Assembly: GCA_045544765.1 (NCBI GenBank)
Contig: JAZPZQ010000022.1
Location: 9,837 to 73,836, forward strand
DNA from: Candidatus Nanosyncoccus sp.
GTDB lineage: Bacteria > Patescibacteriota > Saccharimonadia > Saccharimonadales > Saccharimonadaceae
Direction: 5' to 3'
Length of the DNA: 64,000 nucleotides
Positions 1-64,000 of the stretch are shown here, one piece after another. The notes under the pieces were generated by a model that saw only the letters and a program-made list of their open reading frames with translations, made no database searches and was not told where the DNA came from. The translations under genes were made by a program, and so were the position numbers. Numbering within the stretch: position 1 is the first letter of the stretch; each line of letters begins with the position of its first letter.

Positions 1-944
1 TTAGCTTGAGCATTAACTAAATGTACTTTGCTAGAACCCGCCAAAAACTCATATAATTCCGTATAATTCTTCTCAAAATCCCGCCAATCAGATTTGGATA
101 CCTTCATTAACCACTTCAAGGCTGTACCTAGCGCCACGATTTCGCCCCAAGCCTGTAAGCCCGATTCAAACCTGGTATAGCGGTGCTCTTTCCCTTCTGC
201 CGATAAAGTATAGGAATCTTTCTCTACGTCATCCACCATTCCACCGCCCATAAATCCTTGCACCATCTTGTCCATCAATTCATCCCGCCACACAATCACA
301 CCAAGAGATGGCGCGTATAGTTTATGCGCCGAGAAACAAATCGCATCCGGCTCCACGCCTTGTAAAATCTCACTGGAGTGTGCCATTGCCTGTGCCGCAT
401 CAATTATCACGATCCCACCCGCTTTATGCACAGTCTTAACCAGTTCTTTAATATTACCGAGTTTCCGCCCGTCAAAATTTGAGGCGCAGTTAACTACTAC
501 CACCGCACGCGTAAAATTATAATCAGCTAAATCAATCGAGCCGTCCGCCTCGCGTTTCACCACCTCGCGCGACAAACCCGTCCGCTCACTAAACGCCATC
601 GTGGCGAGAAACGGTGAATTATGCTCAATCTCGCTAGTCATCACCTTATCAAAACATTCGGGTTTAAGCTGGGATAAAATCAGATTGATACCGTATGTTG
701 TATTGAGCGTAAAAGAAACAGTATATTTTTTCGCCTTCAGACCCAAATATTTCAAAACCAGCTCACGCGTTTCTTCGACCTTTTCATCCGTCTCTACTCC
801 CCATTTATACTTCACCCGCTCCCCGCACGAATTATGCTCAGTATAATATTGATTTAGCGCGTCAATCACGCATCGCGGTCTTAAACTCTGGCAAGCCGCA
901 TCGAGGTATACTTCCCCTTCACCTAAATAATCAAACTCTTTCAT
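1..944 (-). CDS. Aminotransferase class V / SufS-like cysteine desulfurase (3' end runs off the window)
   Basis: Missing from the ORF track. My translation from ATG 944 gives MKEFDYLGEGEVYLDAACQSLRP...TLNTTYGINL...EIEHNS...GFMGGGMV...RFESGLQAWG, matching SufS/Csd motifs. Confidence 0.8.
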   Translation of the reverse strand, partial: MKEFDYLGEGEVYLDAACQSLRPRCVIDALNQYYTEHNSCGERVKYKWGVETDEKVEETRELVLKYLGLKAKKYTVSFTLNTTYGINLILSQLKPECFDKVMTSEIEHNSPFLATMAFSERTGLSREVVKREADGSIDLADYNFTRAVVVVNCASNFDGRKLGNIKELVKTVHKAGGIVIIDAAQAMAHSSEILQGVEPDAICFSAHKLYAPSLGVIVWRDELMDKMVQGFMGGGMVDDVEKDSYTLSAEGKEHRYTRFESGLQAWGEIVALGTALKWLMKVSKSDWRDFEKNYTELYEFLAGSSKVHLVNAQA

Positions 945-960
945 ATATATTATTATACAA

Positions 961-990
961 CAAAAACCACCCTCCGAAAGGGTGGAATTT
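961..990 (-). terminator. Intrinsic terminator after rplL
   Basis: CCACCCT/AGGGTGG hairpin (967-985) followed by a T-run on the minus strand. Confidence 0.75.
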
Positions 991-1021
991 GCCACAACTA
1001 ACTAACCTATCTAAAAAGTTT

Positions 1022-1405
1022 TTACGCTAATTCGACAGTAGCACCAGCTTCCTCAAGTGCCTTCTTCATCGCCTCAGCATCAGCCTTAGCAACCTTCTCC
1101 TTCACAGTAGCAGGAGCGCCATCTACGATAGCCTTAGCCTCACCAAGACCAAGACCAGTAGCTTCCTTGACAGCCTTAATAACTGCAATCTTCTGTGCGC
1201 CAGCGTCTTTCAAGACAACGTCGTATTCAGACTTTTCGTCTGCAGCGGCGGCACCGGCGTCAGCGGCTGGACCAGCAGCAACTGCCACGGCAGCAGCAGC
1301 TGGCTCAATGCCATACTCGTCCTTCAGGACGTTCTTTAGTTCATTTACTTCGAGAACGGTCAACTTGGCCAATTCCTCAGCTAACTTCTTAATATCTGTA
1401 GCCAT
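1022..1405 (-). CDS. rplL: 50S ribosomal protein L7/L12
   Basis: [10 protein letters not shown]...[10 protein letters not shown] hinge...[20 protein letters not shown]. Start moved to MATDIK (ATG 1405) behind an AAGGAG SD. Confidence 0.98.
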
Positions 1406-1476
1406 AATTTTCTCCTTTGAAGTGGGGTAAAAACTCCCCATCATCTTACTTGGTTAATAATTAAATGTTGCTGATT

Positions 1477-1998
1477 TTAGGCAGCGTGGGCTTCCAGCCC
1501 AGACACGATACCAGATAAACCACCGGCGAGACCGGAAATCGAATCGGTAACCGGTGACAACAATTGCGCCACCACCTGAGCGATAAGCTCGTTTTTGCTT
1601 GGCATCGCCGCGAGCGCCTTCACGTCATCCTCGGAAAGAGCATTTCCAAGATCGTTGAAGCCACCAGCGAGACTCAGCGCATCGTGAGTCTTGGCAAAAT
1701 TAGCCAAGACTTTAGCTGGAGCCACTTCGTCGTTATCAGATACTGCATACAGTAATTGACCAGTCAGACCGGTCGTATCGGTATCTTTATAAACGGCGAT
1801 TTGCCCCATTGCTACGCGTACTAAGCGGTTCTTGACCACCTTAATTTTTACGCCAGCTTCACGGGCAGCTTTGCGTAGCTCTTGTAATTCAGCCACGGTC
1901 AGCCCCTGATACTTCGCGTAAACCGTAGTCTTTGCGCTAGAAAGTAGCTCTGTCAAATCAGCAACCAAAGTATTCTTTTTATCCTTCGAAATTGCCAT
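1477..1998 (-). CDS. rplJ: 50S ribosomal protein L10
   Basis: YQGLTVAELQELRK, VVKNRL and LAAMPSKNELIAQ motifs; directly upstream of rplL. Confidence 0.97.
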   Translation of the reverse strand: MAISKDKKNTLVADLTELLSSAKTTVYAKYQGLTVAELQELRKAAREAGVKIKVVKNRLVRVAMGQIAVYKDTDTTGLTGQLLYAVSDNDEVAPAKVLANFAKTHDALSLAGGFNDLGNALSEDDVKALAAMPSKNELIAQVVAQLLSPVTDSISGLAGGLSGIVSGLEAHAA

Positions 1999-1999
1999 T

Positions 2000-2132
2000 C
2001 TAAGTTCCTTTGGTTATTTTAATAATAGCAGGCTAGTTAGTTGTTAACAATGCGTCACCAAATAAAATTATAAGAAATTTCCTCGGCGACATAATTAAGA
2101 GTAAAACTCCGTCGCTGTCTTTGGTAACTACC
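2000..2132 (-). promoter_or_regulatory. L10 leader (r-protein autoregulatory RNA)
   Basis: Minus strand AAAGACAGCGACGG...TTAAT...TGTCGCCGAGG resembles the L10_leader pattern; extended -10 TGATATAAT just upstream (~2136-2144). Boundaries approximate. Confidence 0.7.
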
Positions 2133-2168
2133 CTAATTATATCACGGAACTGCTATATTTGCAACAGA

Positions 2169-2753
2169 TTATTCTATGTGCTTGGTAGTAGCAAACTGAA
2201 AAATCCCGCCAAGTGCCGCAAAGATGATTAGCATCGGAAAATACAATATATTGAAATCCAGCACTGGGAAGATATTTAATAGCGCAACGGTCAAAGCATA
2301 GCTACCAGCAAGTGATGTCGCGATAATAATCGCCGGCTTCATCATTCTGGTGGCAAACGCCCCAGCAAAAACACCAATGATGGCACCTATTGCGAGAGTT
2401 AGAACATCCGTGCCGAAATACTGCACTACAATCATCATCACTAGGAAGAAACAAATCCCTGCCACGCAAAGTTTTTCGATCGAAAAACCAAACAAAGCCA
2501 GTAATAATCCACCTGCAATCGGCAACAAAATCTGGAAAAGTTGCGTACCAATTACCTCCGGCGAGATGCTCGTAATCCACGGCAACAAAAACATCATAAT
2601 ATTGTAACCGATCAAAAACCAAACGATGAAGAAGGCAATCTTTTTAATGCGATAGCCAAACAGCATCACCACTAGCCCGAGAACAGCCATTATTGTGAGT
2701 CCCACAGGACCCATCACCTCAAATTTTGCTTTAATTTGTTGTGAGTATTCCAT
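2169..2753 (-). CDS. Multi-pass membrane protein (DUF4203/TMEM198-like)
   Basis: About six hydrophobic helices; LFGYRIKK and G-rich helix motifs. Confidence 0.6.
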   Translation of the reverse strand: MEYSQQIKAKFEVMGPVGLTIMAVLGLVVMLFGYRIKKIAFFIVWFLIGYNIMMFLLPWITSISPEVIGTQLFQILLPIAGGLLLALFGFSIEKLCVAGICFFLVMMIVVQYFGTDVLTLAIGAIIGVFAGAFATRMMKPAIIIATSLAGSYALTVALLNIFPVLDFNILYFPMLIIFAALGGIFQFATTKHIE

Positions 2754-2832
2754 AATAAGCTTATTGTACTAAACAAAAACCATACTTGCAAGACCCAAGG
2801 GTGACAATTATAAAGACAAATAACTAGAAAGA

Positions 2833-3828
2833 TTAATTGTAAAGATTTTCAATCTGAATCGAAGGACCCATCGTAGTGGTAATAAACACCGACTTTACAT
2901 AGGAACCCTTAAGTGAAGCCGGTTTCTGAGCCTTCAACGAGTCAAAGAACGCATTGGCATTCTCGAGCAACTTATCGGCACCAAAGGAAACTTTCCCTAC
3001 GCCAATATGCACAATGGCCTGCTTGTCGACACGGTATTCAACCTTACCAGCCTTGGCTTCCTTCACCGCTTTTTCGACATCCATCGTCACGGTACCAGCC
3101 TTTGGATTTGGCATCAAACCTTTCGGACCAAGTAAGCGTGCGAATTTACCAAGCTTTGGCATATATTGCGGAGTAGAAATAAGAACATCGAAATCAATCA
3201 CGCCTTTATCAAGTTTCTTCAAAAATTCTTCATCCTCAGCGATATCGGCCCCGGCTGCTGTAGCAGTCTTACAAACATCAAGCGGAGCGAATACGGCTAC
3301 ACGCACAGTCTTACCGTTCCCATTCGGCAATACCAAAGTAGTGCGAATGTTCTGATCGGCTTGTCTAGGATCAACTCCGAGTCGCGCGTGCACCTCTACC
3401 GAAGCGTCAAATTTGGCTGGATTAGCCTTGAGTGCTAATTCAATCGCGTCTTTTAAGCTGTAAACCTTGCCTTTCTCAACTAGCTTAGCAGCTTCTTGAT
3501 ATTTTTTGCCACGACGCTCAATCTTGGGGCGCGTCACAGGCTTGGCGCCTTTTGGCTTCACCATTCCCTCTTCGGCTTTGCGCTCTTCCTTGCGAGCTTG
3601 ACGCTCCTCTTCGGCCTTTACTTCTTCAATATGCTTCTTGGACTTCTTGCCAGATTTCGCAAAAGTCTCCTTAGTATCCTCAACTTTTTCTTCAAGTTGT
3701 TCCTTGGCTTCTTCGACTTTTTCTCCAATTTTCTCTTTAGCTTCGGCTAATTTTTCTTTAACCTCGTCAACTTTCTCAGCGACTTCGGCTTTGATTTCTT
3801 CTAGTTTTTCGGCCTTCTCTTCTGCCAT
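2833..3828 (-). CDS. rplA: 50S ribosomal protein L1 with ~100-aa N-terminal extension
   Basis: KFDASVEVHARLGVDP, LGPKGLMPNPKAGTV and TTMGPS motifs; follows rplK. Confidence 0.97.
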   Translation of the reverse strand: MAEEKAEKLEEIKAEVAEKVDEVKEKLAEAKEKIGEKVEEAKEQLEEKVEDTKETFAKSGKKSKKHIEEVKAEEERQARKEERKAEEGMVKPKGAKPVTRPKIERRGKKYQEAAKLVEKGKVYSLKDAIELALKANPAKFDASVEVHARLGVDPRQADQNIRTTLVLPNGNGKTVRVAVFAPLDVCKTATAAGADIAEDEEFLKKLDKGVIDFDVLISTPQYMPKLGKFARLLGPKGLMPNPKAGTVTMDVEKAVKEAKAGKVEYRVDKQAIVHIGVGKVSFGADKLLENANAFFDSLKAQKPASLKGSYVKSVFITTTMGPSIQIENLYN

Positions 3829-3880
3829 AATTATCCTTTCTGTGGTGCTAGCGGCCTCAAGCCTCCCACAATTATAAATT

Positions 3881-4309
3881 TTATTCTTCTACGGTAACAC
3901 CCATCGAACGAGCGGTGCCGGCGACAATCTTAATCGCACCTTCAATATCAACCGCGTTGAGCTGATCCATCTTTTTCTCGGCAATCTCTTTGAGCTGGGC
4001 CTTAGTAATCTTACCAACCTTATCCACATTTGGCTTACCAGAACCCTTCTCAATCTTAATCGCTTCGCGAATCAAATCATCCACTGGCTGACCAAGTGAT
4101 TTCCAGTCAAAAGTACGGTCTTCAAACACACGAATATGGACAATTACATTCTTGCCCATCAAATCTTTGGTAGCCTCATTAAATGGATTGATGAAATCCA
4201 TCATATTGAGACCCCACTGACCGAGCGTCGAACCTACCGGAGGTCCCGCTGTCGCGCGTCCCGCTGGAATACGTAACTTCAAGTTACCGATAACTTTCTT
4301 TTCTGCCAT
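3881..4309 (-). CDS. rplK: 50S ribosomal protein L11
   Basis: AGRATAGPPVGSTLGQ and GTARSMGV motifs. Confidence 0.98.
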   Translation of the reverse strand: MAEKKVIGNLKLRIPAGRATAGPPVGSTLGQWGLNMMDFINPFNEATKDLMGKNVIVHIRVFEDRTFDWKSLGQPVDDLIREAIKIEKGSGKPNVDKVGKITKAQLKEIAEKKMDQLNAVDIEGAIKIVAGTARSMGVTVEE

Positions 4310-4344
4310 AAAAAACCTTTCTAGTGCGTAACTATTATATTATA

Positions 4345-4890
4345 TCACAATTGCTTAACTTGTAAAGCATCAAGCTCGACCGGTGTTTCACGTCCAAACA
4401 TCGAAACCATCACCTTGAGCTTGCCCTTTGCCGCATCAATCTCGGAAATCGAACCATCAAAGCCCTTAAACGGCCCATCCGTAATTGAAACCACTTCACC
4501 TACTTCATACTTCACTGAGAATTTTGGATCTTCCACTCCCATCCGCTTCTTAATCTTAGCAATTTCCTTAGCGGAAACTGGAGTTGGCTGAGTGCCGGTA
4601 CCAATAAAGCCAGTTACGCCTGGAGTGTTACGAATAATATACCAAGTCTCATCCGAAAGCTTCATATCCACCAACACATAGCCTTGTAAAATCTTTCTAT
4701 CTACAATCTTGCGCTTACCGTTCTTAATTTCAATTTGCTTTTCTTTCGGCACGATCGCCTCAAAAATCTTATCCGCCATCTCCACTGTATTTACACGTTG
4801 GTTGATGGAATCGGCCACTTTATCTTCATAACCTGAGTAGGTCGAAATCGCATACCACGCCCGAGTGTCATCATATCTATTTACTGCCAT
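4345..4890 (-). CDS. nusG: Transcription termination/antitermination factor NusG
   Basis: WYAISTYSGYE, IRNTPGVTGF, KOW GPFKGF, FGRETPVEL. Confidence 0.98.
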   Translation of the reverse strand: MAVNRYDDTRAWYAISTYSGYEDKVADSINQRVNTVEMADKIFEAIVPKEKQIEIKNGKRKIVDRKILQGYVLVDMKLSDETWYIIRNTPGVTGFIGTGTQPTPVSAKEIAKIKKRMGVEDPKFSVKYEVGEVVSITDGPFKGFDGSISEIDAAKGKLKVMVSMFGRETPVELDALQVKQL

Positions 4891-4904
4891 TTATAACCCT
4901 TTCT

Positions 4905-5285
4905 TTATTTACTTAATATTAAACTAAACAGCCAGGTAAAGAACAAATCGAGCAATGAAATAATAATTACAAATAAAGCTGTATAAATAATCACTGCTAG
5001 TACCATTTTCCAAGTTGCTTTGCGATTCGGCCAACGAACTTGTCGTAACTCGCGCCACGAATCGCGCAAATATCTACCCAAATATACGAAAGGACGAATC
5101 AAAATAAATGGTTTCTTTTCATTTTTCTCGCCTACTAGCTTTTCCGCTTTTTTGGTTTCTTTTCGCGCTTTCTTTTCTTGCTTTTTGTCTTTGACGACAA
5201 CTTTCTTGCGAGTAATTGCCGGCTCGTCCTGCTCTGTTTTCTTGGCGGGACCGTCGCTTGCTTTAATTCTAGTGATTTTAGCCAT
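4905..5285 (-). CDS. secE: Preprotein translocase SecE with charged N-terminal extension
   Basis: WRELRQVRWP motif plus one C-terminal TM; upstream of nusG. Confidence 0.93.
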   Translation of the reverse strand: MAKITRIKASDGPAKKTEQDEPAITRKKVVVKDKKQEKKARKETKKAEKLVGEKNEKKPFILIRPFVYLGRYLRDSWRELRQVRWPNRKATWKMVLAVIIYTALFVIIISLLDLFFTWLFSLILSK

Positions 5286-5304
5286 CTTACTCCTTTTTAT
5301 GTAT

Positions 5305-5377
5305 CAAAAAAGTCTGATACCAGACTATGTCAACATTTTACCTTGTTGACAAAGAATTGTCATCAGGTAAAATGTTG
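5305..5377. promoter_or_regulatory. Palindromic back-to-back sigma70-like promoters plus terminator-like hairpin in the secE leader
   Basis: 47-bp imperfect palindrome at 5331-5377. Minus strand: ATGACA-17-TAAAAT. Plus strand: TTGACA-16-TAAAAT. Hairpin AGTCTG/CAGACT plus T-run at 5305-5326 (minus). Confidence 0.55.
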
Positions 5378-5452
5378 TCCACCGGGCGTGGCCTCGAAAA
5401 ATTTCAGACGAGTTTGAGATTTTTACTCGGCTCCTACGGCGAGCAAAATATA

Positions 5453-7201
5453 CTACTTCGGGAATAAAAAGTCAAGATAATCTTGCATCATCCGGGCGCC
5501 CGAAATCACCGGCAAAAAGGTAGCGAGCTGCCTACGCAAAATATATTCCAAATCAAAATCATTATCCCAAGCCAGAATCGCCTCTTCCATCCGTTGATAC
5601 AGCATATCCAGCTCCTCATCCTCGTCTAACCCGCTAACATTTAGATATGCATTCATCGAGCCATCCGCTACCCCGCCATCGTGAGTTGAAATCAGCATAT
5701 TGAGATTAGCCACGTCCTTCATCCAGGAAGTTCCGCAAGCTTCCAGCCCCACAATCGGTACATTAATCGCAACATTAGCCCCGCACGATAGCCCATAAGC
5801 TAGCTCCTCGTCATAATCGACCAGATAATGTACATGCTCGCGCAAATATTCATCGCTATCCACCAAATCAAGTAGTGCCTTCAGCTTTCCCGACATTACC
5901 GCATCACCAGCGTGTACCCGCCCCGCTAGAATATAATGCGCTCCGCGTTCTTCCAGAATATTGCGTAGCCTCACCGGATTACGAAACGGCATTTCCGGTC
6001 GTTTATAGTCTACAAACCTTCGCTTAAAGTCAAAAATAAAATCATCCTCATTAAACCGCAGGATTTTACCGTACTGATCGGGCCGGTTTTTGAGTATTTT
6101 GTTAAGAACTGCCCTGCCCTCGGACTTAAAGTCATAGATCTTGTCCGCCGTTAATTTTTCCAGGTGCTCTGTAAAATTTGGCGTCGGCAAAGTGTAACTA
6201 TCCAGCACCTCACTTGACTGATAGTACTCCAAAATCGAAGGCAGCACCCAAGTTTTCATATCAATACCATTGGTAATGGCTTTGAATTTCACTTTGTTCC
6301 CCGCGAGGTCACGATAATTGGCTACGCGCGCGTGTAGTTTAGAAACTCCCGAACGTAACTCGGCAATTTCTATCGTCACCGATGATAGTTTAATACGGCT
6401 ATCGGTAAATTTATCCGCCAGCCACTTTTTCACCGCTAATGACTTCAAATTCGGGAAAACAAATCTATCAAACTGTTCACGGCTAAATTCCGCTTCGGCT
6501 GCTTGGACCAAAGTATGGTTAGTATATAATGTATGTTTACGCGTATAGACCACCGCTTCGTAAAAATCCATCCCATTACTAGCTAGCTCGTCCAGTCTCG
6601 CAAGAGCCGCAAAGAAAGTCGCCACCTCATTTAACTGCATAATGGCGGGTTTTAGGCCTAACAATTTCAAAGCCGCATAACCACCAAAACCTAACGAAGC
6701 TTCCTGATACAGACGATGATCTGACCCACTCATTCCAGAATATAACTCACCAAAATTTGGCTCTGTAATAGAAATAATCCGCGTAGACTTGAATCTTTTT
6801 TCGATCACATCCAATTTACACAAAGTATTACAACATTTCACATTAACCGAATCAATATAATGAAAGCCGAATTTCTGATAGTCGACCGGTATATGCTCGT
6901 CAACTACCTTACCATCTACGACTCTTTGATGGACTTCAAAAGGATAAAATGGCGTAATCAGCGCAAACGGAATCCCCATATCTTCCGCCACGCGGCGCGT
7001 ATCCGCCGCTAAAATCCCGAGACCTCCCCCGCCCCGAATCCCATTCTTCTGGTCATACAATTCTATCGTCCAATAAGTATACGGTCGTTCTGGTGAAATT
7101 GCCTTTGTGAGATGACTCCGCTCCACCGCCTCATAAAAAAGCTCTACGTCCTCAATATTTTCTAGCGGATGATAAAAATACTGCCCATCTTCTTCATTCA
7201 T
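5453..7201 (-). CDS. glgP: Alpha-glucan/glycogen phosphorylase family (GT35), compact form
   Basis: GGGGLGILAAD, TNHT, FKRRFVDYKRP and PLP-lysine motif EACGTSWMK. Confidence 0.88.
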   Translation of the reverse strand: MNEEDGQYFYHPLENIEDVELFYEAVERSHLTKAISPERPYTYWTIELYDQKNGIRGGGGLGILAADTRRVAEDMGIPFALITPFYPFEVHQRVVDGKVVDEHIPVDYQKFGFHYIDSVNVKCCNTLCKLDVIEKRFKSTRIISITEPNFGELYSGMSGSDHRLYQEASLGFGGYAALKLLGLKPAIMQLNEVATFFAALARLDELASNGMDFYEAVVYTRKHTLYTNHTLVQAAEAEFSREQFDRFVFPNLKSLAVKKWLADKFTDSRIKLSSVTIEIAELRSGVSKLHARVANYRDLAGNKVKFKAITNGIDMKTWVLPSILEYYQSSEVLDSYTLPTPNFTEHLEKLTADKIYDFKSEGRAVLNKILKNRPDQYGKILRFNEDDFIFDFKRRFVDYKRPEMPFRNPVRLRNILEERGAHYILAGRVHAGDAVMSGKLKALLDLVDSDEYLREHVHYLVDYDEELAYGLSCGANVAINVPIVGLEACGTSWMKDVANLNMLISTHDGGVADGSMNAYLNVSGLDEDEELDMLYQRMEEAILAWDNDFDLEYILRRQLATFLPVISGARMMQDYLDFLFPK

Positions 7202-7225
7202 GCTTATGATTATAACACAAGTTTT

Positions 7226-8188
7226 CTAATACCAAAATTTTTTGGGCAACTTATCAGCAATCCTCTTATGAAAATCCCAATCAAAGTCTTCCAGGCGCTT
7301 TGGGTTCTTGGTCTTAAAATAATTCTTCCGAATATAATTCGCGCTCATCGTTTCACCCGGAATCAAACGATATTTTTTCCAAAAGTTTAGCCCTCGTTTA
7401 TAACCCTCAGGTGGATAAACTGCCATCGGCAAAAAGTCGCAGTTCATTTCCGGGTCAGAGTATAGTTTTAATGCCAGCATCGACATCGTCGGAATTATAT
7501 CTTCCTCTTTCCTGTAGACGTCCTCATTCTTAAACACCGTAGCTTGCCGCGTAGCTGATGGCGCCACGAACACCACTCCACCATCCTTCAAGCCATCGTG
7601 CGAAATACGAGTATACAGGTCGCGGAACTCGCGTTTTAACCTCGAACCCTGTTCATATAAGAAAGTACCTTCTTTTAGATTCATCTTTTTCCAAGTCGCA
7701 GGCGTAATCGTGGGGGTAATTATAATACCAAGCCTTTTAATACGGTCATAATTTGGCGCCAGTGCTTCATACCACGGCAAATTCACCGGAAAATACATTG
7801 GTTTGTCGCCCATAATATCAATCTTCATAGTCAGAATTCGTGCAATTTCACCAAGCGAAGGATGGTTGAAACCGATTACTAGACCATTTTTGCTATCTTT
7901 TGGCATCCCAGCATAAGATCCCGGAGTAAGTTTTGACAGTTTTTTGACTAATTTCTTACGCGCGGCTTGGTTATGTTTTTCTGGATCATTTTTAGGACCC
8001 GTGGTCTTAAAAAAATAGTTTATAGCAGCATTACAAATCTTGCCTACCGGCACCATTTCCTTACGTAAATCCTCCGCGCCGAGCGTCGTGAGCAAAGAAT
8101 AATTCTCGTGCTGAATTTTATCAATAATTTTCTCTGCGGGAAGTTCTTTTAGTTCTTTTTTGCTAAAAATCTTTTTCTGTCTCGCCAT
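7226..8188 (-). CDS. Putative divergent PlsC/LPLAT-like acyltransferase
   Basis: FNHPSLGE (HX4D-like block I) and VAPSATR (FPEGTR-like block III). Start set at MARQKK (ATG 8188), 7 nt after TATAAT. Confidence 0.45.
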   Translation of the reverse strand: MARQKKIFSKKELKELPAEKIIDKIQHENYSLLTTLGAEDLRKEMVPVGKICNAAINYFFKTTGPKNDPEKHNQAARKKLVKKLSKLTPGSYAGMPKDSKNGLVIGFNHPSLGEIARILTMKIDIMGDKPMYFPVNLPWYEALAPNYDRIKRLGIIITPTITPATWKKMNLKEGTFLYEQGSRLKREFRDLYTRISHDGLKDGGVVFVAPSATRQATVFKNEDVYRKEEDIIPTMSMLALKLYSDPEMNCDFLPMAVYPPEGYKRGLNFWKKYRLIPGETMSANYIRKNYFKTKNPKRLEDFDWDFHKRIADKLPKKFWY

Positions 8189-8391
8189 ACCGTATATTAT
8201 ACATGAAAAAAACCCAAATTGTAAATAATGACTCAACATCTGTACAGCGAACTTTTACTTGACAAATCCAGTCAAATAATATGTAAGCAGAAGTTAAATG
8301 TTAACCGTCTATAACGACGAAATCGCCAGTGAAAACGACACAGAATTATTATCAAAGGCTTTTCAATCTGATATAATTAAAGGAGTAAAAA

Positions 8392-9180
8392 ATGGGAAAA
8401 ATAAACGATATAGACATAACTAAATGGCAAGAGAGCGATGTCTGGACAGACAGCCTCTGGCTTATTGATGAAAGAGATAAAAGCGGAAAGCACGACGGCT
8501 TCTATCACGGTAATTTCGTTCCGCAGGTCCCAAGACAACTTATAAAGAAATACACAAAGAAAGGTGATGTTGTCCTAGACCTATTTTTAGGTAGTGGCAC
8601 CACGGCCTTCGAGGCAGAAACATTAAAAAGAAATTTCATCGGTGTAGATATCGTCCCAGAAATGGTAACATATACCAAAGAGAAACTTGACGACCATAAA
8701 GATTGTTTTTATGAGGTAATTGAAGGTGATAGTTCGAGCAAAGATACAAAAGAAAAAGTCCAAGCATTAATAGAAGCCTATAATAAAAGCACTGCGCAAT
8801 TAGTTATACTTCACCCACCTTATGCAAATATCATAAAGTTTAGCAACAATAAAAATGACTTGTCGAACGCAACTTGCCTAAGCGATTTTATAAAAATGTT
8901 TTCAAAAGTTCTCAAAAATGCCTCCGAATTATTGGAAAATAGTCGTTATTTAGCAATAGTTATCGGCGATATGTACAAAAACAGCGAGTGGGTGCCGCTA
9001 GGTTTTTATTGTATGAACGCCGCCCAAAAACAAGGTTTCAAATTAAAAAGTATTGTCGTCAAAAATATGTCTGGCAATAGAGGTAAACGAAATCAGGAAG
9101 GCATATGGAAATATCGCTCGCTAGCAAACGATTATTATGTTTTCAAACATGAATATGTTTTTATTTTTAAGAAAGGGTGA
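8392..9180 (+). CDS. Site-specific amino-DNA methyltransferase (N4C/N6A class)
   Basis: Motif I LDLFLGSGTT, then motif IV variant HPPY. Confidence 0.85.
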   Translation: MGKINDIDITKWQESDVWTDSLWLIDERDKSGKHDGFYHGNFVPQVPRQLIKKYTKKGDVVLDLFLGSGTTAFEAETLKRNFIGVDIVPEMVTYTKEKLDDHKDCFYEVIEGDSSSKDTKEKVQALIEAYNKSTAQLVILHPPYANIIKFSNNKNDLSNATCLSDFIKMFSKVLKNASELLENSRYLAIVIGDMYKNSEWVPLGFYCMNAAQKQGFKLKSIVVKNMSGNRGKRNQEGIWKYRSLANDYYVFKHEYVFIFKKG

Positions 9181-9892
9181 GTTTATTCTTCTTCAATAGT
9201 TCGGCAACACCAGCCATATTAAAACGGAACTTGAAATTATCTCGGTTGTTGTGAACCTGAAATTCGCCAATCGTCACACCGTCATATTTTACAGTAGTGC
9301 TCTCATTCCACTCTGCCACAGTGCTTTTAGTAAATGAAACTTTACTTTTACTCCAGACTGGGCTACTTGATTTTTCGAATACGACAAATTGAGGATTATT
9401 GGTTGGGTTATCGCCTCTATCTACGACATTATAAAAGTGAACCAAATAATCACAATCAAACATATTCTCCCAGTATAAAGCAAGTAATTCATCAATTCTG
9501 GTCAAAGCGATCTGCTTAAATAAGCGTGCTTTCTCCGCATAAGTCGAAGGAACGGTTTCTATTGATAATGCTTTAGCAAGATGACTATACCAAGTGCTAG
9601 ATGAAGCCTGGCCAATTTTCTGTGGGGCAGCCTTTCCTAGTGCTTGCTTGTTTGTTTTTACCGATAAGGTTTTGCCACCAGAAAGATTAAAATCAACTGC
9701 GTTCTGGCCTTCAGCGATATGCTTGATTGGACTTGGGATATTATAGGAGGCAAAAATACCACCGACAATTGGCTTAATTGATTGGGTTATACTGCTAACG
9801 CCTCTTGAACGATAAGTCGGATTAATACTAACACCAAAGACATCCGCAATTGCAATTTCTGCCGAGACGCCAACTTGCTCATTATTTAACAT
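9167..9892 (-). CDS. Putative type II restriction endonuclease
   Basis: Lies between two MTases; PD-(D/E)xK-like VDF...LSVKTN and GKAAPQKIGQ; SD GAGGAAGG. Confidence 0.6.
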   Translation of the reverse strand: MLNNEQVGVSAEIAIADVFGVSINPTYRSRGVSSITQSIKPIVGGIFASYNIPSPIKHIAEGQNAVDFNLSGGKTLSVKTNKQALGKAAPQKIGQASSSTWYSHLAKALSIETVPSTYAEKARLFKQIALTRIDELLALYWENMFDCDYLVHFYNVVDRGDNPTNNPQFVVFEKSSSPVWSKSKVSFTKSTVAEWNESTTVKYDGVTIGEFQVHNNRDNFKFRFNMAGVAELLKKNKLTLS

Positions 9893-9991
9893 TGAAATTG
9901 TCCTTCCTCATTAAGTACCACTTATTTTAACATATTTTTGAAAAAAGTAAATATAAGCCCAAGTACATGTAATCTGTGGTAGAATATAGAT

Positions 9992-11035
9992 ATGAACTAC
10001 ATTGGCAGCAAGTTATCTTTACTAGATTTTATCGAAAAGTCCGTAGATGAAGTTACTTCAGGCGATTATGCTTCTGTTTGCGATTTATTTGCTGGAACTG
10101 GAGCAGTCGGAAAACACTTCAAAAAGAAGGGCAAAAAGATTGTTTCCAATGATATACAAACATACAGTTATGTCCTAAATCGCCATTATATCGGCAATCA
10201 TAAGCCTCTAGAGTTTAATGGCCTTAAGCAAGAAATTAGCGATCTAGATAAAAGCGATAATAAAATTGCTACTGTTTGCGACTATCTCACGAATATTCCT
10301 GGGGAGGATGGCTTTATTTTTACCAATTATTGCCTCGGTGGCGGTCAAGGAAGACAATATTTTTCCGATGAAAATGGGAGGAAATGTGATGCAATTAGAA
10401 ATACAATCGAAACTTGGTACAAGGTCGACAAGATAAACGAAGATGAATATTACTGTCTTCTTTGCTCTCTTCTTGAGAGTATTGATAAGGTAGCAAACAC
10501 AGCGAGCGTATATGGTGCATTTCTTAAGTCTCTAAAGAAGTCAGCGCAAAAGCCCCTTGAACTTATTCCAGCAGAACTAATCATAAATGAGAATGAGCAT
10601 TTAGTATTTAATGACGATGCGAACAAGATAGCAAGCGAACAATATGTTGATGTCCTATATTTAGATCCACCATATAATCAACGCCAATATGCTACAAACT
10701 ATCATCTGTTGGAAACTATCGCCAAAAATGATAACCCTGAAATTCATGGCAAAACTGGGCTCCGTGAATATAAGAAGCAAAAGTCATTATATTGTTCTCG
10801 CTCTCAAGTCAAAAAAGCATTTTCAGATTTAATAGCAAACGCAAAAGCAAAGTATATCTTCCTAAGCTACAACAACGAAGGGCTTCTTTCTCTAGAAGAC
10901 ATTGAAGAAATCATGGGCAGTCGCGGAGAATATGGCTTTTTCACAAAAGACTATCATCGATTCAAAGCAGACGCGGGCAGGGATTACTCCGCAGATAGAA
11001 CAATCGAATATTTACACTATGTAAAGTGCGCTTAA
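9992..11035 (+). CDS. D12-class N6-adenine DNA methyltransferase (M.NlaIII/FokI-like)
   Basis: MNYIGSK...CDLFAGTGAVG...YLDPPYN. Confidence 0.9.
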   Translation: MNYIGSKLSLLDFIEKSVDEVTSGDYASVCDLFAGTGAVGKHFKKKGKKIVSNDIQTYSYVLNRHYIGNHKPLEFNGLKQEISDLDKSDNKIATVCDYLTNIPGEDGFIFTNYCLGGGQGRQYFSDENGRKCDAIRNTIETWYKVDKINEDEYYCLLCSLLESIDKVANTASVYGAFLKSLKKSAQKPLELIPAELIINENEHLVFNDDANKIASEQYVDVLYLDPPYNQRQYATNYHLLETIAKNDNPEIHGKTGLREYKKQKSLYCSRSQVKKAFSDLIANAKAKYIFLSYNNEGLLSLEDIEEIMGSRGEYGFFTKDYHRFKADAGRDYSADRTIEYLHYVKCA

Positions 11036-11083
11036 ATGTCTTGTTGTGCCGATAAATCTAATTACAGGAACTTCATTTTTTGA

Positions 11084-11550
11084 CATCTTCGTATCTGTAA
11101 AAGTGGTAAAAAAGCTTCAAGATATGGCAAGAATGATGTGTCTAATTTCTTAAGGTCATTCGTCATATGTAAGCATTGTGGCAAAACTATGTCCACTAGT
11201 ATCGTAGGTGGTGAAAGAAACTCATTTAGATTTAGATGTAATACAAAAAGCTGTCCAATACGGAATAAAAGCCCTGCAGGTTCATTATTGCGTGATTACG
11301 CAGTCGAATTTTTGAAAACGCAACTAAATAGACCACACGCTTCGTGAACCATTCGATAAATTGGACGATAATGGCGATAATAATACTTGGCTGGAACTTA
11401 AGTACCTTGATAGGAACCGAAGAAGAGGACAAATTCTGCATAATTAAGTCGCGAATTACGGTCCTTAAACCGCTGTTACAGAGGTGTGATGCGCAGGAGC
11501 TAAATCCATGGAATCCATGGCTCTGGCTGGAGCCGAACTACAAACGCTAG
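11084..11550 (+). pseudogene. Decayed large serine recombinase remnant (zinc-ribbon and C-terminal fragments)
   Basis: Frame of ORF 11138 reads ...NFLRSFVICKHCGKTMST...RFRCNTKSC...DYAVEFL, an LSR Zn-ribbon signature, with no N-terminal catalytic domain. The next frame ends ...PWLWL. Confidence 0.6.
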
Positions 11551-11671
11551 TCTTTGGCGGTTTTGGCGAAAAATAGATGCTTTTACGACCCCTGTAGGGC
11601 CGTTTTTTGACTTTATGCTCGAACCGAGTTGTGACATGAAACATGCGCCAGATGATATAATTGAAGCAAGT

Positions 11672-12451
11672 ATGGCATTCGATTTCAAGAAAGAATATAA
11701 AGAGTTTTATATGCCGAAGAATAAACCGGCGATTATCGAAGTGCCAAAGATAAACTATATCGCCGTTAGAGGCAAAGGCAACCCCAACGAAGAAAACGGA
11801 GATTATCAGAATACTTTAGGCCTACTATATGGCATAGCTTATACGCTAAAAATGAGTTATAAGGGCGATCATAAGATAAATGGGTTCTTTAAGTACGTTG
11901 TACCACCACTAGAGGGCTTTTGGTGGCAAGATGACAAAGACGGCATAGATTACGATCATAAAGAAGATCTAAACTTTATCTCAATTATTCGTTTACCGGA
12001 CTTTGTAACGAAAGCTGATTTTGACTGGGCGATAGAAGAAGCCACCAAAAAGAAAAAACAAGACTTCTCTAGGGTGGAGTTTTTAACTTATGACGAGGGC
12101 TTATGCGTCCAATGTATGCATATTGGGAGCTACGACGACGAACCGGCTACCGTTGAATTGATGCATAAATACATGCAAAATAACGGACACGAACTCGATA
12201 TAACTGATAAAAGATATCACCACGAGATTTATCTAAGCGATCCAAGAAAATGTGACGCAAGCAAGCTTAAAACCGTAATCAGACACCCAATTAAGAAAAG
12301 TGGCTGGTCGGAAGAAGCTTGTAAAAACATGATGGAATTAATAGAAACCGTTAAGAAGATCGAGAAAGAGCAAGCTAAAATGACGCCGGAAGAAAAGAAA
12401 CGCAACGAGTGGGCAGCTTGGGACGGCGACACTATGCTGTTTAAATATTGA
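11672..12451 (+). CDS. GyrI-like small-molecule-binding domain protein
   Basis: MAFDFKKEYKEFY, VPPLEGFWW, HIGSYDDEP, HHEIYLSDPR; ~45-aa extra C-terminal tail. Confidence 0.85.
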   Translation: MAFDFKKEYKEFYMPKNKPAIIEVPKINYIAVRGKGNPNEENGDYQNTLGLLYGIAYTLKMSYKGDHKINGFFKYVVPPLEGFWWQDDKDGIDYDHKEDLNFISIIRLPDFVTKADFDWAIEEATKKKKQDFSRVEFLTYDEGLCVQCMHIGSYDDEPATVELMHKYMQNNGHELDITDKRYHHEIYLSDPRKCDASKLKTVIRHPIKKSGWSEEACKNMMELIETVKKIEKEQAKMTPEEKKRNEWAAWDGDTMLFKY

Positions 12452-12461
12452 TACCGCCTCG

Positions 12462-12932
12462 ATGGCGCAACCTCAAAGAAACGAGGTTATGATGGCAAAA
12501 CGCCGCATATACAAGAAGTCAAGGAATGGCGAGCCTATTAAGGTGACCGCCAGGCAGCTTCATCAACTCTACGTTAAGCACGAAGGTATCCTTACTTCGC
12601 GCGAATATAGCGATCTAAAGAATATGGAGCTGGTAGATTCAAACATTAGAGACGCCAAATGGGCGCTTAGAGAGTTTGATGACGAAACGCTGCTCGGAAC
12701 TTGGGATAAGGAGATGCGCTTTGGCTATGGAAAACGCATTTATATCCATTACGACGGCGAGGACAAGGATAAATACTTCTTCTCTCTCGCCTACATTCCA
12801 CGCGCCCTAAATAACCGCGACGTAAACGAAGCGATTCTGCGCATGTATTTCGTACGACGTTGGACCGTAACGAAACTTTGGCTTTGGGCCGAACCAGTAG
12901 ATATTACACCAAGCTACGGCCGCGAATTCTAG
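12462..12932 (+). CDS. Hypothetical protein
   Basis: 156-aa ORF; likely true start ~12492 after a GAGG SD; no motif recognised. Confidence 0.65.
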   Translation: MAQPQRNEVMMAKRRIYKKSRNGEPIKVTARQLHQLYVKHEGILTSREYSDLKNMELVDSNIRDAKWALREFDDETLLGTWDKEMRFGYGKRIYIHYDGEDKDKYFFSLAYIPRALNNRDVNEAILRMYFVRRWTVTKLWLWAEPVDITPSYGREF

Positions 12933-13150
12933 AAAATAAAGTGTCAGAAAGTCAATAGATAGCATCCACTTGATCACAATCGGACTTTTGGCCTTTTTCG
13001 TGCAGAAAACAGGGATAAAGTTTTTTCTTGACCTGAAATCGCTAAATGTTGTGAAATATGTGCGTGAAAAGCCGGTCGCAGGCGCCGAAAAGAGTGCGTT
13101 TCATGATATAATTAAGCTAAGGATATTTATAAATTTAATGTGGAGATAAC

Positions 13151-14656
13151 ATGATTGTCGGAGACTTACGCAACAAAGTGGATTCCATCTGGGATACGAT
13201 TTGGACCGGTGGTATTACTAACCCGATTACTGCAGTTGAGCAGATTACTTATTTAATGTTCATTAAGCTGCTTGATGACAATCAGCAGAAGGACGAATCG
13301 AAAGCTAATTCCCTCGGTATTCCACTGGAGCGCAAAATCTTCGGAGAAGGCGTCTGTGTAATCTCCGAAAAACCTCGTCTCGAAGCAAATTACGAAGATA
13401 TGCGTTGGCACGTTTTTCATAATTTCGATCCAGAGACTATGTTTAATACCGTAAAGGACTACGTCTTCCCATTCATTAAGACGATCGGCGACTCCACATT
13501 TAGTAAATACATGGATAGCGCAACGTTCCTAATCCCTACACCACTGGTTCTCTCTAAGATTGTAGATGGCATCGATGCCATGGATATGAATAATAAAGAT
13601 ATCATGGGTGATGTCTACGAATATCTTCTTAGTAAAATTGCCGCTTCTGGCCAAAACGGTCAGTTCCGCACTCCGCGCCACATCATCAATATGATCGTGG
13701 AACTCATGCAACCGACACTCAATGATAATATCCTGGATCCAGCTATGGGCAGCGCCGGATTCTTGCTCTCAACTATTCGTTATGTCGGCGAACATCAAGA
13801 AGATGATCTTATGGTGCCAGAAAAGCGCGATTACTACCGCTCTAAGCTTGTTACTGGCTTTGATACCGACCAATCTATGCTTCGTATTGGAGCAATGAAC
13901 TTAATGCTCCACGGTGTCGATAGTCCAAACATCAAATACCAAGATTCGCTTTCAAACGATAATACCGAGCGCGAAGCTTACTCTATGATTATGGCTAACC
14001 CACCATTTGCTGGTAGCCTTTTCCCAGATCAAGTGTCAAAGGATCTTCTCTCACTAGCCAATACGAAGAAAACAGAACTCTTGTTTGTTGCGTTATTTAT
14101 CAAGACACTAAAGATTGGTGGCCGCTGTGCGTCAATCGTCCCGGATGGCGTCTTATTTGGTAGTAGTACGGCCCACAAGGCGCTACGCAAAGAACTTGTC
14201 GAGAATCAGAAGCTTACCGCCGTAATTTCTATGCCTTCGGGTGTATTTAAGCCATATGCAGGCGTTTCTACGGCAATCTTAATCTTCACCAAGACCGATA
14301 CTGGCGGAACCGACAAGGTTTGGTTCTATGATATGAAAGCTGATGGCTTCAGTCTAGATGATAAGCGCGCCGCAGTAAAAGAAAACGATATTCCAGATAT
14401 TATCGAACGCTTCCATAATTTGAATAACGAAGAAGATCGTAGGCGTACCGACCAATCATTCTTTGTACCTAAAGACGAAATCGCAAAGAATGGTTACGAT
14501 CTTTCTATTAATAAGTACAAAGAAGTAGAATACGAGAAAGTCGAATATCCACCAACATCTGAAATTCTTGCCGATATCGAGAAATTAGACAAGGAAGTGG
14601 CCGATAACCTTGCCGAATTAAAGAAATTATTAACCGAAACAAATTCGAATTTGTAG
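13151..14656 (+). CDS. hsdM: Type I R-M methyltransferase subunit
   Basis: GQFRTPRHII, DPAMGSAGF, ANPPF, SINKYKE. Confidence 0.96.
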   Translation: MIVGDLRNKVDSIWDTIWTGGITNPITAVEQITYLMFIKLLDDNQQKDESKANSLGIPLERKIFGEGVCVISEKPRLEANYEDMRWHVFHNFDPETMFNTVKDYVFPFIKTIGDSTFSKYMDSATFLIPTPLVLSKIVDGIDAMDMNNKDIMGDVYEYLLSKIAASGQNGQFRTPRHIINMIVELMQPTLNDNILDPAMGSAGFLLSTIRYVGEHQEDDLMVPEKRDYYRSKLVTGFDTDQSMLRIGAMNLMLHGVDSPNIKYQDSLSNDNTEREAYSMIMANPPFAGSLFPDQVSKDLLSLANTKKTELLFVALFIKTLKIGGRCASIVPDGVLFGSSTAHKALRKELVENQKLTAVISMPSGVFKPYAGVSTAILIFTKTDTGGTDKVWFYDMKADGFSLDDKRAAVKENDIPDIIERFHNLNNEEDRRRTDQSFFVPKDEIAKNGYDLSINKYKEVEYEKVEYPPTSEILADIEKLDKEVADNLAELKKLLTETNSNL

Positions 14657-15799
14657 ATGAGTATGGATAATACAATAAGACTAAAAGATGCATGCAAAAT
14701 TCTAAATGGTTTCGCATTTAAGAGTAGTAAATATGTCGATTCGGGAATTCGGATTATCCGTATAGCAAATGTCCAGAAAGGATACGTTGAAGACGAAAAG
14801 CCAGCATTCTATCCAGACTCCGAAGAACCACTAATTCGCGACTATATGCTTGAAGAAAATGATCTTCTTTTATCGCTTACCGGAAACGTCGGACGTGTTG
14901 CATTGCTAGATAAGAAATGGCTACCGGCCGCACTTAATCAACGTGTCGCTTGTTTGAGAATTAAAGATGACAGAATCATAAAAGACTATTTATACTTCGC
15001 ATTGCTTTCTGATAAATTTGAGAACGATTGTATTAAATCATCAAAAGGCATTGCGCAGAAGAATATGAGTACCGAGTGGTTAAAAGACTACGAAATACCT
15101 CTGCCGAGTGAGCAAAGGCAACGAGAAATTGTCTCTTCACTAAAACATTTATCCGCAATTATCAAAAATAAAACTGAGCAAATTCGACAATTAGACAATC
15201 TCATCAAAGCCCGATTTGTCGAGATGTTCGGCAATGTCGTAGCCAATGATAAAGGATGGCCTACCGAGCCAATATCAAAGGCGGCACCCACAAGCTCACC
15301 AAAAATCAAAAACAACGAAACGGTTTGGCTTCTTAACCTAGATATGGTCGAATCGCAATCTGGCAAGGTGATAAGCAAGCTTATCGTTTCTGAAGACAAA
15401 ATTAACGCCTCTACATGTACTTTTGATGAAAATAATGTTCTCTATTCTAAGCTTCGTCCATATCTAAATAAAGTCGTTTTGCCGGATCAAGAAGGTTATT
15501 GCACTACTGAATTAGTCCCATTAAAGCCAGGCAAAGAACTTACCAGAGAGTTCTTGGCCACATTGCTAAGAAGTGACGCATTCGTGGGCTACATTAATGA
15601 AAAGACCGCCGGCGCGAAAATGCCACGTGTTTCAATGAATATTTTTAGGCAATTCGAATGTATCCTACCACCAATTGCACTGCAACAACAATTTTCAGAA
15701 TTCTATAACCAAGTCGACAAATCAAAATTTGCCGTACAGAAGTCACTCGAAAAGACTCAACAATTATTCGATAGTTTAATGCAGGAGTATTTTGGCTAG
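14657..15799 (+). CDS. hsdS: Type I R-M specificity subunit, expressed allele (TRD1 + TRD2a)
   Basis: Two TRDs, central KARFVEMFG, C-terminal QVDKSKF...DSLMQEYFG; starts immediately after the hsdM stop. Confidence 0.95.
   Translation: MSMDNTIRLKDACKILNGFAFKSSKYVDSGIRIIRIANVQKGYVEDEKPAFYPDSEEPLIRDYMLEENDLLLSLTGNVGRVALLDKKWLPAALNQRVACLRIKDDRIIKDYLYFALLSDKFENDCIKSSKGIAQKNMSTEWLKDYEIPLPSEQRQREIVSSLKHLSAIIKNKTEQIRQLDNLIKARFVEMFGNVVANDKGWPTEPISKAAPTSSPKIKNNETVWLLNLDMVESQSGKVISKLIVSEDKINASTCTFDENNVLYSKLRPYLNKVVLPDQEGYCTTELVPLKPGKELTREFLATLLRSDAFVGYINEKTAGAKMPRVSMNIFRQFECILPPIALQQQFSEFYNQVDKSKFAVQKSLEKTQQLFDSLMQEYFG
15204..15228 (+). repeat. Shufflon repeat A, copy 1
   Basis: TCAAAGCCCGATTTGTCGAGATGTT. 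Exact inverted copy at 17326-17350; 20-bp direct copy at 18631-18650. Confidence 0.92.
15713..15732 (+). repeat. Shufflon repeat B, copy 1
   Basis: GTCGACAAATCAAAATTTGC. Inverted copy within 16819-16850; direct copy within 19132-19163. Confidence 0.92.
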
Positions 15800-15851
15800 A
15801 AAGCATCTCCTTTTGTTAGTGGAGGTTCTAATCTAACAAAAGGAGTTATTA

Positions 15852-16820
15852 ATGGAGGAAACCATTAAATACATTTTGGTGGATATGGACGAATATCTCA
15901 CCGCAAATCAGTCACAAAAACTACAACGCGTACTTGTTTCGCGCTTAACAAAAGAAACGAGATCGATAAATGGCATTTCGAACGACAACTATCTGTCAAT
16001 GTTTCTGAATGCCAAAAAGATAGAAGGATGTTCCGAGCGGACTCTATCCTACTATAAAACTACCGTAGAAAAGCTATTAGACAAAATAGACGACCCAATA
16101 CGCAAAGTAACAACTGATGATATACGGGATTACCTTGCTAACTATCAAGGCTTAAATGGTTGTAGCAAAACGACAATCGATAATATCCGCCGCAATATCT
16201 CGAGCTTCTTTACTTGGCTTGAGGAAGAAGACTATATCATTAAAAGCCCAATGCGTAGGATCCATAAAATCAAAACCACAAAAACCGTGAAAGAAATAAT
16301 CTCGGACGAAGAAATCGAAAAAATGCGCGACAGATGCAGTAGCTTACGCGACCTGGCAATTATTGACCTTCTCTACTCGACCGGAATTAGAATTGGTGAG
16401 CTCGTAAGACTTAATATTGACGACATAGACTTTGAAGAACGCGAATGCATAGTTTTCGGCAAAGGCGACAAAGAGCGGCGCGTATATTTCGATGCTAAAA
16501 CCAAGATACACCTAATGGGCTACATAAATAGCCGCTCTGACGCAAATCCTGCCCTTTTTGTGACGCTTGACGCGCCTTACGATAGATTACAGATATCTGG
16601 CGTAGAAATCCGTCTGAGGCGCTTAGGACGCGAATTAGGCATAAATAAAGTTCACCCTCATAAATTCCGCCGGACTATGGCGACACGTGCAATCGACAAA
16701 GGAATGCCGATCGAGCAGGTTCAGAAACTACTAGGACACTCTCAGATCGATACGACCATGCATTACGCGATCGTAAATCAAACAAACGTAAAAGTCGCAC
16801 ACCGTAAGTTCATCGCTTAG
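15852..16820 (+). CDS. Tyrosine recombinase (shufflon invertase/integrase)
   Basis: STGIRIGEL, GKGDKER, HPHKFRR, LGH...TTMHY catalytic residues; sits between hsdS cassettes. Confidence 0.95.
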   Translation: MEETIKYILVDMDEYLTANQSQKLQRVLVSRLTKETRSINGISNDNYLSMFLNAKKIEGCSERTLSYYKTTVEKLLDKIDDPIRKVTTDDIRDYLANYQGLNGCSKTTIDNIRRNISSFFTWLEEEDYIIKSPMRRIHKIKTTKTVKEIISDEEIEKMRDRCSSLRDLAIIDLLYSTGIRIGELVRLNIDDIDFEERECIVFGKGDKERRVYFDAKTKIHLMGYINSRSDANPALFVTLDAPYDRLQISGVEIRLRRLGRELGINKVHPHKFRRTMATRAIDKGMPIEQVQKLLGHSQIDTTMHYAIVNQTNVKVAHRKFIA

Positions 16821-16850
16821 CGCAAATTTTGATTTGTCGACCTGAGCAAC
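16819..16850 (-). repeat. Shufflon repeat B, copy 2 (inverted)
   Basis: 32-bp exact reverse complement of 19132-19163; its 20-bp core matches 15713-15732. Confidence 0.92.
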
Positions 16851-17515
16851 AAAGGCGGCGAACACGTCAATGCTCGCTTTATCGGGGACTGGAAGTTTAA
16901 CCTTATCGAGCATATATCGAGTTATCTGGTTAATTGTTGTGGTTCCTGTAGATATTTGCGAACGAAATTCTGGCAGCTGAAAATAAGTCATGAGATATGG
17001 GTAATAATCGCTTCGTACAATCATCATGAACGCGCCGAAGCTCATTTGTTCCTGAAGGTCGGGAATGAGTGCAACTTTCCCGACAAGCTTAGCACTACCG
17101 TTCCTTGAGCACATCAGAATATCATTTTTCTTTACCATCTTTTTGTCGCCGATGTCGCATTTTACGCGGACAATGTCATTAAGATCTAACCGCATGCTTT
17201 GTATGTTGCTTGAACGCAAAACAATAGTTCCGTCATTTGACACGTCTGTCGGTTTATAAGTTAGCCCGTTCCAATATTCGGCTATGTCTGAAAGTGGTTT
17301 AATTGGGTATGTTTTTGAGTCGTTAAACATCTCGACAAATCGGGCTTTGACTAACTCATCTAACTGAATTAATTCTTTGTTTCTATCGGAGATTATGGAC
17401 TCGATTTTTCGCAAAATCATGCAGGCGCGCTTTTGCCTCTCTATATCTATCCATTCGATTTCGTAGTTGCTTAGATACAAATCGGTTTTAAGATTGTGGA
17501 GACCTGTTGTTTTTT
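16822..17515 (-). pseudogene. hsdS: Silent inverted hsdS cassette (TRD2b plus truncated tail of an alternative TRD1)
   Basis: ...KTTGLHNLKTDLYLSNYEIE...KARFVEMF...QVDKSKF; no intact start and no proper C-terminal tail. Confidence 0.85.
17326..17350 (-). repeat. Shufflon repeat A, copy 2 (inverted)
   Basis: AACATCTCGACAAATCGGGCTTTGA is the reverse complement of 15204-15228. Confidence 0.92.
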
Positions 17516-17558
17516 TTGTGAATAAATGTTATAACATATTTAACAATAAGGAGGATTT

Positions 17559-18527
17559 ATGAATTATAAAAAAATAGTAGTTGCTGGTGGTGGAGTTTTA
17601 GGTAGTCAAATAGCCTTTCAATCAGCATATTGTGGATATGATGTAACAATATGGTTAAGAAGTGAAGATAGTAAAACAAGAACACAACCTAAGCTAGATG
17701 CATTAAAAAAAGATTATATTGAAACCATCGAGTCTTTAGACACTAATGATGAGAATAGTTGGGCAAGAGGAATATCTGACATTGATAGTTTTAATAAAGA
17801 GGAATGTTTAAAAAAAGTTGATCTTGCCTATAACAATATTAAATTAGAAGTTGATATGAAAGAAGCAGTGAAAGATGCAGATTTGGTAATTGAATCTATG
17901 GCTGAGATTAAAGATGAAAAAATTAAATTTTATCAAACTTTAGCTCCATTGTTAGAAGAAAAAACGGTTATTGTAACTAACTCTTCTACTCTATTACCAT
18001 CTATGTTTGCTAAATATACAGGAAGACCCGAAAAATATTTATCACTTCATTTTGCAAACACAATATGGGTTAAAAATACAGCCGAACTAATGTCTCATGA
18101 TGGAACCAACAAAAAATATTTTGATGAAATTATGGAATTTGCAACAAGTATTCGAATGCTACCTCTTCCAGTATTAAAAGAAAAATCAGGATATCTATTA
18201 AATTCTATGCTTGTACCATTTTTATTAAGTGGTATGGATTTATTAACGAATGGAATATCTGATGCTCAAAGTATTGATATTGCCTGGAAAAGAGGAACAG
18301 GAGCTCCAAAAGGACCATTTGAAATTATTGATACTGTAGGATTGACAACCGCAAAAAATATAGTTGAACAATATCAAAAAGTTCCTGGATTAATGAGTCC
18401 ATTATTAAAGAAAATGATGCTACCATATAATTATAAAGGCATGCTTAATATGTTAAATAAATACATTGACGAAGGTAAATTAGGAAAATCAACAGGCGAA
18501 GGTTTTTATAAATATGACAAATCATAA
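17559..18527 (+). CDS. 3-hydroxyacyl-CoA dehydrogenase, AT-rich foreign gene
   Basis: GGGVLGSQIA Rossmann motif, DLVIESMAE, TNSSTL, LHFAN, GPFEIIDTVGL, GKLGKSTGEGFY; strong GGAGG SD. Confidence 0.92.
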   Translation: MNYKKIVVAGGGVLGSQIAFQSAYCGYDVTIWLRSEDSKTRTQPKLDALKKDYIETIESLDTNDENSWARGISDIDSFNKEECLKKVDLAYNNIKLEVDMKEAVKDADLVIESMAEIKDEKIKFYQTLAPLLEEKTVIVTNSSTLLPSMFAKYTGRPEKYLSLHFANTIWVKNTAELMSHDGTNKKYFDEIMEFATSIRMLPLPVLKEKSGYLLNSMLVPFLLSGMDLLTNGISDAQSIDIAWKRGTGAPKGPFEIIDTVGLTTAKNIVEQYQKVPGLMSPLLKKMMLPYNYKGMLNMLNKYIDEGKLGKSTGEGFYKYDKS

Positions 18528-18630
18528 TCATTTGCAAATGTCATAATGTTGTGTTATATTTTATTTAGTAATTGAGAAAATCGTGAGTTCATAGATTTGT
18601 GCCGATTTTTCGTAAACACGTTAAATTGAG

Positions 18631-19163
18631 GCCCGATTTGTCGAGATGTTTTATGATACTGATAGCGAACGAGTAAAGATAGCTGAATTAGTTGAGCAGA
18701 AAATTCCGACTGCTAAAAAGGATTTTGAGAGCGATGCAGAGATTAAGTATATTGATATCTCATCTATCGACAATAAACGCAATATAATGACTGGATTTAC
18801 GAAATACAAAATGTCGGACGCACCTTCTAGGGCGCAACAGCATGTACAGTTTGGCGATATCCTCATATCTACTGTAAGACCAAATTTAAAGAATGTTGCC
18901 ATGGTTTCTCTTGATAGCGATAATCTGGTCGCTTCTAGCGGATTTTGTGTCTTGAGATCTAAAAAATGCACTCCAGAGTTTCTAATGGCTATAGTTTGTT
19001 CCGATAAATTTACGGACGCAATGATTAATGTTGTTACAGGCGCAAACTACCCCGCAATAAAGAACTCAGACGTATTGAATTACTGCGTTCCATTACCGAG
19101 TGAAGAACAACAAAGGAATTTTTCAAACTTCGTTGCTCAGGTCGACAAATCAAAATTTGCGCT
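18631..19163 (+). pseudogene. hsdS: Silent TRD2c cassette bounded by repeat A (18631-18650) and repeat B (19132-19163)
   Basis: MFYDTD...STVRPNL...STG-like SSGF...GANYPAI...QVDKSKF; lacks TRD1. Forms the first ~170 aa of ORF 18646..22356. Confidence 0.85.
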
Positions 19164-19221
19164 TCAAAAATCCATCATAAGCCTTATGAATTTATGCAGT
19201 TTATGGTATAATATGAGTAAT

Positions 19222-22200
19222 ATGTTTTCGAGCGGCTATATGGGAAGACTCGAGCTAATTCGAGCACTTCCTACGAAGGAAGAGAAAGCTAAGGCGTCAC
19301 GCCTAGTTCTTCGTGAAGTACTCGAACAAATCTTTCCAGAGAAATCAGCTAAGAAAAAGAAAAAATACTCTCTTCTTGAGCTGATTGACTGCTCCCCAAT
19401 AAGAAACTATGTAAACGACGATCAGGTTACCGAATCGCTTCACTTTATTCGTATTATAGGTATTCGTGCTGAACATAATCAGCCAGTTCGTGAGAAAGAT
19501 GTAAAAATTGCCGTAGATAACCTGGAATACTTCATAAAGTTCTTGGACAACAAGAATAACACTTATGAAGAGCCAACGAAGTCTCCGGAATATTTCTCGG
19601 AAGCTGAAACTAGGGCGGCATATATCGACATGTATCTACGCGAAGCCGGATGGGATGTACTAACCCAAAAAGGCGTAGCCCTTCCTGGTAAAGCCGGTAT
19701 AGAAATAGAAGTCGGCAATATGCCTAACAACGCAGGTGTTGGCTACTGCGATTATGTACTTTACGACCGCGCCGGCAAGCCACTTGCTGTTGTCGAAGCG
19801 AAAAAGACTTCAAAGGATCCGCAAATTGGCCGTCATCAGGCAGACCTTTATGCGGAATCGCTGAAAGAAAAGTTTGGTTATAAACCAGTAATCTACTACA
19901 CAAATGGCTACGAGACCCATGTTATTGATGGCGTTTATCCTGATCGGAAAGTAACAGCATTCCACACTCTTGAAGAACTTGAGCGTATGATTCAGCGCCG
20001 AAATCGCGGCAATATAACTGATATGGCCGCAAAAGACGAAATCGCTGGCCGTCCATACCAAAAGATGGCCCTTACGCGCATGTGTGAGCGCTTTAACGCG
20101 CATCATCGCCGCGGACTAGTAGTTATGGCTACCGGCACCGGTAAAACGCGTGTATCAATCGCTTTGACGGATATTTTGGCAAGAAATGGCTGGATCAAGA
20201 ATGTCCTATTCTTAGCCGATCGAACTTCTCTCGTTAAGCAGGCAAAACGTAACTACGCAAAGCTTCTGCCAGATATGACAATCTGCGAGCTTTCTGAAGG
20301 CGGAAACGCAAACAAAGACATGAATGCTCGCTTGATGTTCTGTACTTATCAAACGATGATCAACTATATTGACGCCGAAGACAAAGATTTCTCGACTGGA
20401 CGTTTTGACTTGATTATCGTCGATGAGGCACACCGCTCAATCTTTAACCGTTACGCTTCGATTTTTGCCTATTTCGATAGCTTACTTGTCGGCTTTACCG
20501 CTACACCACGCGACGAAGTCGGAAGTAGCACATATGGAATATTCGAGTGTGAATCCGGAGAGCCAACTTTTGATTATCCACTAGAAGATGCAATTAAAGA
20601 GCATTATCTTGTAGGCTATGAAGTTATTAACCGTCATTCCCGTATTATGACGCAAGGTATTAAGCGCGAAGAACTGGACGAAGATCAACTCGAACAGTTG
20701 GATGATTTTCTTGAAGGCGACCGCGAAACGCCAGACTTAACAATTCCGGCAAATGCAATTTTCCGCTCTATTTTCAATGAAGATACTTGTCGCAGCGTAC
20801 TTGAAGACTTAATGGAAAAAGGCATCCGCGTAAATGGCGGTGAAACTATCGGAAAAACAATCATTTTTGCATACAACCACAAACACGCCGAAATGATCGT
20901 TAATGAATTCAAGAAGCTTTACCCCCATCTTCCATCAAATACCTGTCAGTTGGTCGACTATTCCGTAAACTACGCCGAAGATCTAGTAGTTAAGTTTGAC
21001 ACCGATGATGAGTTTAGAATTGCTGTTTCTGTCGATATGCTCGACACCGGTATCGATGTTCCTGCCGTTTCCAACCTCATGTTCTTCAAGCCAGTGCGTT
21101 CAAAGATTAAGTTTGTCCAGATGATTGGTCGCGGTACGCGTCTCTGCCCAGACTTGTTTGGTCCAGGCAACGACAAAAAGAAGTTCCTTATCTTCGATTA
21201 TTGCGATAACTTTGAATATTTCCAGGTAGAACATAACGAAGTAGTTAGCGCCGGCGATAAAGTTTCACTATCGCAAAGAATCTTCGCACTTCGATCAGAA
21301 ATCGCATATAGCCTCCAAGATTTCGAAAGTCAAGAAGACGAATTTCTCAGTAGCTATCGCGACAAAACCGTCCGCATACTCCTCGATATTGTTAAGGATT
21401 TAAAGAAAAGTACCAACCGTATTGCTGTTCGCCAAAATCTAAAATACGTCGATAAATATAACAACGACAAAGCATGGCTTGCTCTAACACCTGTAAATGT
21501 TCATGAACTTAAGACTTTTGTCGCACCACTTATTGAAGGCGGCTCTGACTCCGATTTCAAGGCTCTATCATTCGATATTAGAATGATGAGGATCCAGAGA
21601 GCAATATTGAAAAATACCCCAGCTTATGCGACTGCCGACGTAAAGAAAGTACGCGAAATAGCGCAATACCTTCTTCAAAACAAGATGACTATTCCGCAGG
21701 TTGAAGCCAAGAAAGATGATCTTAAAGAGCTATATGATGAATCTAGCTGGAATGAGCCACAAGTAAAAGACCTAGAGCGTCTACGCGATTCCGTACGCGA
21801 GCTAATTAAGTACATTACTGGCGACGAACTCAGATTAATCGATATCGACGTAAGCGACGAACTTGTAGATCCAGACTTCCAACCAGACGGTACAGTTATC
21901 GATATTCGCACATACAAGGAACGTGTAATTGATTACTTAACGAAGAATGGCGACGACATAACCATTGAAAAGATTCGCAATCTTGAAAAACTTGATCAGA
22001 AAGATGCTGAAAAGCTCAAACAATTGCTTTGGTTTGATTTAGGCTCCGAAGACGAATATAACGAGAATGCAAATGGTAAAAGCCTTGCTGCATTCGTACG
22101 TAGCTTGATAGGTATAGACCAAGATGCTGTAAATGAAAAGTTTGGCGAGTACCTTAATGCTCATCAACTTAATTCTAAACAGCAAGAATTCATTAATTTT

Positions 22201-22356
22201 ATCGTCAAATATGTCCAAAAGAACGGCGACATTGAACTTGCTGACCTACTAAAGACGGATCCGTTCAAATCCATCGACTGGAATGAACTATTTGGTGGCA
22301 ACGTAGAGCCAATCAAATACACTGTATCAGTACTCCATGATGCAATTGCCGCATAA
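19222..22356 (+). CDS. hsdR: Type I R-M restriction subunit (probable start 19222; frame open from 18646)
   Basis: DYVLY...VEAKK nuclease, MATGTGKT, DEAH, SVDMLDTG, QMIGRGTR. TGGTATAAT at 19204-19212 sits 9 nt before ATG 19222. Confidence 0.93.
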   Translation: MFSSGYMGRLELIRALPTKEEKAKASRLVLREVLEQIFPEKSAKKKKKYSLLELIDCSPIRNYVNDDQVTESLHFIRIIGIRAEHNQPVREKDVKIAVDNLEYFIKFLDNKNNTYEEPTKSPEYFSEAETRAAYIDMYLREAGWDVLTQKGVALPGKAGIEIEVGNMPNNAGVGYCDYVLYDRAGKPLAVVEAKKTSKDPQIGRHQADLYAESLKEKFGYKPVIYYTNGYETHVIDGVYPDRKVTAFHTLEELERMIQRRNRGNITDMAAKDEIAGRPYQKMALTRMCERFNAHHRRGLVVMATGTGKTRVSIALTDILARNGWIKNVLFLADRTSLVKQAKRNYAKLLPDMTICELSEGGNANKDMNARLMFCTYQTMINYIDAEDKDFSTGRFDLIIVDEAHRSIFNRYASIFAYFDSLLVGFTATPRDEVGSSTYGIFECESGEPTFDYPLEDAIKEHYLVGYEVINRHSRIMTQGIKREELDEDQLEQLDDFLEGDRETPDLTIPANAIFRSIFNEDTCRSVLEDLMEKGIRVNGGETIGKTIIFAYNHKHAEMIVNEFKKLYPHLPSNTCQLVDYSVNYAEDLVVKFDTDDEFRIAVSVDMLDTGIDVPAVSNLMFFKPVRSKIKFVQMIGRGTRLCPDLFGPGNDKKKFLIFDYCDNFEYFQVEHNEVVSAGDKVSLSQRIFALRSEIAYSLQDFESQEDEFLSSYRDKTVRILLDIVKDLKKSTNRIAVRQNLKYVDKYNNDKAWLALTPVNVHELKTFVAPLIEGGSDSDFKALSFDIRMMRIQRAILKNTPAYATADVKKVREIAQYLLQNKMTIPQVEAKKDDLKELYDESSWNEPQVKDLERLRDSVRELIKYITGDELRLIDIDVSDELVDPDFQPDGTVIDIRTYKERVIDYLTKNGDDITIEKIRNLEKLDQKDAEKLKQLLWFDLGSEDEYNENANGKSLAAFVRSLIGIDQDAVNEKFGEYLNAHQLNSKQQEFINFIVKYVQKNGDIELADLLKTDPFKSIDWNELFGGNVEPIKYTVSVLHDAIAA

Positions 22357-22367
22357 AAAAGACCACC

Positions 22368-22718
22368 CTACTGGGCGGCTTTTTGATACGCTTCTACAGC
22401 TTCGCGAACTCCGCATTCTGGACAAATCTCCGTCTCGTTATCTACGCGAGATAAAGCCGGATGCTCCGTAAACTCTTTTTTGCATTTCGGACAACACTGA
22501 AGCTCTAGGATCTTGTAAGCCATAGTTTTAGGTAGAGATTCAAGCTCCTCTCGCAGAATATCTTCGTCATCGTAACGCTTAGCGTCAACTAAAAACGAAG
22601 AATATTGCTCGTTCGACTTAAGATCCACACCGTTGTTGTCATATTTGCCGACATAATACCAAATATCTTTATCGTGAATTACGCCGATAACGTATTCACA
22701 TATACTAACATTACTCAT
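22368..22718 (-). CDS. Small protein with C-terminal zinc ribbon (mobile-element type)
   Basis: CPKC...PALSRVDNETEICPECG; SD AAGGAG. Confidence 0.75.
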   Translation of the reverse strand: MSNVSICEYVIGVIHDKDIWYYVGKYDNNGVDLKSNEQYSSFLVDAKRYDDEDILREELESLPKTMAYKILELQCCPKCKKEFTEHPALSRVDNETEICPECGVREAVEAYQKAAQ

Positions 22719-22734
22719 ATAAATACTCCTTAAT

Positions 22735-22839
22735 AACCCTGCAAGGTCTTTTCTAACACCGACCGTTAAAGAGCAACTTTAGATTAAAGTTAATATTCGG
22801 TTGTGGGTTAGTTAAAATTGCGGCTCCCTTTGCAGGGTT
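22735..22839 (-). ncRNA. Candidate structured 5' leader RNA
   Basis: Three nested helices (see findings) between a TTGCAA/TAAATT promoter and the SD. Confidence 0.4.
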
Positions 22840-22926
22840 GTCCAATTTAACCTTACTTTGGGACATTTTGCAAGTCATTCCACACCTTACGACCCCAAGA
22901 AGATATGGTATAATATAGACAACTAA

Positions 22927-23715
22927 TTGGAAGTTGTAATGCCTGAAAATGTAACAGAATTAGTAACCGACTTAATTGAGCTTCATCGTGAAGGAGTCGA
23001 CTTTGCTAATTTGTTCCATGAAACTTCCGAACTCTCGAAATCGGGCAAAGACGACCAATCCATCTTAGAGCACATCGACTACGAGCTTATTTATCTCAGC
23101 GACAAACACGAAGATATAACCAACCCTAAAGAAAAAGCCAAAAGGTACTACGACGACTGGGGTTTCAAATGCCTAGATCTACTCTGTAATATCGTGCCGC
23201 AACGATTCATCTTCAAATATATGAATTCAAAAGCCCAAATTCCGAATGATGCAGATTACTACGAAAAAATCGCATTAAGTTTTAATGCTGAGACGAAGGC
23301 ACTAGCCGAGATAATCCCAGAAATTGAGCGCGAATACGAAGACGGGCACAAACAGCTCTTCTATGACGACGATAAAGATATTAAGGTGAACTACGATCCA
23401 AAAACTCGCACGATCCACGTCGGCAATAAAGTAGTGCGTTTCCGCGAAGACGCGCCATTCACTCCTGCTCTTTGCGAAATTATATTTAAGGATCCAACAA
23501 AACTTTACGAATTACGCGATTTTCAGACCGTCTGGGATGATTTGTATGACTATATAGGTAATGAACGCCCTTCGGACTGGCACCGCGTCTACGAGGTCTT
23601 AAAACGCCTTAACGAACGCATTCGCAATATCGCCGGAATCGACGATTTATTTGAACTAAATACAAAATCAGTTAGAATTAATAATAGTTTTTTGAATGAT
23701 AGACAAAGAAAATAA
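22927..23715 (+). CDS. Hypothetical protein with probable C-terminal OmpR-like winged helix
   Basis: Beta-strands YDPKTRTIHVG, recognition helix RVYEVLKRLNERI, terminal wing. ATG at 22939 is the likelier start. Confidence 0.6.
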   Translation: MEVVMPENVTELVTDLIELHREGVDFANLFHETSELSKSGKDDQSILEHIDYELIYLSDKHEDITNPKEKAKRYYDDWGFKCLDLLCNIVPQRFIFKYMNSKAQIPNDADYYEKIALSFNAETKALAEIIPEIEREYEDGHKQLFYDDDKDIKVNYDPKTRTIHVGNKVVRFREDAPFTPALCEIIFKDPTKLYELRDFQTVWDDLYDYIGNERPSDWHRVYEVLKRLNERIRNIAGIDDLFELNTKSVRINNSFLNDRQRK

Positions 23716-24460
23716 GAAATGCAGACTCTGCGACGCGCCTTTAACTGCAAGTAATAAGAGAAGGTCTCATGCTCTTACAAAGGCATCATTTTTTGATCCG
23801 CCGACACTTAAGCCTGGCGAACATCTCCTACTACTATCGCCATACTGTCCAAACGAAGTAGACGCAGGACATCATACGTGGGAATACGCATTATGTGCAG
23901 ACTGCGAGTTAAAACTTGCTAAATGGGAACAAGAAAGAGAACGATTCTTGTCGTCCGCAGACAGGCCGACGAAAACTCCAGAAGAGCAGCCATGTGTTTT
24001 TGCCGAAGATTTTAATCAAGAATATATCGTTTTAGCCTGTCTTTCGGATTTGTATAGATGTCATATATTCACAGATTCGGCCTATAGTGGTGTAAATTTA
24101 GGCGAAAAACATTCAAGTAAAATAGCATCAATTTTAAATCAAGGAAAAATAGATAATTATAATGACTACCCTATAGTTTTCAGGCGTTTTAACAATAAAA
24201 ATAATATAGCAGATGAGGCTTTCCAGGTGCCTTATAAAGTTCGCTTCGAAAACCGCATTGTATGCTATGAGGTTATAGCACCTAGAGGCTGGACTTGGAT
24301 GATAAAAGTTGATAGCCAATCGAGCGAATTATTTGAAAAATACGCTCTTGGATCGTCTTCTAAAATTCATATTTTTAATGCTGGGGACATACAAGAAAAT
24401 AGGAACCGAAGAATCTTTGGCGGATTTATATCTGCTGCCTTGAGAGGTCTTGGTAAATAG
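23696..24460 (+). CDS. Zn-binding HNH-like putative nuclease
   Basis: CRLC...SHAL...CADCE arrangement typical of His-Me finger proteins; overlaps the upstream gene. Confidence 0.5.
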   Translation: MIDKENKKCRLCDAPLTASNKRRSHALTKASFFDPPTLKPGEHLLLLSPYCPNEVDAGHHTWEYALCADCELKLAKWEQERERFLSSADRPTKTPEEQPCVFAEDFNQEYIVLACLSDLYRCHIFTDSAYSGVNLGEKHSSKIASILNQGKIDNYNDYPIVFRRFNNKNNIADEAFQVPYKVRFENRIVCYEVIAPRGWTWMIKVDSQSSELFEKYALGSSSKIHIFNAGDIQENRNRRIFGGFISAALRGLGK

Positions 24461-24530
24461 CGCAATATTATCGCAATAATAACGCTGAACTCTCTTTTTG
24501 TATCCTTGGAATATGGAATGAAGAGGTAAT

Positions 24531-24647
24531 ATAACGTATCAGAAAGACAAGAAACTGGAGCAACAAGCACTCGTAAAGTTTCTAGAAATATTAATCGATA
24601 TAGACAAGCGCGAACATGTCGTTAATAAGGATGACGACAATGAATAG
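24531..24647 (+). CDS. Possible 38-aa helical microprotein (non-canonical ATA start)
   Basis: ITYQKDKKLEQQALVKFLEILIDIDKREHVVNKDDDNE*; GAGGT 3 nt before ATA; stop overlaps the SpoVG-like start. Confidence 0.35.
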   Translation: MTYQKDKKLEQQALVKFLEILIDIDKREHVVNKDDDNE

Positions 24648-24957
24648 CTTTATATCAGAAATCGAAATAATGCCAGTAAAGCCACATGGCGGACTGGTGG
24701 CCTTCGCAAGCTTTGTGCTATACGGAACGATTTACTGTAGTTCCGTCGGCATCATGACGCGACTAGACGGCTCATATAGACTCACCTTTCCGACCAAAAA
24801 GGTTGGACTGAATAGCTTCGGAATATTCTACCCGATAGACCGATATGTCGGGCAAGAAATAGAAGAAGCAGTGATTAGTAAATATGAAGACGTAATGAGA
24901 GCTAGTGATGATCGATACTGTGATTCTCCGAGTGAACTACCCCAATTTCAGGATTAG
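24640..24957 (+). CDS. SpoVG-like nucleic-acid-binding protein
   Basis: ISEIEIMPVK...GLVAFASFVL...RLTFPTKK...FYPI...IEEAVI; AAGGA SD before ATG 24640. Confidence 0.7.
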   Translation: MNSFISEIEIMPVKPHGGLVAFASFVLYGTIYCSSVGIMTRLDGSYRLTFPTKKVGLNSFGIFYPIDRYVGQEIEEAVISKYEDVMRASDDRYCDSPSELPQFQD

Positions 24958-26119
24958 CCCGAGTGTTTATCGCAAGTTCTCTCCTTCTGCTCATGGCATC
25001 TTTGGACCACCATACTATTCTTTTGGATCCGGCAAAGTTATTAAATGTGTATTACAGATAAAAGCGAAAGATAAGAAGCTAGGAGTATATCAGCCGCGCG
25101 TAACGCTTATGAAAGCGGTACGAGCCGGTGGCGTTTCTGTATTCTTGCACATCGAATTTTCGGCACCAAAGATTCTTTATAATAATAACTTTGACGAGCT
25201 TAGCTCTGGCGACTTTAAAGCCGTCTGCGCGGAACTATATCGCAAACTATATAAGCTTGGAATCGAGATTAAAAGAAACCAAATAGAAAGAGCCGAAGTT
25301 AAGACGATTCACTTTGGCAAGAATATCATATTTGACGATTACCGGACTGCGGCTAGTGTAATTGGCGATATTGCGAAAGCGAATGTATCGACCAGGAAGC
25401 AAGCCGATATGCGCGTATATCGGAACGATGGCGAAGCTCTGCATTTTTATAGTGCAAGCCAAGCCATTGCGATTTATGATAAGCGAAGAGAGCTGGCTAA
25501 GTCTCGCGTCAGCGAGCGCGGACTACTCGAGAAAGATAACTACTGCCAACTTACGCTATTTGATAATATCCGTAGCAAGAAGCCCTTTGAGGTGGTGCGT
25601 GTTGAAGCGCGATACAACACTAAGCGCGCTTTCAATACCGCGCTGAAACACGCTCTCGAGTACGGCCGCGCGAGCGATAGTGTCATGAAGCTCACTACAA
25701 AGCAAAAGCTTGTTTTCGTAGATATATTCAACGAAGAGTTAGCCAAGACACTACTTGAATATGAATTTGCGCAGATTGAGGCGAAGAATCTAGACTTAAA
25801 CGAAACGATTATGAATACAGCTACAAGCTTCCTTCATGAGATAAATACATTAAACCCAAAAGCAACTCTAGCACAACGCCTAGAGACTTTGGCAATATGG
25901 AGCCTAATGCGCGAAACCGGAAGCCGAGACGTTCGTAAAATGACCGGTGCTAATTCGGCGCAGTGGTCCAGGCTTACGAAGAAGATATCGAAAATCTATT
26001 TTAGAACGAGAAAGAGTAGCTCTACTAGCTACATAGAAGATAAACTGGCCGAATTCAAGCAAGTACGATTGCTTGAATACTTCACAGAATTAAATAAGGT
26101 GCGCGCTGGGCCAGACTAG
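24905..26119 (+). CDS. Rolling-circle replication initiator (phage gpII/X, CRI/Rep_trans-like)
   Basis: MIDTV, IEFSAPKILYNNNF, IYDKRRE, VRVEARY. Confidence 0.65.
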   Translation: MMIDTVILRVNYPNFRISPSVYRKFSPSAHGIFGPPYYSFGSGKVIKCVLQIKAKDKKLGVYQPRVTLMKAVRAGGVSVFLHIEFSAPKILYNNNFDELSSGDFKAVCAELYRKLYKLGIEIKRNQIERAEVKTIHFGKNIIFDDYRTAASVIGDIAKANVSTRKQADMRVYRNDGEALHFYSASQAIAIYDKRRELAKSRVSERGLLEKDNYCQLTLFDNIRSKKPFEVVRVEARYNTKRAFNTALKHALEYGRASDSVMKLTTKQKLVFVDIFNEELAKTLLEYEFAQIEAKNLDLNETIMNTATSFLHEINTLNPKATLAQRLETLAIWSLMRETGSRDVRKMTGANSAQWSRLTKKISKIYFRTRKSSSTSYIEDKLAEFKQVRLLEYFTELNKVRAGPD

Positions 26120-26217
26120 CGCTTATGTAGGGTGGTTCTTTACGGCTATTTTAGTTGCAAATAGCCCAGCTCCAAAGGTCCATTTATGATATGGACTTAT
26201 GAAAGGTTTAGGGTATT

Positions 26218-27924
26218 ATGTTTGATAACATGGGAAACTCTACCCCTGTAAATACCGGCCAAACTAACGAGCCGCAACTAACAAGAAAAGCCGTTCTATT
26301 CGCTCGCGTATCAACGGCGCGACAAGAAAAAGAAGGCTTATCTCTCGATGAAATTCAGCTACCGCGAATGCGCGATTATGCAATCGAGCAAAACTTGAAA
26401 ATCGTACGAGAATACGCCATTGGCGAGACTGGCGGCAGCTACAAGGAGCGTAAACGTTTCAACGAGATGATCCAGTTTCTAAAGGATAATCCGGACGTAA
26501 CGGATATTATCGCCTTCCGCGTAGATCGTATTACCAGGAACTTCCGCGACGCGGTAACGATTGAAGACTTACGTATTAAATACGGCAAGCGTATCCACTG
26601 TGTCGATGAAAGACTGATTCTCTCGGAGAATAGCCGCGCGACCGACCTCACATCTTGGAATGTGAAGGTTTTTGTGGGTCAGGAATATCTGAACCGTATT
26701 AAGGAAGATGGCTTAAACACGAAGATTAATAAACTGTCGCGTGGCGAGCTACCATGGAGCGCGCCTTATGGTTATGAATTTAGGACCATTAGTGTCAGAC
26801 CGAAGGTTAAAAACGTCGTACCAGTAGAACCGGCCGCCTCGATCGTAAAAGAAGTATTCTTGCTCTTCTCAACCGGAACTTATTCATGTAGGACTTTGGC
26901 GAGACTAATGAACAAGAAATACGGAACTAAATTCTCTCAAGGAATCATCCATAAATTCCTAAGATGCGAGTTTTATGTTGGATTTATTATCGATAAAAAA
27001 GGCGGAAAGAAATATCCGCATAATTATGAGAAGATAATAGATCGGGAGTTATTCGATATGGTCAACCAGATATTGGACAAGAGAAATCTAAAGAGCGACG
27101 ACCAGGTACCAAAGTATGGCGGAATAGACTCAGCTTATCGCGGTTTAATAAGGTGTGAAGAGTGTGGATGCACGATAACGCCAGAATTTAAGAAGCGCAA
27201 ACTAAGACATGGCGGCTATAATTACCATAAATACTACCACTGCACAAATCGACGCGGAGCACATAAGAGCTTGAAAAGCTATACCGAAAGCTACCTTGAT
27301 GAGCAAGTAAAAGAGTTCTTAAGAGGCTTAAAGCTAACCGAGGAAGAATTGGACGGAGTCAGAAAGGCACTGGCCGAAGCACACGCTGGAAAGATAGATT
27401 TCTATCGCGAGCAACGCCGAAGCTTGTCTCAAAAGCGCAAGAAACTAGAAGCGAGACAACAGGAAGCTTACGATATGTTGATGGACAAGAGTATTACTCT
27501 GGAACTTTATAACCAAAATAACGAGCGATATCGCAACGAACTGGCCGAGATCCAGGCGCAAGAAGCCGCGCTAGATCGAGCCGACGACAACTTCTATACT
27601 AACGCCGGCTATATCTTGAAAGTCTTTAAATATGCCGATAAATTATTCGACGTCGCGACGACGGCCGAAAAAAGAGACCTAATTGGTCTCGTCACGTGTT
27701 CGAACCGAACTTTAGGACCTAGTGGGCTGATATTACAGGGGTCAGGACCGTTCGCTCGGAACCTTTTGGACTCTAAAACTAAAAATGGCTGGGGTGAAGG
27801 GATTCGAACCCCTGAATGGTGGGACCAGAACCCACTGCCTTACCACTTGGCGACACCCCAGTACAAAACTAATTATATCACAAGTTTATTCGCTTCGCAA
27901 CGCTTCCACCGGGTCTTTGCGTGA
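26218..27924 (+). CDS. Large serine recombinase (integrase)
   Basis: LFARVS catalytic Ser, VDRITRN, APYGY, Zn ribbon CEECG...YYHC, coiled coil. The last ~46 codons are antisense tRNA and flank. Confidence 0.93.
   Translation: MFDNMGNSTPVNTGQTNEPQLTRKAVLFARVSTARQEKEGLSLDEIQLPRMRDYAIEQNLKIVREYAIGETGGSYKERKRFNEMIQFLKDNPDVTDIIAFRVDRITRNFRDAVTIEDLRIKYGKRIHCVDERLILSENSRATDLTSWNVKVFVGQEYLNRIKEDGLNTKINKLSRGELPWSAPYGYEFRTISVRPKVKNVVPVEPAASIVKEVFLLFSTGTYSCRTLARLMNKKYGTKFSQGIIHKFLRCEFYVGFIIDKKGGKKYPHNYEKIIDRELFDMVNQILDKRNLKSDDQVPKYGGIDSAYRGLIRCEECGCTITPEFKKRKLRHGGYNYHKYYHCTNRRGAHKSLKSYTESYLDEQVKEFLRGLKLTEEELDGVRKALAEAHAGKIDFYREQRRSLSQKRKKLEARQQEAYDMLMDKSITLELYNQNNERYRNELAEIQAQEAALDRADDNFYTNAGYILKVFKYADKLFDVATTAEKRDLIGLVTCSNRTLGPSGLILQGSGPFARNLLDSKTKNGWGEGIRTPEWWDQNPLPYHLATPQYKTNYITSLFASQRFHRVFA
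27786..27860 (-). tRNA. tRNA-Gln(CTG)
   Basis: Cloverleaf; anticodon arm GTGGG-TTCTGGT-CCCAC; GGTTCGAATCC; encoded CCA. Confidence 0.96.
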
Positions 27925-30900
27925 AGCTGCCCTTGCCGGAATTATCCCGCCAATCAAAGTCAGCACTACCGATAGCCCAATCAAAAACAGTGCCATCTTC
28001 GGATCTAACGCCGCACTTAGAGGTATATCCCCAGTAAAATGATGCAATACCAAATTGATAATCGGAATTAGTAGATACGACACACCTACACCAATAATTC
28101 CCGACAGCAACCCAATAATAAACGTCTCGGCATTAAATATCGACGAAATATTATGTTTCGAAGCGCCAATTGCTCGCAAAATCCCAATTTCTTTCGTTCT
28201 TTCATACACCGAAATATAAGTAATCACCCCAATCATAATTGACGACACCACCAGCGAAATCGACACAAAGGCAATCAGCACATACGAAACCGCATCCACA
28301 ATCGTTTTCACCGACGACATTAGTACTCCGGTCGTATCGGTGTAGTCAATCACTTTTTCATCCATATTAAGAGACCGCATTTTTTCATTATAGTCATCCA
28401 AAAACTCCATAAAATGCGTCTTCCCATCAAAACTCCAGAAATAAAAAGCCATCGTCGTTGGGTCGTCCAAATCTTGATAGCCCAGCGCCGAAAGATTAGT
28501 TGCAAGTGTAGATTTGCGTTTAGTAAACATCGCTGTCACCACACGCGATAATTCATCCTCCGTGAAATTCAACTTAAATGCACCAATAATCGCGTCCTTG
28601 TCCACATTGAAAGCCGAGGCAAAACTAGACGTGAGATATGACGATAATTCCCCCACCTTGGTCAAAATTTCCTTCTTCATCGTCACCTCCGTAATTGCCA
28701 CCGCAAAGGAATCAAATGCCGACTCCACCGGTGCTGCCGCTAAATATTGCTCCAAAACCGACCCAAAAATCAAGTCCACTATCGGTATTGGCATAGTTTC
28801 GACATCGTAAGGTATACCTTGCTTTTGCATAGCCGCGTCAAACCCAGTTACGTAAGCCGTAAGCAATCCTTTAAGTAGTCCCACAAAGGTCGTCTTGAAA
28901 GTGTCACTCGGTATATAATACTTCGCTTCTAGGTCAGAGAAATTTTCGCTAGCTAAGAACTCATCTACCTTCGTATCGATTTCCGCCTTCAAGAACGTGC
29001 CTTTACCGTCTAGCCCAGCGATATCTAGCTTCAACTTGTCCGCCAAATCAGTAAATCTATCCACCAACGTATCCTTCACCGGCGAAATATCCGCCGTGAT
29101 ATCATCCGAAATCTGCTGGATGTATTCGGCGCTCTTGGCTGCTACCGCATTCTGGTCAATTTTCACTCCAAAAGCCTGCGCAAGCTTTGCTTCATCTATC
29201 GACACTAAATCCGAGAACTCAAAACTATAATCATTCCCTTCTTCACCAAATTTAGTCCCCGAGAAAATATCCACTTCTGGCTCCGACAATTGCTTCTTCA
29301 CGATTCCGGTTTGAGCAGATTTTTCAATAATATGCGTCACTAGTGACGGCAAATAAGCAATCCCACTCCCGTTCGAGAGCATCTCCGCATTCATCACCGC
29401 TACGCCAGTAATCTTCAGCTTCTCAGATTCACCGAATAGTTTTCGCATATATTCTTTGTCTCCAGACATATCTTCGTAAACATCATATTTGCTGTTATAC
29501 TTATAAGTGTCAGTATTGGGTACCAGCCTTAAATCTACATTCATTAAATCTTCATAAGTTAGCTCTAACGGCGCATTATTTACATCCGCATTTTCACCAC
29601 TCATTATTTTAGAAACAATTTGGTTTAATTCATTCGTATCGTGGAACCCAAGCGAATAAGTAATCAGCTCCGAAACCTCACCCCGGCTACTTAGGACCAC
29701 CATCAGCTCGTTATAATTCTCTGGATAACGCCCTGCGAGAAGTTCAGTATCACTCCGCAAATTATCCCCATCGTATTGTTGGAACACCGATGTCATCGAC
29801 GAATAATTGCGAAGAAGCGACGATTCGCCGACTAGCGAAGTAAATAAAGTGCTCGGATTCATTTTGGCAATTGTCCCGGTGGCATCCTCGGCATAAATCA
29901 ACGGGTTCACATTATACTCGTACTCCAACATCCGGATATCGTCACTAACTTCCGATTTGTGCGCCTCTAGATAATCCGCAAAGCTCGGCAAATCATTATT
30001 AGAAACTGTCCCGAGCGTGGAAGTGAGAATCTGGTTTTCCTTTAGCTTGTTCCCGTTTTCTACCCCGTCAGCCGTGCCAGTCAAACTCAACAAAATACCT
30101 GTAATATCCGCCGTCTCCTTTTGCAGGCGCAAGGGGTAGGAGGTTAAAGTGTCTTCCTCAATCTTATCAATATAACTCTGGAACCCAGTCGAAACTGCAC
30201 TAATCAGCGCAATTCCAATAATCCCAATCGACCCCGCGATTGCAACTAAGATAGTCCGCGCCTTCTTGGTCAGCAAATTCCGCATCGACAGCCCCGCCGC
30301 CGTCAAGACCGACATTTTGGTTTTCTTCGATTTCTTCTCCGATTCAATTAAATTTAAATCGGTTTTAACCTTGCCGTCATAGGGATTAGAGTCAGAAGTA
30401 ATCTTACCGTCTTTCAAAGTGATAATCCGCGTAGCATACTCTTCCGCTAGCTCTGGATTATGTGTCACCATAATCACCAGTTTATTGCGAGCGATTTTCT
30501 TTAGCAAATCCATCACCTGTAGTGATGTTTCCGAATCCAAAGCCCCTGTCGGCTCGTCCGCGAGCAGAATATCCGGGTCGTTCACCAGAGCCCTGGCAAT
30601 CGCCACGCGTTGCATTTGTCCTCCCGAGAGCTGTGCAGGTAGTTTATTGATATGCTCCTCCAGCCCCACTTTCTTTAAGGCGTGCTTAGCTCTCCGCACC
30701 GATTCACGCTTTGAAATGCCCGACAGAGTCAGCGCCAGCCTCACGTTATTCAGTACCGTCTGGTGCGGAATCAAATTATACGACTGAAACACAAACCCAA
30801 TCCGATGGTTCCGATACGCATCCCAGTCCTTGTCACGAAACTTCTTGGTACTTTTCTCGTTTATAGTTAAATCACCCGAAGTGTATTTATCGAGTCCGCC

Positions 30901-31053
30901 GATGATATTTAACAAAGTCGTCTTACCTGAACCCGATGGCCCCAGAATTGCCGCAAACTCCGAGGTACGAAAATTAATCGTCACTTTATTCAGCACAACC
31001 CGCCGAATCCCACCGGTCTCGTAGACCTTACTCACACCCCGTATTTCAAGCAT
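27886..31053 (-). CDS. MacB/FtsX-type ABC transporter, fused ATPase-permease
   Basis: GPSGSGKT, LSGGQMQR, LLADEPTG; C-terminal ERTKEIGILRAIGA and 4 TMs. Confidence 0.93.
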   Translation of the reverse strand: MLEIRGVSKVYETGGIRRVVLNKVTINFRTSEFAAILGPSGSGKTTLLNIIGGLDKYTSGDLTINEKSTKKFRDKDWDAYRNHRIGFVFQSYNLIPHQTVLNNVRLALTLSGISKRESVRRAKHALKKVGLEEHINKLPAQLSGGQMQRVAIARALVNDPDILLADEPTGALDSETSLQVMDLLKKIARNKLVIMVTHNPELAEEYATRIITLKDGKITSDSNPYDGKVKTDLNLIESEKKSKKTKMSVLTAAGLSMRNLLTKKARTILVAIAGSIGIIGIALISAVSTGFQSYIDKIEEDTLTSYPLRLQKETADITGILLSLTGTADGVENGNKLKENQILTSTLGTVSNNDLPSFADYLEAHKSEVSDDIRMLEYEYNVNPLIYAEDATGTIAKMNPSTLFTSLVGESSLLRNYSSMTSVFQQYDGDNLRSDTELLAGRYPENYNELMVVLSSRGEVSELITYSLGFHDTNELNQIVSKIMSGENADVNNAPLELTYEDLMNVDLRLVPNTDTYKYNSKYDVYEDMSGDKEYMRKLFGESEKLKITGVAVMNAEMLSNGSGIAYLPSLVTHIIEKSAQTGIVKKQLSEPEVDIFSGTKFGEEGNDYSFEFSDLVSIDEAKLAQAFGVKIDQNAVAAKSAEYIQQISDDITADISPVKDTLVDRFTDLADKLKLDIAGLDGKGTFLKAEIDTKVDEFLASENFSDLEAKYYIPSDTFKTTFVGLLKGLLTAYVTGFDAAMQKQGIPYDVETMPIPIVDLIFGSVLEQYLAAAPVESAFDSFAVAITEVTMKKEILTKVGELSSYLTSSFASAFNVDKDAIIGAFKLNFTEDELSRVVTAMFTKRKSTLATNLSALGYQDLDDPTTMAFYFWSFDGKTHFMEFLDDYNEKMRSLNMDEKVIDYTDTTGVLMSSVKTIVDAVSYVLIAFVSISLVVSSIMIGVITYISVYERTKEIGILRAIGASKHNISSIFNAETFIIGLLSGIIGVGVSYLLIPIINLVLHHFTGDIPLSAALDPKMALFLIGLSVVLTLIGGIIPARAASRKDPVEALRSE

Positions 31054-31078
31054 ATATATTATATTATACTACAAATCG

Positions 31079-32005
31079 TTAAAACTTCAGCGAAAAAGTC
31101 GTCAACCCGTTTTCGGATTTCGCCGTTAAAACCCAGCCATTTCTATCAGCCAGTGATTTTGCAATCGAAAGCCCCAGCCCCACACCCTCCGCGCTTTTAT
31201 CAGCCTGATAAAATCTTTCAAAAATATGTTCCGCATCTGCTTCACTAATCAAAGTTCCGTCATTGCTTATGGTGAGCTCGTGATTAGACAAACTTAATTC
31301 GATTTTCTTATCACAGTATTTCACCGCGTTGTCCATCAAAACGCTAAAGATTTGCGCATAGTCAGCCCGCGCTAGCCGTACTTTGCCGTGCGCAGATATT
31401 TCGCTCTTAAACTTGAGTCCAGTCATCCTTGGTTCAAAACTTTCGATCATTTTCTTCGCCAAATCTTTCAAATTCACTTCTTCTGCCACCGCCTCGCTCA
31501 CTAAATCCGTCCGCGCCAAAGTTAGTAGCTCATTGTTAAGAGCCGACAATTTTTCTGCTTCCTTTTCTACATTGGAGATCCACTTATTTCCTCGGATATC
31601 TGCTGCCTCCAAATTCGCCGAAATCGCCGCAAGCGGTGTTTTAATCTCGTGCGAAGCATTCGCGATAAACACCTTTTGTGATTCATAGGCTTCCCGCACC
31701 GGCTTGATTGCTTCCTCTGCCAAAAAGTATGAAATCAAAGCCACAATCACTTCAATTGCCACACCAGAGACAATTAACGTGATCAGTAAATCCTGCGCTG
31801 CCGCCTGCTTCTCGTTTTTAATTGATACTTGCACCAAATTACCCACATCGTCCGAAAACATCTCGAGAGTTTGTTCACCGACCGGCGGCCTTCTGTTGGC
31901 TGACGAAGTCGCAAACAAATAAATCGAGGTAAAAGCAATCAAAATCACAATAGTCGTGATACCGAGGTTAATCCAAATTAGCTTGTTGCGTAGTTTCCTA
32001 AACAT
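31079..32005 (-). CDS. Sensor histidine kinase
   Basis: Two TMs; ASHEIKTPL, DNAVKY, FERFYQ, GLGLSIA. Confidence 0.95.
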   Translation of the reverse strand: MFRKLRNKLIWINLGITTIVILIAFTSIYLFATSSANRRPPVGEQTLEMFSDDVGNLVQVSIKNEKQAAAQDLLITLIVSGVAIEVIVALISYFLAEEAIKPVREAYESQKVFIANASHEIKTPLAAISANLEAADIRGNKWISNVEKEAEKLSALNNELLTLARTDLVSEAVAEEVNLKDLAKKMIESFEPRMTGLKFKSEISAHGKVRLARADYAQIFSVLMDNAVKYCDKKIELSLSNHELTISNDGTLISEADAEHIFERFYQADKSAEGVGLGLSIAKSLADRNGWVLTAKSENGLTTFSLKF

Positions 32006-32652
32006 AACTTATACCCCAACCCGCGAATTGTTTTGATAGTTACGCGCGAGCTAAGCCTTTTTAGTTTTTTCCGCAAATATGAGATGTATACTTCCACGTA
32101 GTTTTCCTCAAATTCCGCCTCCGCACCCCATACGTGCGCCAAGATTTGTTCCTTCGTTACAGTCGAACCCGGATTTTGAATTAGCATTTCAAATATCCCT
32201 GCTTCTTTGTCCGTTAATTCTATTCCATTTAAGGTTCGCTCCGACAAATTAAATTCCAAATCTTCGTACTTTAACACTTTCGCATCTCTGAGAGCCGGTC
32301 TTCGCGTCAGGGCCCTCAAACGTGCGATTAGCTCCGCGGTCTTAAACGGTTTCGCCAGATAATCATCCGCACCGTAATCCAGCCCACGAATTTTATCTTC
32401 CACTTCATTTAGAGCCGAAAGCATAATCACTGGCGTTTTGATTCCCCGCCCCCGTATCGTCGTCAGAATCTCCAATCCTGACAAATGCGGCAACATAATA
32501 TCCAGCACTATCGCGTCATAGTTTGGCTTTAAGGCTAGTTCCAAACCTTCTTCGCCATCCGCCGCCCAATCTACGTCAATCTTCTCTTTTTTCAGTAGAT
32601 GTATCACCGCTTCGGCTAAATATTTTTCATCTTCTACATATAATATTCTCAT
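31978..32652 (-). CDS. OmpR-family response regulator
   Basis: VED, LDIMLP, GADDYLAKPF, VEVYISYLRKK. Confidence 0.96.
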   Translation of the reverse strand: MRILYVEDEKYLAEAVIHLLKKEKIDVDWAADGEEGLELALKPNYDAIVLDIMLPHLSGLEILTTIRGRGIKTPVIMLSALNEVEDKIRGLDYGADDYLAKPFKTAELIARLRALTRRPALRDAKVLKYEDLEFNLSERTLNGIELTDKEAGIFEMLIQNPGSTVTKEQILAHVWGAEAEFEENYVEVYISYLRKKLKRLSSRVTIKTIRGLGYKLCLGNYATS

Positions 32653-32696
32653 AATTCTATTTTAACCCTAGCAATTTAAAACAAACTTAAAAACTC

Positions 32697-34373
32697 TTAC
32701 CGACGCTGACCGGAGCCATTTCCGCCATTAGTCCCGCCCGGCATCATTTGGTTAACATTGGTATTCCCCACCGTGGTCGTAACGCCAGAAATCGTGAAGC
32801 TGGTATACATTTCATCATTTAGATATAAAGTGTAAGTCTCACCCAGTTTAAACGACTCAGACCCCACAGCGATATGGCTAAAGCTCTTTTTCGCCGTGTG
32901 CTCGATAATTACATTACCATCTGTATCTTTAATCTCAATTGTGGTATTTGCTGATTGAGTAGCCGATAAATAAATACTGGCATTATATACCGACGAGCTA
33001 GAGCCTAGTGTCACTGCCATCCCGCTAGAGCCAACCGCGAGAACCGTACCGCCGTTCATCACAATGCCCATACCAGCATCGAGCGCACCGTTACCGTTAT
33101 TGGTAGGCCCATCTACTGTCACCTTACCACCGTTAAAATATACCCAACCATTGCTATCCACGCCATCCCCCGCGGCATTGATATATACCTCACCGCCCGC
33201 GATCACAATGGTACAGTTTTCGTCCGCATTAAACACCCCTGCACCTTGGCGGTTGGTCGCAGACGCGTCAGCTCCACCGCCCGCGTTAATCCCATCATCG
33301 GAACTGATTACATTTAACTTGCCACCATTAATCGCAATTGCTTGCGCTTCAATCCCCTCGTACGACTTCACAATCGTTATCTCGCCATCGTCTATGATAA
33401 CCTGGCGGTCAGCGTGCATCCCGTCATCGCCAGAGCTAATGTTAAAGGCACCGTTAATTATCCCGATATAATTATTAGAATGAACCGCATCGTCATGAGA
33501 ATTGATGACAAAGTTTCCGCCGTAAACCAAAACGCTGTTGATAGCTTTAATTCCTTTTGCTCCAGCCTCAAGGTTAAAATTACCACCCTCAATCATTACG
33601 AAACCTTTATCGCCATCAGTTTCATTGGTCGACTTAATAGCATCCGCGCCCGCCGAAATTTTGAAGTCACCATTTACGATATAAACAGAATCCTTACCAC
33701 GTATTCCGTCATCTTTTGCCACAATCTCATAGCTACCAGAATTAAACTTCACATCATCCTTCCCCACGATAGCATCGAGGTAATTGCTAGTTAGCTTCAA
33801 ACTGCCATCGCCCTGAAAAGTCAAATCAGCCTTAGAATAAATCGCTCCTGTCACATCTTCGTCGAAACTCGTCGCATAAGCCTCGCCATCCGTCAAGGTA
33901 TTCTCCCCCACTAGCTCAATCACCAAATCGTCTGCCGAGTAACAAGCGATTGCCGGGCCAATCGTATTAGTAATACTCACGTCTTCTAGAACCAGCCGCA
34001 CCACGCCGTCCGTGCCGGCGTTTACCGTGATTAAACCGTCCTCAAGTGTGCCAGTTATGTTATAAGTACCAGATTGTTCTATCGTCAAAGATTCACTAAG
34101 CTCGATATCATAAGTCGGATAACGGTCCCAATTGATTTTTAAATCACCATTGTCGGTGCTAATCGTCCCAGCAACTTGCGAAGCGCCATCATTGGAGCTA
34201 TTATTATTTAACGTTATAGTCACCCAGACGGAAATAAATATTACTAAGAATAATAATAGCCATCTTCCGTCGAAATGATGTTCAGCAGTTTTCTCCTTAG
34301 TCGTATTAGACGTACTAGACGCATCGCGTTCCTCGACCGGCTTAGTGTCTTCTGTCGTACCATTCTTCGTCAT
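32697..34373 (-). CDS. Cthe_2159-family beta-helix carbohydrate-binding protein, membrane-anchored
   Basis: N-terminal TM; AIYSKADLTF, DAIVGKDD, DDGIRGKD, DGVDSNG, DGPTNNGNGALD repeats. Start 34373 coupled to the DUF4956 stop. Confidence 0.85.
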   Translation of the reverse strand: MTKNGTTEDTKPVEERDASSTSNTTKEKTAEHHFDGRWLLLFLVIFISVWVTITLNNNSSNDGASQVAGTISTDNGDLKINWDRYPTYDIELSESLTIEQSGTYNITGTLEDGLITVNAGTDGVVRLVLEDVSITNTIGPAIACYSADDLVIELVGENTLTDGEAYATSFDEDVTGAIYSKADLTFQGDGSLKLTSNYLDAIVGKDDVKFNSGSYEIVAKDDGIRGKDSVYIVNGDFKISAGADAIKSTNETDGDKGFVMIEGGNFNLEAGAKGIKAINSVLVYGGNFVINSHDDAVHSNNYIGIINGAFNISSGDDGMHADRQVIIDDGEITIVKSYEGIEAQAIAINGGKLNVISSDDGINAGGGADASATNRQGAGVFNADENCTIVIAGGEVYINAAGDGVDSNGWVYFNGGKVTVDGPTNNGNGALDAGMGIVMNGGTVLAVGSSGMAVTLGSSSSVYNASIYLSATQSANTTIEIKDTDGNVIIEHTAKKSFSHIAVGSESFKLGETYTLYLNDEMYTSFTISGVTTTVGNTNVNQMMPGGTNGGNGSGQRR

Positions 34374-34374
34374 C

Positions 34375-35046
34375 CTATATCTCCTCTTCACAGCAAGGTT
34401 CGGAGAGTAAAACCTTCAAATTGCAATTCTTCACCCGAATTTCATCCAGGAAAGCTTTTTCCTTTACGCCGTGCTTCATTTTAACATCATAAGTTAATTT
34501 ATATAAAGACCCCATATTCATAGTTTTCATCCGGACCAAGCGTGCTCGTGAGGTATACTTTTTGAAAATGTCACTAAATACATCCTCATAGTCCAAATCT
34601 TCCGGAATCACAATTTTTAAAACTCTCTCGTGCTGATCTGGCTCCAGCAAGCGAGTATAGCTAAAGAAGAATACTGCAATAACATAAATTATCATCACGA
34701 CAGCCGCAAATAACACGTGCCCCATCCCACAAGCTAGCCCTAGCATCATCGCCGCAAATATTGCGAGTAAATCCTTCGCCCGTCCCGCAATCGAGCGAAA
34801 CCTAATTAGCGAAAACGCACCCAGAATCGCAATCGAAGTTCCGAGATTGCCATTAATCATAATCATCACCGCCATCACTAGCACCGGTAACACTGCCAGT
34901 GTCACCATCATTCCTTTAGTTGTTTGTGTAGTTTTGGCGTGCGTAAACGCTAGTACTACGCCTAAACCTAGTGCCACCAAAGCGGCAATTAATGCGCTAG
35001 TTATCTCTAAACCAGCTGCAGCTGTGTCAAAAATGCTATTAAACAT
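34375..35046 (-). CDS. DUF4956 membrane protein
   Basis: GAFSLIRFRS, GLACGMG, KTMNMGSLY, IRVKNCNL. Confidence 0.88.
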   Translation of the reverse strand: MFNSIFDTAAAGLEITSALIAALVALGLGVVLAFTHAKTTQTTKGMMVTLAVLPVLVMAVMIMINGNLGTSIAILGAFSLIRFRSIAGRAKDLLAIFAAMMLGLACGMGHVLFAAVVMIIYVIAVFFFSYTRLLEPDQHERVLKIVIPEDLDYEDVFSDIFKKYTSRARLVRMKTMNMGSLYKLTYDVKMKHGVKEKAFLDEIRVKNCNLKVLLSEPCCEEEI

Positions 35047-35764
35047 TTTGCTCCTTTCTTATTTTTTCATAAATTTTACCAATCTTACTAAATTGCTGCG
35101 GATAAATGTGAAGCTCCGACATTTTTTTAACCAGCCAAAGCGGCAACACGCCGTGCGCTTTAATCTCCATAATTACATTACGCTCATCCATGAAATATTT
35201 TTTATCACGCTTTGACTTTTCAAACTTCAGATTCTTTTCACGGTATTTTAAGTTTTCGTCAAAAGTAATCCTAAGTCCCTCGGCGTTTTTGTAACTTTCG
35301 CGGTCATATATCACCATAATCTTCGGTTTTAAAATAAATCGCTGGACCAAATAATCTACTTCACTCGCAATTTGTAAATCATTGGCGTTTTCTATCGCTC
35401 TCCGCGACAATTCTTCGAGCGTCTTTCGCCCACTGACCAGTTCCTCATAATCACTATGCGTAATCATTACGCGCCGTTTATAGCCAAGATTATACTCTTC
35501 GTCTTTAATTTTGGTCTTAATCTCCAAAAATACCCGGTCATACCCATCATAAGAACGCGCCCGCAGCTTTTCCTTAAAAATCGGCCTGTCAATCGATTGC
35601 ACGATTAAATCATAATTATCATTGTCAAAGTATATATTCATTACTACTGACCGAAAATACCCATCTCGCTCCATATTGCGCTGAATCAGTTTCAGAAGCT
35701 CTGCCTTTTCCTGGTCGGTAATCAGATACTTTTTCTCAATTCGGTCAAATACCTTTTCTTCCAT
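35039..35764 (-). CDS. VTC / polyphosphate-polymerase domain protein (TTM fold)
   Basis: RIEKKY, YFD, KLRARSY, FLEIKTK, YDRES, LRITFD, MEIK, FSKIGK. Confidence 0.88.
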   Translation of the reverse strand: MEEKVFDRIEKKYLITDQEKAELLKLIQRNMERDGYFRSVVMNIYFDNDNYDLIVQSIDRPIFKEKLRARSYDGYDRVFLEIKTKIKDEEYNLGYKRRVMITHSDYEELVSGRKTLEELSRRAIENANDLQIASEVDYLVQRFILKPKIMVIYDRESYKNAEGLRITFDENLKYREKNLKFEKSKRDKKYFMDERNVIMEIKAHGVLPLWLVKKMSELHIYPQQFSKIGKIYEKIRKEQNV

Positions 35765-35798
35765 ACTATATAATATATACCTCCAACATTAAAACAAC

Positions 35799-36830
35799 CT
35801 AAATTCCGGAACTATAATAATAGTTCTCTAGCATCGTGCCTAGTTCTGCAATTTTCTGGAACGGCGCTCGGTTTGTCATCACTACCACGATAAAATGCCG
35901 ACCTTTTTCCGGAAATTCAACTATCGCTGTGTCGTGATAAATGTTCCAGTAATTCCCACTCGGGTTGTAATCCCAGCCTACCTTATTATAGACATTAGCA
36001 CGCGTAAACCCACTCGGCAGCCCCTGTCGCCAATTGTATGTAGTAATCGGCTGATTTAGGAAAGAGTCTTTCATTTGCGCTAGTAAAGTTTCGTCAGTTA
36101 TATCAGGATGTTCATAAAACAGCTTCATTATGCTTAAAATATCACGCGGGTTAGAAATTAGATGCGAAATATCTGAATTCGTAATGCCAAATTCATTTGC
36201 AATAATTTGGTCTAAGGTATCGTGACCGATTATATTCCAGAGAGTCTCTGCGCAGGCCGAATTCGACTCCCGAATCGCCAGGTCAAGACATTCTAAAATG
36301 GTTCGACCTGTAGAACCGGCCGTTTCACTGCCGTCCCACTCACCGGCTTGTACTCGACGATAACCTTCATATACCACGAACAGTTTATAAAGCGAAGCGG
36401 TATTGTATGATTCATCTGGATTATAGCTCCCCACTTCCTCTCCCCGCTCTAAATCATATATCAATACACTTTTATTACCGCCTACCGACCCCGCCCACTC
36501 ATCCACTAGATTCTGAAAATCAATCACCTCCGGTAGCACCGGCTCTTCTTCCACCGGCTCTTCCACTGCTGGCACAATTTCCTCAACTTGCGGTTCGGGC
36601 GTAGTTGGTTTATTGGTTAGGAATAAAACTAGAAAAATAATAAGAGCAACGCAAGCAAAACCAAAAGTCACGATAACGATCTCGAGGGTATTCCGGAGCG
36701 CGGCAGCGCGAGGTTTAGCGCGCGAGCCCCATGGCGATGGGCGCGAGCGACGCGACCCGAGAGACGTTGTCGTGACTTTTGCGCTATCCTGGACTACGGT
36801 CTCGCTTTGATTAGCCTCGCCAGAAACCAT
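35799..36830 (-). CDS. Membrane-anchored serine hydrolase (class A beta-lactamase/PBP-like)
   Basis: ASLYK (SxxK), SNS, NKVG motifs; one TM. Confidence 0.8.
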   Translation of the reverse strand: MVSGEANQSETVVQDSAKVTTTSLGSRRSRPSPWGSRAKPRAAALRNTLEIVIVTFGFACVALIIFLVLFLTNKPTTPEPQVEEIVPAVEEPVEEEPVLPEVIDFQNLVDEWAGSVGGNKSVLIYDLERGEEVGSYNPDESYNTASLYKLFVVYEGYRRVQAGEWDGSETAGSTGRTILECLDLAIRESNSACAETLWNIIGHDTLDQIIANEFGITNSDISHLISNPRDILSIMKLFYEHPDITDETLLAQMKDSFLNQPITTYNWRQGLPSGFTRANVYNKVGWDYNPSGNYWNIYHDTAIVEFPEKGRHFIVVVMTNRAPFQKIAELGTMLENYYYSSGI

Positions 36831-38281
36831 TGTTTTGTCTCCTCATCCATTAATTTTGTTTGTAATGCCCCGTCATACACCGTCGGCACAATTTTAGTTT
36901 GCAGTAACTTGCCCTTGTAGAAGTAATGCGCCAAAATCAAGCTCCTCGTCGTCCCCGGCCACCGGGATTGATCAAAGAATAAATTGCCCAGACCATAATA
37001 TATTACTCCATCACCATATAGTTCAAAGGTCTGTGGCTGATGCGCCGAAGTCCCTACCACCATATCCGCCCCTAGATCAATCAAATGCCGGAAAAAGCCA
37101 ATCTCGTCCCCCGGCACATTCTGCGGATAGTCGCAAATCGGGTCTTCATAAGTTGATGCATAGGCACTACATTCGTAGTACTGAATATCAACAATTACAA
37201 AATCGCCTCGCGCCTTCGCCGCATTTATCTCAGCCACGGCATTTTCCTCGTAGTATTGATTCGCCCCTGGATTAGAACCATAAGTCGCTCCGCCCGTCGA
37301 AAGATTATAGGCTAGAAAAGTAATATCCGAGCCCTTCTCGTCTAACTCTAAAGGTACCGCTGCCGCATCGGCATTCGCCCCACCCCCCACCATTTTTATC
37401 CCATTCTCATTATATATATCGATGGTTTCAAGCGCCGCCGTCGCGCCACAGTCGAGATTATGATTACCAGTTAGCTCCACGATGTCTAGCCCAATCCCCT
37501 TCAAAGTGTCTATAAACCTCGGGTCCGAGCATATGTTACTACTATTAGCAAAATCTGTAAACGACGATTCATTGGAAGTATGCGTCAAATCAAAACTAGA
37601 TAGATAGTCGCCTATCCCTTCCGCAAAATAACCGCCGTTCCCTACTTGGTACATCTTGGCATTCATCCCCCGGCTGAGAGCCGTCACACCGGTCTGCGCA
37701 AACGTCAGCACCGTATCTTTTTTCGGAAAAGATTTTACGAAACTCTCACCAATCAGTGGCGCGATTTCCTCGGCATATTTTTCCGATTCAAACTTCAGTA
37801 CCCGAAACACCGCACCCTTATCAAATTCATCTAAGTAATAATTATCATTGATAGCGAGTAGCTTACGCGAAAAATCTAAATCATCAATATCAGTCATCGT
37901 AAACGCCACATCCGCAACATACGCATCTGCGAATAGTAAATCAGCCTCCGTAGCCTCCACATTGGTATCAAGACTATAAAAATCCGTGGTCGGTACCGAA
38001 ACCTTAATCAAGAACTCACCCCCCTTAAGCTCTGGCTTCTCCAAATAATTTTTTGCCGAAATATAGACATCCTTATCTAAATCAATTTCTTCCGTAAATA
38101 TACCACCCAGCTGCTCCAGCTCAGCGCTACTCAAACTCTCATCGTAATAAATCACCCCAGGAATCCGGAAAATTCCCGTCTTCGTAAACCACTGTACGCC
38201 AAAGAACACTCCCGCCCCCACCAGCAAAAACACAACCAAACCAATTACTATTCTACTTCCTCGTTTACTCCGCATCTTCAT
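36794..38281 (-). CDS. CapA/PGA_cap metallophosphatase-like protein, membrane-anchored
   Basis: GNHNLD, DMVVGTSAHQPQ, YYGLGNLFFD. Confidence 0.85.
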   Translation of the reverse strand: MKMRSKRGSRIVIGLVVFLLVGAGVFFGVQWFTKTGIFRIPGVIYYDESLSSAELEQLGGIFTEEIDLDKDVYISAKNYLEKPELKGGEFLIKVSVPTTDFYSLDTNVEATEADLLFADAYVADVAFTMTDIDDLDFSRKLLAINDNYYLDEFDKGAVFRVLKFESEKYAEEIAPLIGESFVKSFPKKDTVLTFAQTGVTALSRGMNAKMYQVGNGGYFAEGIGDYLSSFDLTHTSNESSFTDFANSSNICSDPRFIDTLKGIGLDIVELTGNHNLDCGATAALETIDIYNENGIKMVGGGANADAAAVPLELDEKGSDITFLAYNLSTGGATYGSNPGANQYYEENAVAEINAAKARGDFVIVDIQYYECSAYASTYEDPICDYPQNVPGDEIGFFRHLIDLGADMVVGTSAHQPQTFELYGDGVIYYGLGNLFFDQSRWPGTTRSLILAHYFYKGKLLQTKIVPTVYDGALQTKLMDEETKQWFLARLIKARP

Positions 38282-38327
38282 ATTATTTATTATACACTAA
38301 ATTTAGCGGAAGTGCTATAATAATAAT

Positions 38328-40292
38328 ATGTTCAAGTGGGCAAATCTTTTTGGTAAAAATGAGATAGAGCGCGATATTTTTTCGCCAAATCAACGTGTCA
38401 GATTTCATTTTTCCTTAAAATCTCGCCATATTTATTATTCGGTTTATAAAAACGACAAAATCGTGATCCAACCGTCGCGACTTGGTTTTCTTATCGCCGG
38501 GGAAGAGCCCCTGCGCGACAATCTCAAACTTATTCGCGAGCAAAAAGCCAAACATTCCGAAGCCATCGAGCTCCAGTGGGGCGAAGATCAGTTCATTCCC
38601 AATAATTATAATGAAACAGCTTTTTATCTCACCGAAGACAAAGACCCGAGGCGCATTTTTACTTTCCGCATCCGGGTATTTGACAATGCCGTAGCTTTCC
38701 GTTATGAAATTCCACCCCAGCCCAAGTTCAGCCAAATTTCCATCCAGGATGAACTTACCGAGTTTAATATAGACCTTAACAGCACTGCTTGGAAAATTCC
38801 CGCCTATCAACCAGACCGCTACGAATATAACTACGAAAAAACTTTTGTCCACGATTTGACCCATTCTGTTCACACTCCACTCACTCTGCGCACTCCCAAT
38901 GGTTTCTATCTCGCCATTCACGAAGCCGCGCTCTACAATTACGGCTCGATGACCATCAAACTAGACGAAAACCACTCTCTAAAAACCGATATTACCCCAC
39001 TTTCTGATGGTACCAAGGCCCACCTCAGCCTCCCCTTTCAAACCCCGTGGCGCCTTGTGATGCTAGCCGATTCCGCCATTGAGCTTACCACTAATCGCAC
39101 GATGTTTGCCCTAAACGAAGCCCCTACTCAAAATTTCGATTGGGTCGAGACGCTCAAATTTATCGGCATCTGGTGGGCGATGTACGTGGGTGAATGGACC
39201 TGGGCGCCCGGCGAACGCCACGGTGCTACTACGGAACACGCCCTACAATATATAGACGCGGCAGTGAGGCTCGGCATCTCCGGGCTTCTGATTGAGGGCT
39301 GGAACGAAGGCTGGGAAGGTGACTGGCTCGAAAACGGCATCAACAATAAATTCACCGTCGCAACTGATGATTTCGATTTAGAAAGAGTCGCCCGCTATGC
39401 CCGTCAGCATAACATTGAGTTGGTCGGTCACCACGAAACCGTCGGTTTTATCGATAATTACGAAAAACAACTCGAAGACGCCTATAATTATTATGCGGTC
39501 AATAATATCCATTACATTAAAACCGGCTACGCCGGCTCAATGATGCTAATCAACGGTCGGCGCGAATTTCACCATTCTCAACTCGGCGTCAACCATTATC
39601 AAAAAACTGTAGAGCTTGCCGCCAAGAAACACATTATGCTAGATATCCACGAGCCCATCAAAGGCACCGGTATCGAACGCACTTGGCCAAATCTCCTCAG
39701 CCGTGAAGGCGCTCGCGGTCAGGAATACGAAGGTGGCGCTCTTAGCCCCTCCCACGCCTGTTTTTTACCCTACACGCGTTTGCTCGCCGGCGGGATGGAT
39801 TACACTAGTGGCATTTTCGATCTAGCCAACAGCGTCAAGCGTATGGCTACTACTCTCGCTCGCCAACTAGCCTACTTCGTTACTATCTACTCCGGTATGC
39901 AAATGGCAGCTGATCGCCCTTATATTTATGAGGAACGCTTTCCCGAAGAATTTAAGTTTATCCGCGACGTCCCCACGAATTTCACTAAAACCATCCCGCT
40001 CGCCGGCGAGATTGGCGAATATTATGTAGTAGCCCGCAAAGACCGTGCCTCCGAGGATTGGTATCTCGGTGGCGTCACCGACGAAACTGGTCGACGCATC
40101 CACGTCAATCTAGATTTTCTAAGCGAAGGCGTATATGAGGCTAGCATTTTCGTTGATACCGAAAACGCCCACTACCGTGACGAGCAATTCGCCATCAACA
40201 AACAAACTAAACGCGTCAGCCGTAACGAATCCCTAGACTTATATATGGCGCCAGGTGGTGGCTTTGCTGTAAGGCTTCAAAAGCTATCGTAA
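38328..40292 (+). CDS. Glycoside hydrolase family 97 (alpha-glucosidase-like)
   Basis: EGWNEGW, HHET, KTGY, HEPIKGTG, REGARGQEY, MDYTSGIF; no signal peptide. Confidence 0.9.
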   Translation: MFKWANLFGKNEIERDIFSPNQRVRFHFSLKSRHIYYSVYKNDKIVIQPSRLGFLIAGEEPLRDNLKLIREQKAKHSEAIELQWGEDQFIPNNYNETAFYLTEDKDPRRIFTFRIRVFDNAVAFRYEIPPQPKFSQISIQDELTEFNIDLNSTAWKIPAYQPDRYEYNYEKTFVHDLTHSVHTPLTLRTPNGFYLAIHEAALYNYGSMTIKLDENHSLKTDITPLSDGTKAHLSLPFQTPWRLVMLADSAIELTTNRTMFALNEAPTQNFDWVETLKFIGIWWAMYVGEWTWAPGERHGATTEHALQYIDAAVRLGISGLLIEGWNEGWEGDWLENGINNKFTVATDDFDLERVARYARQHNIELVGHHETVGFIDNYEKQLEDAYNYYAVNNIHYIKTGYAGSMMLINGRREFHHSQLGVNHYQKTVELAAKKHIMLDIHEPIKGTGIERTWPNLLSREGARGQEYEGGALSPSHACFLPYTRLLAGGMDYTSGIFDLANSVKRMATTLARQLAYFVTIYSGMQMAADRPYIYEERFPEEFKFIRDVPTNFTKTIPLAGEIGEYYVVARKDRASEDWYLGGVTDETGRRIHVNLDFLSEGVYEASIFVDTENAHYRDEQFAINKQTKRVSRNESLDLYMAPGGGFAVRLQKLS

Positions 40293-40294
40293 AC

Positions 40295-40786
40295 TTACTG
40301 CCGAATGGCTGTTAAAATTAGCCGGTGGGACGCATCGCCATCACCCAAATCTTCACCAGCGCAGGTCATTAACACGAGCGTGTCGCGCTCAGCTTTACGC
40401 AGTAATTTGCTCATTCTAACCTCGGCCTTAGTCAAAACTTCACTGACCGAGACGACATATTTAGCGTCCTCATAGATAATTTCGTCACCAATGTTTACCT
40501 GGTTAAGCTCCTTAAACACCGTGCTCGAATGTCCAAATAGGAAATCCTTGTGCGCCGAACGACTGTAGCTCCCTACAATCGTATCAGGAGTCTCCAGCTC
40601 GCCGTCCACCAAGTCGACATTCGTCACATCCGAAACCAAGCCGATACTTGGTATCACGAGACGTGCCGAAACCGCATAAGATTTCGCTTCGGCCGGCCAA
40701 AAAACCACGCATAGATACGTAACAAAACAAACACAATACATTATTGTGAAAATAACTCTAGCGTCCCACCTACGTTTTAGCTCCAC
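40295..40786 (-). CDS. Sortase-family transpeptidase
   Basis: N-terminal TM; FGHS, LMTCAG and HRL supply His/Cys/Arg. GTG start after GGAGG. Confidence 0.78.
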   Translation of the reverse strand: MELKRRWDARVIFTIMYCVCFVTYLCVVFWPAEAKSYAVSARLVIPSIGLVSDVTNVDLVDGELETPDTIVGSYSRSAHKDFLFGHSSTVFKELNQVNIGDEIIYEDAKYVVSVSEVLTKAEVRMSKLLRKAERDTLVLMTCAGEDLGDGDASHRLILTAIRQ

Positions 40787-40819
40787 ACTCTCCTCCTTGA
40801 CTCTATTATAGCACAAGAA

Positions 40820-41365
40820 TTATAAACCGGGCGAGAATTTTTTTAACTTTTTTTCGTGTATTTTGTAGTTTTTATCATGCGACCCCACTTCCGCCCAAAA
40901 AGCTTTAGAATGGTCCATATGGTGTAGGTGAGCCAGTTCGTGCAAAATCACATAATCCCGCAACGCTTCCGGTACTTTCATTAGTCCAATATTAAGCGAA
41001 ATGGTACGATTACTCGAGCACGACCCCCAGCGTGTATTGGCGTGTGACAAACGGCATTTATCATACTTATAGCCGTATAACTTGGCATAATATTCAAGCC
41101 TATACGGTAAATATTCCCGCGCTTTTTTCATCAACTGTTTTTTCTGATAATCGCGTGACCTTTGCTCGTCAGGATTTTTGACCGGCAATTTCTCCATAAT
41201 CATTTTACGATTAGAGCTCAAAAATCTTTTAGCCAAAAAATCCGAAGTGTATCTGGGTACACTCATTTGTAATCGTCCAGAAGTCGACACAGAAAACTTT
41301 ACACCCCGCGACCAAGCGTTTTTACGTACAATTACTTCACCAAAATCTTTATCATTAATTATCAC
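40820..41365 (-). CDS. YgjP/DUF45 (M48-like) zinc hydrolase
   Basis: TRWGSCS, DYVILHELAHL, HSKAFW. Confidence 0.88.
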   Translation of the reverse strand: MIINDKDFGEVIVRKNAWSRGVKFSVSTSGRLQMSVPRYTSDFLAKRFLSSNRKMIMEKLPVKNPDEQRSRDYQKKQLMKKAREYLPYRLEYYAKLYGYKYDKCRLSHANTRWGSCSSNRTISLNIGLMKVPEALRDYVILHELAHLHHMDHSKAFWAEVGSHDKNYKIHEKKLKKFSPGL

Positions 41366-41375
41366 GGTATACTAA

Positions 41376-41882
41376 TTACTTAACGTCATCTAGCTCAGCC
41401 AAGCCCTTAATCACGTGCTTGGTCTGAGTTTCAAAGGTGTGCTTACCAGACAAAATAATCGGCTTCTCTATATCAGTCGGTGCCTCCATTACGGAAACCG
41501 CCTCATCATAAGCCTTCTTCGCTTTAGCTACACTCCGGTAGCGTGATTTTAGCCGCATCCTGATAGTCGCCATATCCGTCTGCACCCAAATCAACGCCGG
41601 TTCATACCCGTGACTACGGAGTAGATTCCGTATCTCGGCGCGATCACGCTCAGTATCCAAATCACCCTCTACTATAATTGTCTGCCGAGTCTTTAACACC
41701 TGTTCTAACACGACCATCACGCCTTCTTTCGAGAAACCATAGTCGCTTTCCAACTCTAACAAATCATAATATGCCAACCCAAATTTCTGCGCGAATCGCT
41801 CCGCAAAAGTAGTCTTACCGCTACAGGGCGCACCGAACACCAGAATCGCACGCGGTTTTGTTTTCTTATTACCTTCCTTCAT
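41376..41882 (-). CDS. P-loop kinase/AAA_33-like protein
   Basis: GAPCSGKT Walker A. Confidence 0.75.
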   Translation of the reverse strand: MKEGNKKTKPRAILVFGAPCSGKTTFAERFAQKFGLAYYDLLELESDYGFSKEGVMVVLEQVLKTRQTIIVEGDLDTERDRAEIRNLLRSHGYEPALIWVQTDMATIRMRLKSRYRSVAKAKKAYDEAVSVMEAPTDIEKPIILSGKHTFETQTKHVIKGLAELDDVK

Positions 41883-41927
41883 ACAAGTATTGTATCACAA
41901 GTTTTCCATTATTTGCAAATATTTCGT

Positions 41928-42992
41928 TTAATTATTGACGCCGTGATGCGCTGTAAACGAAGACGGGTTTAACTTAGCAAATATAAAACCATTATATAGC
42001 CCATACTGGATAATCCGTTCTACCGCATCTACCGAAAAGTCCTTAATATCGTGTTGCAATACCACGGAGCTTCCACCATACTTTAAGCCATTCACCACTC
42101 TGTCATAGACTCCATCCGCGGTCGTCACCCCAGCCGCATCGCCCGAAGTCACATTCCAATCAAAGTAAGTAAATCCACGGCTCTCCACTTCCTGTACTAG
42201 CTGGCTCATAATTCGCGAGTGACCGTCGTATCGCGTACTCACTGTATTTGAACTACCACCAGGAAATCGCATTAACATCGAAGTATATCCCGTGATGTCC
42301 TTAACCCGCTCCTGCACTTTATATAAATCCGCAAAAAAGTTGTCCATACTAGTATATATATAACTGTAATTATGTGAAAAAGTATGTAGTCCCACGGCGT
42401 GCCCTTCATCGTATTCGCGTTTTATCATATCATCCGAGCCATTCCCCGTCACAAAAAAAGTAGCTTTTACATTATATTTAGCCAAGATATCCAATAATTG
42501 CGCCGTATATGCCCCCGGTCCATCATCAAAAGTTAAATAAATTACACCTGCTGGCTCCAATACTTTCACGGTACGAGTTGCTGAAGCAGAATTGTTTTGT
42601 TCGTCAGTAGCAGTATATTTGATAGTGTATTCACCAACAACATTGGTGTCCACTTCACCCTCTTGTGTAACCACGGTTTCCGAACGCACATCTTCTGCCT
42701 CTACTCCCGGATCTTCGAAATTTGTCCCAACGGCAACATTAACCACTTCCCCACCTTTCAAAATAATAGTAGGCGGAGTTTCGTCGGGCGGAGTACCTGG
42801 GATATTGGCTTTAATGTATACATCACTGTTAAGAAAAGAGCTATTTGAAATTAGAATAGCATTGACTAACCATAATACCACCACCAAAACCAAGAACACT
42901 CGCCTACACCAATGGAACCTTTGTCTGGTTTTCACTTCCGACAAAATCTTTGGCTCTATCTTCCGACTTTGTTTAGAATTCACTCCAGTCAT
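41928..42992 (-). CDS. Polysaccharide (peptidoglycan) deacetylase with Ig-like DUF5011 domain
   Basis: N-terminal TM; PPTIILKG...ATRTV Ig domain; TFDDGP, HTFSH, RFPGGS, LQHD. Confidence 0.9.
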   Translation of the reverse strand: MTGVNSKQSRKIEPKILSEVKTRQRFHWCRRVFLVLVVVLWLVNAILISNSSFLNSDVYIKANIPGTPPDETPPTIILKGGEVVNVAVGTNFEDPGVEAEDVRSETVVTQEGEVDTNVVGEYTIKYTATDEQNNSASATRTVKVLEPAGVIYLTFDDGPGAYTAQLLDILAKYNVKATFFVTGNGSDDMIKREYDEGHAVGLHTFSHNYSYIYTSMDNFFADLYKVQERVKDITGYTSMLMRFPGGSSNTVSTRYDGHSRIMSQLVQEVESRGFTYFDWNVTSGDAAGVTTADGVYDRVVNGLKYGGSSVVLQHDIKDFSVDAVERIIQYGLYNGFIFAKLNPSSFTAHHGVNN

Positions 42993-43074
42993 CTGGTAAT
43001 ATTATAACATAACTCGCCTTACCTTATTCAGCAACTGTAAAGCTAACTTTTTGATCTAAATCAAACCATGGAGT

Positions 43075-43180
43075 AATTCGAAGATAAAATCCGCTAGAGT
43101 GGCATTTTCTCTTGCTGAAGCGCTATTATTGATAAAGCAAAGCAAGAAAAATGCCGCAATAGCGGATTTTAATTCGAATT
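43075..43180. repeat. ~106-bp imperfect inverted repeat abutting the tRNA-Trp CCA end
   Basis: Arms ~43075-43116 and 43141-43180 align over ~40 bp with a few mismatches and indels. Confidence 0.75.
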
Positions 43181-43256
43181 TGGCAGGGGTGGCAGGACTT
43201 GAACCCACGACACGCGGTTTTGGAGACCGCTGCTCTACCAACTGAGCTACACCCCT
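43181..43256 (-). tRNA. tRNA-Trp(CCA)
   Basis: Anticodon arm GCGGT-CTCCAAA-ACCGC; GGTTCAAGTCC; encoded CCA. Confidence 0.96.
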
Positions 43257-43323
43257 AAATGTGCTACCATATAATTTTATCACATTTTCTCCTAAAATCA
43301 TTAAAATCGTGTTAAAATGGTAT

Positions 43324-44553
43324 ATGATGAAAATACTTATGTTAGGCTGGGAATTGCCGCCTCACAATAGTGGAGGACTGGGCGTAGCGTGTCTCAATAT
43401 GGCGCGCGCCTTAGTGGACGAAGGCGCCAGTATTGATTTTGTCGTTCCCTATGAGGCTGAGCACGAAAACATCGACTTTATGCGCGTGTTGTCTGCCACC
43501 CACTTAGATCCGATTTATCGCTATGGCGGGGGCTCTTACGAATCACTCCAGATTCTCGAAAAAATCATTCCAGATAAAGACGCTTCCAAAATGGTTTCCA
43601 TTCGTGACGTACAAAAAACTTATTGCGAATTTGTCGATAAATACCTAATGAAATTTAAGCCCGACGTCGTCCACGCCCACGATTGGCTCACTTACGAGAC
43701 TGGAGTTCTCGCCAAGAAAAACTACGGCTTGCCTCTCATCGCTCACGTTCACGCTACCGAATTCGATCGCGCTGGTATGCACTCAGGCAATCCTTTAATT
43801 CACGAAATCGAATACGAAGGCCTCCTGATGGCGGATAAAATCATCGCCGTTTCCGAAGCCACCAAACGTATTATTCACGAAAAATACCACATTCCATTGA
43901 ACAAAATCGACGTAATCTATAATTCCCTCGACCAGGATTATGATACTAGTGAGTATCATTTTAGCAAAGAGCCCTACGCTTATGTCGAGAGTCTCAAACA
44001 AAAAGGCTGGACCATCGTATCTACCGTCGGTCGTTTTACGGTGCAAAAAGGTTTGTGGCACCTTATGCACGCCGCCAAATTAGTAGTAAAAAGACGCCCT
44101 AAGACCTTATTTATTTTTGCTGGCGATGGTGAAGAACGCAATGGGTTAATCAACCTCGCTGCTAAGTTAGGCATTTCTAAAAACGTTATTTTCACTGGAT
44201 TCGTGCGCGGTAAAAGACTCCGAGATATTTACTCCATTTCCGACATTTTCGTAATGAGCTCTATTTCCGAACCATTCGGGCTTACCGCCTTAGAGGCTGC
44301 CCACCACGGCGACTGCCTCATCCTTACTAAGCAATCCGGCGTATCCGAAATCATCTGGTCTGCATTGAAATACGACTTCTGGGACGAGCAAAAACTCGCC
44401 GACGAAATTATCGCCATCGCCGAAGAACCCGCCCTGAAAGACACCCTACGTCAAAATGTCAAACAAGAATATCGTAAAATTTCCTGGAATCAAGTTGCCA
44501 AAAAATGTCTGAAGATATATAATAATACCGTAAAACATAAGGGGATTAGTTAA
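43324..44553 (+). CDS. Glycosyltransferase family 4 (glycogen-synthase-like)
   Basis: LMLGWELPPHNSGGLG, HAHDWLT, EPFGLTALEA. Confidence 0.9.
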   Translation: MMKILMLGWELPPHNSGGLGVACLNMARALVDEGASIDFVVPYEAEHENIDFMRVLSATHLDPIYRYGGGSYESLQILEKIIPDKDASKMVSIRDVQKTYCEFVDKYLMKFKPDVVHAHDWLTYETGVLAKKNYGLPLIAHVHATEFDRAGMHSGNPLIHEIEYEGLLMADKIIAVSEATKRIIHEKYHIPLNKIDVIYNSLDQDYDTSEYHFSKEPYAYVESLKQKGWTIVSTVGRFTVQKGLWHLMHAAKLVVKRRPKTLFIFAGDGEERNGLINLAAKLGISKNVIFTGFVRGKRLRDIYSISDIFVMSSISEPFGLTALEAAHHGDCLILTKQSGVSEIIWSALKYDFWDEQKLADEIIAIAEEPALKDTLRQNVKQEYRKISWNQVAKKCLKIYNNTVKHKGIS

Positions 44554-44554
44554 A

Positions 44555-45754
44555 GTGCGCGCAATTTGCCTTTATTTGCATATCCATCAGCCTGTCCGCT
44601 ATCGCGAATATTCTATTTTTGATGTCGCCAATGATTCTAATTACTTCAAAGATTCATTCGACAGCCGTCAATCCAATGAGCGTATTTTCCGTAAAGTCAC
44701 AGATAAGAGCTACCGCCCAATGCTAGACTTATTGGAACAAAATATGCAAAAATATCCAGGCTTCAAGGTATCATTTAGTATTACCGGTACCTGGCTAGAT
44801 CAAGCCGCAAAATGGGCGCCGGAACTCATTATCCAGATCAAGCGAATGGTGGACCGCAATCAAGCCGAAATTGTCGGCGAGACTTATTACCACTCGCTTG
44901 CATATTTCTATAATCTCGACGAGTTCAACGACCAGGTTGAGTTACACGCAGAGAAGATCAAGCAATTGTTTGGTATCGCCCCGAAAGTCTTCCGTAACAC
45001 CGAGCTAGCTTACAACGATAGCTTAGCTCATTGGGCCGAAGAAAAGGGCTATCATGGCATCCTCGCCGAGGGTTGGGACAAAATTCTCGGTTGGCGTAGC
45101 CCTAATTTCGTCTATCGCCCTGCTGGCTGCAATAATCTAAAGCTTCTACTCAAGAACTACCACCTATCCGACGATATCGCCTTCCGTTTTTCTAACCGCA
45201 GCTGGAGCGAATGGCCTCTTACCGTGCCGAAATACTTGAATTGGCTTAATATGGACTGTCTCCGGGGCAATCTTATTAATTTATTCATGGACTTTGAAAC
45301 TTTCGGCGAGCATCAGTGGAAAGATACCGGCATATTTGACTTTATGAATAATCTCATCCCGCAATGGCTCAGCCAATATGAAAACAAATTCCTCACTGTT
45401 TCCGAGGCCTGCGATGTTTCCGAACCAGTCGGCGAAATTTATATGCCAGAGACCGTCACCTGGGCCGATACCGAACGTGACCTTTCCGCCTGGGCATCCA
45501 ATTCTATGCAACGTTCCGCTATGCAAGACCTTTATTCAATGCGAGACGCTATTCTAGCTACCAAAGACGGGCAGCTAATCCGCGACTGGCGCTACCTCAC
45601 CACCTCCGACCACCCCTACGCTATGTGTACCAAGTACTGGCACGATGGCGACGTCCACGCCTACTTTTCCGCCTACGCCTCACCTTATGAAGCCTTTATG
45701 TACTTCGAAAACGTCCTCCGCGACCTAGAATACAGATTACACATAAAAAAATAA
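44555..45754 (+). CDS. Glycoside hydrolase family 57 (alpha-amylase-like)
   Basis: HIHQP, ETYYH, FRNTEL, FMDFETFGEH, TTSDH. Confidence 0.92.
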   Translation: MRAICLYLHIHQPVRYREYSIFDVANDSNYFKDSFDSRQSNERIFRKVTDKSYRPMLDLLEQNMQKYPGFKVSFSITGTWLDQAAKWAPELIIQIKRMVDRNQAEIVGETYYHSLAYFYNLDEFNDQVELHAEKIKQLFGIAPKVFRNTELAYNDSLAHWAEEKGYHGILAEGWDKILGWRSPNFVYRPAGCNNLKLLLKNYHLSDDIAFRFSNRSWSEWPLTVPKYLNWLNMDCLRGNLINLFMDFETFGEHQWKDTGIFDFMNNLIPQWLSQYENKFLTVSEACDVSEPVGEIYMPETVTWADTERDLSAWASNSMQRSAMQDLYSMRDAILATKDGQLIRDWRYLTTSDHPYAMCTKYWHDGDVHAYFSAYASPYEAFMYFENVLRDLEYRLHIKK

Positions 45755-45774
45755 CCCCTCGAAGGGGTTATTTT
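45746..45774. terminator. Bidirectional terminator between GH57 and rpmG
   Basis: AAAATAACCCC-TCGAA-GGGGTTATTTT. Confidence 0.8.
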
Positions 45775-45982
45775 AACGTTTCTTCTCTTTGACTTCGTTT
45801 CTGCCGAGATTTTTCTTTGTTTCCACGAAAAGCACATGCTTCCTTAGCACCGGATCGTACTTCTTGAGGCTAAGCTTATCTGGGGTATTCATTGTGTTTT
45901 TCTTGGTATAATAAGCACGCACACCAGACTCTTCCGAAACCAAGCCAACCAATTTTCTCTTAGTGTTATTCTTCTTTGCCAT
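45773..45982 (-). CDS. rpmG: 50S ribosomal protein L33 (no Zn ligands, C-terminal extension)
   Basis: YYTKKN...[19 protein letters not shown]; true start MAKKNN at 45982. Confidence 0.93.
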
Positions 45983-46010
45983 AATAGACACCATTTTACC
46001 ACATAACAGG

Positions 46011-46042
46011 AAAAACCGCAAGACCCTAAGTCCTGCGGTTTT
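46011..46042 (-). terminator. Intrinsic terminator downstream of the Zn-finger microprotein
   Basis: AAAACCGCAGGAC-TTAGG-GTCTTGCGGTTTTT on the minus strand. Confidence 0.75.
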
Positions 46043-46077
46043 ATTGAGGTGAATTTAATGAAAGAATTAATGACGGA

Positions 46078-46209
46078 TTATGAACCGCAACGCAAAATAT
46101 GCACAGCATACTGACCTTCGGTCAGAAAAACTTTGCCACACCTTTCACAGGTCCAAGTTACACTGTAAATGTGTTTTCTGCGATAAGTCCATTTCCGATT
46201 TTTTGCCAT
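46078..46209 (-). CDS. Unannotated 43-aa basic C2HC zinc-finger microprotein
   Basis: MAKNRKWTYRRKHIYSVTWTCERCGKVFLTEGQYAVHILRCGS; C-x2-C-x12-H-x3-C; SD GAGGAAGGTGGTG. Confidence 0.72.
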   Translation of the reverse strand: MAKNRKWTYRRKHIYSVTWTCERCGKVFLTEGQYAVHILRCGS

Positions 46210-46230
46210 AGGCATCACCACCTTCCTCTA

Positions 46231-46286
46231 ATGTTCATCGAATATTCGATGAACATCATTTTACACCTAAACCGGGTTTTTTGCAA
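46231..46286 (-). promoter_or_regulatory. Promoter TTGCAA-17-TAAAAT with a perfect 26-bp palindrome over the predicted start site
   Basis: -35 at 46281-46286, -10 at 46258-46263; ATGTTCATCGAATATTCGATGAACAT at 46231-46256. Confidence 0.65.
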
Positions 46287-49200
46287 GCAAAAGCTTAATA
46301 AACTGCTTAATATCGGCCAATTTTAGGTTAGGATTCGCCGGCAAAAAGATCTCGGGGTCATCCATAAATGCCAGCGTTTCCACTTGTCGATAAACACTTT
46401 GTATCAGTTTAATTAACTCAGTTTCCGCTTCTTCTTCAAAATCATATGGTTTATCGTAGACTTCACCATCCTTATCTGGCACGACAAATAGGATATGCGC
46501 ACGTGTGACCTTATATTTGCGGTAGGTCGGCGAATTATTCAGGAGCAGTTTATAAAACAATAGCTGCAACATATATTTATACAAAGTAGCGTGGCTCTGC
46601 CATTTTTCCTTGTGATAGCCAGCTGTCTTAAAATCGTAAATTTCGATTGTTTTTGATTTTTCGTCGATTACAATATGGTCAATCGCACCAGTCACAGGTA
46701 CCCCAGCCACTGTCAGATTCTCTGGTCGTAGGTTTACTTCGGCCTTACCCGTTCTTAAAATGGCCCCAAACCGTTCCAAAGACACCGCCAAATCCGCCGG
46801 TCCCTTCTCGCGTAACCTCCGCATCACTTCGCTCTCCAGTTCCTTCTTCTCTAGCTCAGCCAGGAAATATTTAATTGCTTCATCATCAGACAGCCCGTCA
46901 TTAGTCACCGCTTCAAAGGTCTTATGTACCAAATTACCAAATGCCAATGCCTCCGTCTCCGGCTCGCTCGGCACTCGCAGGATTTCACGCTTAAAGAACT
47001 CCTCCGGCCCCGCGTACACAATATCAATAAAAGTAGTAAGTGATGTTGCTGACATCCGGTAACGACTGACCTGCTCCTTATAGATTGCCTTCATATCCGG
47101 TGTAGCGTCGCGGTAGGGCGATAGCCAATTTTTCAGGTTATTTTCGGAGATTTTATCCGCGCTTTGATCGTAGCAGCAATTCACTTCTCGGGACGGTAAA
47201 TACGGCGAAATCACCTTATCACCCTCTGTGTATTCTGCCAAATATTCCAACCTTTCAGGGCTTTTGCCGTTAAAATCAGCCAGCGAATTAGTAATATAAA
47301 GTGACTTTTTCGCCCGGGTCAACGTCACATACAGAATTCTTAGCTTTTCTCCGTCGGTTGTACCGGTATGACGAATCTGCATCAGGTTTTTAGGCAAACT
47401 TAGGGTGTTGTTGTTGCCTTTGGCTTTACCCCAGGCCATATTATCCGCCGACAAGATAAACACATACTCAAACTCGAGCCCCTTCGCTTTATGCGCCGTT
47501 AACACCTGCACAGCGTCCGTAGCCTCTTTGTATGGCGACAAAGTATTTATAGGCATCTCGGCAGACTCATAATCATCCACCATTGCAATCAAATCCGCAA
47601 GTTTCAGGCTTTTATCGCCAAAATGCTTGCGCAGTTTCCCTCGTAAAGCTGCCAAATTTTCGTACAAAGAAAACGCCGTATATTCACCCTGGTCTGTATA
47701 ATAGCCAAGAAACGGCGAGCGATACCCCTCTAGCTCTATCGCTCCAATCAGATAATCTAGGAAAATCTCCAATGGCTCTGTAAACGAACGCGCAACTAGA
47801 TTTGTTAGCCATTCCGCCACTTGCCGAATCTCTGGTACTTTCGAATTCGCTAAATAATCAAACACCGCCTTTCTATCACGTCGCGCCGAGGTAATAATTT
47901 TTACCACCTCTAACATTGGCAATTTAAAAAACGCATATCCCAATACTTCCAAAATTGCTGTGTTTCCGTTCTGTTGGTTCGCCAGCTCATATACCACCCG
48001 TGCCAATGTCAGAATCTGGTGAATTTTATCATCCTCCAGTAAATCACTCTGTTTCTCATACGCAATATTAATCTCAGGATGGGATTTTAGATAAGGCAAA
48101 AGCGGCATAAAATACTTGCGCTTGTAGGAAATTATTGCGATTTCATTCTGCGGCACCCCAGATTTTATCAGCTTGGCAATCCTATTTGCGACAAACCCAA
48201 ATTCCATATCTGACGCCTTAAATTCGTAACGATAAATCTGGGACTGGCTCGGCGCTTCCTTATGCGAAATCAACTCCTTATCCGCAAATCGATCCGGCGC
48301 TTGTCGGATTATCTCTCCCGCAAAGTCTAAAATCTCTTGCGTGCTCCGGTAATTTTCTACCAGAGGTATCACTTCCGCCTTGTAATGTTCCTGAAAATCC
48401 GTCAAATTCGTCGACAGCGCCCCCTGAAATTCATAAATCGCCTGGTCATCATCGCCCACTGCCATAATCATTGGCTTTTCGTAATCCGTCAAAGCTTTAA
48501 TGATTGCAAATTGCGATGGGTTAGTATCCTGAAATTCATCTAGCATAATATATTGATAGCGCTCCGACAAAGTTAACCGGAACCCTATGTCGCTAGACAG
48601 TATTTTTACGGCTTCCTGAATCATATCATCAAAATCATATAGGTTATTTTCACGAAGATGCAGGTCATATTGCTCTGCTACGTTTGCAAGGCCGAGTAGT
48701 TTTTTATTCGCCACGCGGTCTTTTAGTCTGTAATTCCCCTTCGCATCCTTCTCGAAATGGTCATTACGCCATTTGGTGAGCCCAGTAACTTTTTGTGAAG
48801 ATTCCGCCTCTATCATTGCCTCCCTTAGACTCCGCGCTAGTTCGCCAATTGAACGCTCTACTCGAGGTAAAATTGGTTTTACTTCGACGTATTCCTTTAG
48901 TATTTCGTTAATCGGCTGGTAAGCTTCCTCATAAGAATCTTTAAAGTTCCTCGGTACTACTTTTTTCAGCAGAGGCGATATTGCCTCTGACAAGACTTTT
49001 GAATCTTCCAGGTTAACTTCCGCTATTTTCTTCAAATCTGCCGGTGTAAGACCTGCTGATTTGGCTGCGGAAATCACACTAATGATATTTTTAACATTAT
49101 CACCCCTTAAAATGTCCGTACCTGGTAGAGCGTCCTGGATTGATTTGACAATCTTAAACTGCGTCACTTCATCAATGGCCGAATCTAGCTGCCGATCGTA

Positions 49201-49500
49201 ATCTTCGCTGTAATTACGATATTGCGCCAAAATATCTGTGCCAAACGCGTGATAAGTCCCAATGTTTACCTTCATCGCATCGGTACCGATTATGGTCTTT
49301 AAGCGCTCGCGCATATTTGAAGCGCCTGTCTCTGTAAAGGTCAAACATAAAATATTCTCTGGATTAGTATCCGTAGATTTCAAAATATAAGCCACCTTTT
49401 CCGACAGAAGTTGGGTCTTACCTGTGCCAGGACCCGCTAGCACCAACAAAGGTCCGTCCAGGTATTCTACCGCTCGCTTCTGATTCGCATTTAATCCCAT
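46267..49500 (-). CDS. UvrD/PcrA-like SF1 helicase fused to a C-terminal PD-(D/E)xK nuclease (AddA/AdnB-like)
   Basis: AGPGTGKT, LDEFQDT, VGDDDQAIY, TAHKAKGLE, YVTLTRAK, GAIDH...IYDFKT. Confidence 0.9.
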   Translation of the reverse strand: MGLNANQKRAVEYLDGPLLVLAGPGTGKTQLLSEKVAYILKSTDTNPENILCLTFTETGASNMRERLKTIIGTDAMKVNIGTYHAFGTDILAQYRNYSEDYDRQLDSAIDEVTQFKIVKSIQDALPGTDILRGDNVKNIISVISAAKSAGLTPADLKKIAEVNLEDSKVLSEAISPLLKKVVPRNFKDSYEEAYQPINEILKEYVEVKPILPRVERSIGELARSLREAMIEAESSQKVTGLTKWRNDHFEKDAKGNYRLKDRVANKKLLGLANVAEQYDLHLRENNLYDFDDMIQEAVKILSSDIGFRLTLSERYQYIMLDEFQDTNPSQFAIIKALTDYEKPMIMAVGDDDQAIYEFQGALSTNLTDFQEHYKAEVIPLVENYRSTQEILDFAGEIIRQAPDRFADKELISHKEAPSQSQIYRYEFKASDMEFGFVANRIAKLIKSGVPQNEIAIISYKRKYFMPLLPYLKSHPEINIAYEKQSDLLEDDKIHQILTLARVVYELANQQNGNTAILEVLGYAFFKLPMLEVVKIITSARRDRKAVFDYLANSKVPEIRQVAEWLTNLVARSFTEPLEIFLDYLIGAIELEGYRSPFLGYYTDQGEYTAFSLYENLAALRGKLRKHFGDKSLKLADLIAMVDDYESAEMPINTLSPYKEATDAVQVLTAHKAKGLEFEYVFILSADNMAWGKAKGNNNTLSLPKNLMQIRHTGTTDGEKLRILYVTLTRAKKSLYITNSLADFNGKSPERLEYLAEYTEGDKVISPYLPSREVNCCYDQSADKISENNLKNWLSPYRDATPDMKAIYKEQVSRYRMSATSLTTFIDIVYAGPEEFFKREILRVPSEPETEALAFGNLVHKTFEAVTNDGLSDDEAIKYFLAELEKKELESEVMRRLREKGPADLAVSLERFGAILRTGKAEVNLRPENLTVAGVPVTGAIDHIVIDEKSKTIEIYDFKTAGYHKEKWQSHATLYKYMLQLLFYKLLLNNSPTYRKYKVTRAHILFVVPDKDGEVYDKPYDFEEEAETELIKLIQSVYRQVETLAFMDDPEIFLPANPNLKLADIKQFIKLLLAKNPV

Positions 49501-50270
49501 TCTTTGAATCTCCCTATTATTTCGTTCATTATACTTGTAGTCGGTGGCAAATCGATTTCTCCTCGGATGATTCTCTTTAGCGCCGAAAGACCTTCGACCG
49601 TCTTCTCCGGGCGGAGAGAACCATTTTGCCTGAGCAAATCACCAAATTCATAATTTCTTGATGGATAGCCACAGGTGAGTTTAAGATCCCCAATCCCGCA
49701 CACCAAATTCACCGTATCCGCTCTGGCTCCATTTTCCGCCAAAATTGCCTTCATCTCGTCACAAGTCGCTTCGATATATCGCATCCACTCCTCACTGTCT
49801 CGTCTTAGTCCCCGGAATCCTGCTTCAATCGCATAAACGTTTTTAAGCGCTCCGCACATCAAAACGCCATTCTCATCGTCAGTCATATCAAAAGACAAGT
49901 AATCCGTAGTAAATAAATCCACGATTCGCGCGTCTGTCGCCGTTAGCTTAGTGGGCTTACCAGCCTTAATATCGTCCGCGAAACCCGGTCCCGACAATAC
50001 CATATAATCGCTAAAATCAGCAAAGGTTTGTGCCGACAGTATCCCTTTAGTGGCCACAATCAGCGGTATTTTTTTAGGTAAATGTGGTAGCACATAAGGC
50101 ACGGCTCGGGAGGGCACCGCTAGTACGATATATTTCGCCGAGCTTACCACTTGAGCTAAAGATTCACGCTCCACTCGCGAATCGTAATAATCAATATCGT
50201 ACCCCTTCTCAGCCAGCACTCCACCGAGCGCTGTTCCAAAAGCCCCGGCACCTAAGATTGCAATTTTCAT
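49491..50270 (-). CDS. gpsA: NAD(P)H-dependent glycerol-3-phosphate dehydrogenase, compact form
   Basis: GAGAFGTALG, GALKNVYAI, GIGDLKLTC...SRNY, KTVEG. Start MKIAIL at 50270. Confidence 0.85.
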   Translation of the reverse strand: MKIAILGAGAFGTALGGVLAEKGYDIDYYDSRVERESLAQVVSSAKYIVLAVPSRAVPYVLPHLPKKIPLIVATKGILSAQTFADFSDYMVLSGPGFADDIKAGKPTKLTATDARIVDLFTTDYLSFDMTDDENGVLMCGALKNVYAIEAGFRGLRRDSEEWMRYIEATCDEMKAILAENGARADTVNLVCGIGDLKLTCGYPSRNYEFGDLLRQNGSLRPEKTVEGLSALKRIIRGEIDLPPTTSIMNEIIGRFKEWD

Positions 50271-50303
50271 AATATCCATTATACACTATGATATAATAAA
50301 AAT

Positions 50304-51155
50304 ATGGAAAACACATTTACTATTATGCCGATGAGTCAACAAGTCAGCCTCACGCCAGGCGAGACTTATACCGGCACCCTTACTATCGTAAATCCTGTAG
50401 ACGCTACTGAGGATTTTCATTACAAAATTGAAATTTCACCATATGGCGTAGTTGGTGAAGATTATCAAGCCGACCTCAGGAGCGTGACAGGTCGTAACGA
50501 AATAACTAAATGGATCGAAATTGAGGAGCCGACCGGCACCGTCAAACCAAATGAATCCAAAAAAGTCACTTTCAAGATTAACACCCCCAAGAATGCTGCT
50601 GCCGGTGGTCAATATGCCGCCCTTACGGTTTCTAGCGATTCTAACACTGCGAGCAGTAACGGCGTTTCTGTTAACAATGTCTTCGAAATGGCTAGCCTTA
50701 TCTACGGGACAGTCGGTGGAGATATTACGCGAGGTGGCGAAATACTCGAAAATAACGTTCCTGGTTTTATTGCTGTCCCACCTCTAGAGACTTCAGTGAA
50801 ACTAGAGAATACTGGTAATATCCACGAAGTTGCCACTGTCGTACTGAAAGTCACCAATTTCTTTACTGGCGACGTAATCTTCCCAACCGGCGAAGAGACT
50901 GGCGAGTTTAGCGAAATCGTGATGCCAGAGACCACCTACTTAGCCACCCGCAACGTATCTAATCTTCCGGCGCTCGGCGTTGTTAAGGTCAGCCAGACGG
51001 TTTACTACCGCGGTCAAGACGCCAGTGTCACCGAAAGAGAAGTTATTATCTGTCCGATTTGGTTTATGCTTCTGGTCATCGCTTGTATTGCGGCCATAGT
51101 AGCGTTTATCGTTTCCCGCGTGCGCAAGCACCGCAAAAAACGCTTGAATGACTAA
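50304..51155 (+). CDS. Surface protein, WxL-interacting (DUF916/DUF3324)-like Ig domains with C-terminal TM
   Basis: Beta-rich; VKPNESKKVTF...GGQYAA, ENTGNIH, VIICPIWF plus TM and basic tail. Confidence 0.6.
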   Translation: MENTFTIMPMSQQVSLTPGETYTGTLTIVNPVDATEDFHYKIEISPYGVVGEDYQADLRSVTGRNEITKWIEIEEPTGTVKPNESKKVTFKINTPKNAAAGGQYAALTVSSDSNTASSNGVSVNNVFEMASLIYGTVGGDITRGGEILENNVPGFIAVPPLETSVKLENTGNIHEVATVVLKVTNFFTGDVIFPTGEETGEFSEIVMPETTYLATRNVSNLPALGVVKVSQTVYYRGQDASVTEREVIICPIWFMLLVIACIAAIVAFIVSRVRKHRKKRLND

Positions 51156-51156
51156 T

Positions 51157-51183
51157 AAAATCTCCCCTAGTGGGAGATTTTTT
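51157..51183. terminator. Bidirectional terminator
   Basis: AAAATCTCCC-CTAGT-GGGAGATTTT between convergent genes. Confidence 0.75.
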
Positions 51184-51202
51184 AGTGAAATCAAAGCGCG
51201 GT

Positions 51203-51751
51203 TTATTCGACCGAAAGAATCTTACCGGTACCGTGCTCCAATTTCAGTAATCTCTGATTTTTCGAACCTCTAAATCTTAAACTCAGATCCCTTTGTTTTA
51301 AGATAAATGGACCATCAATCAAAGCATCCAGTGATTTTAATAGTTCCCAAGGTTCTTTACCGTATTCTTTGATTATCTCATAAGTAAAGCCCGAAAAGCT
51401 CCACGCGTCCCAACCGAGTTCCTTCCGTACATAATCTGCAATCTGTTTACAGGCCTTAGGCTGGACAAATGGCTCGCCCCCGCAAAAAGTTAGTCCAGTT
51501 TGCCCCTTAAATTTCGATAACTGTTCTAAAACGTCTGCAATCGGCACCAGCATCCCAGCGCAATAATCCCAAGTTTCCGGATTTTGGCACCCTGGGCAAT
51601 GGTTCGGGCAGCCTTGCGTCCAAAGCACCGCTCTTAGGCCATCGCCATTGACAATATTATCGTGTTCCAAGGGTCCCGACAGCCGAATATACCCCTCCGG
51701 CGTCTCGAGTTGCTTGGCGATTTTTTCTAGTGAAATCTTGTGATAATCCAT
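51203..51751 (-). CDS. nrdG: Anaerobic RNR activating radical SAM protein
   Basis: VNGDGLR, QGCPNHCPGC, GGEPF, FRGSKNQR. Confidence 0.95.
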   Translation of the reverse strand: MDYHKISLEKIAKQLETPEGYIRLSGPLEHDNIVNGDGLRAVLWTQGCPNHCPGCQNPETWDYCAGMLVPIADVLEQLSKFKGQTGLTFCGGEPFVQPKACKQIADYVRKELGWDAWSFSGFTYEIIKEYGKEPWELLKSLDALIDGPFILKQRDLSLRFRGSKNQRLLKLEHGTGKILSVE

Positions 51752-51762
51752 AAAGTGATGTG

Positions 51763-51881
51763 AGTAAAAGCATAAATAGAATTCGAGGGTTGCCGCAGGT
51801 CACGACCGAGGACTAGGACGATTTTCCCCGTAACGACGGGCGAAAATCGTCCGCAACCCGAGAAACTATTTATGCTTTACT
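51763..51881. repeat. ~119-bp hairpin/MITE-like element between nrdD and nrdG
   Basis: Terminal IRs share AAAGCATAAATAG and GGGTTGC; inner stem GGACGATTTTC-CCCGT/ACGGG-C-GAAAATCGTCC. Confidence 0.7.
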
Positions 51882-54074
51882 TTCTCCTTTCGCACAATTA
51901 CAAATCTTCTCAAAGGGAATGTCGCCTTCGAGCCTCCCGCAATGCGGGCACCTATCACCTGTAATCACACCCGAAAACCCGCACACTGGGTCACGATCTA
52001 CCGGATGATTTACCGACCCATAGCCAATTCCGCAGTCATGCATTTTGCGAATCACCGCTTCAAATGCCGCGATATTTTGCGACGGGTCACCGTCTAGCTC
52101 GATGTAAGTAATATGTCCCGCGTTACAAAGATTATGATACGGTGCCTCAATCTCAATCTTCTCAAATGCCGAAATCGGGAAGTATACCGGCACATGGAAG
52201 GAATTGGTATAGAACTCGCGGTCGGTTACGCCCGGAATTATGCCGTATTCCTTGCGGTCAAGCTTCGTAAACCGCCCCGCAATCCCTTCCGCCGGAGTAG
52301 CGAGCAATGAGAAATTCAATTTGTACTTTTTACAGTATTCGTCACATTTCTCTCGCATATGCGTAATAATATCCAGACCAAGTTCCCGCGCATCCTCATC
52401 TTCGCCGTGATGCTTCCCCACCATCGCGACCAAAGTTTCCGCAAGCCCGATAAACCCAATCGAGAGCGTACCATGCTTAATCACATCGCGCAGAGTGTCA
52501 TTTGGCCCCAATTTCTCTGATCCGAACCAGTTACCCTGCCCCATCAGGAATGGGAAGTTGCGTACATGCTGATTCGCCTGGAACTCAAACCGCTCCAGCA
52601 GCTCGTCTTTTACCAAATCTAGTTTCTCGTCTAACTCATGATAGAACCCATCCCAATCAGCCTCTTTGCGCTCGCCTAGGCAAACCCCGTGCTTAATCCC
52701 AATCCGCACCAGATTAATCGTTGTAAATGACAAATTCCCGCGCCCTGTTACAATTCCATCCGACTCCGGAAACACCGATGCGAACACCCGCGTCCGGCAA
52801 CCCATCGTCGCAATTTCCGTCCGATAATCGCCTTTCTTATAATACTTCAAGTTATACGGCGCATCGATAAAACAGAAATTCGGGAATAGCCGCTTCGCCG
52901 AGACTTCCATCGACTTCTTAAACAAATCATAATTCGGGTCATCTGGCTCATAGTTCACCCCAGATTTTACCTTGAAAATTGAAATCGGGAAAATCGGCGT
53001 CTCGCCCTTACCTAGGCCATTTTCGGTCGCCTCAAGCAAGTATTTAGAGACTAGGCGCCCAGCTGGCGAAGTGTCCGTCCCAAAGTTAATTGAAGTAAAT
53101 GGCACCTGCGCCCCAGCCCTTGAGTGCATCGTGTTAAGGTTATGGATAAAACCTTCCATCGCCTGTAAAGTCTCTCTTTCCACGTCCTCATTCGAAGACT
53201 CAACTACTTCCTTTGGCCATTTAGCTTTCTCTAATTTTTTGTCATCACCATATTCGTAAGTATCTTTAACTTCTAGGTCGAGTTTTTTGCCGGTAAATTT
53301 GTTATATTTAGCGAGATTTCGCTTCAAAGCCTTACGGAAAGACTTATTCACCCCTGGTGCCATTGCGTAATCGAAATTTGGAATTGATTGTCCACCGTGC
53401 TGCTCATTTTGGTTAGCTTGAAGCAAAATCGCCGCGAGCGCCCCGTAGGAGCCAATCGAATTTGGGGTACGCAAATGCCCGTGCCCGGTGTTAAACCCGC
53501 CATTTTCAAACAACACAAACGGATCACTCTGGCAGCAAGTCAAAGTCCCTGTCGCATAAAAATCCAAATCGTGAATATGAATATCACCGCTGTCGTGCGC
53601 CTCGGCAATATCAGGACGCAGTAGCAATGACTTCGCAAACACCTTCGAGCCTTCCGCGCCAAATTGTAGCATCTTGCCCATCGCCGAGTTACCATCCACG
53701 TTAGCGTTGGACCGCTTCACATCCGAATCCTCACTCGCATCCGCGTGAGAAATCGTCCGATAAATCATCATCAGGTCCGACTTCGCTTCGCGCCTCCTCG
53801 AACGTTCCTGTCGATACTGGATATAAGCCTTCGCCGTCTTCTTGAAGCTCGATTCCATCAACACCTCTTCCACGATGTCTTGGATCTGCTCCACATTCGG
53901 CGTGCGCGCTGTAATCTTCTCCTCCGCCCGCTTCAATACCTTCTCAGTCAGAGCTTTTGCCCTATCATACTTAAACTCCTCCGTAGCCAGCCCCGCCTTC
54001 GCAATCGCCTCCGTAATCTTTTCCGGGTCAAATTTTACAATTTTCCCGTCTCGCTTCACGATTCTTTTAAACAT
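51870..54074 (-). CDS. nrdD: Class III (anaerobic) ribonucleotide reductase with ATP cone; lacks the C-terminal RITGY glycyl-radical segment
   Basis: IVKRDG ATP cone, HIHDLDF, TCCQ, MGCRT, ATPAEG, YTNSFH, CPHC; ends ...PFEKICNCAKGESKA. ATG 54074 after GGAGG. Confidence 0.93.
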   Translation of the reverse strand: MFKRIVKRDGKIVKFDPEKITEAIAKAGLATEEFKYDRAKALTEKVLKRAEEKITARTPNVEQIQDIVEEVLMESSFKKTAKAYIQYRQERSRRREAKSDLMMIYRTISHADASEDSDVKRSNANVDGNSAMGKMLQFGAEGSKVFAKSLLLRPDIAEAHDSGDIHIHDLDFYATGTLTCCQSDPFVLFENGGFNTGHGHLRTPNSIGSYGALAAILLQANQNEQHGGQSIPNFDYAMAPGVNKSFRKALKRNLAKYNKFTGKKLDLEVKDTYEYGDDKKLEKAKWPKEVVESSNEDVERETLQAMEGFIHNLNTMHSRAGAQVPFTSINFGTDTSPAGRLVSKYLLEATENGLGKGETPIFPISIFKVKSGVNYEPDDPNYDLFKKSMEVSAKRLFPNFCFIDAPYNLKYYKKGDYRTEIATMGCRTRVFASVFPESDGIVTGRGNLSFTTINLVRIGIKHGVCLGERKEADWDGFYHELDEKLDLVKDELLERFEFQANQHVRNFPFLMGQGNWFGSEKLGPNDTLRDVIKHGTLSIGFIGLAETLVAMVGKHHGEDEDARELGLDIITHMREKCDEYCKKYKLNFSLLATPAEGIAGRFTKLDRKEYGIIPGVTDREFYTNSFHVPVYFPISAFEKIEIEAPYHNLCNAGHITYIELDGDPSQNIAAFEAVIRKMHDCGIGYGSVNHPVDRDPVCGFSGVITGDRCPHCGRLEGDIPFEKICNCAKGESKA

Positions 54075-54078
54075 ATTA

Positions 54079-54127
54079 CCTCCATATATAGTGTCTAACA
54101 TCAATAATAACACACCATATATAGCAT
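54079..54127. promoter_or_regulatory. Tandem NrdR boxes
   Basis: CCTCCATATATAGTGT (54079-54094) and ACACCATATATAGCAT (54112-54127) match acaCwATATaTwGtgt; 33 bp start to start. Confidence 0.75.
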
Positions 54128-54365
54128 TTCAAGACCATTTATGCTTATTTTTCCACAAAAAATCGACAAACGTCGATCTTGGTGGACTTTAGCAAGGCTC
54201 GCATCGAGCTTTAGCGAGATAGAGCCTGGCTTTTTGAAGTTTTATTTCAATAAAAAATGGTGGGGGGCGAATTGAGCAGGTATTAACAACCTATAGGAAA
54301 GACATTCGGGAAAAGTTGAACTATGCTATAATAGAAACATAAGCATTATAGAAAGGATAATTTTT

Positions 54366-55244
54366 ATGGAACAAAATGTAGATACTAGTGCACCGGTGAC
54401 ACCAGTGGCACCTGTAGTAGAAAATAAGCAAAAAGGTAGAAATGGATTAAAAATTGCCGTTGTGGTTGCATGTATTGTCGCGGTGGCCGGAATTGTGTTT
54501 GGAATCATTACGTTGCTACAAGCATTGAAAAAAGATGAGCAGATTACTCAGCTAAATCAACAATTGGTAGACTGCACGGGTATCAGTAACAATAGTAATA
54601 TAACTGGAGAAAATGAGACAATCTGTTCAAATGAAGTGATAGCTGAAGTTGCTGATGGTAAAATTAATAATTATTTGGCTCAAACGATAGTGGATCCATA
54701 TTTAGTGTATTTTGGAAGATTCCGTAATATATTTGACCATGATTTTGATACAGATGCCAAGATGAAAATTGCGTTTGATAATCTAGGTCCAGAAAATATT
54801 ATTCTTTCAATGACTACTGATCAAAGTGTGGTCGTATCTTATGACAGCCTAAATGCGAAGTATCAGGATTTGTTTGGGAGAGATCAGGAAATAGAAAAAC
54901 GTAGTTATGATTCGCCATATTTAGATTTATCTTTTGAAAATGATTTGTTCAAGATTAGCTTTGGCGGTATTGGTGGTACTGGTGGAACAATGTTCTCTAT
55001 CGTTAAAGAGGCGCGTTATAATAACGATGAATTAGTGGTGGACGTATATCATGATACCGCCCCTTGGTGTGAAACCATAGAGAACAGAACTGGCGATGAT
55101 TATTGCGTAGATGCTTATTCAGGTGGGAAGAGTGAAAATGTCTATAACTTAATAAAGAATTTTTCAGATAAAATACCCGTATACATGATGACTTTTGCAA
55201 AAGACGATTGGCATTACGTGCTGAAGGATGTACAGAAAAAGTAG
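54366..55244 (+). CDS. Single-TM surface protein, paralogue 1
   Basis: MEQN...NGLKIAVVVAC TM, coiled coil, extracellular domain ending PVYMMTFAKDDWHYVLK. Confidence 0.75.
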   Translation: MEQNVDTSAPVTPVAPVVENKQKGRNGLKIAVVVACIVAVAGIVFGIITLLQALKKDEQITQLNQQLVDCTGISNNSNITGENETICSNEVIAEVADGKINNYLAQTIVDPYLVYFGRFRNIFDHDFDTDAKMKIAFDNLGPENIILSMTTDQSVVVSYDSLNAKYQDLFGRDQEIEKRSYDSPYLDLSFENDLFKISFGGIGGTGGTMFSIVKEARYNNDELVVDVYHDTAPWCETIENRTGDDYCVDAYSGGKSENVYNLIKNFSDKIPVYMMTFAKDDWHYVLKDVQKK

Positions 55245-55432
55245 CGCAATTGGTGAAATATAGCGATTGGAGCGAACTGAATACTTATTAATGATTTGAG
55301 AGGCCATGCTAGATAGATATCCGAGAAGGGCTAGTTGCGAGTTGATGGGCATTAATAATCTTTTAGGATAGCATTCGGGAAGACTGAACTGTGCTATAAT
55401 TGGAACATAAGCATCATAGAAAGGAAATAGTA

Positions 55433-56352
55433 ATGGAACAAAACATGAATGCTGAGGCTCCGGCAGCATCAACGACGTCATCTGCATCAACATCACCAGC
55501 GTCGGTACCGGTTCAACCGATACTTGCGGCGCCAGTGTTAGGGGGCAAGAAAAATGGCGGTAATGGATTAAAATAGCTACCGCAATTGCGTGTGTTATGG
55601 CGGTTTGTGGTATTGGGTTTGGTGTTTACGGGATGATACAAAGTTCTCAAAGAAGCAATCAAACCGATACCCCAAAAGATGGAACTGCGACTATTGTTGT
55701 CGAATCTGATAATTTAAGTTTAAAGCAAGTAAGAGATTTGCTTAATAAATATATTAATTTCGATTATAATGTAACATCGACAGAAAACAACCTCTTCGAG
55801 AATGGACTAACTGAACGATATAAATATTATCTTTCTCTTAAAAATCTAAACTATACCGATAAAAATAGTGCTATCCATGAAAACGCTGGTGCACCCGGTG
55901 AGGATACAGCAGATTACGAGTATAGTTTTACCTATGATGATATCAATAACACTTACCATAGTTTGTTCGGTTCCAATAGTGATGTTCAAAATCAAGAAGA
56001 TTTTTGGTGTTTCGTACCTTTTTTCTCTGAAGAATATAATAAATATATTTCAATTATTCGATGTGGAGGAGTCGACCCATCTATATATGCTTACGAAATT
56101 CTTGATTATTTTGTTGATAGCGATAAGCTAACCGTGGATATTGCATACATACATATATTTGGGGACTACAATAATGGTGAATGGAAAAAATATATAGCAT
56201 TAGATAGTAGCAATGAAGAGATTGTTGGAGAGGCTTCTAACTATCTTAGTGCTAACTACTTCACAGAACATGAAAATGACTTGCCTAAGTATCAGTTAAT
56301 ATTTGAAAAAGAAGATTCGAACTATATTCTCACGGGCGTAAACAGGCTTTAA
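55433..56352 (+). pseudogene. Single-TM surface protein, paralogue 2, with 1-nt frameshift at 55570-55573
   Basis: MEQNMNAE...NGLK* then IATAIACVMAVCG in another frame. A4 here versus A5 in paralogue 1; same promoter/SD block upstream. Confidence 0.75.
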
Positions 56353-56568
56353 TGTAGATATTAAAGAATCTTACAAGTTTATTATTAACGGAGATTTTTT
56401 GAGACCTGATTGTTTAGGGTATTAACAGACATTTTGACAGGGGTAAAAATCGCGTTTTTGGCAGATTTTGGCTGTAAAAATGGTCCAAAACTGCATACTA
56501 TTGATGCAAGGTACTTAACAGAAAATTACTACTAAAAAATCGGCTAAAATGCCGACTTATATAAAAAA

Positions 56569-56645
56569 TGGTGGACCCAGCAGGGCTCGAACCTGCGACC
56601 TTACGAATGTGAATCGTACGCTCTAGCCAACTGAGCTATGGGTCC
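56569..56645 (-). tRNA. tRNA-Val(CAC)
   Basis: Anticodon arm TACGA-TTCACAT-TCGTA; GGTTCGAGCCC; encoded CCA. Confidence 0.96.
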
Positions 56646-56667
56646 AGAAATGTGTTATAATTATAGC

Positions 56668-57708
56668 ATGAATTTAGATAAAATAAAAGCAGAACTGGAC
56701 GATTTGGAAGCATTTCTAGCCACCCCCGACGCCTATAGTGATACTAGCTTCGCCGCCAAAGCCAAGCGAGCTACTTTGCTACGCGAAATTATCGACCTAG
56801 ATGCCAAAATCTCCCAAGCCAAAGCCAATCTCGAAGAAGCCGAACTACTATCGAACGACCCAGAGCTTGGCGAAATCGCACGAGAAGATATCAAAGCCCT
56901 AAAATCCACTATCGAAACTGATTCCACTAGGCTCGAGGAGCTCCTTATTCCACGCGACCCTTCAGACGATAAGCCCGCCATCATCGAAATCCGTGCCGGC
57001 GCCGGTGGCGACGAAGCTAGTCTATTTGCCGGTGAAATGTACCGCCTATATCTTAAATACGCCGAAAACCACGGTCTCAAATCCGAATTAATCAGCAAAA
57101 ACGAAAATGAAGCCGGTGGTATGAAAGAAGTAATTTTCAAAATTTCTGGTGACAATGCCTACGGCCAACTCAAATTCGAAGGCGGCGTCCATCGTGTTCA
57201 ACGCGTGCCTGTAACCGAATCTCAAGGCCGCATCCATACTTCCACTGTTACCGTCGCCGTTCTTCCTGAAGCCGACGAACAAGACCTCGAAATCAACCCT
57301 GATGACCTCCGTATCGATATCTACCGCTCCGGCGGTCATGGTGGCCAAGGCGTTAATACGACTGACTCAGCTGTCCGCATCACCCACCTCCCTACCGGTA
57401 TTATGGTAGCCATGCAAGACGAGCGTTCTCAGCAACAAAACCGCATTAAAGCTATGAATATCTTGCGTTCTCGCCTCCTCGAAAAGAAAAAAGAAGAAGA
57501 GATGAAATCCGCCTCCGAGGCCCGTAAGTCTCTCATTGGTACCGGCGACCGTTCCGAAAAAATCCGTACCTACAACTTTCCCCAAGACCGCGTCACCGAT
57601 CACCGCATTCACTACTCACGCTCGAATATTTCAGCCGTAATGGACGGCGATATTGACGACATAATCCACGAACTTACCAAGCATGAACGCACCCTCAAAG
57701 AAGCCTAA
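56668..57708 (+). CDS. prfA: Peptide chain release factor 1
   Basis: [12 protein letters not shown] tripeptide, [14 protein letters not shown]. Start MNLDK at 56668. Confidence 0.97.
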
Positions 57709-58372
57709 AGCTTACCAAGATGGCACCAAGGATTTCTACGGTCGTGATTTTATCGTCACACCAGATGTGCTAATTCCCCGCCCCGAGACCGAACAAATCG
57801 TCGACGCGGTTCTAAATCTCGCCGGCAAACCCTATCTCCCAGGCGTCAAGCCATCACCAAAGCAACTCCCAGACAAATCAATCATCCTAGATGTCGGTAC
57901 CGGTTCCGGCTGTATCGCCATCACCATCAAAAAGGAGCTTCCCGAGGCTACAGTTTATGCTTCCGATATTTCAAAGAAGGCTCTCGAAATTGCACAAAAA
58001 AACGCCGACAAACATGGCGCATCCATAAGTACTATTATATCACACTTACTCGAAAAAGTCAATGACGGCACTATCCCCACCCCTGATCTCATCGTCGCTA
58101 ATCTACCCTACGTCGACCCAGATTGGGACTGGCTAGATAAAGAATCCTTGAGCCAGGAGCCAGAGTTGGCCCTCTACGCTAAAGACCACGGTCTCGCCCA
58201 GATCAAACAGCTTATCACCGAAGCCTCCGTCCTCAAGATTAAATACCTCGCCCTTGAAGCCGATCCTTGTCAACACGATTCCATAATCAGCTACGCACAA
58301 AAAGCGGGCTTCAAGCATCTTGAAACCCGCGGATTTATCCTTACTTTTTGTAGGCACCAAGCGTCACATTGA
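57683..58372 (+). CDS. prmC: Release factor glutamine methyltransferase
   Basis: [29 protein letters not shown]; overlaps prfA. Confidence 0.93.
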
Positions 58373-59498
58373 TGGCTGTCTCATTGCCCTCACGCACAAC
58401 GGTTAATTGTACCGTATCACCAGGTTTGTATTCGCCAATCAAATCCGACAAAGTACCGGAAGTCCCAATCTTAACACCATTGACTGCAGTTACGATGTCT
58501 TTATCTCTAAGACCTGCTTTTGCCGCAGGAGAATCTTTCACAATCGCCGAATAAGACGAAGAGCTATAAAGATATTCACCAGTAGAAACCGGCAAATTAT
58601 AAGCCTTGGCAATCTCGGGCGTAATCTGGACGCTATACACCCCAATATAAGCTCGTTCTGCTTTACCAGTTTCAATTAGCTGGTTCAACATACCCTTTAC
58701 CGATGATATCGGAATCGCAAAACCCATATTTTCAGCCGAAGAAGAAGTAGCAGTATTGATACCAATCACTTCACCTGCCGCATTAACCAAAGGCCCACCC
58801 GAATTCCCAGAATTAATTGCCGCATCAGTCTGAATCATATCGGTCAGGGTCTCTACGTTGTATCCCGAACCATCCGAAGCGGTCACAGAACGCCCCATGC
58901 CGGAAATAATCCCAGCAGTCACAGTATTCTGGTATTCACCCAACGCGTTGCCAATCGCAATCACTTGCTGACCCACGCTAATAGTCTTAGAATCACCCAA
59001 AGTCGCCGGAGTTAAATCCGAGACATCCTTGATCTTAAGGTAAGCGATGTCGTCGAGCGGATCAGTCGCCACCACTTCAACATCTTCATAAGTAGTCCCG
59101 TCATCTAGAATCACCGTTACCTTGGTAGCCCCGTTAATCACATGCTTATTCGTAATAATATAACCATCCGAAGTGGCAATTACGCCAGTCCCCGCCGCCG
59201 AAGAAGAATAATCTTGCCCGAAATAATTCCGAGTCGTGGTCGAAGTTACTATCGACACTACGCTTTTAGAAACCTTTTCCGCAATATCCGCTATCGACCC
59301 TTCCGTAAAATTCGCCGAATTACCATCAGCCCCACTGCCTAAAAACGTGATTGGTGTCGATGACTTCTCAAAACCCATCCAGCCCAGCGCCAAACCGCCA
59401 GCACCCAGCACCAAAGCTATCGCCGACATCACCACTGCCGCCTTAACCCCTCTATTTTTTTCTGCTTCAACAATTTCGCCCTTTTTCTCTGTTTCCAT
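58341..59498 (-). CDS. htrA: HtrA/DegP-like serine protease with PDZ domain
   Basis: TNKHV, DDIA, QTDAAINSGNSGG; N-terminal TM. Confidence 0.93.
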   Translation of the reverse strand: METEKKGEIVEAEKNRGVKAAVVMSAIALVLGAGGLALGWMGFEKSSTPITFLGSGADGNSANFTEGSIADIAEKVSKSVVSIVTSTTTRNYFGQDYSSSAAGTGVIATSDGYIITNKHVINGATKVTVILDDGTTYEDVEVVATDPLDDIAYLKIKDVSDLTPATLGDSKTISVGQQVIAIGNALGEYQNTVTAGIISGMGRSVTASDGSGYNVETLTDMIQTDAAINSGNSGGPLVNAAGEVIGINTATSSSAENMGFAIPISSVKGMLNQLIETGKAERAYIGVYSVQITPEIAKAYNLPVSTGEYLYSSSSYSAIVKDSPAAKAGLRDKDIVTAVNGVKIGTSGTLSDLIGEYKPGDTVQLTVVREGNETAINVTLGAYKK

Positions 59499-59506
59499 TT
59501 TCCTCC

Positions 59507-60289
59507 TTATATATTAAATATTGGGTTACTAAAACAAATTACGATGATGCCGATCAGCACCGCCCCAAACACCACCGGCCCCACAATATGCTTAAATCTA
59601 AAATCTTCCTGGTATTTAATCATTGCCTGCCGCGCATAATTATACACAAACGCAAAAATCGTCAAAATCACCGCAACCTGCGGAATCCGCACACCAGTCG
59701 AACCAAAAGTATACACGATCGACCAAGTATTGCAAAGCCACGCCACTTCCGCAAACACCACCCCACACACCAAAGTCGTAAGCGTAAAATCTTTATCCGA
59801 ACTTTGCGCCAAGACGTGTCGACTCGCTGCATAACCAATCAAAAACTCAAGCAACACCAATGCAGTCACATCCAGCCCGGCCGTCATAATTGCCGAAGCG
59901 CTTGTGCCTAAAAACACTGCAGTCAGCGATTGTGCCAAGTTGGCATTTTCCGAAGACAAAGGCTTGATAAACAGCAACCAAATACAATAAAACCCAGCCA
60001 AAATAAAATGCACCGGCATAAAAGCAGCCCCGGCGTAATAAGACAGCAAAACTACGCTGATGCCCACAATCAAATCAACCAAATTAGACTTAATATTAAG
60101 CCATAGGTACCTTGCCCGCACAGCAAAAATCCGCCATTTGGACACTAAAACCAAAAGCAACCCCAACACTGGGCTCCCAGACAACACCGTGATAAAGACG
60201 GCGCCAACCCCCAGCAGTAAATTGAGCAAAATATGTACCATATTGCTCGCAATGTTTCTCGATTTTCTTGCTAAAATATAATCTGCCAT
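59507..60289 (-). CDS. Conserved multi-pass membrane protein
   Basis: About eight TMs; LVSKWRIFAVR motif; no function recognised. Confidence 0.7.
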   Translation of the reverse strand: MADYILARKSRNIASNMVHILLNLLLGVGAVFITVLSGSPVLGLLLVLVSKWRIFAVRARYLWLNIKSNLVDLIVGISVVLLSYYAGAAFMPVHFILAGFYCIWLLFIKPLSSENANLAQSLTAVFLGTSASAIMTAGLDVTALVLLEFLIGYAASRHVLAQSSDKDFTLTTLVCGVVFAEVAWLCNTWSIVYTFGSTGVRIPQVAVILTIFAFVYNYARQAMIKYQEDFRFKHIVGPVVFGAVLIGIIVICFSNPIFNI

Positions 60290-60381
60290 ATAACTATATT
60301 ATAACAGATTTATTAAAATAAGATTAAAAAGTAAGCCTAATTAGAATCGCAAGATGCTTTTAGTGTGATATAATTATCCCT

Positions 60382-61050
60382 ATGGAACCTAAGTTTTTTC
60401 AAAAACATCCACTATTGAAAGATTTACTGAGTCTAGGCGGCTTCATCGCAGCTATTGTACTTGGTACCATGTTTTTGAACACCTTTATTTATCGCTCATA
60501 TAACGTCGTAGGTGGCAGTATGGAAAACACCCTCCACCAGGATGACCGCGTAATCGTCAACCGCGCCGCCGTGTCGTGGGCACATTTCACCGGCAACGAA
60601 TATGTCCCAGAGCGTGGTCAAATCATTGTATTTCTAAACGAAGACGAGGAGAAGGTCAAAGAATACCAAGCCCAAGGCATCGAAAACCCTATGACTTGTT
60701 CCGTCCCATCAAACGTCAACGACCAGTATATCATCAAGCGCGTTATCGCCTTTCCCGGTGAAAGAGTCGTCGTCAAGGATGGCGTGATGACCATCTACAA
60801 CGAAGAAAACCCAGATGGTTTTGTTTATGACACCAAGTGGCGTACTTCCGATACCGACGGGCCCAAAGAGCACACCTCGGGCGAAGTCGATACCGTAGTT
60901 CCAGAAGGCGAATTATTTGTCTCCGGCGACAACCGCGAGGGCAACAATTCCTGGGATTCTCGCAACGGTCTCGGCACTATTCCGTACTGCCGTATCATCG
61001 GTCCCGTAATGCTTCGCTTATTCCCCTTTGACAAAATCCGCACCTTCTAA
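60382..61050 (+). CDS. lepB: Signal peptidase I
   Basis: GGSMENTL, YIIKRVIAFPGE, GDNR...SWDSR. Confidence 0.95.
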   Translation: MEPKFFQKHPLLKDLLSLGGFIAAIVLGTMFLNTFIYRSYNVVGGSMENTLHQDDRVIVNRAAVSWAHFTGNEYVPERGQIIVFLNEDEEKVKEYQAQGIENPMTCSVPSNVNDQYIIKRVIAFPGERVVVKDGVMTIYNEENPDGFVYDTKWRTSDTDGPKEHTSGEVDTVVPEGELFVSGDNREGNNSWDSRNGLGTIPYCRIIGPVMLRLFPFDKIRTF

Positions 61051-61128
61051 CCCCTAGTGACTTTGTAAAACACCACCCCTATAGCACCATATATTATATA
61101 GTGCTACATCTAGCGTTTTTATCCAATA

Positions 61129-62331
61129 TTACACTTCGCCAATTAATTTCACCGACTCCGCTTCCGGTAATTCCTCAACCTCACGCAACTTCCGCTCAAT
61201 CGTGCGCGAAGTTGTCTTAGCCGAGTCAATTTTGTTAGCCGATTCTTGTAGCTTCTTTTGTACCCCCTCAAGCAAATCCGAAAACTTTCCAAACTGCGTC
61301 TTCACCGCCCCGAGTGTCTGCCACACCTCCGCCGACCGCTTCTCTATCGCCACCGTCTTAAAGCCCATCAAAAGCCCGTTCAAAGCCACCGGCAAAGTCG
61401 ACGGGCTCGTAATCGAAACATGATATTTTTGTCTCACCTCGTCCGACAGTCCAGGAATCCGCAAAATCTCTGCATATAGAGATTCTGTCGGTACAAACAT
61501 CATCCCAAAGTCCGTAGTCATCGGCGGGTCTAAATATTTTGTCGAAATCTTTTTGGCTTGCTCCTTCACGTCTGCCGCTAGCGCCTTGGAATATTTCTCA
61601 ATTTCCGCCTTCTCACCATTATCATATGCCGCTATCAGTCTCGAGTAATTCTCCACCGGGAACTTTGAATCAATCGGTAGATACACAAGGCTTTCCGCAC
61701 TTTTCCCTGGCATTTTAATCGCAAACTCGACCCTATCGGCACTTCCTTTTTTTGTCACCACATTTTCCTCATACTGCGATTTGTTGAGGATATCTCCAAT
61801 AATAGCCCCTAGTTGCACTTCACCATAAATCCCCCGTGTCTTCACCCCTTCCATCACCTTTTTTAGATCTCCCACACCAGTCGCTAAATTCTTCATTTCA
61901 CCTAAACCTTGATATACTTGCGTCAGCTGGTTCGAAATCGACTTAAAGCTTTCATTAAAACGTTTCTCTACCGATGCTTTTAACTTCTCATCCACCGTTT
62001 CGCGCATCTGCTCTAGACTCTTCTCATTGCTAGTTCGCATTTGCTCCAGTTTCTTCTCATTCCCAGTCCTAAGTAGCTCCAGGCTCTTAGTATTGCTATT
62101 CTGCATCCGCTCCAGATTCTCAGAAATCTCCTTCCGATTTTCCCGGAAATTGCGATCAATCGCTGGACTAATCTTTCCAACCTCCCCCTCGACCCTAATC
62201 AGCCTTTCCTCCATCGCCTTAAAATCGGCCTGCTCAGCACCACCATTCGATGATTTACGCAGCAAAAGTACGATCACTACGACCAGCAGTAGAACTATTA
62301 ATACACCAACTATTATAATCACAATATCCAT
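61129..62331 (-). CDS. rmuC: DNA recombination protein RmuC
   Basis: KTRGIYGEVQL, PIDSKFP, MFVPTESLY, SPSTL. Confidence 0.93.
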   Translation of the reverse strand: MDIVIIIVGVLIVLLLVVVIVLLLRKSSNGGAEQADFKAMEERLIRVEGEVGKISPAIDRNFRENRKEISENLERMQNSNTKSLELLRTGNEKKLEQMRTSNEKSLEQMRETVDEKLKASVEKRFNESFKSISNQLTQVYQGLGEMKNLATGVGDLKKVMEGVKTRGIYGEVQLGAIIGDILNKSQYEENVVTKKGSADRVEFAIKMPGKSAESLVYLPIDSKFPVENYSRLIAAYDNGEKAEIEKYSKALAADVKEQAKKISTKYLDPPMTTDFGMMFVPTESLYAEILRIPGLSDEVRQKYHVSITSPSTLPVALNGLLMGFKTVAIEKRSAEVWQTLGAVKTQFGKFSDLLEGVQKKLQESANKIDSAKTTSRTIERKLREVEELPEAESVKLIGEV

Positions 62332-62343
62332 AATTTTATTATA

Positions 62344-64000
62344 TCACTCTTCGCTATTGTTATTTTTAATGTAGGCATATGAAGCAGCTCCCGTAACTGC
62401 TGCAACTGCAGCCGCAATCGCAAGCCCAGCCATAGAAGAAGCATCAGAGCTATTAGATGTTTCTACCAATCCGAGTGGTTCATTATAACTATCTGAACTA
62501 TTTTCAAGCCCAGCGACATCGTTAGTATTTTCCGAGTTACTCGCGTCACTACTCTCGTCAGACGAACTCGTTGAATTCGACGAAACAACACTATTTAGGC
62601 TAAGTGGCGATACGTTATTTGTTTGCGCTGAAGTATTACTGGTCTGTTCTGAATTTGTTTGCGAAGCAATCGGAGTCGTCATCGCCGCCCGGAAATCATC
62701 GATTAAGTCAGAGTCGGCATTTGGATTATGCATATACCAGTCGATGATATCTTGAGTAGTCTGCACGTAACCCATCATGAAGACAAACTTCAAATTATTT
62801 GAACTACTTTTCTGCTTGTAGTACCTAGTTCTATCGAACAAACCAGAGAGGTACGTCAGTTCATACTCTTGATATCTTTCCTCATCCGGCACACCAAGGA
62901 GACCCTCGAGCAAGTACGCTACAGTACCAGTACGGTCAGCACCTACACGGCAATGGAAGTAAATGTTCTGAGGATTATTTTCATTTACAATGTCCTCCAT
63001 AATATGTGTTACCGCCGTCCAAGCTCTCATGTAATTTGAGGTAGCATTATTCTCATCTCCAGAATTATAGTCAAAGTTGTAATGAATTACCTGGTCATTC
63101 TGATAGCTAGAAAGTCTCGTATTGCCAGAATACTCAGCTGGATCACCCACATCATACTCCTTCGTAATGCCGAGATTAGTTAGGTTAGTTGCTGGAGTCG
63201 TCCACAGTTTCTCACCACGGAACAATCTACCGTAATCTACATAGGCATCCACCGTTCCATCATCATCCGTATCAGCTGGTAAACCACCAAGGTCACGCAC
63301 ATTTCTAATCTGACCTGCATCCACCCAACGTGTACCGTGATCTGAACCGTTAGAAGTAACCGTCACATAACCATAAACTGTGTTATCACCATCCTTCATC
63401 CACTTATAAGTATTACCAGGAATCAAGTTACGGATAACACCATCAGAAGCATTTACATAAGTTACCTGCGCACCTAAGGTCTGATTATTGTATAGGTAGA
63501 CATTTACGGGAGCATTAAGCAAGGTATCATACACATCTGGCTTCGCACAGTCCACCGAGCCATTAGTCCAAGCCGTCGGATTTGGTGTAGTCGTCGCTGC
63601 ATCACCATAGCTTGGCTTCATACAATTATTAGTCTCGAAATTATTTTTTAGTGTCGACCAGAATTGTACTTCAGAAAGTTCACTCGTATCACCCCAGGTA
63701 GAATCATTGATCGTGGTAGTATTCTTATTAAAGGTCGTGATATTTACAGGGCTCCCAACCCAGTTATTAATAATCGTCTTATATCCTCTTGTCGCGTCGT
63801 TTGACACATCAAATACCACAGGTGTATCAGATGAATTATACACCCATTCCGCCACCAATGTTACATCACCAGTCGGGATATACTGAGTGCCATCGCTTAC
63901 TAAGGTATTACCATCATACCAGCCACCGAAGGTATAATTAGCGCTTGGTGCAGTCGGTGTCGGCAAAGCCCCTACCGGATCGCCAATTGTAATATCGTAG
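62344..64000 (-). CDS. Surface protein with InlB-B-like repeat, PTP-like phosphatase domain and C-terminal TM (5' end outside window)
   Basis: Frame open to 64000; PTPT...YTFGGWY repeat; NVRDLGG, LFRG, HCRVGADRTG P-loop; S/T-rich stalk plus TM. Confidence 0.82.
   Translation of the reverse strand, partial: YDITIGDPVGALPTPTAPSANYTFGGWYDGNTLVSDGTQYIPTGDVTLVAEWVYNSSDTPVVFDVSNDATRGYKTIINNWVGSPVNITTFNKNTTTINDSTWGDTSELSEVQFWSTLKNNFETNNCMKPSYGDAATTTPNPTAWTNGSVDCAKPDVYDTLLNAPVNVYLYNNQTLGAQVTYVNASDGVIRNLIPGNTYKWMKDGDNTVYGYVTVTSNGSDHGTRWVDAGQIRNVRDLGGLPADTDDDGTVDAYVDYGRLFRGEKLWTTPATNLTNLGITKEYDVGDPAEYSGNTRLSSYQNDQVIHYNFDYNSGDENNATSNYMRAWTAVTHIMEDIVNENNPQNIYFHCRVGADRTGTVAYLLEGLLGVPDEERYQEYELTYLSGLFDRTRYYKQKSSSNNLKFVFMMGYVQTTQDIIDWYMHNPNADSDLIDDFRAAMTTPIASQTNSEQTSNTSAQTNNVSPLSLNSVVSSNSTSSSDESSDASNSENTNDVAGLENSSDSYNEPLGLVETSNSSDASSMAGLAIAAAVAAVTGAASYAYIKNNNSEE

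Follow-up and report, generated by a model that had tools for sequence, protein, structure and literature searches.

A recombinase-associated type I restriction-modification locus with three exchangeable TRD2 cassettes in a ruminant-associated Saccharibacterium

Introduction

Among described systems, the closest to the locus reported here is tvr/SpnIV of Streptococcus pneumoniae, which combines two repeat types with a shared core, a hairpin attenuator and the recombinase TvrR, for which excision and reintegration at tvr have been demonstrated experimentally (Kwun et al. 2018, PMC6265443). A survey by Huang et al. 2020 (PMC7672463) identified loci with clade-2 invertases in 10 phyla, including Candidatus Saccharibacteria (two REBASE loci), and noted that inversions would often yield defective HsdS, resulting in ON/OFF switching.

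The locus examined in this study belongs to a Saccharibacterium of ruminant gut or manure origin, in which it forms part of a genomic island; the stretch analysed (the window) comprises 64,000 nucleotides. Two further precedents concern the use of more than one site type. The recombinase HvsR of Mycoplasma pulmonis reportedly acts on vip and on hrs in hsdS, reassorting TRDs by inversion (Dybvig 1998; Sitaraman 2002), while engineered cassette exchange employs heterospecific lox or FRT sites with common arms and a different spacer, two events taking place without crossing between sites of type A and type B.

Results

Concerning the anatomy of the locus, open reading frames, Pfam matches and repeat searches agree with an earlier note, made from the sequence alone, in the position of every element (Table 1), including three TRD2s bracketed by repeats A and B with a tyrosine recombinase inside. 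The data support a type I R-M locus associated with a recombinase, in which three TRD2 cassettes are exchangeable and the repeats fall into two classes. Each TRD2 measures 160-162 aa, and identity between them is at most 27%. The earlier claim of a sole correct C-terminal tail is borne out by a tblastn search of the 64 kb, which returned one canonical copy (15728-15796); a degenerate tail remnant (ALQKSIISLM...) is located downstream of B3.

Table 1. Coordinates of the features of the locus within the window
Feature	Position	Strand	Basis or remark
hsdM, type I methyltransferase subunit, 501 aa	13151..14656	+	Pfam N6_Mtase 4e-68, HsdM_N 4e-15
H site, palindrome ACAAATTCGAATTTGTAG	14639..14656	.	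pattern match, both strands
Expressed hsdS, 380 aa	14657..15799	+	ORF; Pfam Methylase_S, two stretches
Parts of expressed hsdS	TRD1 14657-15208; A1; TRD2a 15229-15709; B1; canonical tail 15733-15799		tail AVQKSLEKTQQLFDSLMQEYFG
Repeat A, 20 nt, exact	15209-15228 (+), 17326-17345 (-), 18631-18650 (+)		GCCCGATTTGTCGAGATGTT
Repeat B	15710-15732 (+), 16822-16844 (-), 19138-19160 (+)		CA[A/G]GTCGACAAATCAAAATTTGC; 23-36 nt
A1 site, complete	15205..15228	+	CAAAG-CCCG-ATTTGTCGAGATGTT, protein KARFVEMF
B1 site	15710..15732	+	protein QVDKSKF; reverse complement GCAAAT-TTTG-ATTTGTCGAC
Hairpin between hsdS tail and recombinase	15807..15845	+	
XerA-like tyrosine recombinase, 322 aa	15852..16820	+	Pfam Phage_integrase 5e-35, SAM-like N-domain
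Inverted-cassette ORF	16731-17480	-	ORF list; Methylase_S
B2 site, inverted, abuts recombinase stop codon	16819..16854	-	inverted repeats; pattern match
Silent cassette TRD2b, 160 aa	16845..17325	-	Methylase_S 3e-5
A2 site, inverted, complete	17326..17349	-	
Remnant: central coiled-coil region and end of lost TRD1	17350..17517	-	from once full-length inverted hsdS
Captured foreign segment with 3-hydroxyacyl-CoA dehydrogenase gene (17559-18527)	17512..18637	+	
A3 half-site	18631..18650	+	centre and right arm intact (GCCCGATTTGTCGAGATGTT)
Silent cassette TRD2c, 162 aa	18651..19137	+	Methylase_S 4e-7, N-terminus of ORF 18646-22356
B3 site, complete	19128..19163	+	
Likely hsdR promoter, extended -10 element TGGTATAAT	19204..19212	+	sequence
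hsdR	19213..22356	+	Pfam ResIII 2.5e-43, HSDR_N, EcoEI_R_C

The remnant behind the inverted cassette matches the expressed hsdS of the related MAG L005 at 95.5% nucleotide identity across window positions 17319-17517, its coiled-coil region being 98% identical at the amino acid level. The neighbouring captured gene encodes a dehydrogenase (Pfam 3HCDH_N and 3HCDH; 360 bits against NCBIfam NF006143), the relatives of which (88% aa) are located in conjugative elements of Bacilli MAGs, while the captured segment itself is 93.7% identical in nucleotide sequence to L163, the match stopping in the centre of A3. Any inversion between B2 and B3 or between A2 and A3 would carry the dehydrogenase gene along.

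For hsdR, matches to NCBIfam type I endonuclease models fall below the cutoff, and its candidate starts are at 19213, 19222 or 19240. The reading frame that it shares with TRD2c is incidental, and in the Ca. Nanosyncoccus contig L001 a stop codon follows the third cassette. A TGnTATAAT motif is also present downstream of B3 in L001, and TGGTATAAT likely serves as an hsdR promoter that would act independently of the state of the shufflon.

All complete sites fit the pattern CAAAK-N4-ATTTGT, in which the arms, CAAA(G/T) and ATTTGT(C)GA, are common to all classes while the centre is class-specific, being CCCG in class A (at the TRD1/TRD2 boundary), TTTG/CAAA in class B (TRD2/tail) and TCGA in class H (hsdM/hsdS). 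The window contains seven matches to this pattern, all inside the locus, against 0.22 expected, and as none of 100 shuffled windows reached seven, this clustering is not attributable to chance. The H site, which codes for the last residues of HsdM and the stop codon directly upstream of the hsdS start, occurs once in the window and TRD1 is thus locked; in the relatives L001, L004, L005, L083 and L084 each copy of hsdS is delimited by homologous H sites. B2 forms inverted repeats with B3 (36 nt, 97%; 16819-16854 and 19128-19163) and with B1 (23 nt, 96%). The search with the full site pattern gave no match at A3, and alignment of A1, A2 and A3 revealed that its left arm has been replaced (TTGAGG versus TCAAAG); since A3 is a half-site, steps that depend on it may be inefficient.

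Codon usage at the sites was assessed across 56 loci spanning phyla. In site A, arginine is encoded by CGA in 92/94 cases (background 14%), valine by GTC in 71/90 (11%) and glutamate by GAG in 89/94 (36%), while site B reads GTC-GAC-AAA-TCA in 23/23, and such conservation at the codon level indicates that A and B are DNA sites, beyond their role as protein motifs. Judging from the sequences, the centre would measure 4 nt and strand exchange would require matching centres, so that A and B would each recombine exclusively with sites of their own class. Against this, the overlap regions of tyrosine recombinases usually measure 6-8 bp.

The recombinase scores 260.6 bits against NCBIfam NF040815 (cutoff 220), and its full-length alignment to Pyrococcus abyssi XerA (4A8E) shows the R, K, HxxR, H and Y residues to be conserved. 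Its family comprises more than 575 genome matches and 592 metagenome matches, members of which have A and B sites at equivalent places in hsdS. Directly upstream of the gene, the predicted hairpin has a perfect lower stem of 13 bp (CUCCUUUUGUUAG/CUAACAAAAGGAG) and a minimum free energy (MFE) of -25.6 kcal/mol (z = -4.0; equalled by 0/200 shuffles), and would occlude the ribosome-binding site of the recombinase. An equivalent hairpin with compensatory changes is found in most of 154 related loci (MFE of -12 or lower in 80%, versus 16% of shuffles). Judging from this fold, concealment of the ribosome-binding site probably keeps switching rare.

Simulation of every inversion between inverted repeats of the same class yielded 24 states, in which TRD1+2b with the tail is reached after at least two inversions and TRD1+2c with the tail after at least three, and in which B2xB3 exchanges 2b and 2c, as had been proposed. 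The earlier assertion that switching needs two inversions holds for the inversion route alone: the pairs A1/A3 and B1/B3 are in direct orientation, which makes excision and reintegration geometrically available as well. The three specificities predicted from the geometry have natural counterparts, as public metagenomes contain full-length HsdS proteins that combine TRD1 with 2a, 2b or 2c (P0001, P0019 and P0010, respectively), all of them ending in the canonical tail.

Of these, P0010 (locus L081) joins TRD1 (99% aa, 99.2% nt) to TRD2c (99% aa) and the tail, while P0019 (L082) joins TRD1 (99%) to TRD2b (94%) and the tail. Since the recombinase genes of L081 and L082 are only 84% identical in nucleotide sequence to that of the window, the breakpoints of both can be placed at A and B. 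The TRD1+2a allele of the window occupies slot 3 in L005 and slot 2 in L168, a contig from run X1 joins the 3' end of the recombinase gene through B to an inverted TRD2c, and in assembly L083 the hsdM-linked hsdS carries an antisense tail. L168, L169 and L170 are three assemblies that have neighbouring ENA accession numbers, are probably one batch and represent a close relative of the window. Segments of 2255, 1094 and 679 nt (100% identity) and of 831 nt (99.9%) recur among them and are connected in different ways, the joints falling precisely at B and H; a flipped tail-recombinase state is among the configurations. Rearrangement exactly at B and H, with zero divergence, is thus shown in a close relative. 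The contigs coding for P0033 have one arrangement in all 10 places listed (24 contigs), and some alleles therefore appear stable across samples. Logan contigs represent strain mixtures; among the 5-16 reads of the shallow raw-read runs no heterogeneity was detected, the strain of the window being covered approximately 2-3x in run X18.

Discussion

Based on these findings, we consider it likely that the locus is a switchable type I R-M system in which one recombinase, class-matched sites and exchangeable TRD2 cassettes operate together. One XerA-like recombinase would act on short sites within the hsdS coding sequence, and TRD2, lying between A and B, would constitute an exchangeable cassette, making the system a naturally occurring version of recombinase-mediated cassette exchange. 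In the present state TRD1 is fixed, there being a single H site, and TRD2a is expressed, with TRD2b stored inverted and TRD2c stored in direct orientation adjoining hsdR. An A1xA2 inversion followed by a B1xB2 inversion would swap 2a and 2b, a B2xB3 inversion would swap 2b and 2c, and excision via A1/A3 or B1/B3 with re-entry via the other class may swap 2a and 2c. Whenever A1xA2 or B1xB2 inversions have taken place an odd number of times, the module of tail, hairpin and recombinase would be flipped, and the last 30 residues encoded by hsdS would then be read from the antisense strand of the recombinase gene; this state is probably OFF or impaired. The outcome would be three alternative bipartite m6A/restriction specificities, and possible OFF states, in one lineage.

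It might be argued that the cassettes and repeats are left from a horizontally acquired shufflon, the arrangement in this strain being fixed and the diversity among strains due to transfer and homologous recombination at conserved segments of hsdS instead of programmed switching. Compared with L001 and L005 the locus has indeed partly decayed, given the A3 half-site, the decayed tail of the third cassette and the foreign dehydrogenase gene in place of the TRD1/H parts of cassettes 2 and 3; the lack of detected heterogeneity in the few raw reads and the constant arrangement of the P0033 loci in the 10 places listed also fit a frozen state, and the mosaics L081 and L082, on their diverged backbones, fit inter-strain exchange. 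We nevertheless regard this as unlikely, for the recombinase is intact with every catalytic residue present, five of the sites (A1, A2, B1, B2 and B3) are complete and perfect, the regulatory hairpin has been preserved and the synonymous positions of the sites are conserved across phyla. Moreover, L168, L169 and L170 have different joints at B and H while showing 0 mismatches across kilobases, and RecA-dependent recombination is not efficient at repeats as short as 18-23 bp. Recombination activity in the strain of the window itself would be expected from these features. That the locus is a chimeric contig caused by repeats, or a mis-binned Firmicute locus rather than a CPR shufflon, is highly implausible: short repeats can break short-read assemblies and the recombinase is approximately 70% identical to Lachnospiraceae proteins, yet the repeats of only 20-36 nt are below read length, the flanks match L001 outside the R-M genes, two independent MAGs (L001 and L005) have the same order, A+ B+ REC B- A- A+ B+, and A+ B+ REC B- A- is found in Ca. 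Minimicrobia vallesae (L004), the genome of which is complete.

As regards the mode of switching, the system could operate mainly through circles that leave and re-enter via the direct pairs A1/A3 and B1/B3 (in relatives also via H), in which case the inverted cassette would be a by-product. TvrR works in this manner (PMC6265443), most relatives outside the Saccharibacteria subclade contain direct repeats only (A+ B+ REC A+ B+ in 39 loci), and L169, like L170, runs from TRD1'(-) through H into TRD1(+), a circle-like junction. Within the subclade, however, an inverted B- A- cassette directly follows the recombinase in 5/5 classifiable loci as well as in the window, and L169 differs from L170 by inversion of a tail-X(-recombinase) module between B sites. 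An A1xA3 step would moreover rely on the defective A3, and excision here would, by its geometry, remove the recombinase and the only tail, leaving hsdS fused in frame to hsdR. A predominantly excisive mode is accordingly improbable, although inversion and excision are not mutually exclusive, and the preferred reading of class-matched cassette exchange accommodates both.

In comparison with known systems, the Saccharibacteria loci of Huang et al. 2020 (PMC7672463) are "epigenetic invertons" of the same kind, namely type I loci in which several hsdS genes of mixed orientation accompany a recombinase of the TvrR clade. The suggestion in the earlier note that no such locus had been characterised in CPR bacteria must thus be qualified: invertase-positive hsdS loci of Saccharibacteria were already catalogued there, albeit listed without experiments and, in the main text, without a description of sites. 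What this study adds are three site classes, a cassette-exchange logic, natural recombinant products and a cargo gene. The M. pulmonis hsd loci likewise have one recombinase and two different site types inside hsdS genes, but each hsdS there is complete. HvsR belongs to clade 6 (Huang et al.). The resemblance to lox/FRT cassette exchange is one of logic, with spacer-dependent specificity presumed for the present sites.

The analogy to ivr and tvr that the note had drawn is apt for tvr in gene order, repeats and hairpin, while ivr is less alike. The ivr/cod locus (SpnIII, CreX/PsrA; PMC4948785, PMC6620402) shares inverted silent partial hsdS copies, a locus-encoded tyrosine recombinase and alternative specificities arising from inversions at repeats within hsdS. 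However, its gene order is different, its recombinase belongs to clade 1 (Huang et al. 2020, PMC7672463), and one inversion completes hsdS, whereas two steps with foreign-tailed intermediates are needed here because the cassettes do not include the sole canonical C-terminal tail. Common to tvr and the present locus are the order hsdM, TRDs, central tyrosine recombinase, further TRDs and hsdR, a midpoint repeat of approximately 18-20 bp and a tail-end repeat with a core of approximately 10-11 bp in common, a hairpin directly upstream of the recombinase gene and an hsdM-adjacent TRD that cannot move in the absence of a 5' repeat; Huang et al. 2020 (PMC7672463) assigned Saccharibacteria loci to the TvrR clade. 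In contrast, the repeats of tvr are all direct and shuffle through excised circles, whereas here the recombinase-adjacent cassette is inverted, inversions are expected and the module of tail plus recombinase would itself flip; the Phd-Doc (tvrAT) genes are absent, the shared core GATTTGTCGA has opposite relative orientations in A and B, and relatives of the present locus possess a third site class, H.

Results

Organisation of the locus and its recombinase

An ORF scan combined with domain searches revealed a complete type I R-M operon, the features of which are listed in the table below. The expressed hsdS gene could be delimited into TRD1, a central region, TRD2a and a C-terminal tail, while TRD2b and TRD2c, the inverted and the direct silent cassette, match Methylase_S (Pfam). 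The three TRD2 sequences are 160, 160 and 162 aa long and at most 27% identical to one another. A single canonical tail, AVQKSLEKTQQLFDSLMQEYFG, is present in the entire 64 kb; a decayed remnant of it (ALQKSIISLM...) follows site B3. HsdR matches the NCBIfam type I endonuclease models at scores under their equivalog cutoffs. Its true start probably lies at 19213-19240, directly behind an extended -10 element, TGGTATAAT. We considered whether TRD2c, which reads on in frame into hsdR, is functionally fused to it, and rejected this, since a stop codon follows the third cassette in L001, the counterpart locus of a Ca. Nanosyncoccus MAG, and since both L001 and the window carry a TGnTATAAT promoter element after B3. 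The 156-aa ORF, the zinc-ribbon protein and the two ORFs beyond it are conserved neighbours of the R-M genes; in ten related loci (L171-L180) a 154-aa gene of similar size to the 156-aa ORF also lies ahead of hsdM.

Features of the type I R-M locus and its surroundings (window positions)
Feature	Position	Strand	Remarks
N6_N4_Mtase gene	8392-9180		DNA methyltransferase
D12-class methyltransferase gene	9992-11035		DNA methyltransferase
Serine recombinase fragment	11138-11347		zinc ribbon
156-aa ORF	12462-12932		immediately 5' of hsdM; no family assignment
hsdM	13151-14656		N6-adenine methyltransferase domain; PF02384 4e-68, PF12161 4e-15
Site H	14639-14656		perfect palindrome; hsdM stop / hsdS start
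hsdS	14657-15799		PF01420, two stretches; two TRDs
Site A1	15209	+	
Site B1	15710	+	
Canonical tail	15733-15799		
Hairpin	15807-15845		between hsdS stop and recombinase start
Tyrosine recombinase gene	15852-16820		322 aa; Phage_integrase 5e-35
Partial inverted hsdS ORF	16731-17480	-	
Site B2	16822	-	
Site A2	17326	-	
Central-region remnant	17350-17517		from a lost hsdS
Foreign segment	17512-18637		1.1 kb
3-hydroxyacyl-CoA dehydrogenase (3HCDH) gene	17559-18527		
Site A3	18631	+	left arm missing
Third TRD	18646-22356 (ORF)		at start of long ORF
Site B3	19138	+	
Extended -10 element	19204-19212		ahead of hsdR start range
hsdR			ResIII 2.5e-43, Helicase_C, HSDR_N, EcoEI_R_C
Zinc-ribbon protein	22368-22718		no family assignment
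Two ORFs	22927-24460		no family assignment
Large serine recombinase	26218-27924		
tRNA-Gln	27786-27860	-	

The recombinase scores 260.6 bits against NF040815 (cutoff 220) and is thus XerA-like; alignment to XerA (4A8E) places the catalytic residues R, K, H-x-x-R, H and Y in the motifs GIRIGE, GKGDKER, HKFRR, LGHS and MHY. It is 99% identical to its counterpart in L001 and 93% identical to that of the complete Ca. Minimicrobia vallesae genome (L004); the window flanks, R-M genes excluded, are 70-92% identical in nucleotide sequence to the L001 contig. Relatives are numerous, with more than 575 matching stretches in the genome collection and 592 in the metagenome collection, of which the best 80 loci of each scan were analysed. 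Among these, the loci outside the Saccharibacteria group encode recombinases of 63-72% identity; most belong to Lachnospiraceae and other Clostridia, and some to Veillonella, Akkermansia and others. The sequencing runs that contain the window sequence are ruminant gut and manure metagenomes. The host is accordingly a Saccharibacterium (CPR/Patescibacteria), in agreement with the earlier note.

The hsdS stop and the recombinase start are a mere 52 nt apart, and this spacer contains a hairpin with a perfect lower stem of 13 bp (MFE -25.6 kcal/mol, z = -4.0) in which the AAAGGAG ribosome-binding site is paired. A hairpin of -12 kcal/mol or lower occurs at the same place in 80% of 154 related loci, as against 16% of shuffled sequences, with the ribosome-binding site or start codon paired in 118 of the 154 and with compensatory changes, for example in L006. 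The hairpin may serve as an attenuator of the recombinase. In Firmicutes loci outside the Saccharibacteria group (L008-L013 and others), the 60 nt 5' of the recombinase start form a hairpin of different sequence, GATGTTGGTAC...GTACCAACATGG, in which the start codon is paired and the ribosome-binding site GAAAGGAG lies in the loop; the structure is kept across groups while the sequence is replaced.

Three classes of recombination site

The earlier note had described, from sequence alone, three TRD2 cassettes bracketed by repeats A and B, and this description was confirmed with respect to ORFs, domains, single tail and repeats, the latter being exact at the places claimed: A is GCCCGATTTGTCGAGATGTT and B is CA(A/G)GTCGACAAATCAAAATTTGC. 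A marks the boundary of TRD1 and TRD2 and B that of TRD2 and tail; the inverted pairs A1/A2, A2/A3, B1/B2 and B2/B3 (the last an inverted repeat of 36 nt at 97%) lie inside hsdS coding sequence and bracket its exchangeable parts. The 10-mer GATTTGTCGA is common to A and to the reverse complement of B, in opposite relative orientation, and the pattern CAAA(G/T)-N4-ATTTGT fits every complete site. It has seven matches in the window, all within the locus (0.22 expected), and 403 in 1.75 Mb of related loci. The centres are class-specific, being CCCG in A, TTTG in B (reverse strand reading) and TCGA or CCGG in a third class, H, which forms the hsdM stop / hsdS start in the window and separates head-to-head hsdS copies in L001, L004, L005, L083 and L084. 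A3 reads TTGAGG-CCCG-ATTTGT in place of the full TCAAAG-CCCG-ATTTGT.

A and B occupy equal hsdS positions across the related loci, and where sites were located by peptide alone the codons of A proved highly constrained: CGA encodes Arg in 92 of 94 cases (14% in the background), GTC encodes Val in 71 of 90 (11%) and GAG encodes Glu in 89 of 94 (36%). The B codons GTC-GAC-AAA-TCA are invariant (23/23). The nucleotide-level conservation indicates that the repeats are recombination sites and more than conserved peptide motifs. Since the arms are shared and the centres class-specific, we infer that one recombinase serves H, A and B, and that recombination takes place only within a class.

Some relatives elaborate on H. 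In L006 (7730-12370) the order is B- A- H A+ B+ tail REC H, with hsdM next, on the other strand; the two H sites are non-palindromic (centre TCGG/CCGA), inverted, and flank the hsdS-tail-recombinase module. Such flanking sites could flip the whole module towards or away from hsdM, making it a possible ON/OFF inverton assembled in the OFF orientation. In L004 (8660-8837 and 12055-12230) and the metagenome relative L084 (7031-7203), the last ~170 nt of hsdM are duplicated in inverted form beyond the silent hsdS, with arms of 62-80 nt at 94-97% identity that lengthen H into a long inverted repeat.

Predicted switching states

Simulating all inversions between inverted same-class sites yielded 24 states with constant site order. 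In twelve of them HsdS is complete and ends in the canonical tail, each TRD2 accounting for four; TRD1+2b+tail requires at least two inversions and TRD1+2c+tail at least three. In the other twelve, the unit of tail, hairpin and recombinase is flipped and hsdS reads into recombinase antisense, ending in ...ALSDELTVCDFYVCLIYDRVMHGRIDLRVS, as does any one-inversion state that uses A1 or B1. The direct pairs A1/A3 and B1/B3, as well as the loss of the left arm of A3, had not been considered in the earlier note; excision via one class and re-entry via the other could exchange 2a and 2c.

Evidence for exchange in nature

A protein search recovered full-length HsdS proteins for every predicted combination. 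P0010 combines TRD1 (99%) with TRD2c (99%) and the canonical tail, and P0019 combines TRD1 (99%) with TRD2b (94%) and the tail. In the contigs encoding them (L081 and L082), TRD1 is 99% identical to the window at the nucleotide level while the neighbouring recombinase gene is only 84% identical, which places the breakpoints of these mosaics at A and B. In L005 the TRD1+2a allele of the window lies beside hsdR (95% over 1094 nt); in L168 it is inverted and adjoins the recombinase.

L168, L169 and L170, three assemblies with neighbouring ENA accession numbers that probably derive from one batch, provide the strongest evidence. Their strain matches the window at 95% (HsdM), 93% (recombinase), 97% (HsdR), 100% (TRD2a) and 94% (TRD2b) of amino acids. 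The assemblies have segments of 2255, 1094 and 679 nt in common at 100%, and one of 831 nt at 99.9%, yet differently joined, exactly at B and H. L169 reads hsdM-H-TRD1-A-2a-B-rec(-)-X(-)-tail(-)-B(-)-2b(-)-A(-)-TRD1'(-)-H-TRD1..., and L170 reads ...A(-)-TRD1'(-)-H-TRD1-A-2a-B-tail-X(+), while L168 contains the same H-TRD1-A-2a-B-rec(-) block attached to another hsdS and hsdR. Rearrangement at sites of 16-23 bp without point divergence argues for site-specific recombination and against slow exchange between strains.

In L169, TRD1'(-) runs through a single H into the TRD1 adjoining hsdM (4717-4834 versus 730-847; 118 nt, 100%), and the same TRD1'(-)-H-TRD1 junction is found in L170, from another sample. 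Either TRD1 is present twice, or the wrap-around is where an excised circle closed; for a circle it is no more than suggestive.

The flipped state is real, as the L083 assembly contains an hsdM-linked hsdS with the antisense tail and a second complete hsdS with the canonical tail. We considered whether all database HsdS proteins with the alternative tail represent flipped expressed genes, which was rejected as most are silent slot-2 copies (P0003 in L168 and P0033 in L171-L180, for example); an hsdM-linked hsdS with this tail was found in L083 and L169 only. P0033 shows one arrangement in all of the ten places covered, among 24 contigs encoding it; either some alleles are stable or the exact-protein look-up selects one state. 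Further evidence of exchange is a contig of run X1 from a different strain, in which the recombinase 3' end is connected through B to inverted TRD2c. This was the one joint of opposite strands in the Logan contigs; TRD2c of that strain follows a normal central region, so the joint was rejected as the in situ inversion product of the window.

Read depth was limited: X19 and X20, the only raw-read runs, covered the locus with 5 and 16 reads, which is far too shallow, and the window strain reaches ~2-3x in X18. The Logan contigs of X1, X2, X3, X15, X18, X25, X26 and X30 mix related strains, at depths of 2-130x, and in X72, which contains L005 at ~8x, contig breaks at the repeats are trivial in cause. 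A run search with the Ca. Minimicrobia locus L004 found no run (best share of words 0.21).

The dehydrogenase segment and the surrounding island

In L001 and L005 the A2-A3 interval contains two head-to-head TRD1s and an H site. In the window it instead comprises a remnant of the central region, 95.5% identical to L005, and the foreign segment bearing the 3HCDH gene. The closest relative of this segment is L163 (96% aa, 93.7% nt), where the gene adjoins a tRNA; further relatives are Bacilli MAG genes (88% aa) within a conjugative element (PrgI, TraG-like). The homology with L163 stops in the centre of A3, at ...TTGAGGCCC|C in L163 versus ...TTGAGGCCC|GATTTGTCGAG in the window, which would be the trace expected if an A site had crossed over with a pseudo-site. 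This remains hypothetical because the left junction has no matching half-site. We rejected plain insertion of a dehydrogenase circle at an A site, as the left junction (~17512-17518) falls in the TRD1 remnant, with no left arm of A.

The stretch 17558-18634 is 5-20x deeper than the R-M genes in runs X2, X18, X25 and X26, so the segment also resides in other, more abundant genomes. One X2 contig links 18634 back to 17558 (a step back of 1077), which could represent a tandem or circular 1.08-kb unit in another genome. The protein cluster P0121, 96% identical to the dehydrogenase, has 475 member sequences.

The R-M locus lies within an island of ~19.5 kb (8392-27924) whose GC skew is opposite to that of its flanks. 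The island also carries two more DNA methyltransferases, a GyrI-like gene, several ORFs without family, a serine recombinase fragment and a large serine recombinase, the ORF end of which overlaps tRNA-Gln. In L001 the island's right end, up to and including tRNA-Gln, borders on the genes of the window's left flank in opposite relative orientation (window 5916-8178 and 24455-27860 versus L001 15428-17687 and 11962-15368), indicating inversion of the island, or its insertion in reverse, in one genome relative to the other.

Discussion

The earlier note held that reaching another specificity requires two inversions and that the locus is a three-cassette shufflon. The geometric statements are correct according to the simulation, and the core interpretation is supported by the inversion geometry, by the natural HsdS combinations and by the joints at B and H. 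The locus is partly eroded, and its kind is known and widespread. On sequence comparison, four points go beyond the literature consulted: the three-class site grammar, the predicted tail-plus-recombinase toggle, the apparent lineage switch from direct to inverted layout and the putatively captured cargo gene.

Taking the findings together, we put forward a tentative reading, which we consider possible though not the likelier outcome in all its parts. One XerA-like recombinase would act on three heterospecific site classes, H, A and B, with common binding arms and differing only in their centres, thereby performing a natural cassette exchange of hsdS modules. Saccharibacteria would have rewired a tvr-like excision-reintegration system to inversion, and the sole tail, moving with the recombinase gene, would act as an ON/OFF toggle between two converging hsdS genes. 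The recombinase would also have captured a foreign metabolic gene via an A site and a chromosomal pseudo-site, as suggested by a junction in the site centre.

Saccharibacteria are obligate epibionts with genomes of ~0.7-1 Mb. The maintenance of a 9-kb switchable restriction system in a mobile island suggests that pressure from phages or foreign DNA, or epigenetic diversification, matters even in such reduced cells. Variable type I specificities hinder the genetic manipulation of Patescibacteria, which is now under development, and knowledge of the three TRD2 alternatives and their sites would aid the design of methylation-matched DNA. The site grammar, with its common arms and class-specific centre, offers a compact description for a very widespread family of hsdS-associated recombinases and opens the idea of natural cassette exchange to direct testing.

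Huang et al. 2020 reported invertase-positive hsdS loci in Candidatus Saccharibacteria, two of them in REBASE, in clade 2 (TvrR), noting mixed orientations and likely ON/OFF outcomes while leaving clade 2 untested (PMC7672463). By that assignment of Saccharibacteria loci, the window recombinase may belong to the TvrR clade (PMC7672463). We searched the literature for experimental studies of a locus of this kind in Saccharibacteria and found none.

Of the systems described so far, the pneumococcal tvr (SpnIV) locus comes closest. It has in common with the window the order hsdM, TRD sequences, central recombinase, TRD sequences and hsdR, two repeat types at the midpoint and tail end with a common short core (PMC6265443), 10 nt long in the window, an immobile first TRD, and a hairpin before the recombinase gene, the attenuator function of which was verified experimentally ahead of tvrR (PMC6265443). 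The Phd-Doc-like tvrAT genes upstream of the tvr recombinase are absent from the window. The corresponding gap between tail and recombinase is occupied in L014 (9033-9955) by a DUF3990 protein and a 153-aa partner without family, and in L169 (2845-3588; also L170) by a 247-aa protein without a Pfam match. In contrast to ivr/SpnIII (CreX/PsrA, clade 1), one inversion gives no complete alternative hsdS here. The tvr repeats are all direct and shuffle via circles, whereas the window is arranged A+ B+ REC B- A- A+ B+, with the direct pairs A1/A3 and B1/B3 in addition. Of the relatives whose flanking sequence sufficed, 39 loci outside the Saccharibacteria subclade show the direct layout A+ B+ REC A+ B+, while the inverted B- A- cassette after the recombinase is present in the window and in all five loci of that subclade, two of which (L001 and L005) display the window's full order.

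Follow-up and report, generated by a model that had tools for sequence, protein, structure and literature searches.

What kind of element carries a large serine recombinase (LSR) whose reading frame runs into a tRNA gene? Within the window, a 64,000-nucleotide stretch of a Candidatus Nanosyncoccus genome, genes for a micro-protein, a SpoVG-like protein, a replication initiator (Rep) and an LSR form a block that ends at tRNA-Gln(CTG) (Table 1). From the gene identities, synteny, tRNA adjacency, fixed reading register, co-divergence, polymorphism and empty sites observed for it, I regard it as probable that the segment 8213-27785 is an integrated, cargo-carrying mobile element driven by the four-gene block at 24531-27924 through the mechanism set out below. 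A preliminary description of the block had proposed a site-specific integrative element with defence cargo, and this is supported, the driver block being conserved. The description of the element as minimal does not fit the window, where it measures 19.6 kb; minimal copies of ~4.4 kb, consisting of the core alone, were found in relatives.

Table 1. Features of the island and its tRNA junction, in window coordinates.
Feature	Position	Strand	Remarks
attL core, A7 run	8206-8212	+	Separates the promoter of the flanking 320-aa gene from the island
Integrated island	8213-27785	+	19,573 bp; ends computed; host is a rumen Saccharibacteria genome
Type II R-M	8392-11035		N6/N4 MTase 8392-9180; REase 9167-9892 (-); Dam-like MTase 9992-11035
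Phase-variable type I R-M	13151-22356		Pfam; inverted repeats I1-I3
Zinc-ribbon protein, 116 aa	22368-22718	-	phrog_2945; in L001-L014
262-aa protein	22927-23715	+	9 homologues, no family match
Variable cassette gene, 254 aa	23696-24460	+	phrog_19960
Micro-ORF, 38 codons	24531-24647	+	Non-canonical start, possibly ATA; sole open frame there
SpoVG-fold gene	24640-24957	+	105 aa, likely start ATG 24640; longer ORF from 24616
Rep, G2P/Phage_CRI family (by homologues), 403 aa	24908-26119	+	Putative catalytic Tyr Y190 in IAIYDK
Rep-LSR spacer, 98 nt	26120-26217	+	Two short hairpins, 26144-26166 and 26178-26196
LSR	26218-27924	+	Protein conserved to near 27797; read-through over the tRNA accounts for the final 42 codons
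attR core, A5 run	27781-27785	+	Immediately 3' of the tRNA
tRNA-Gln(CTG)	27786-27860	-	ARAGORN; Rfam 58.9 bits; predicted target-side half-site, apparently intact

The four-gene block

Four coupled reading frames had been claimed for this locus. All four exist on the same strand (+), beyond what chance would give, but the LSR stands apart: it begins 98 nt after Rep and is thus co-directional with it, without overlap. The micro-ORF has no ATG, GTG or TTG start and for that reason was missing from the program-made ORF list; a TGA at 24519-21 is followed by AGA GGT AAT ATA, with an SD-like AAGAGGT at 24521-27 ahead of the frame. Across nine close strains 7 of its 9 variable sites are synonymous, and within the first 30 codons the variation in close strains is synonymous only. 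No Pfam family matches the micro-ORF. Of 82 related loci searched with jackhmmer, about 60 have a small-ORF homologue, with the motif L-x-x-F-F-x-L-L-I-E-I-D-R/Q, directly ahead of SpoVG or Rep.

The stop of the micro-ORF is overlapped by the start of the SpoVG-like gene. The product of this gene scores 25.9 bits against Pfam SpoVG, under the cut-off of 29.6, and most of its 63 homologues match PF04026. Its profile finds 2i9z in the PDB (E=1e-4), and for its AF2 model (pLDDT 82) the ten best Foldseek PDB matches are all SpoVG (TM 0.6-0.77), which confirms the fold first suspected. The profile match among homologues and the modelled fold together place the protein in the SpoVG family.

Rep, whose gene overlaps that of the SpoVG-like protein by 50 nt, has 1527 representative relatives. 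The window protein itself has no Pfam match even at E<=0.1; ten homologues, 39-51% identical, match PF05144 at 25.5-41.4 bits (cut-off 21.7), and through these homologues an assignment to the G2P/Phage_CRI family is supported. Motifs common to Rep and M13 gpII are an N-terminal MID-x-L-x-L-R, (V/I)E..SPAK.L.G.N.F and R-x-E-A-R. Furthermore, the invariant Y190-D-K of Rep aligns with Y197 of M13 gpII, which I take to be its active-site residue. Comparisons by hhalign with single gpII or RepC (pT181) sequences were not significant. The confident model of Rep (pLDDT 86) matches no solved structure in the PDB, Rep_trans included; structurally it comes closest to unnamed viral proteins of BFVD (E=4e-8, TM 0.50). 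I rejected the classification of Rep as a Rep_trans protein (pT181 RepC/RepD, MobT), given that just one of 36 family members matches PF02486, that the RepC alignment was not significant and that no PDB fold was matched. Of the Rep_trans/CRI identity anticipated in the preliminary description, the CRI half is supported by way of the homologues, but the model finds no solved Rep_trans structure.

Conservation of the spacer between Rep and the LSR is limited to the close clade. It may be a terminator, the LSR promoter or an origin. A search for a conserved origin motif found none, and the likeness of the GTTCTTTA at 26135 to the nick region of M13 is no better than chance.

The integrase and its reading register in tRNA genes

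The LSR has the domains of a serine integrase, namely Resolvase (PF00239, E=1.2e-10, residues 25-136), Recombinase (PF07508, 9e-11) and Zn_ribbon_recom (PF13408, 3e-7), and matches the phrog_95 integrase at 7e-59. The catalytic motif ARVSTARQ lies near residue 30, and all catalytic and invariant residues are intact. A length of 526-568 aa, with a zinc beta-ribbon after Recombinase, agrees with what is expected of serine integrases (~450-700 aa).

As first noticed, the LSR frame crosses the 3' CCA end of the tRNA-Gln, which lies on the opposite strand and faces the LSR; a promoter-like site for the tRNA is found at 27900-27872 on the minus strand. The tRNA-Gln and its promoter occur in either orientation between the same two flanking genes, with or without the island. 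Sister strains have an acceptor-stem TGA that ends the LSR 12 nt into the tRNA (526 aa), and only in this strain does the frame read through the tRNA in full (568 aa). Judged by this comparison of sequences, the long extension is an accident of one tRNA variant. The proposal that the C-terminus of the LSR changes on excision is retained as a prediction, with 568 aa becoming 527 aa, but the long read-through is specific to the strain.

The overlap itself is systematic. Of the 60 loci with a downstream LSR, 48 have a tRNA on the opposite strand that overlaps the region of the LSR stop, involving at least nine isoacceptors. At 38 of 49 loci and in eight tRNA types, the LSR frame translates the CCA end as a Trp codon placed exactly 10 codons past its PF(D/E/A) motif. 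Rep relatives are encoded at 293 genome loci; synteny was counted in the 80 of these that were fetched, most of which have a SpoVG-like gene immediately upstream of Rep and an LSR downstream. The SpoVG-Rep-LSR-tRNA order, proposed at the outset as a search target, recurs many times, with the tRNA at the LSR end. It is not restricted to CPR genomes, as the preliminary description had it, since loci also occur in MAGs labelled Alpha- and Gammaproteobacteria, Dependentiae/Babeliales and others. Rep and LSR diverge together (Mantel r=0.94, 0/2000 permutations). In the distant relative L086 an HTH_17 gene follows Rep, and similar reading frames after Rep suggest such a gene in many others; it is absent here, and no recombination directionality factor is evident in the window clade.

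Ends, mobility and proposed mechanism

The sign of the GC skew flips near ~8 kb and ~28 kb, that is, around the island ends. Three loci (L107, L122 and L125) have unoccupied tRNA-Gln sites in which the island flanks are contiguous save for the tRNA. By sequence comparison the empty site of L107 reads ...CATTATAGCAC-AAAAAA-TGGCTAGGG (tRNA), and the left junction of the window reads ...TATACATG-AAAAAAA-CCCAAATTG (island); the left junction is placed by the A-run and this single empty-site comparison, there being no long repeat. An A5-7 run is all that attL and attR have in common in the window, whereas the ends of relatives have 11-30 nt in common: direct repeats of this length from the tRNA 3' end delimit elements of 6.9-10.3 kb at L033, L068, L063, L023 and L036, and L033 and L068 have a displaced 3' fragment of the tRNA at the far end of the element. 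The island of the window has no tRNA fragment at its far end, a feature that belongs to the Islander definition. For the window clade, the A-run just outside the tRNA is probably the crossover core, and the tRNA itself would be uncut; the predicted attP is GGACTCTAAAACTAAAAA|CCCAAATTGTAAAT and the predicted attB GCACAAAAAATGGCTGGGG...

Between genomes, the module is 87-91% identical with flanks only 65-72% identical. Near-identical modules bear different cargo, and the tRNA-Gln spot also hosts unrelated inserts. Because empty tRNA-Gln sites exist, the element is not fixed in all relatives, the outcome that the preliminary description had named as fatal to its reading. None of 41 related metagenome loci carries an LSR or a Rep. 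Public contigs showed neither the circular attP junction that had been suggested as a check nor an excision joint, and the organism was not present in the raw-read runs; the RNA signal for the locus is faint.

Under the explanation that I prefer, the LSR would have joined the element, as a circle, to the chromosome at the 3' end of tRNA-Gln(CTG), with attP lying within the last codons of its own gene and the 3' half of the tRNA supplying one attB half-site. As the crossover core lies outside the tRNA, the tRNA would be left intact. Excision would swap the integrase C-terminus as predicted above, after which Rep, through Tyr190, would nick an origin on the circle and drive rolling-circle replication, so that the excised element would be kept or amplified and single strands made. 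The micro-protein and the SpoVG-fold protein, being translationally coupled, may serve as DNA-binding or regulatory partners of Rep, the latter perhaps in the gpV-like role put forward in the preliminary description, and the type II and invertible type I R-M cargo would repay the host for carriage. Excision, rolling-circle replication, the roles of the two small proteins and a route between cells are steps that I infer.

The route between cells is the subject of the first alternative, in which Rep is mainly a relaxase and the element an IME that nicks an oriT and pilots single-stranded DNA through a resident T4SS. The chromosomal MPF_FATA-type T4SS of Patescibacteria, for which no relaxases are known, would be the exit. 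I consider this unlikely; concerning only the route of transfer, it is compatible with the main explanation. Transfer genes are absent from the elements, and streptococcal IMEs, without a T4SS of their own, often have RCR-initiator-like relaxases (PMC5704250). The MobT relaxases of the Tn916/ICESt3 type are relatives of Rep_trans (PMC5704250), the Pfam family that one member of the Rep family matches. However, the Rep family is nearer to phage G2P than to MobT and is also found in proteobacterial and Dependentiae MAGs, Rep has no MobT-like N-terminal HTH, and the elements have no coupling protein.

Could the element instead be a satellite or remnant of a single-stranded DNA phage, inovirus- or microvirus-like, with circles packaged by a helper or a filamentous prophage left behind? 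Rep belongs with the gene II family of filamentous phages, its best structural matches are the viral proteins in BFVD, and the small, putatively nucleic-acid-binding partner beside it is reminiscent of gene V. Yet the island and five fully delimited relatives contain no morphogenesis ATPase, coat or capsid genes; inovirus pI/Zot-type ATPases and coat proteins were found neither by Pfam/PHROGs nor by translation in the window and relatives. A Rep relative occurs in just 2 of 2.9 million IMG/VR contigs, tblastn against 50,697 phage genomes gave no match, nor was there a PHROG match, and the genes that separate Rep from LSR are of the R-M, toxin-antitoxin and membrane kinds. A phage origin of this kind is therefore very unlikely. 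The claim that capsid, relaxase/T4SS and transposase genes are lacking agrees with this survey, none being matched by Pfam/PHROGs among the ORFs tested at 8392-27924.

Finally, that the LSR works in the service of the host at a fixed, immobile locus, for instance by flipping the tRNA-Gln region or controlling neighbouring genes, would suit the two orientations of tRNA and promoter and the failure to see an excision product, but is very improbable when the same spot is empty or differently filled elsewhere, the module is so much more similar than its flanks and is found next to tRNA genes of ten types across several phyla, and the catalytic and invariant residues are all intact.

Known systems, consequences and cargo

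Having an integrase and no T4SS genes, the mobile element favoured here resembles the Firmicutes IMEs with Rep_trans/MobT or Rep_2 proteins (PMC5704250, PMC5357655). These too are small and chromosomal, with a site-specific recombinase (in some a serine recombinase), an RCR-initiator-family protein, cargo, toxin-antitoxin or R-M genes, and no conjugation or capsid genes of their own. Unlike the present element, the IMEs with serine recombinases described in that work integrate within protein-coding genes and disrupt them, whereas IMEs with tyrosine integrases use the 3' ends of tRNA genes. The window Rep belongs rather to the G2P family of phages, no described IME module is known to include a SpoVG-fold or a micro-protein partner, and the hosts are Patescibacteria and other small-genome lineages. 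The tycheposons of Prochlorococcus (10.1101/2020.12.28.424599) are likewise variable islands at tRNA hotspots, and 27 of 937 have a large serine recombinase, but they have their own tyrosine-recombinase lineage, replicate with primase, helicase or polymerase genes, reside in cyanobacteria and lack both a G2P Rep and SpoVG. With an LSR as integrase and a G2P Rep as replication gene, identity with tycheposons was rejected; the likeness is one of organisation only. Islander tDNA islands (PMC4383910) share the integrase gene abutting the tRNA 3' end and, at L033 and L068, the far-end tRNA fragment, but the window integrase is of the serine rather than the tyrosine type and the repeat of its clade is an A-run outside the tRNA.

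M13/f1 gpII and gene V offer a close parallel to Rep and its neighbour, in the gpII motifs, the aligned Tyr197 and a small, putatively nucleic-acid-binding protein encoded beside Rep. They differ in that the window element has no virion genes, pairwise profile statistics are weak, and gpV is an OB-fold, whereas the partner here has a SpoVG fold and is encoded upstream of Rep, overlapping it. Integration-dependent gene truncation in temperate mycobacteriophages likewise has the attP core in a coding region, so that integration alters the encoded C-terminus, but it affects a repressor gene and is carried out by a tyrosine integrase. In the present element the affected gene would be that of the serine integrase itself, and the functional consequence is putative. 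The element is a variant of known integrative replicative or mobilizable elements.

Serine integrases are said not to specify tRNA genes (PMC4383910), and the remark in the preliminary description that tRNA targeting is more typical of tyrosine integrases agrees with this literature (PMC4383910). A tRNA-adjacent LSR core is unusual because such targeting was ascribed to tyrosine integrases, and systematic targeting with fixed geometry by a serine-integrase lineage breaks a working rule. It would also supply a large natural set of LSR/attB pairs directed at conserved tRNA sequences, potential tools for genome engineering. A compact vehicle of ~4.4 kb for gene delivery, widespread where few mobile elements are known (Saccharibacteria, Peregrinibacteria, Dependentiae and reduced proteobacterial symbionts), could account for the spread of defence systems between these lineages, and is a candidate for the cargo of the relaxase-less Patescibacteria T4SS. 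SpoVG-like genes gain a context beyond sporulation, in translational coupling to a replication initiator.

A bolder reading, which I hold to be unlikely, is that of an old, cross-phylum LSR lineage specialised on tRNA 3' ends. The tRNA CCA end would then be read as an integrase Trp codon because attP lies inside the last codons of the integrase. If so, integration and excision would rewrite the C-terminus of the LSR, allowing the cell to distinguish an integrated from an excised copy, and this would amount to a built-in directionality or stability switch; Rep, with SpoVG and the micro-protein, could also serve as the 'missing' relaxase system, allowing the elements to use the orphan T4SS of Patescibacteria, which has no relaxase.

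The cargo of the island is itself variable. The type II R-M, identified by Pfam and as MTase_II/REase_II by PADLOC, is missing over its whole stretch from populations in four public runs. The type I R-M comprises hsdM, hsdS, a tyrosine recombinase (15852-16820) that is part of its shufflon, an inverted hsdS, a 3-hydroxyacyl-CoA dehydrogenase-like gene and an hsdS-half fused to hsdR, and public contigs contain opposite-strand joints at 15228/16859 and 16818/19163. Nearer the driver block, the 116-aa zinc-ribbon gene is kept with the module in Saccharibacteria relatives, and the 262-aa gene is the leftmost of the conserved block of the clade, in the same place at L001-L019, L016 and L017. The 254-aa cassette is missing in all close relatives (homology gap 23682-24455), and public contigs contain a joint that skips 772-779 nt at this cassette.

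A four-gene core beside tRNA genes

Four co-directional genes occupy 24531-27924 on the + strand, encoding a micro-protein, a SpoVG-like protein, the replication initiator Rep (403 aa) and a large serine recombinase (LSR), and this four-gene observation is real and non-random. The source genome is of a ruminant-gut Candidatus Saccharibacteria type, the nearest Rep homologue, at 98% identity, is an annotated protein of a Saccharibacteria MAG, and related loci originate from gut MAGs of buffalo, sheep, goat and yak.

Features of the core and proposed junctions of the island in the window
Feature	Position	Strand	Remarks
micro-ORF	24531-24647	+	only open frame there; no canonical start codon; missing from the mechanical ORF list
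SpoVG-like gene	ATG 24640, most likely start	+	105 aa (homologues about 98 aa); start overlaps the micro-ORF stop
Rep	24908-26119	+	first 50 nt shared with the 3' end of the SpoVG-like gene
LSR	26218-27924	+	begins after a 98-nt spacer
tRNA-Gln(CTG)	27786-27860	opposite strand	CCA end points toward the LSR
attL (proposed left junction)	8206-8212		A7 core, …CATG-AAAAAAA-CCCAAATTG; from L107 versus window
attR (proposed right junction)	27781-27785		A5 core, …AAAACT-AAAAA-TGGCTGGGG; from L107 versus window

The micro-protein matched no Pfam, NCBIfam or PADLOC family. Among nine close strains, seven of the nine variable sites are synonymous in its frame. Of 82 related loci, about 60 have, by iterated profile search, a homologous small ORF directly 5' of the SpoVG-like gene or, in loci without SpoVG, directly 5' of Rep; the family motif is L-x-x-F-F-x-L-L-I-E-I-D-R/Q. 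The SpoVG-like protein scores 25.9 bits in Pfam, just below the 29.6 cut-off. Most of its 63 homologues carry PF04026, its family profile retrieves solved SpoVG structures, and the ten best PDB matches of its model (pLDDT 82) are all SpoVG chains (TM 0.6-0.77). The LSR shows all three canonical domains together with the serine motif RVSTxxQ. To the left of the core, the 262-aa and 254-aa proteins belong to no Pfam, NCBIfam or PADLOC family, the latter matching only two PHROGs of unknown function. There is no second copy of the module near the tRNA-Val or tRNA-Trp of the window. The only contigs from RNA libraries are faint ones covering the LSR and the 3' end of Rep, and these may be DNA carry-over.

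A scan of one genome per species identified 293 loci with Rep relatives, of which 80 were kept. Their record labels include Saccharibacteria, Peregrinibacteria/Peribacteria and other Patescibacteria, and also Alphaproteobacteria (Rickettsiales, Ca. Enterousia), Gammaproteobacteria, Dependentiae/Babeliales and others; by these labels the element is not CPR-specific. The preliminary description, an integrative element of CPR bacteria with defence cargo, is largely right about the kind of element, which is probably also replicative, but its restriction to CPR does not survive the proteobacterial and Dependentiae loci. I found no description of the module in the literature.

The SpoVG-like gene lies directly upstream of Rep in most loci. 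In 60 the LSR lies downstream of Rep, either adjacent or beyond 1-7 kb of inserted cargo (R-M systems, HigBA-like toxin-antitoxin pairs, membrane proteins), and across 53 loci the identities of Rep and LSR vary together (Mantel r=0.94, a value reached by 0 of 2000 permutations). The SpoVG-Rep-LSR-tRNA synteny anticipated earlier was found repeatedly: in 48 of these 60 loci the LSR ORF runs at its end into a tRNA gene encoded on the other strand. "Minimal", as the element had been called, does not fit the 19,573-bp copy in the window. Two other contigs, of 4.3-4.5 kb, represent the minimal form and hold no more than a 258-268-aa gene, small gene(s), Rep, an optional HTH_17 gene, the LSR and a tRNA.

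Two variations on this layout were seen. In seven loci from Ca. Enterousia and other Alphaproteobacteria MAGs (L030, L033-L037, L048) the SpoVG-like gene is absent and the micro-protein is kept directly before Rep; this sub-family carries a HigB/HigA-like pair between Rep and LSR and targets tRNA-Pro. Many distant members have a small gene directly 3' of Rep (M..QYYSIEEVAK.LKVAYLTVYRWI...; L021, L023, L024, L047, L071, L073, L075, L082, L086). That of L086 (2490-2684) is annotated as HTH_17, of the excisionase type, making it a candidate directionality factor; the window clade has no such gene.

Family assignment of Rep

The window Rep has no direct match in Pfam, PHROG, NCBIfam or PADLOC. Its homologues, 39-51% identical over their full length, nonetheless score above the curated threshold of PF05144 ("Replication-associated protein G2P N-terminal"). 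Furthermore, the family has in common with M13 gpII (phage record) an N-terminal MID-x-L-x-L-R, a (V/I)E..SPAK.L.G.N.F motif, a matching tyrosine (Y190 in Rep, Y197 in gpII) and R-x-E-A-R. Because the homologues pass PF05144 and the gpII motifs run through the family, Rep is filed here, by transitive sequence evidence, as a putative G2P family member and not under Rep_trans; the Rep_trans fold proposed previously goes too far. The assignment has weak points: the confident Rep model (pLDDT 86) has no significant match among solved structures in the PDB, and hhalign comparisons of the Rep profile with single gpII or pT181 RepC sequences were not significant.

The best matches of the model are unnamed viral proteins in BFVD (E=4e-8, TM 0.50), which I dropped as an identification since the entries are nameless in the annotation tables. 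A tblastn search of annotated phage and plasmid collections with Rep gave no match. The Rep profile retrieves 1527 cluster representatives among 1.84 billion proteins, and of 2.9 million IMG/VR contigs only 2 have a member of the family. At 26135, GTTCTTTA is identical to the octamer of the M13 nick region; it was rejected as the origin, having three copies in the island and no conservation among distant elements.

Ends of the element and the integrase C-terminus

Five relatives have an 11-30-nt direct repeat whose first base lies between -6 and +3 of the tRNA 3' end, with a second copy 6.9-10.3 kb upstream, and these repeats delimit complete elements. Within the window, no long direct repeat of the tRNA was detected by seeds of 10, 3-mismatch scans or anchored k-mers. 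An 11-mer in a near-identical module, L001 (AAAAATGGCTG), sits at a tight gene junction and was judged a chance repeat.

The window boundary was instead derived from relatives retrieved via the left-flank gene; exact-protein look-ups of both flanking genes returned no record. At two empty sites (L122, L125) an ABC-transporter gene, tRNA-Gln and a 320-aa gene follow one another with nothing inserted, and a third (L107) has the same three genes with the tRNA oriented as in the window. The empty target, attB, reads …GCAC-AAAAAA-TGGCTAGGG in L107. Comparing L107 with the window places the island at 8213-27785 (19,573 bp), which would leave the tRNA uncut and make the common core an A-run just outside it. 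The predicted junction of the circular form, attP, joins …GGACTCTAAAACTAAAAA to CCCAAATTGTAAATAATGAC…, and that of the empty attB joins …GTATATTATACATGAAAAAAA to TGGCTGGGGTGAAGG…. Confidence in this boundary is moderate because it depends on one comparison and a homopolymer. The ORF at 7226-8239 (- strand, 337 aa) crosses the left end, but its length is an artefact: homologues and the promoter set the start at 8188 (MARQKK...), and the 17 extra codons are island sequence.

The overlapping tRNAs are Gln, Asn, Pro, His, Trp, Ser, Arg, Asp and Glu, and also Val in L085. In 38 of 49 loci the tRNA CCA end (TGG) forms an LSR Trp codon exactly ten codons past a conserved (K/E)PF(D/E/A) motif, and the LSR stop codon is whatever the tRNA sequence provides further in. 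The register of the window clade is offset by one nucleotide (…GPFARNLLDSKTK, then NGWG*). This fixed register places the predicted attP of the integrase inside its own last codons, a layout that has persisted through many changes of target tRNA.

The integrase C-terminus was expected to change on excision, and in principle this is right: given the proposed junctions, the excised LSR is predicted to end …KTKNPNCK* (527 aa). Reconstructed attP forms in the delimited relatives are unchanged (L033, L068), 25-31 aa longer (L023, L063) or 16 aa shorter (L036). The long tail through the whole tRNA is accidental here, and any functional role hypothetical. The LSR of sister strains is 526 aa long and ends at a TGA located 12 nt inside the tRNA; the window carries a compensated acceptor-stem variant without this TGA, and its frame runs 42 codons further.

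Mobility, proposed mechanism and cargo

The preliminary description held fixation in all relatives to count against its reading, and the element is not fixed. In 41 related metagenome loci, 23 of them including tRNA-Gln, neither LSR nor Rep was found. Module identity between genomes is 87-91%, against 65-72% for their flanking genes. Cargo varies among near-identical modules, with ADP-ribosylglycohydrolase, nuclease and methylase genes in L001 and R-M systems in the window, and other populations lack the 254-aa gene (23696-24460) and the 8.1-11.4 kb stretch. In four runs the tRNA depth is 10-50 times that of the LSR, which means that the element is missing from most copies of tRNA-Gln in these communities. 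Several of the 41 metagenome loci have unrelated 1-10 kb inserts at the same tRNA-Gln spot, which is therefore a hotspot.

Public data showed no circular or empty-site junction and no precise excision joint (Logan contigs, which are heavily fragmented, and raw-read runs of the same studies, which lack the organism). Two contigs (runs X1 and X19) are exact through the LSR end and 9 nt into the tRNA, then diverge at 27794 into unrelated sequence (CAAATTAAGCAGGCAT; ATGAGGGATATAG..., also given as ATGAGGGATATAGAATCCC...); these could be other junction types, such as a variant attP, a tandem copy or a secondary site.

In the best supported reading, the LSR would integrate and excise the element beside the tRNA 3' end, and rolling-circle replication, which the G2P-type Rep would begin through Tyr190, would keep or amplify the excised circle. 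Rep would work with the micro-protein and the SpoVG-fold protein, both translationally coupled; these two may regulate it or may bind single strands or the origin. The host would gain from the R-M cargo. Such an element would work like an IME or tycheposon but differs from these in its tRNA-end-reading serine integrase, its phage-type G2P Rep and its SpoVG and micro-protein partners. For passage between cells, one attractive route draws on the MPF_FATA-type T4SS that most Patescibacteria are reported to encode on the chromosome and that is poor in relaxases (10.1101/2025.01.22.634366). Rep would serve it as relaxase, a parallel to MobT/Rep_trans relaxases and to streptococcal IMEs (PMC5704250). 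Alternatively, the element could be taken up by transformation or packaged by a helper ssDNA phage.

Several further observations concern the site and the cargo. The hotspot character of the tRNA-Gln 3' side is general in other Saccharibacteria, where (L094, L098, L106, L108, L116, L118, L127) it holds unrelated inserts that are 1.3 to >9.8 kb long and devoid of LSR and Rep. The 254-aa gene (phrog_19960/7075) is a presence/absence cassette at 23683-24454, between the 262-aa gene and the micro-ORF, replaced in other strains by 12-19 unrelated nt. The tRNA-Gln, with its own TGTGRTATAAT promoter and the following TTTTTTGTGC, occurs in both orientations between the same flanking genes, with or without the island (window 27786-27900 and 8188-8212, L107, L117 and L119 versus L122, L125, L008, L011 and L012). 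As the island is always on the tRNA 3' side, tRNA and island together are inverted in the window lineage relative to L007, L008, L011 and L012; one possibility is that a recombinase inverted them at att-like sites.

The type I R-M cargo (13151-22356) is a shufflon, with two to three hsdS target-recognition segments in opposite orientation around a tyrosine recombinase (15852-16820) and inverted repeats of 26-41 nt. In its present state the ORF 18646-22356 joins an hsdS half-domain and hsdR in one frame, and inverted joints 15228/16859 and 16818/19163 were seen in public contigs. A 3-hydroxyacyl-CoA dehydrogenase-like gene (17559-18527) sits mid-shufflon between inverted hsdS and hsdR, an odd passenger for a defence locus. 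Outside the island, 54000-56500 has low GC (0.36-0.39) and reversed GC skew, adjoins tRNA-Val (56569-56645) and encodes two membrane-type proteins, with no integrase or module copy, and a ribosomal protein L10 leader (2054-2142, - strand; Rfam, 50.8 bits) marks ordinary chromosomal context.

Follow-up and report, generated by a model that had tools for sequence, protein, structure and literature searches.

On the minus strand of a 64,000-nucleotide (64-kb) stretch of DNA from Candidatus Nanosyncoccus sp., hereafter called the window, a frame of only 43 codons lies between the gene of a helicase-nuclease and rpmG, which encodes the ribosomal protein L33. Its translation carries the signature of a classical zinc finger, a fold which is usually regarded as all but confined to eukaryotes. 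The genomes of Saccharibacteria and other Patescibacteria are tiny, a large share of their genes has no known function, and small open reading frames (ORFs) of this size are routinely missed. The locus raises the question of whether the frame is a gene at all and, if it is, with which of its neighbors the product works. A preliminary description had proposed a hidden transcription unit for a basic zinc-finger micro-protein, and had tied its function to the ribosome or to zinc buffering next to rpmG. Our analysis upholds the first proposal and leaves the second unsupported. Judged from its sequence, the product is a basic micro-protein of a gut/rumen Saccharibacteria clade with a zinc finger of eukaryotic style, and we favor a helicase-linked role in nucleic-acid binding, with a rough probability of 0.55 when the reality of the gene and this role are blended into a single figure. 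The features of the locus are collected in Table 1.

Table 1. Features of the small-gene locus and its neighbors, in window positions or, for parts of the protein, in residues.
Feature	Position	Strand	Details
SF1 helicase-nuclease gene, AddA/RecB-like	46267..49500	(-)	1077 aa; UvrD domains and C-terminal PD-(D/E)XK
-35 hexamer TTGCAA	46281..46286	(-)	in the last codons (LLAK) of the helicase-nuclease gene
-10 hexamer TAAAAT	46258..46263	(-)	just past the helicase stop codon
Perfect 26-bp palindrome ATGTTCATCGAATATTCGATGAACAT	46231..46256	(-)	between the -10 hexamer and the Shine-Dalgarno site
Shine-Dalgarno region GAGGAAGGTGGTGA	46215..46228	(-)	core AAGGTGGTGA at 46215-46224, 5 nt before the ATG at 46209
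Small-gene coding sequence	46078..46209	(-)	43 codons; product MAKNRKWTYRRKHIYSVTWTCERCGKVFLTEGQYAVHILRCGS
Basic N-terminal tail	residues 1-17 of the 43-aa protein		charge +6
C2HC beta-beta-alpha zinc finger (predicted)	residues 18-42 of the 43-aa protein		putative ligands C21, C24, H37, C41
Intrinsic terminator	46011..46042	(-)	stem CCGCAGGAC/GTCTTGCGG, loop TTAGG, T-run
rpmG extended -10 promoter TGgTAAAAT	45993-46001	(-)	10 nt upstream of the rpmG ATG
rpmG, Cys-free L33	45773..45982	(-)	69 aa; Pfam Ribosomal_L33 1.6e-19

The small ORF with its basic tail and its C-x2-C-x12-H-x3-C finger is present as first described. The protein has a net charge of +7 and a pI of 9.9, and the residues of the finger read W-T-C-ER-C-GKV-F-LTEGQ-Y-AV-H-ILR-C. 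In a six-frame translation of the window the strict motif [FYW]-x-C-x2-C-x3-F-x5-psi-x2-H-x3-C occurs once, while it appeared in 0 of 200 order-2 Markov simulations, and 0.035 occurrences are expected of the looser C-x2-C-x12-H-x3-[CH]. The word hidden also proved apt, as the ORF is absent in all three possible start variants from a collection of 15 billion proteins, and a word-index homology search with the 43-mer gave no match. Only DNA contigs match the region (85-99% identity), and none among RNA runs. In metaproteomes the 43-aa protein would be recognized by VFLTEGQYAVHILR and related peptides.

Around 35 homologues were collected, every one unnamed or labeled 'hypothetical'. They come from two syntenic Saccharibacteria MAGs, from 7 + 5 + 16 further proteins and from 10 metagenome loci, and the query in the search for related loci was the 43-mer padded with two in-frame upstream codons. 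The 616 phmmer matches are mostly eukaryotic multi-finger arrays whose scores are sums of generic fingers, and only the short single-stretch matches are informative. Three candidate loci were discarded: L003 (Buttiauxella) is a chance match within a 366-aa membrane-protein ORF, and L020 and L022 show no relationship or only a very weak one. All four putative ligands proved invariant among the homologues; T, C, C, H and C do not vary in one alignment (A6), and C, C, H and C are invariant and F nearly so across 21 aligned homologues. In distant proteins of the L019/L021 type, H-x3-C is shortened to H-x-C.

Conservation is also visible at the level of codons. The in-frame pN/pS is 0.29 for the short form of the family, to which the 43-aa protein belongs, and 0.27 for the long form, against 1.2-2.2 in the other two frames, and variability by codon position 1/2/3 is 0.27/0.20/0.59. 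The 43-codon frame is the sole frame without stops across all 15 of the 15 loci compared, and in a metagenome variant of 95.6% identity the one change inside the ORF is synonymous. Collectively, the homologues and the in-frame purifying selection make it highly likely that this is a real, conserved and lineage-restricted gene, as had been suspected, and we hold the predicted fold of its product to be real with the same confidence. The preliminary description had named a lack of homologues or of codon-level conservation as grounds for refutation, and the gene withstands both checks.

The gene also has expression signals of its own. The TTGCAA-TAAAAT promoter is present with a 17-nt spacer, found by a promoter scan whose count in the window is at chance level (3 found versus 2.3 expected); its position is kept in 15 of 16 related loci, which have TTGC[ATG]A 16-18 nt upstream of TAxxxT at the equivalent place, and the -10 variants among the relatives are TAAAAT, TATAAT, TAATAT, TATTAT, TAAGAT and TACTAT. 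The strong Shine-Dalgarno site has a counterpart in all relatives inspected, an A/G-rich GGAGG, GGTGG or GGGGG located 5-9 nt from the start codon. About 35 nt beyond the stop codon of the small gene begins the stem of the terminator, whose hairpin (-19.6 kcal/mol, z = -4.8) is kept together with the T-run in 12 loci and shows two covarying, compensatory pairs. A simple scan missed this terminator, probably since the stem has an A/U extension that consumes the T-run. No Rfam family matched the region at gathering score, and a sensitive scan returned only noise (E ~0.7-0.95). Promoter, Shine-Dalgarno site and terminator thus all stand as originally noted, and a sigma-70-type promoter, a leader, a Shine-Dalgarno site, the gene and an intrinsic terminator together are what we predict to be an independent transcription unit. 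There is no terminator between the helicase-nuclease gene and the small gene, and the latter would be transcribed in two ways, by read-through from the helicase gene and from its own promoter in the 3' end of that gene.

The AlphaFold2 model of the 43-aa protein has strands at residues 19-20 and 27-28 and a helix at residues 31-40, with a pLDDT of ~88 over the finger. The top Foldseek matches are all C2H2 or C2HC fingers with an rmsd of 0.5-1.3 A, although all E-values exceed 0.1 because the domain is tiny. Pfam scores of the protein lie below the gathering scores (zf-C2H2_4 17.6 versus 27 bits, zf-C2H2 16.7 versus 25.2, zf-met 15.5 versus 21.2), while its relatives P0001 (22.1) and P0029 (21.9) exceed the zf-met gathering score of 21.2 bits. 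The beta-beta-alpha fold is predicted with good confidence for the finger. One Zn(II) would be bound by C21, C24, H37 and C41 and would stabilize it.

The usual reference for C2H2 fingers in bacteria is the Ros/MucR family, which the 43-aa protein resembles in being bacterial and in having a zinc site of the Cys2-His type within a basic, DNA-binding setting. However, Ros has a 9-residue Cys-His spacer, C2H2 or C2H3 ligands and a 58-residue beta-beta-beta-alpha-alpha domain within a protein of ~140 aa, and a 12-residue spacer is the eukaryotic type (PMC9779718). The 43-aa protein has this 12-residue spacer, C2HC ligands and a beta-beta-alpha unit of ~26 residues, and it gave no match to the ROS_MUCR profile of Pfam even at E <= 10. 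It shares the spacer with the classical C2H2/C2HC fingers (PF00096, PF13894, PF12874) and has their 'CGKxF' knuckle, and its nearest neighbors in structure and sequence are the fingers of ZNF568, CTCF, SALL4, ZNF32 and MOF/KAT6A. While the last ligand of a C2H2 finger is His, that of the 43-aa protein is Cys, and in both its ligands and their spacing the protein agrees exactly with the C2HC finger of MYST acetyltransferases (PF17772), which fits the predicted finger with an rmsd of 0.5 A over 25 residues in Foldseek. Unlike the classical fingers, which sit in tandem arrays or large enzymes, the finger of Saccharibacteria is bacterial and occurs as a stand-alone single finger of 35-49 aa, or as a finger joined to a CxxCxGxG center.

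Stand-alone zinc-finger proteins of less than 70 aa are described from Haloferax volcanii, where C(P)XCG proteins such as HVO_2753 and HVO_0758 likewise have their own transcription units and partners that are mostly unknown (PMC6562870, PMC10716476, PMC11241148). They differ from the Saccharibacteria finger, which is C2HC with classical beta-beta-alpha spacing, and a CxxC...CxxC arrangement occurs only in the long form, in its C-terminal half. The long form (~60 aa) also invites comparison with anti-TRAP (RtpA, 53 aa), since it has two CxxCxGxG repeats that would form one DnaJ-type zinc center in a similarly small protein, but anti-TRAP is without the beta-beta-alpha finger and the 43-aa protein is without the CxxCxGxG half: it contains no such repeats, and its ORF stops two codons past the finger.

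The family can be divided by architecture. Short forms consist of a variable basic N-terminal tail followed by the finger, and their tails are all basic (+2 to +9) while differing in sequence. Long forms begin with the finger and continue with two CxxCxGxG repeats as a DnaJ/anti-TRAP-like zinc center, a half that is modeled with low confidence (pLDDT 56-66), and one relative carries two fingers. The three forms are interspersed on the tree of the neighboring helicase. The long form is apparently the ancestral architecture, and the interspersion suggests either an exchange of cassettes between lineages via highly conserved flanks or a differential loss from an ancestral pair. We also considered an origin in phages or defense systems, and rejected it because the small protein has no relatives in 2.9 million viral contigs and neither short, long nor two-finger forms match a PADLOC profile. 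Searches against PHROGs gave only weak matches of unknown function, of which the best, phrog_3931 (6.5e-6), covers only the CxxCxGxG half of one long form.

The upstream gene is the neighbor that stays. Its product matches UvrD-helicase (1.2e-62), UvrD_C (8.3e-25) and PDDEXK_1 (1.3e-16) in Pfam, and homologues with 49-80% identity are encoded directly upstream of the small gene wherever a locus includes upstream DNA (L001, L002, L004-L013, L015-L019, L021, L023 and L024). The helicase-nuclease is the only neighbor kept across all of these loci, including L019 and L023, where the linkage persists at 49-58% identity and rpmG is not the downstream gene. The more distant relatives P0169 and P0171 have no adjoining helicase. 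No column of the helicase alignment separates short-form from long-form loci, and helicase identity is not higher within forms than between them (differences <= 0.026), which means that there is no signal of co-evolution between helicase and finger; both co-evolution and hitch-hiking were rejected on these grounds. A subunit dedicated to a conserved enzyme would not usually change its architecture as freely as this family does. In a moderately narrow clade, the conserved gene order may reflect simple inheritance and be silent on function. Matches of the helicase to GajB were set aside as generic UvrD similarity, as no GajA neighbor is present.

What the protein does can be proposed with less assurance than that it exists. 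We tentatively propose a nucleic-acid-binding accessory of DNA transactions, connected with the helicase-nuclease. The finger and the basic tail would bind a partner protein, nucleic acid in the form of DNA ends, ssDNA or RNA, or both, with the helicase-nuclease as the presumed associate, and the small protein would serve DNA transactions beside this enzyme and not as a partner of L33.

The alternative that survives best, although we consider it unlikely, is a purely protein-binding adaptor or inhibitor, whose target would be the helicase-nuclease or some unrelated partner and which would leave nucleic acid untouched. It would be comparable to anti-TRAP, to plant BIRD/IDD factors with C2HC fingers that bind proteins, and to UBZ fingers, and there are weak Pfam matches to both zf_UBZ and the BIRD-IDD C2HC finger. 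The C-terminal half of the long form adds sub-threshold matches to Anti-TRAP (E 0.014-0.77) and DnaJ_CXXCXGXG (E 0.0005-0.63) in Pfam, and the long form also matches RtpA in NCBIfam (E 0.002-0.005). The architecture turns over quickly, as it does in modulators. However, every one of these profile matches falls under the curated cut-offs, and covariation with the helicase was not found. In the short form, moreover, a basic tail has been gained and the anti-TRAP-like half lost, a change that suggests a polyanion as the ligand.

Somewhat less likely still is the role suggested by rpmG, namely that the micro-protein attaches to rRNA or the ribosome, or serves the translation apparatus as a zinc buffer, in functional connection with the adjacent Cys-free L33. 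The L33 encoded downstream does indeed contain no cysteine, as first observed, and most close relatives have rpmG next after the small gene. The protein is also very basic, with a strong promoter and Shine-Dalgarno site, and small single-finger proteins occur in archaeal ribosomes: a 47-aa C2H2 protein, described as nucleic acid-binding, in the Thermococcus kodakarensis ribosome (PDB 6SKG, chain Bo) weakly matches the family profile (E = 0.006), a P. furiosus ribosome chain is among the Foldseek matches, and aS21 is a small zinc-finger protein of archaeal 30S subunits (PMC12605026). The 6SKG chain and aS21 are similar to the 43-aa protein in size and have a single rRNA-binding C2H2-type finger, but the similarity is confined to the generic C2H2 signature, and the context of the small gene speaks against a dedicated tie to ribosomal genes. 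Between the two genes lie the conserved terminator and a separate rpmG promoter, itself conserved in 14 loci. Moreover, L011 and L024 carry rpmG in inverted orientation and the distant loci L019 and L023 do not have it as the downstream gene, while the linkage to the helicase persists in all four, and the proposed connection with L33, the ribosome or zinc buffering is thus unsupported. L33 is 95-100% identical across the loci; the small protein, by contrast, exchanges whole domains, its tails are not conserved, and both its architecture and its tail are too variable for a typical ribosomal protein. With one Zn per 43 residues it would also be a poor zinc buffer. A different idea, in which the ORF acts as a leader peptide or uORF controlling rpmG, was rejected, since a terminator intervenes and rpmG has a promoter of its own and is inverted in some loci.

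The leader of the small gene contains the longest perfect palindrome of the window, which had been described as operator- or hairpin-like. The 26-bp palindrome is there and it is perfect; the operator-like reading finds no backing in the relatives. We regard it as improbable that the protein is a sequence-specific DNA-binding autoregulator with this palindrome as its operator. The position of the palindrome between the -10 hexamer and the Shine-Dalgarno site, its uniqueness in the 64 kb and the fact that eukaryotic classical fingers read DNA would all suit such a regulator. However, the finger is conserved while no relative, not even the closest (L024), carries the same palindrome, and this lack of conservation excludes a family-wide operator. 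A single finger reads ~3 bp, and a dimerization element is not evident in the protein. No second copy of the site occurs in the window, even with up to three mismatches allowed. In the variant of 95.6% identity, a C>U change at 46251 (minus strand) breaks the symmetry of the DNA, while the RNA hairpin keeps a G-U pair. As RNA, the palindrome folds with -19.2 kcal/mol (z = -4.5). A transcript starting ~7 nt past the -10 hexamer would retain a 6-bp 5'-terminal hairpin, while read-through RNA from the helicase gene would contain the full hairpin of 12 bp. The palindrome, found in this genome only, is best read as a leader RNA hairpin with a role in stability or processing, and not as an operator. 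Other 5' hairpins occur in some short-form loci, but a 5' hairpin was rejected as a family feature, since whole-leader z-scores mostly lie between -2 and +2 and are mostly not significant.

Finally, a chance reading frame with a coincidental finger motif, which the shortness of the frame, its absence from the protein collection and the sub-threshold Pfam scores might suggest, can be dismissed, as the motif is expected about zero times per window, ~35 homologues have invariant ligands, purifying selection is confined to the 43-codon frame as the sole open one, and promoter, Shine-Dalgarno site and terminator are all conserved.

For the biology of Saccharibacteria, these results have several consequences. 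The proteins of this family may be the first recognized stand-alone micro-proteins with a eukaryote-type C2HC finger in bacteria, found in host-associated Saccharibacteria only, with two interchangeable architectures in one fixed slot behind the helicase-nuclease; if so, they would represent a new accessory of DNA-end processing or recombination in these reduced genomes, or else a lineage-specific component of the ribosome or nucleoid, but we hold this wider claim even more loosely than the proposed role itself. A classical finger encoded by 43 codons is a concrete and easily synthesized target for biochemistry. The two architectures found at one locus provide a small natural experiment in domain swapping, and the tempting link to L33 and zinc economy is corrected. 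Saccharibacteria rely on natural transformation and lead an epibiotic life, and the strict slot behind the only AddA/RecB-like helicase-nuclease leads to a testable hypothesis of a role in DNA repair or recombination.

The 43-codon gene lies on the minus strand, and the ORF, finger, Shine-Dalgarno stretch, promoter, palindrome and terminator that the preliminary description had read there are each present in the sequence (table below). Its product, MAKNRKWTYRRKHIYSVTWTCERCGKVFLTEGQYAVHILRCGS, has a net charge of +7 and a pI of 9.9. Two other possible upstream starts, GTG at 46221 and ATG at 46215, fall inside or against the Shine-Dalgarno site, and 46209 is therefore likely the start codon. 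Across its six-frame translation, the window has one match to the strict classical-finger pattern, and 200 Markov-2 simulations had none. The terminator folds as RNA at -19.6 kcal/mol (z = -4.8). Elsewhere in the window are an Rfam L10 leader (2054-2142, minus strand; 50.8 bits, above the gathering score) and three tRNA genes (27789-27860, 43184-43256 and, on the minus strand, 56572-56645).

Features of the small gene and its flanks, with the start-codon insertions of long-form relatives
Feature	Position	Strand	Remark
Helicase-nuclease ORF, 1077 aa	46267-49500	minus	3' end precedes small gene
-35 hexamer TTGCAA	46286-46281	minus	then 17 nt to -10
-10 hexamer TAAAAT	46263-46258	minus	past helicase stop codon
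Perfect 26-bp palindrome ATGTTCATCGAATATTCGATGAACAT	46256-46231	minus	
Purine-rich Shine-Dalgarno stretch AAGGTGGTGA	46224-46215	minus	
43-codon frame	ATG at 46209, TAA at 46080-46078	minus	
Hairpin and T-run (terminator)	46042-46011	minus	
rpmG extended -10 TGgTAAAAT	46001-45993	minus	rpmG ATG at 45982
4-nt start insertion	L001 6015-6021; L002 6015-6021; L012 4997-5003; L017 4021-4027; L024 about 4997-5003		

As a query, the 43-mer had no match in a word-indexed protein database, and none of the start variants of the ORF is present in a collection of 15 billion proteins, i.e., it is nowhere called as a gene in that collection. Scanning species-representative genomes at the DNA level turned up two Candidatus Saccharibacteria MAGs that share the gene order and carry an ORF of 59-60 aa in the corresponding position, and a metagenome scan found eight more family loci (L013-L019 and L021). 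Profile searches added the proteins P0001-P0007 and P0158-P0171, and an exhaustive phmmer search gave the short proteins P0029, P0034, P0102, P0130 and P0147; the bulk of its other matches were eukaryotic finger arrays, set aside as irrelevant. In an alignment of 21 sequences (A6), the four ligands C, C, H and C are invariant, as is the T that precedes the finger, and the core F and the G after the second Cys nearly so. Selection tests on the finger core (72 nt, 15 distinct loci) gave an in-frame mean pN/pS of 0.29 for the short form (basic tail and finger) and 0.27 for the long form (finger and CxxCxGxG repeats), with pS near saturation (0.79-0.93), and 1.2-2.2 in the two other frames. Pairwise differences at codon positions 1, 2 and 3 of the core are 0.27, 0.20 and 0.59, and of the six frames only the proposed one is free of stops in all 15 loci. 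A 95.6% identical metagenome variant has a single change within the ORF, the synonymous CGG>CGA. Among RNA runs, none was found that covers the region. Homologues, invariant ligands and frame-specific selection thus bear out the claim of a real gene with a classical finger.

Against Pfam, the window protein matches only C2H2-type models, all sub-threshold (E 0.006-0.02); two homologues score above the gathering threshold of zf-met. PDB sequence searches matched only classical fingers, e.g., ZNF568, CTCF, SALL4 and Miz-1. From an alignment of 8 rows, AlphaFold2 predicts a beta(19-20)-beta(27-28)-alpha(31-40) fold (finger pLDDT about 88) and a disordered tail. Foldseek ranks C2H2 fingers highest, together with the C2HC finger of the MYST acetyltransferases, whose C-x2-C-x12-H-x3-C spacing is identical and whose rmsd is 0.5 Å over 25 residues at 36% identity; all E-values exceed 0.1, as expected for a 25-residue domain. 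By predicted fold and motif, the small protein is a classical C2HC finger. Its Cys-His spacer of 12 residues is of the eukaryotic type, whereas Ros/MucR proteins have a 9-residue spacer in a 58-residue beta-beta-beta-alpha-alpha domain (PMC9779718). As no ROS_MUCR match was found in Pfam either, membership of that family is rejected. Identity as a zinc-ribbon C(P)XCG micro-protein was also rejected, as was a DnaJ/anti-TRAP-type assignment of the window version.

Family members appear in the sources only as 'hypothetical protein', and the literature searched contained no paper linking Saccharibacteria to such a protein. A high-GC, actinobacterium-like 240-aa ORF in locus L022 (221-943) opens with EITWTCSRCGAEFVSRPDLATHLAVDH. 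Its finger shares the T-W-T-C-x-R-C-G start with the Saccharibacteria family but continues into a long region rich in Ala, Pro and Arg, and the match is weak (38% identity). The finger is of interest because Saccharibacteria usually have Actinobacteria as hosts.

The -35 hexamer lies within the last helicase codons (L-L-A-K = ..TTG CTT GCA AAA), and of 16 loci, 15 have a TTGC[ATG]A, 16-18 nt, TAxxxT pair at the equivalent position, among them the distant L019 and L021. A strong Shine-Dalgarno sequence precedes the start by 5-9 nt at every locus, and a terminator hairpin, typically GGCAAGAC-loop-GTCTTGCC with a T-run, is kept in 12 loci with two compensatory pairs. The conservation of all three predicted elements supports the independent transcription unit proposed earlier. 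The helicase C-terminal peptide that carries the -35, DIKxFIxLLLAK (window 46267-46310), is conserved in all relatives; since this includes L019 and L021, where the promoter lies past the stop codon, the constraint on the peptide is independent of the promoter. The ancestral start, ATG-ACN-TGG, is retained in L018, L019, L021 and L023; several other long-form genes have a 4-nt insertion after it (ATGA/TTG, ATGA/GTG, ATGC/GTG). The insertion shifts the old ATG into another frame and leaves an in-frame TGA directly before the new TTG/GTG. Because the gene is still under purifying selection, the start must have shifted to the non-ATG codon lying 4 nt further on, and the Shine-Dalgarno spacing fits this.

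The palindrome had been called operator- or hairpin-like. It is the longest perfect palindrome in the window, occurs only once in the 64 kb, and has an RNA folding energy of -19.2 kcal/mol (z = -4.5). Its sequence was found in none of the relatives, not even in L024, the closest one, whose helicase is 80% identical. A change at 46251 in the 95.6% variant replaces a C-G pair by U-G; the RNA helix survives this, the DNA symmetry does not. In several short-form loci the predicted leader starts with some other hairpin, none occurs in the long-form loci whose leaders are 30 nt long, and whole-leader z-scores are mostly unremarkable across relatives. We read the palindrome as a putative genome-specific leader hairpin and not as a family operator; on RNA that reads through from the helicase gene, it may also serve in processing or stability.

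The short form (window, L004-L011, L013-L016, P0166-P0168, P0170) has 35-49 aa, with a tail of 11-21 residues that is always basic (+2 to +9) and not conserved in sequence, followed by the finger [VI]TW[TS]CxRCG[KA]VFxT[EQ]xx[YW]A[VIM]H[ILVM][LM]xCGS. The long form (L001, L002, L012, L017-L019, L021, L023, P0001-P0007, P0159-P0165) has 59-64 aa, with the finger from residue 2, a charged helix (..ERDRHxAEC) and two CxxCxGxG repeats. Together the repeats would make up a single zinc centre of the DnaJ/anti-TRAP type; scores against those families are sub-threshold. P0158/L024 combines two fingers with this centre. On a neighbour-joining tree of the C-terminal 400 helicase residues, whose deep nodes lack statistical support, the basal branches carry the long form (L019, L021, L023, L002) and the crown carries both, interspersed. 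A robust pair joins the window (short form) with L024 (two-finger long form), their helicases being 80% identical, and all other helicases are at most 70% identical. As each form is a sequence type of its own, the slot appears to have been re-filled, either because lineages recombined through the conserved flanks or because an ancestral pair was lost differentially; both forms together occur at no locus.

At every locus with upstream DNA, the small gene stands directly behind a UvrD-helicase and PD-(D/E)XK nuclease gene (products 49-80% identical to the window's), with no terminator between them; two more distant family members sit in other gene contexts. Downstream, rpmG (Cys-free L33) follows in closer relatives; in L019 and L023 another gene is next, a convergent 339-aa gene and an ABC-F gene, respectively. 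A terminator separates the small gene from rpmG, which has its own conserved extended -10 promoter. In L011 (4330-4539) and L024 (5293-5502), rpmG (roughly 210 bp) is inverted relative to the helicase and finger genes. These loci are not sisters on the helicase tree and the genes flanking rpmG keep their orientation, which looks like recurrent inversion of one small gene between two terminator hairpins. Therefore, the helicase-nuclease and not L33 is the conserved positional partner, and the earlier link to rpmG is not supported.

The rpmG extended -10 (T-G-n-TAAAAT/TATAAT) lies only 10-11 nt before the ATG with no Shine-Dalgarno sequence, in the window (45982-46001, minus strand) and 13 relatives (L001, L002, L004, L005, L008, L009, L012-L018), so the L33 mRNA is probably leaderless or has a 2-4-nt leader. 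Window L33 (45773-45982) has 69 aa and exceeds the matched 47-56-position models by a Lys/Glu-rich C-terminal extension. The protein is 95-100% identical in relatives whose helicases are only 57-80% identical. Between rpmG and the convergent GH57-family gene (44555-45754), a hairpin at 45748-45774 with a perfect 12-bp stem (AAAATAACCCCT/AGGGGTTATTTT) and T-runs on both strands is probably their shared bidirectional terminator.

At its other end, the helicase-nuclease gene overlaps by 10 nt (49491-49500) the end of a 262-aa gene (49491-50279) that is gpsA-like in relatives, with NAD_Gly3P_dh domains. This arrangement suggests translational coupling and a housekeeping operon, not a mobile defence island. 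The small protein itself had no phage relatives and no defence-family matches.

We propose that the protein is a beta-beta-alpha module stabilised by zinc and bearing a polycationic tail, produced from a strong predicted promoter and Shine-Dalgarno sequence, and that it would bind nucleic acid, a partner or both in DNA transactions linked to the helicase-nuclease. Synteny and composition make this the most plausible reading, tentative as it is at a probability of about 0.3. In a co-evolution test, no helicase column separates the short from the long form, and helicase identity is not higher within a form than between forms. The preliminary description had inferred an RNA- or ribosome-binding or a Zn-buffering protein. 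For the ribosome, small C2H2 proteins of archaeal ribosomes, namely 6SKG chain Bo (E = 0.006) and aS21 (PMC12605026), offer a structural precedent, but both the gene order and the variability of the small protein weaken this reading, and it is not supported. Zinc buffering finds no support.

Of the earlier interpretation, the analysis upholds a real gene, its finger and a transcription unit of its own, and does not uphold a link to L33, the ribosome or zinc. We rate the family as stand-alone, eukaryote-spaced finger micro-proteins in a bacterial phylum, unnamed so far and with two exchangeable architectures. The small gene encodes a solid, previously unannotated and conserved micro-protein, whose fold is unusual for bacteria and whose evolutionary pattern is intriguing.
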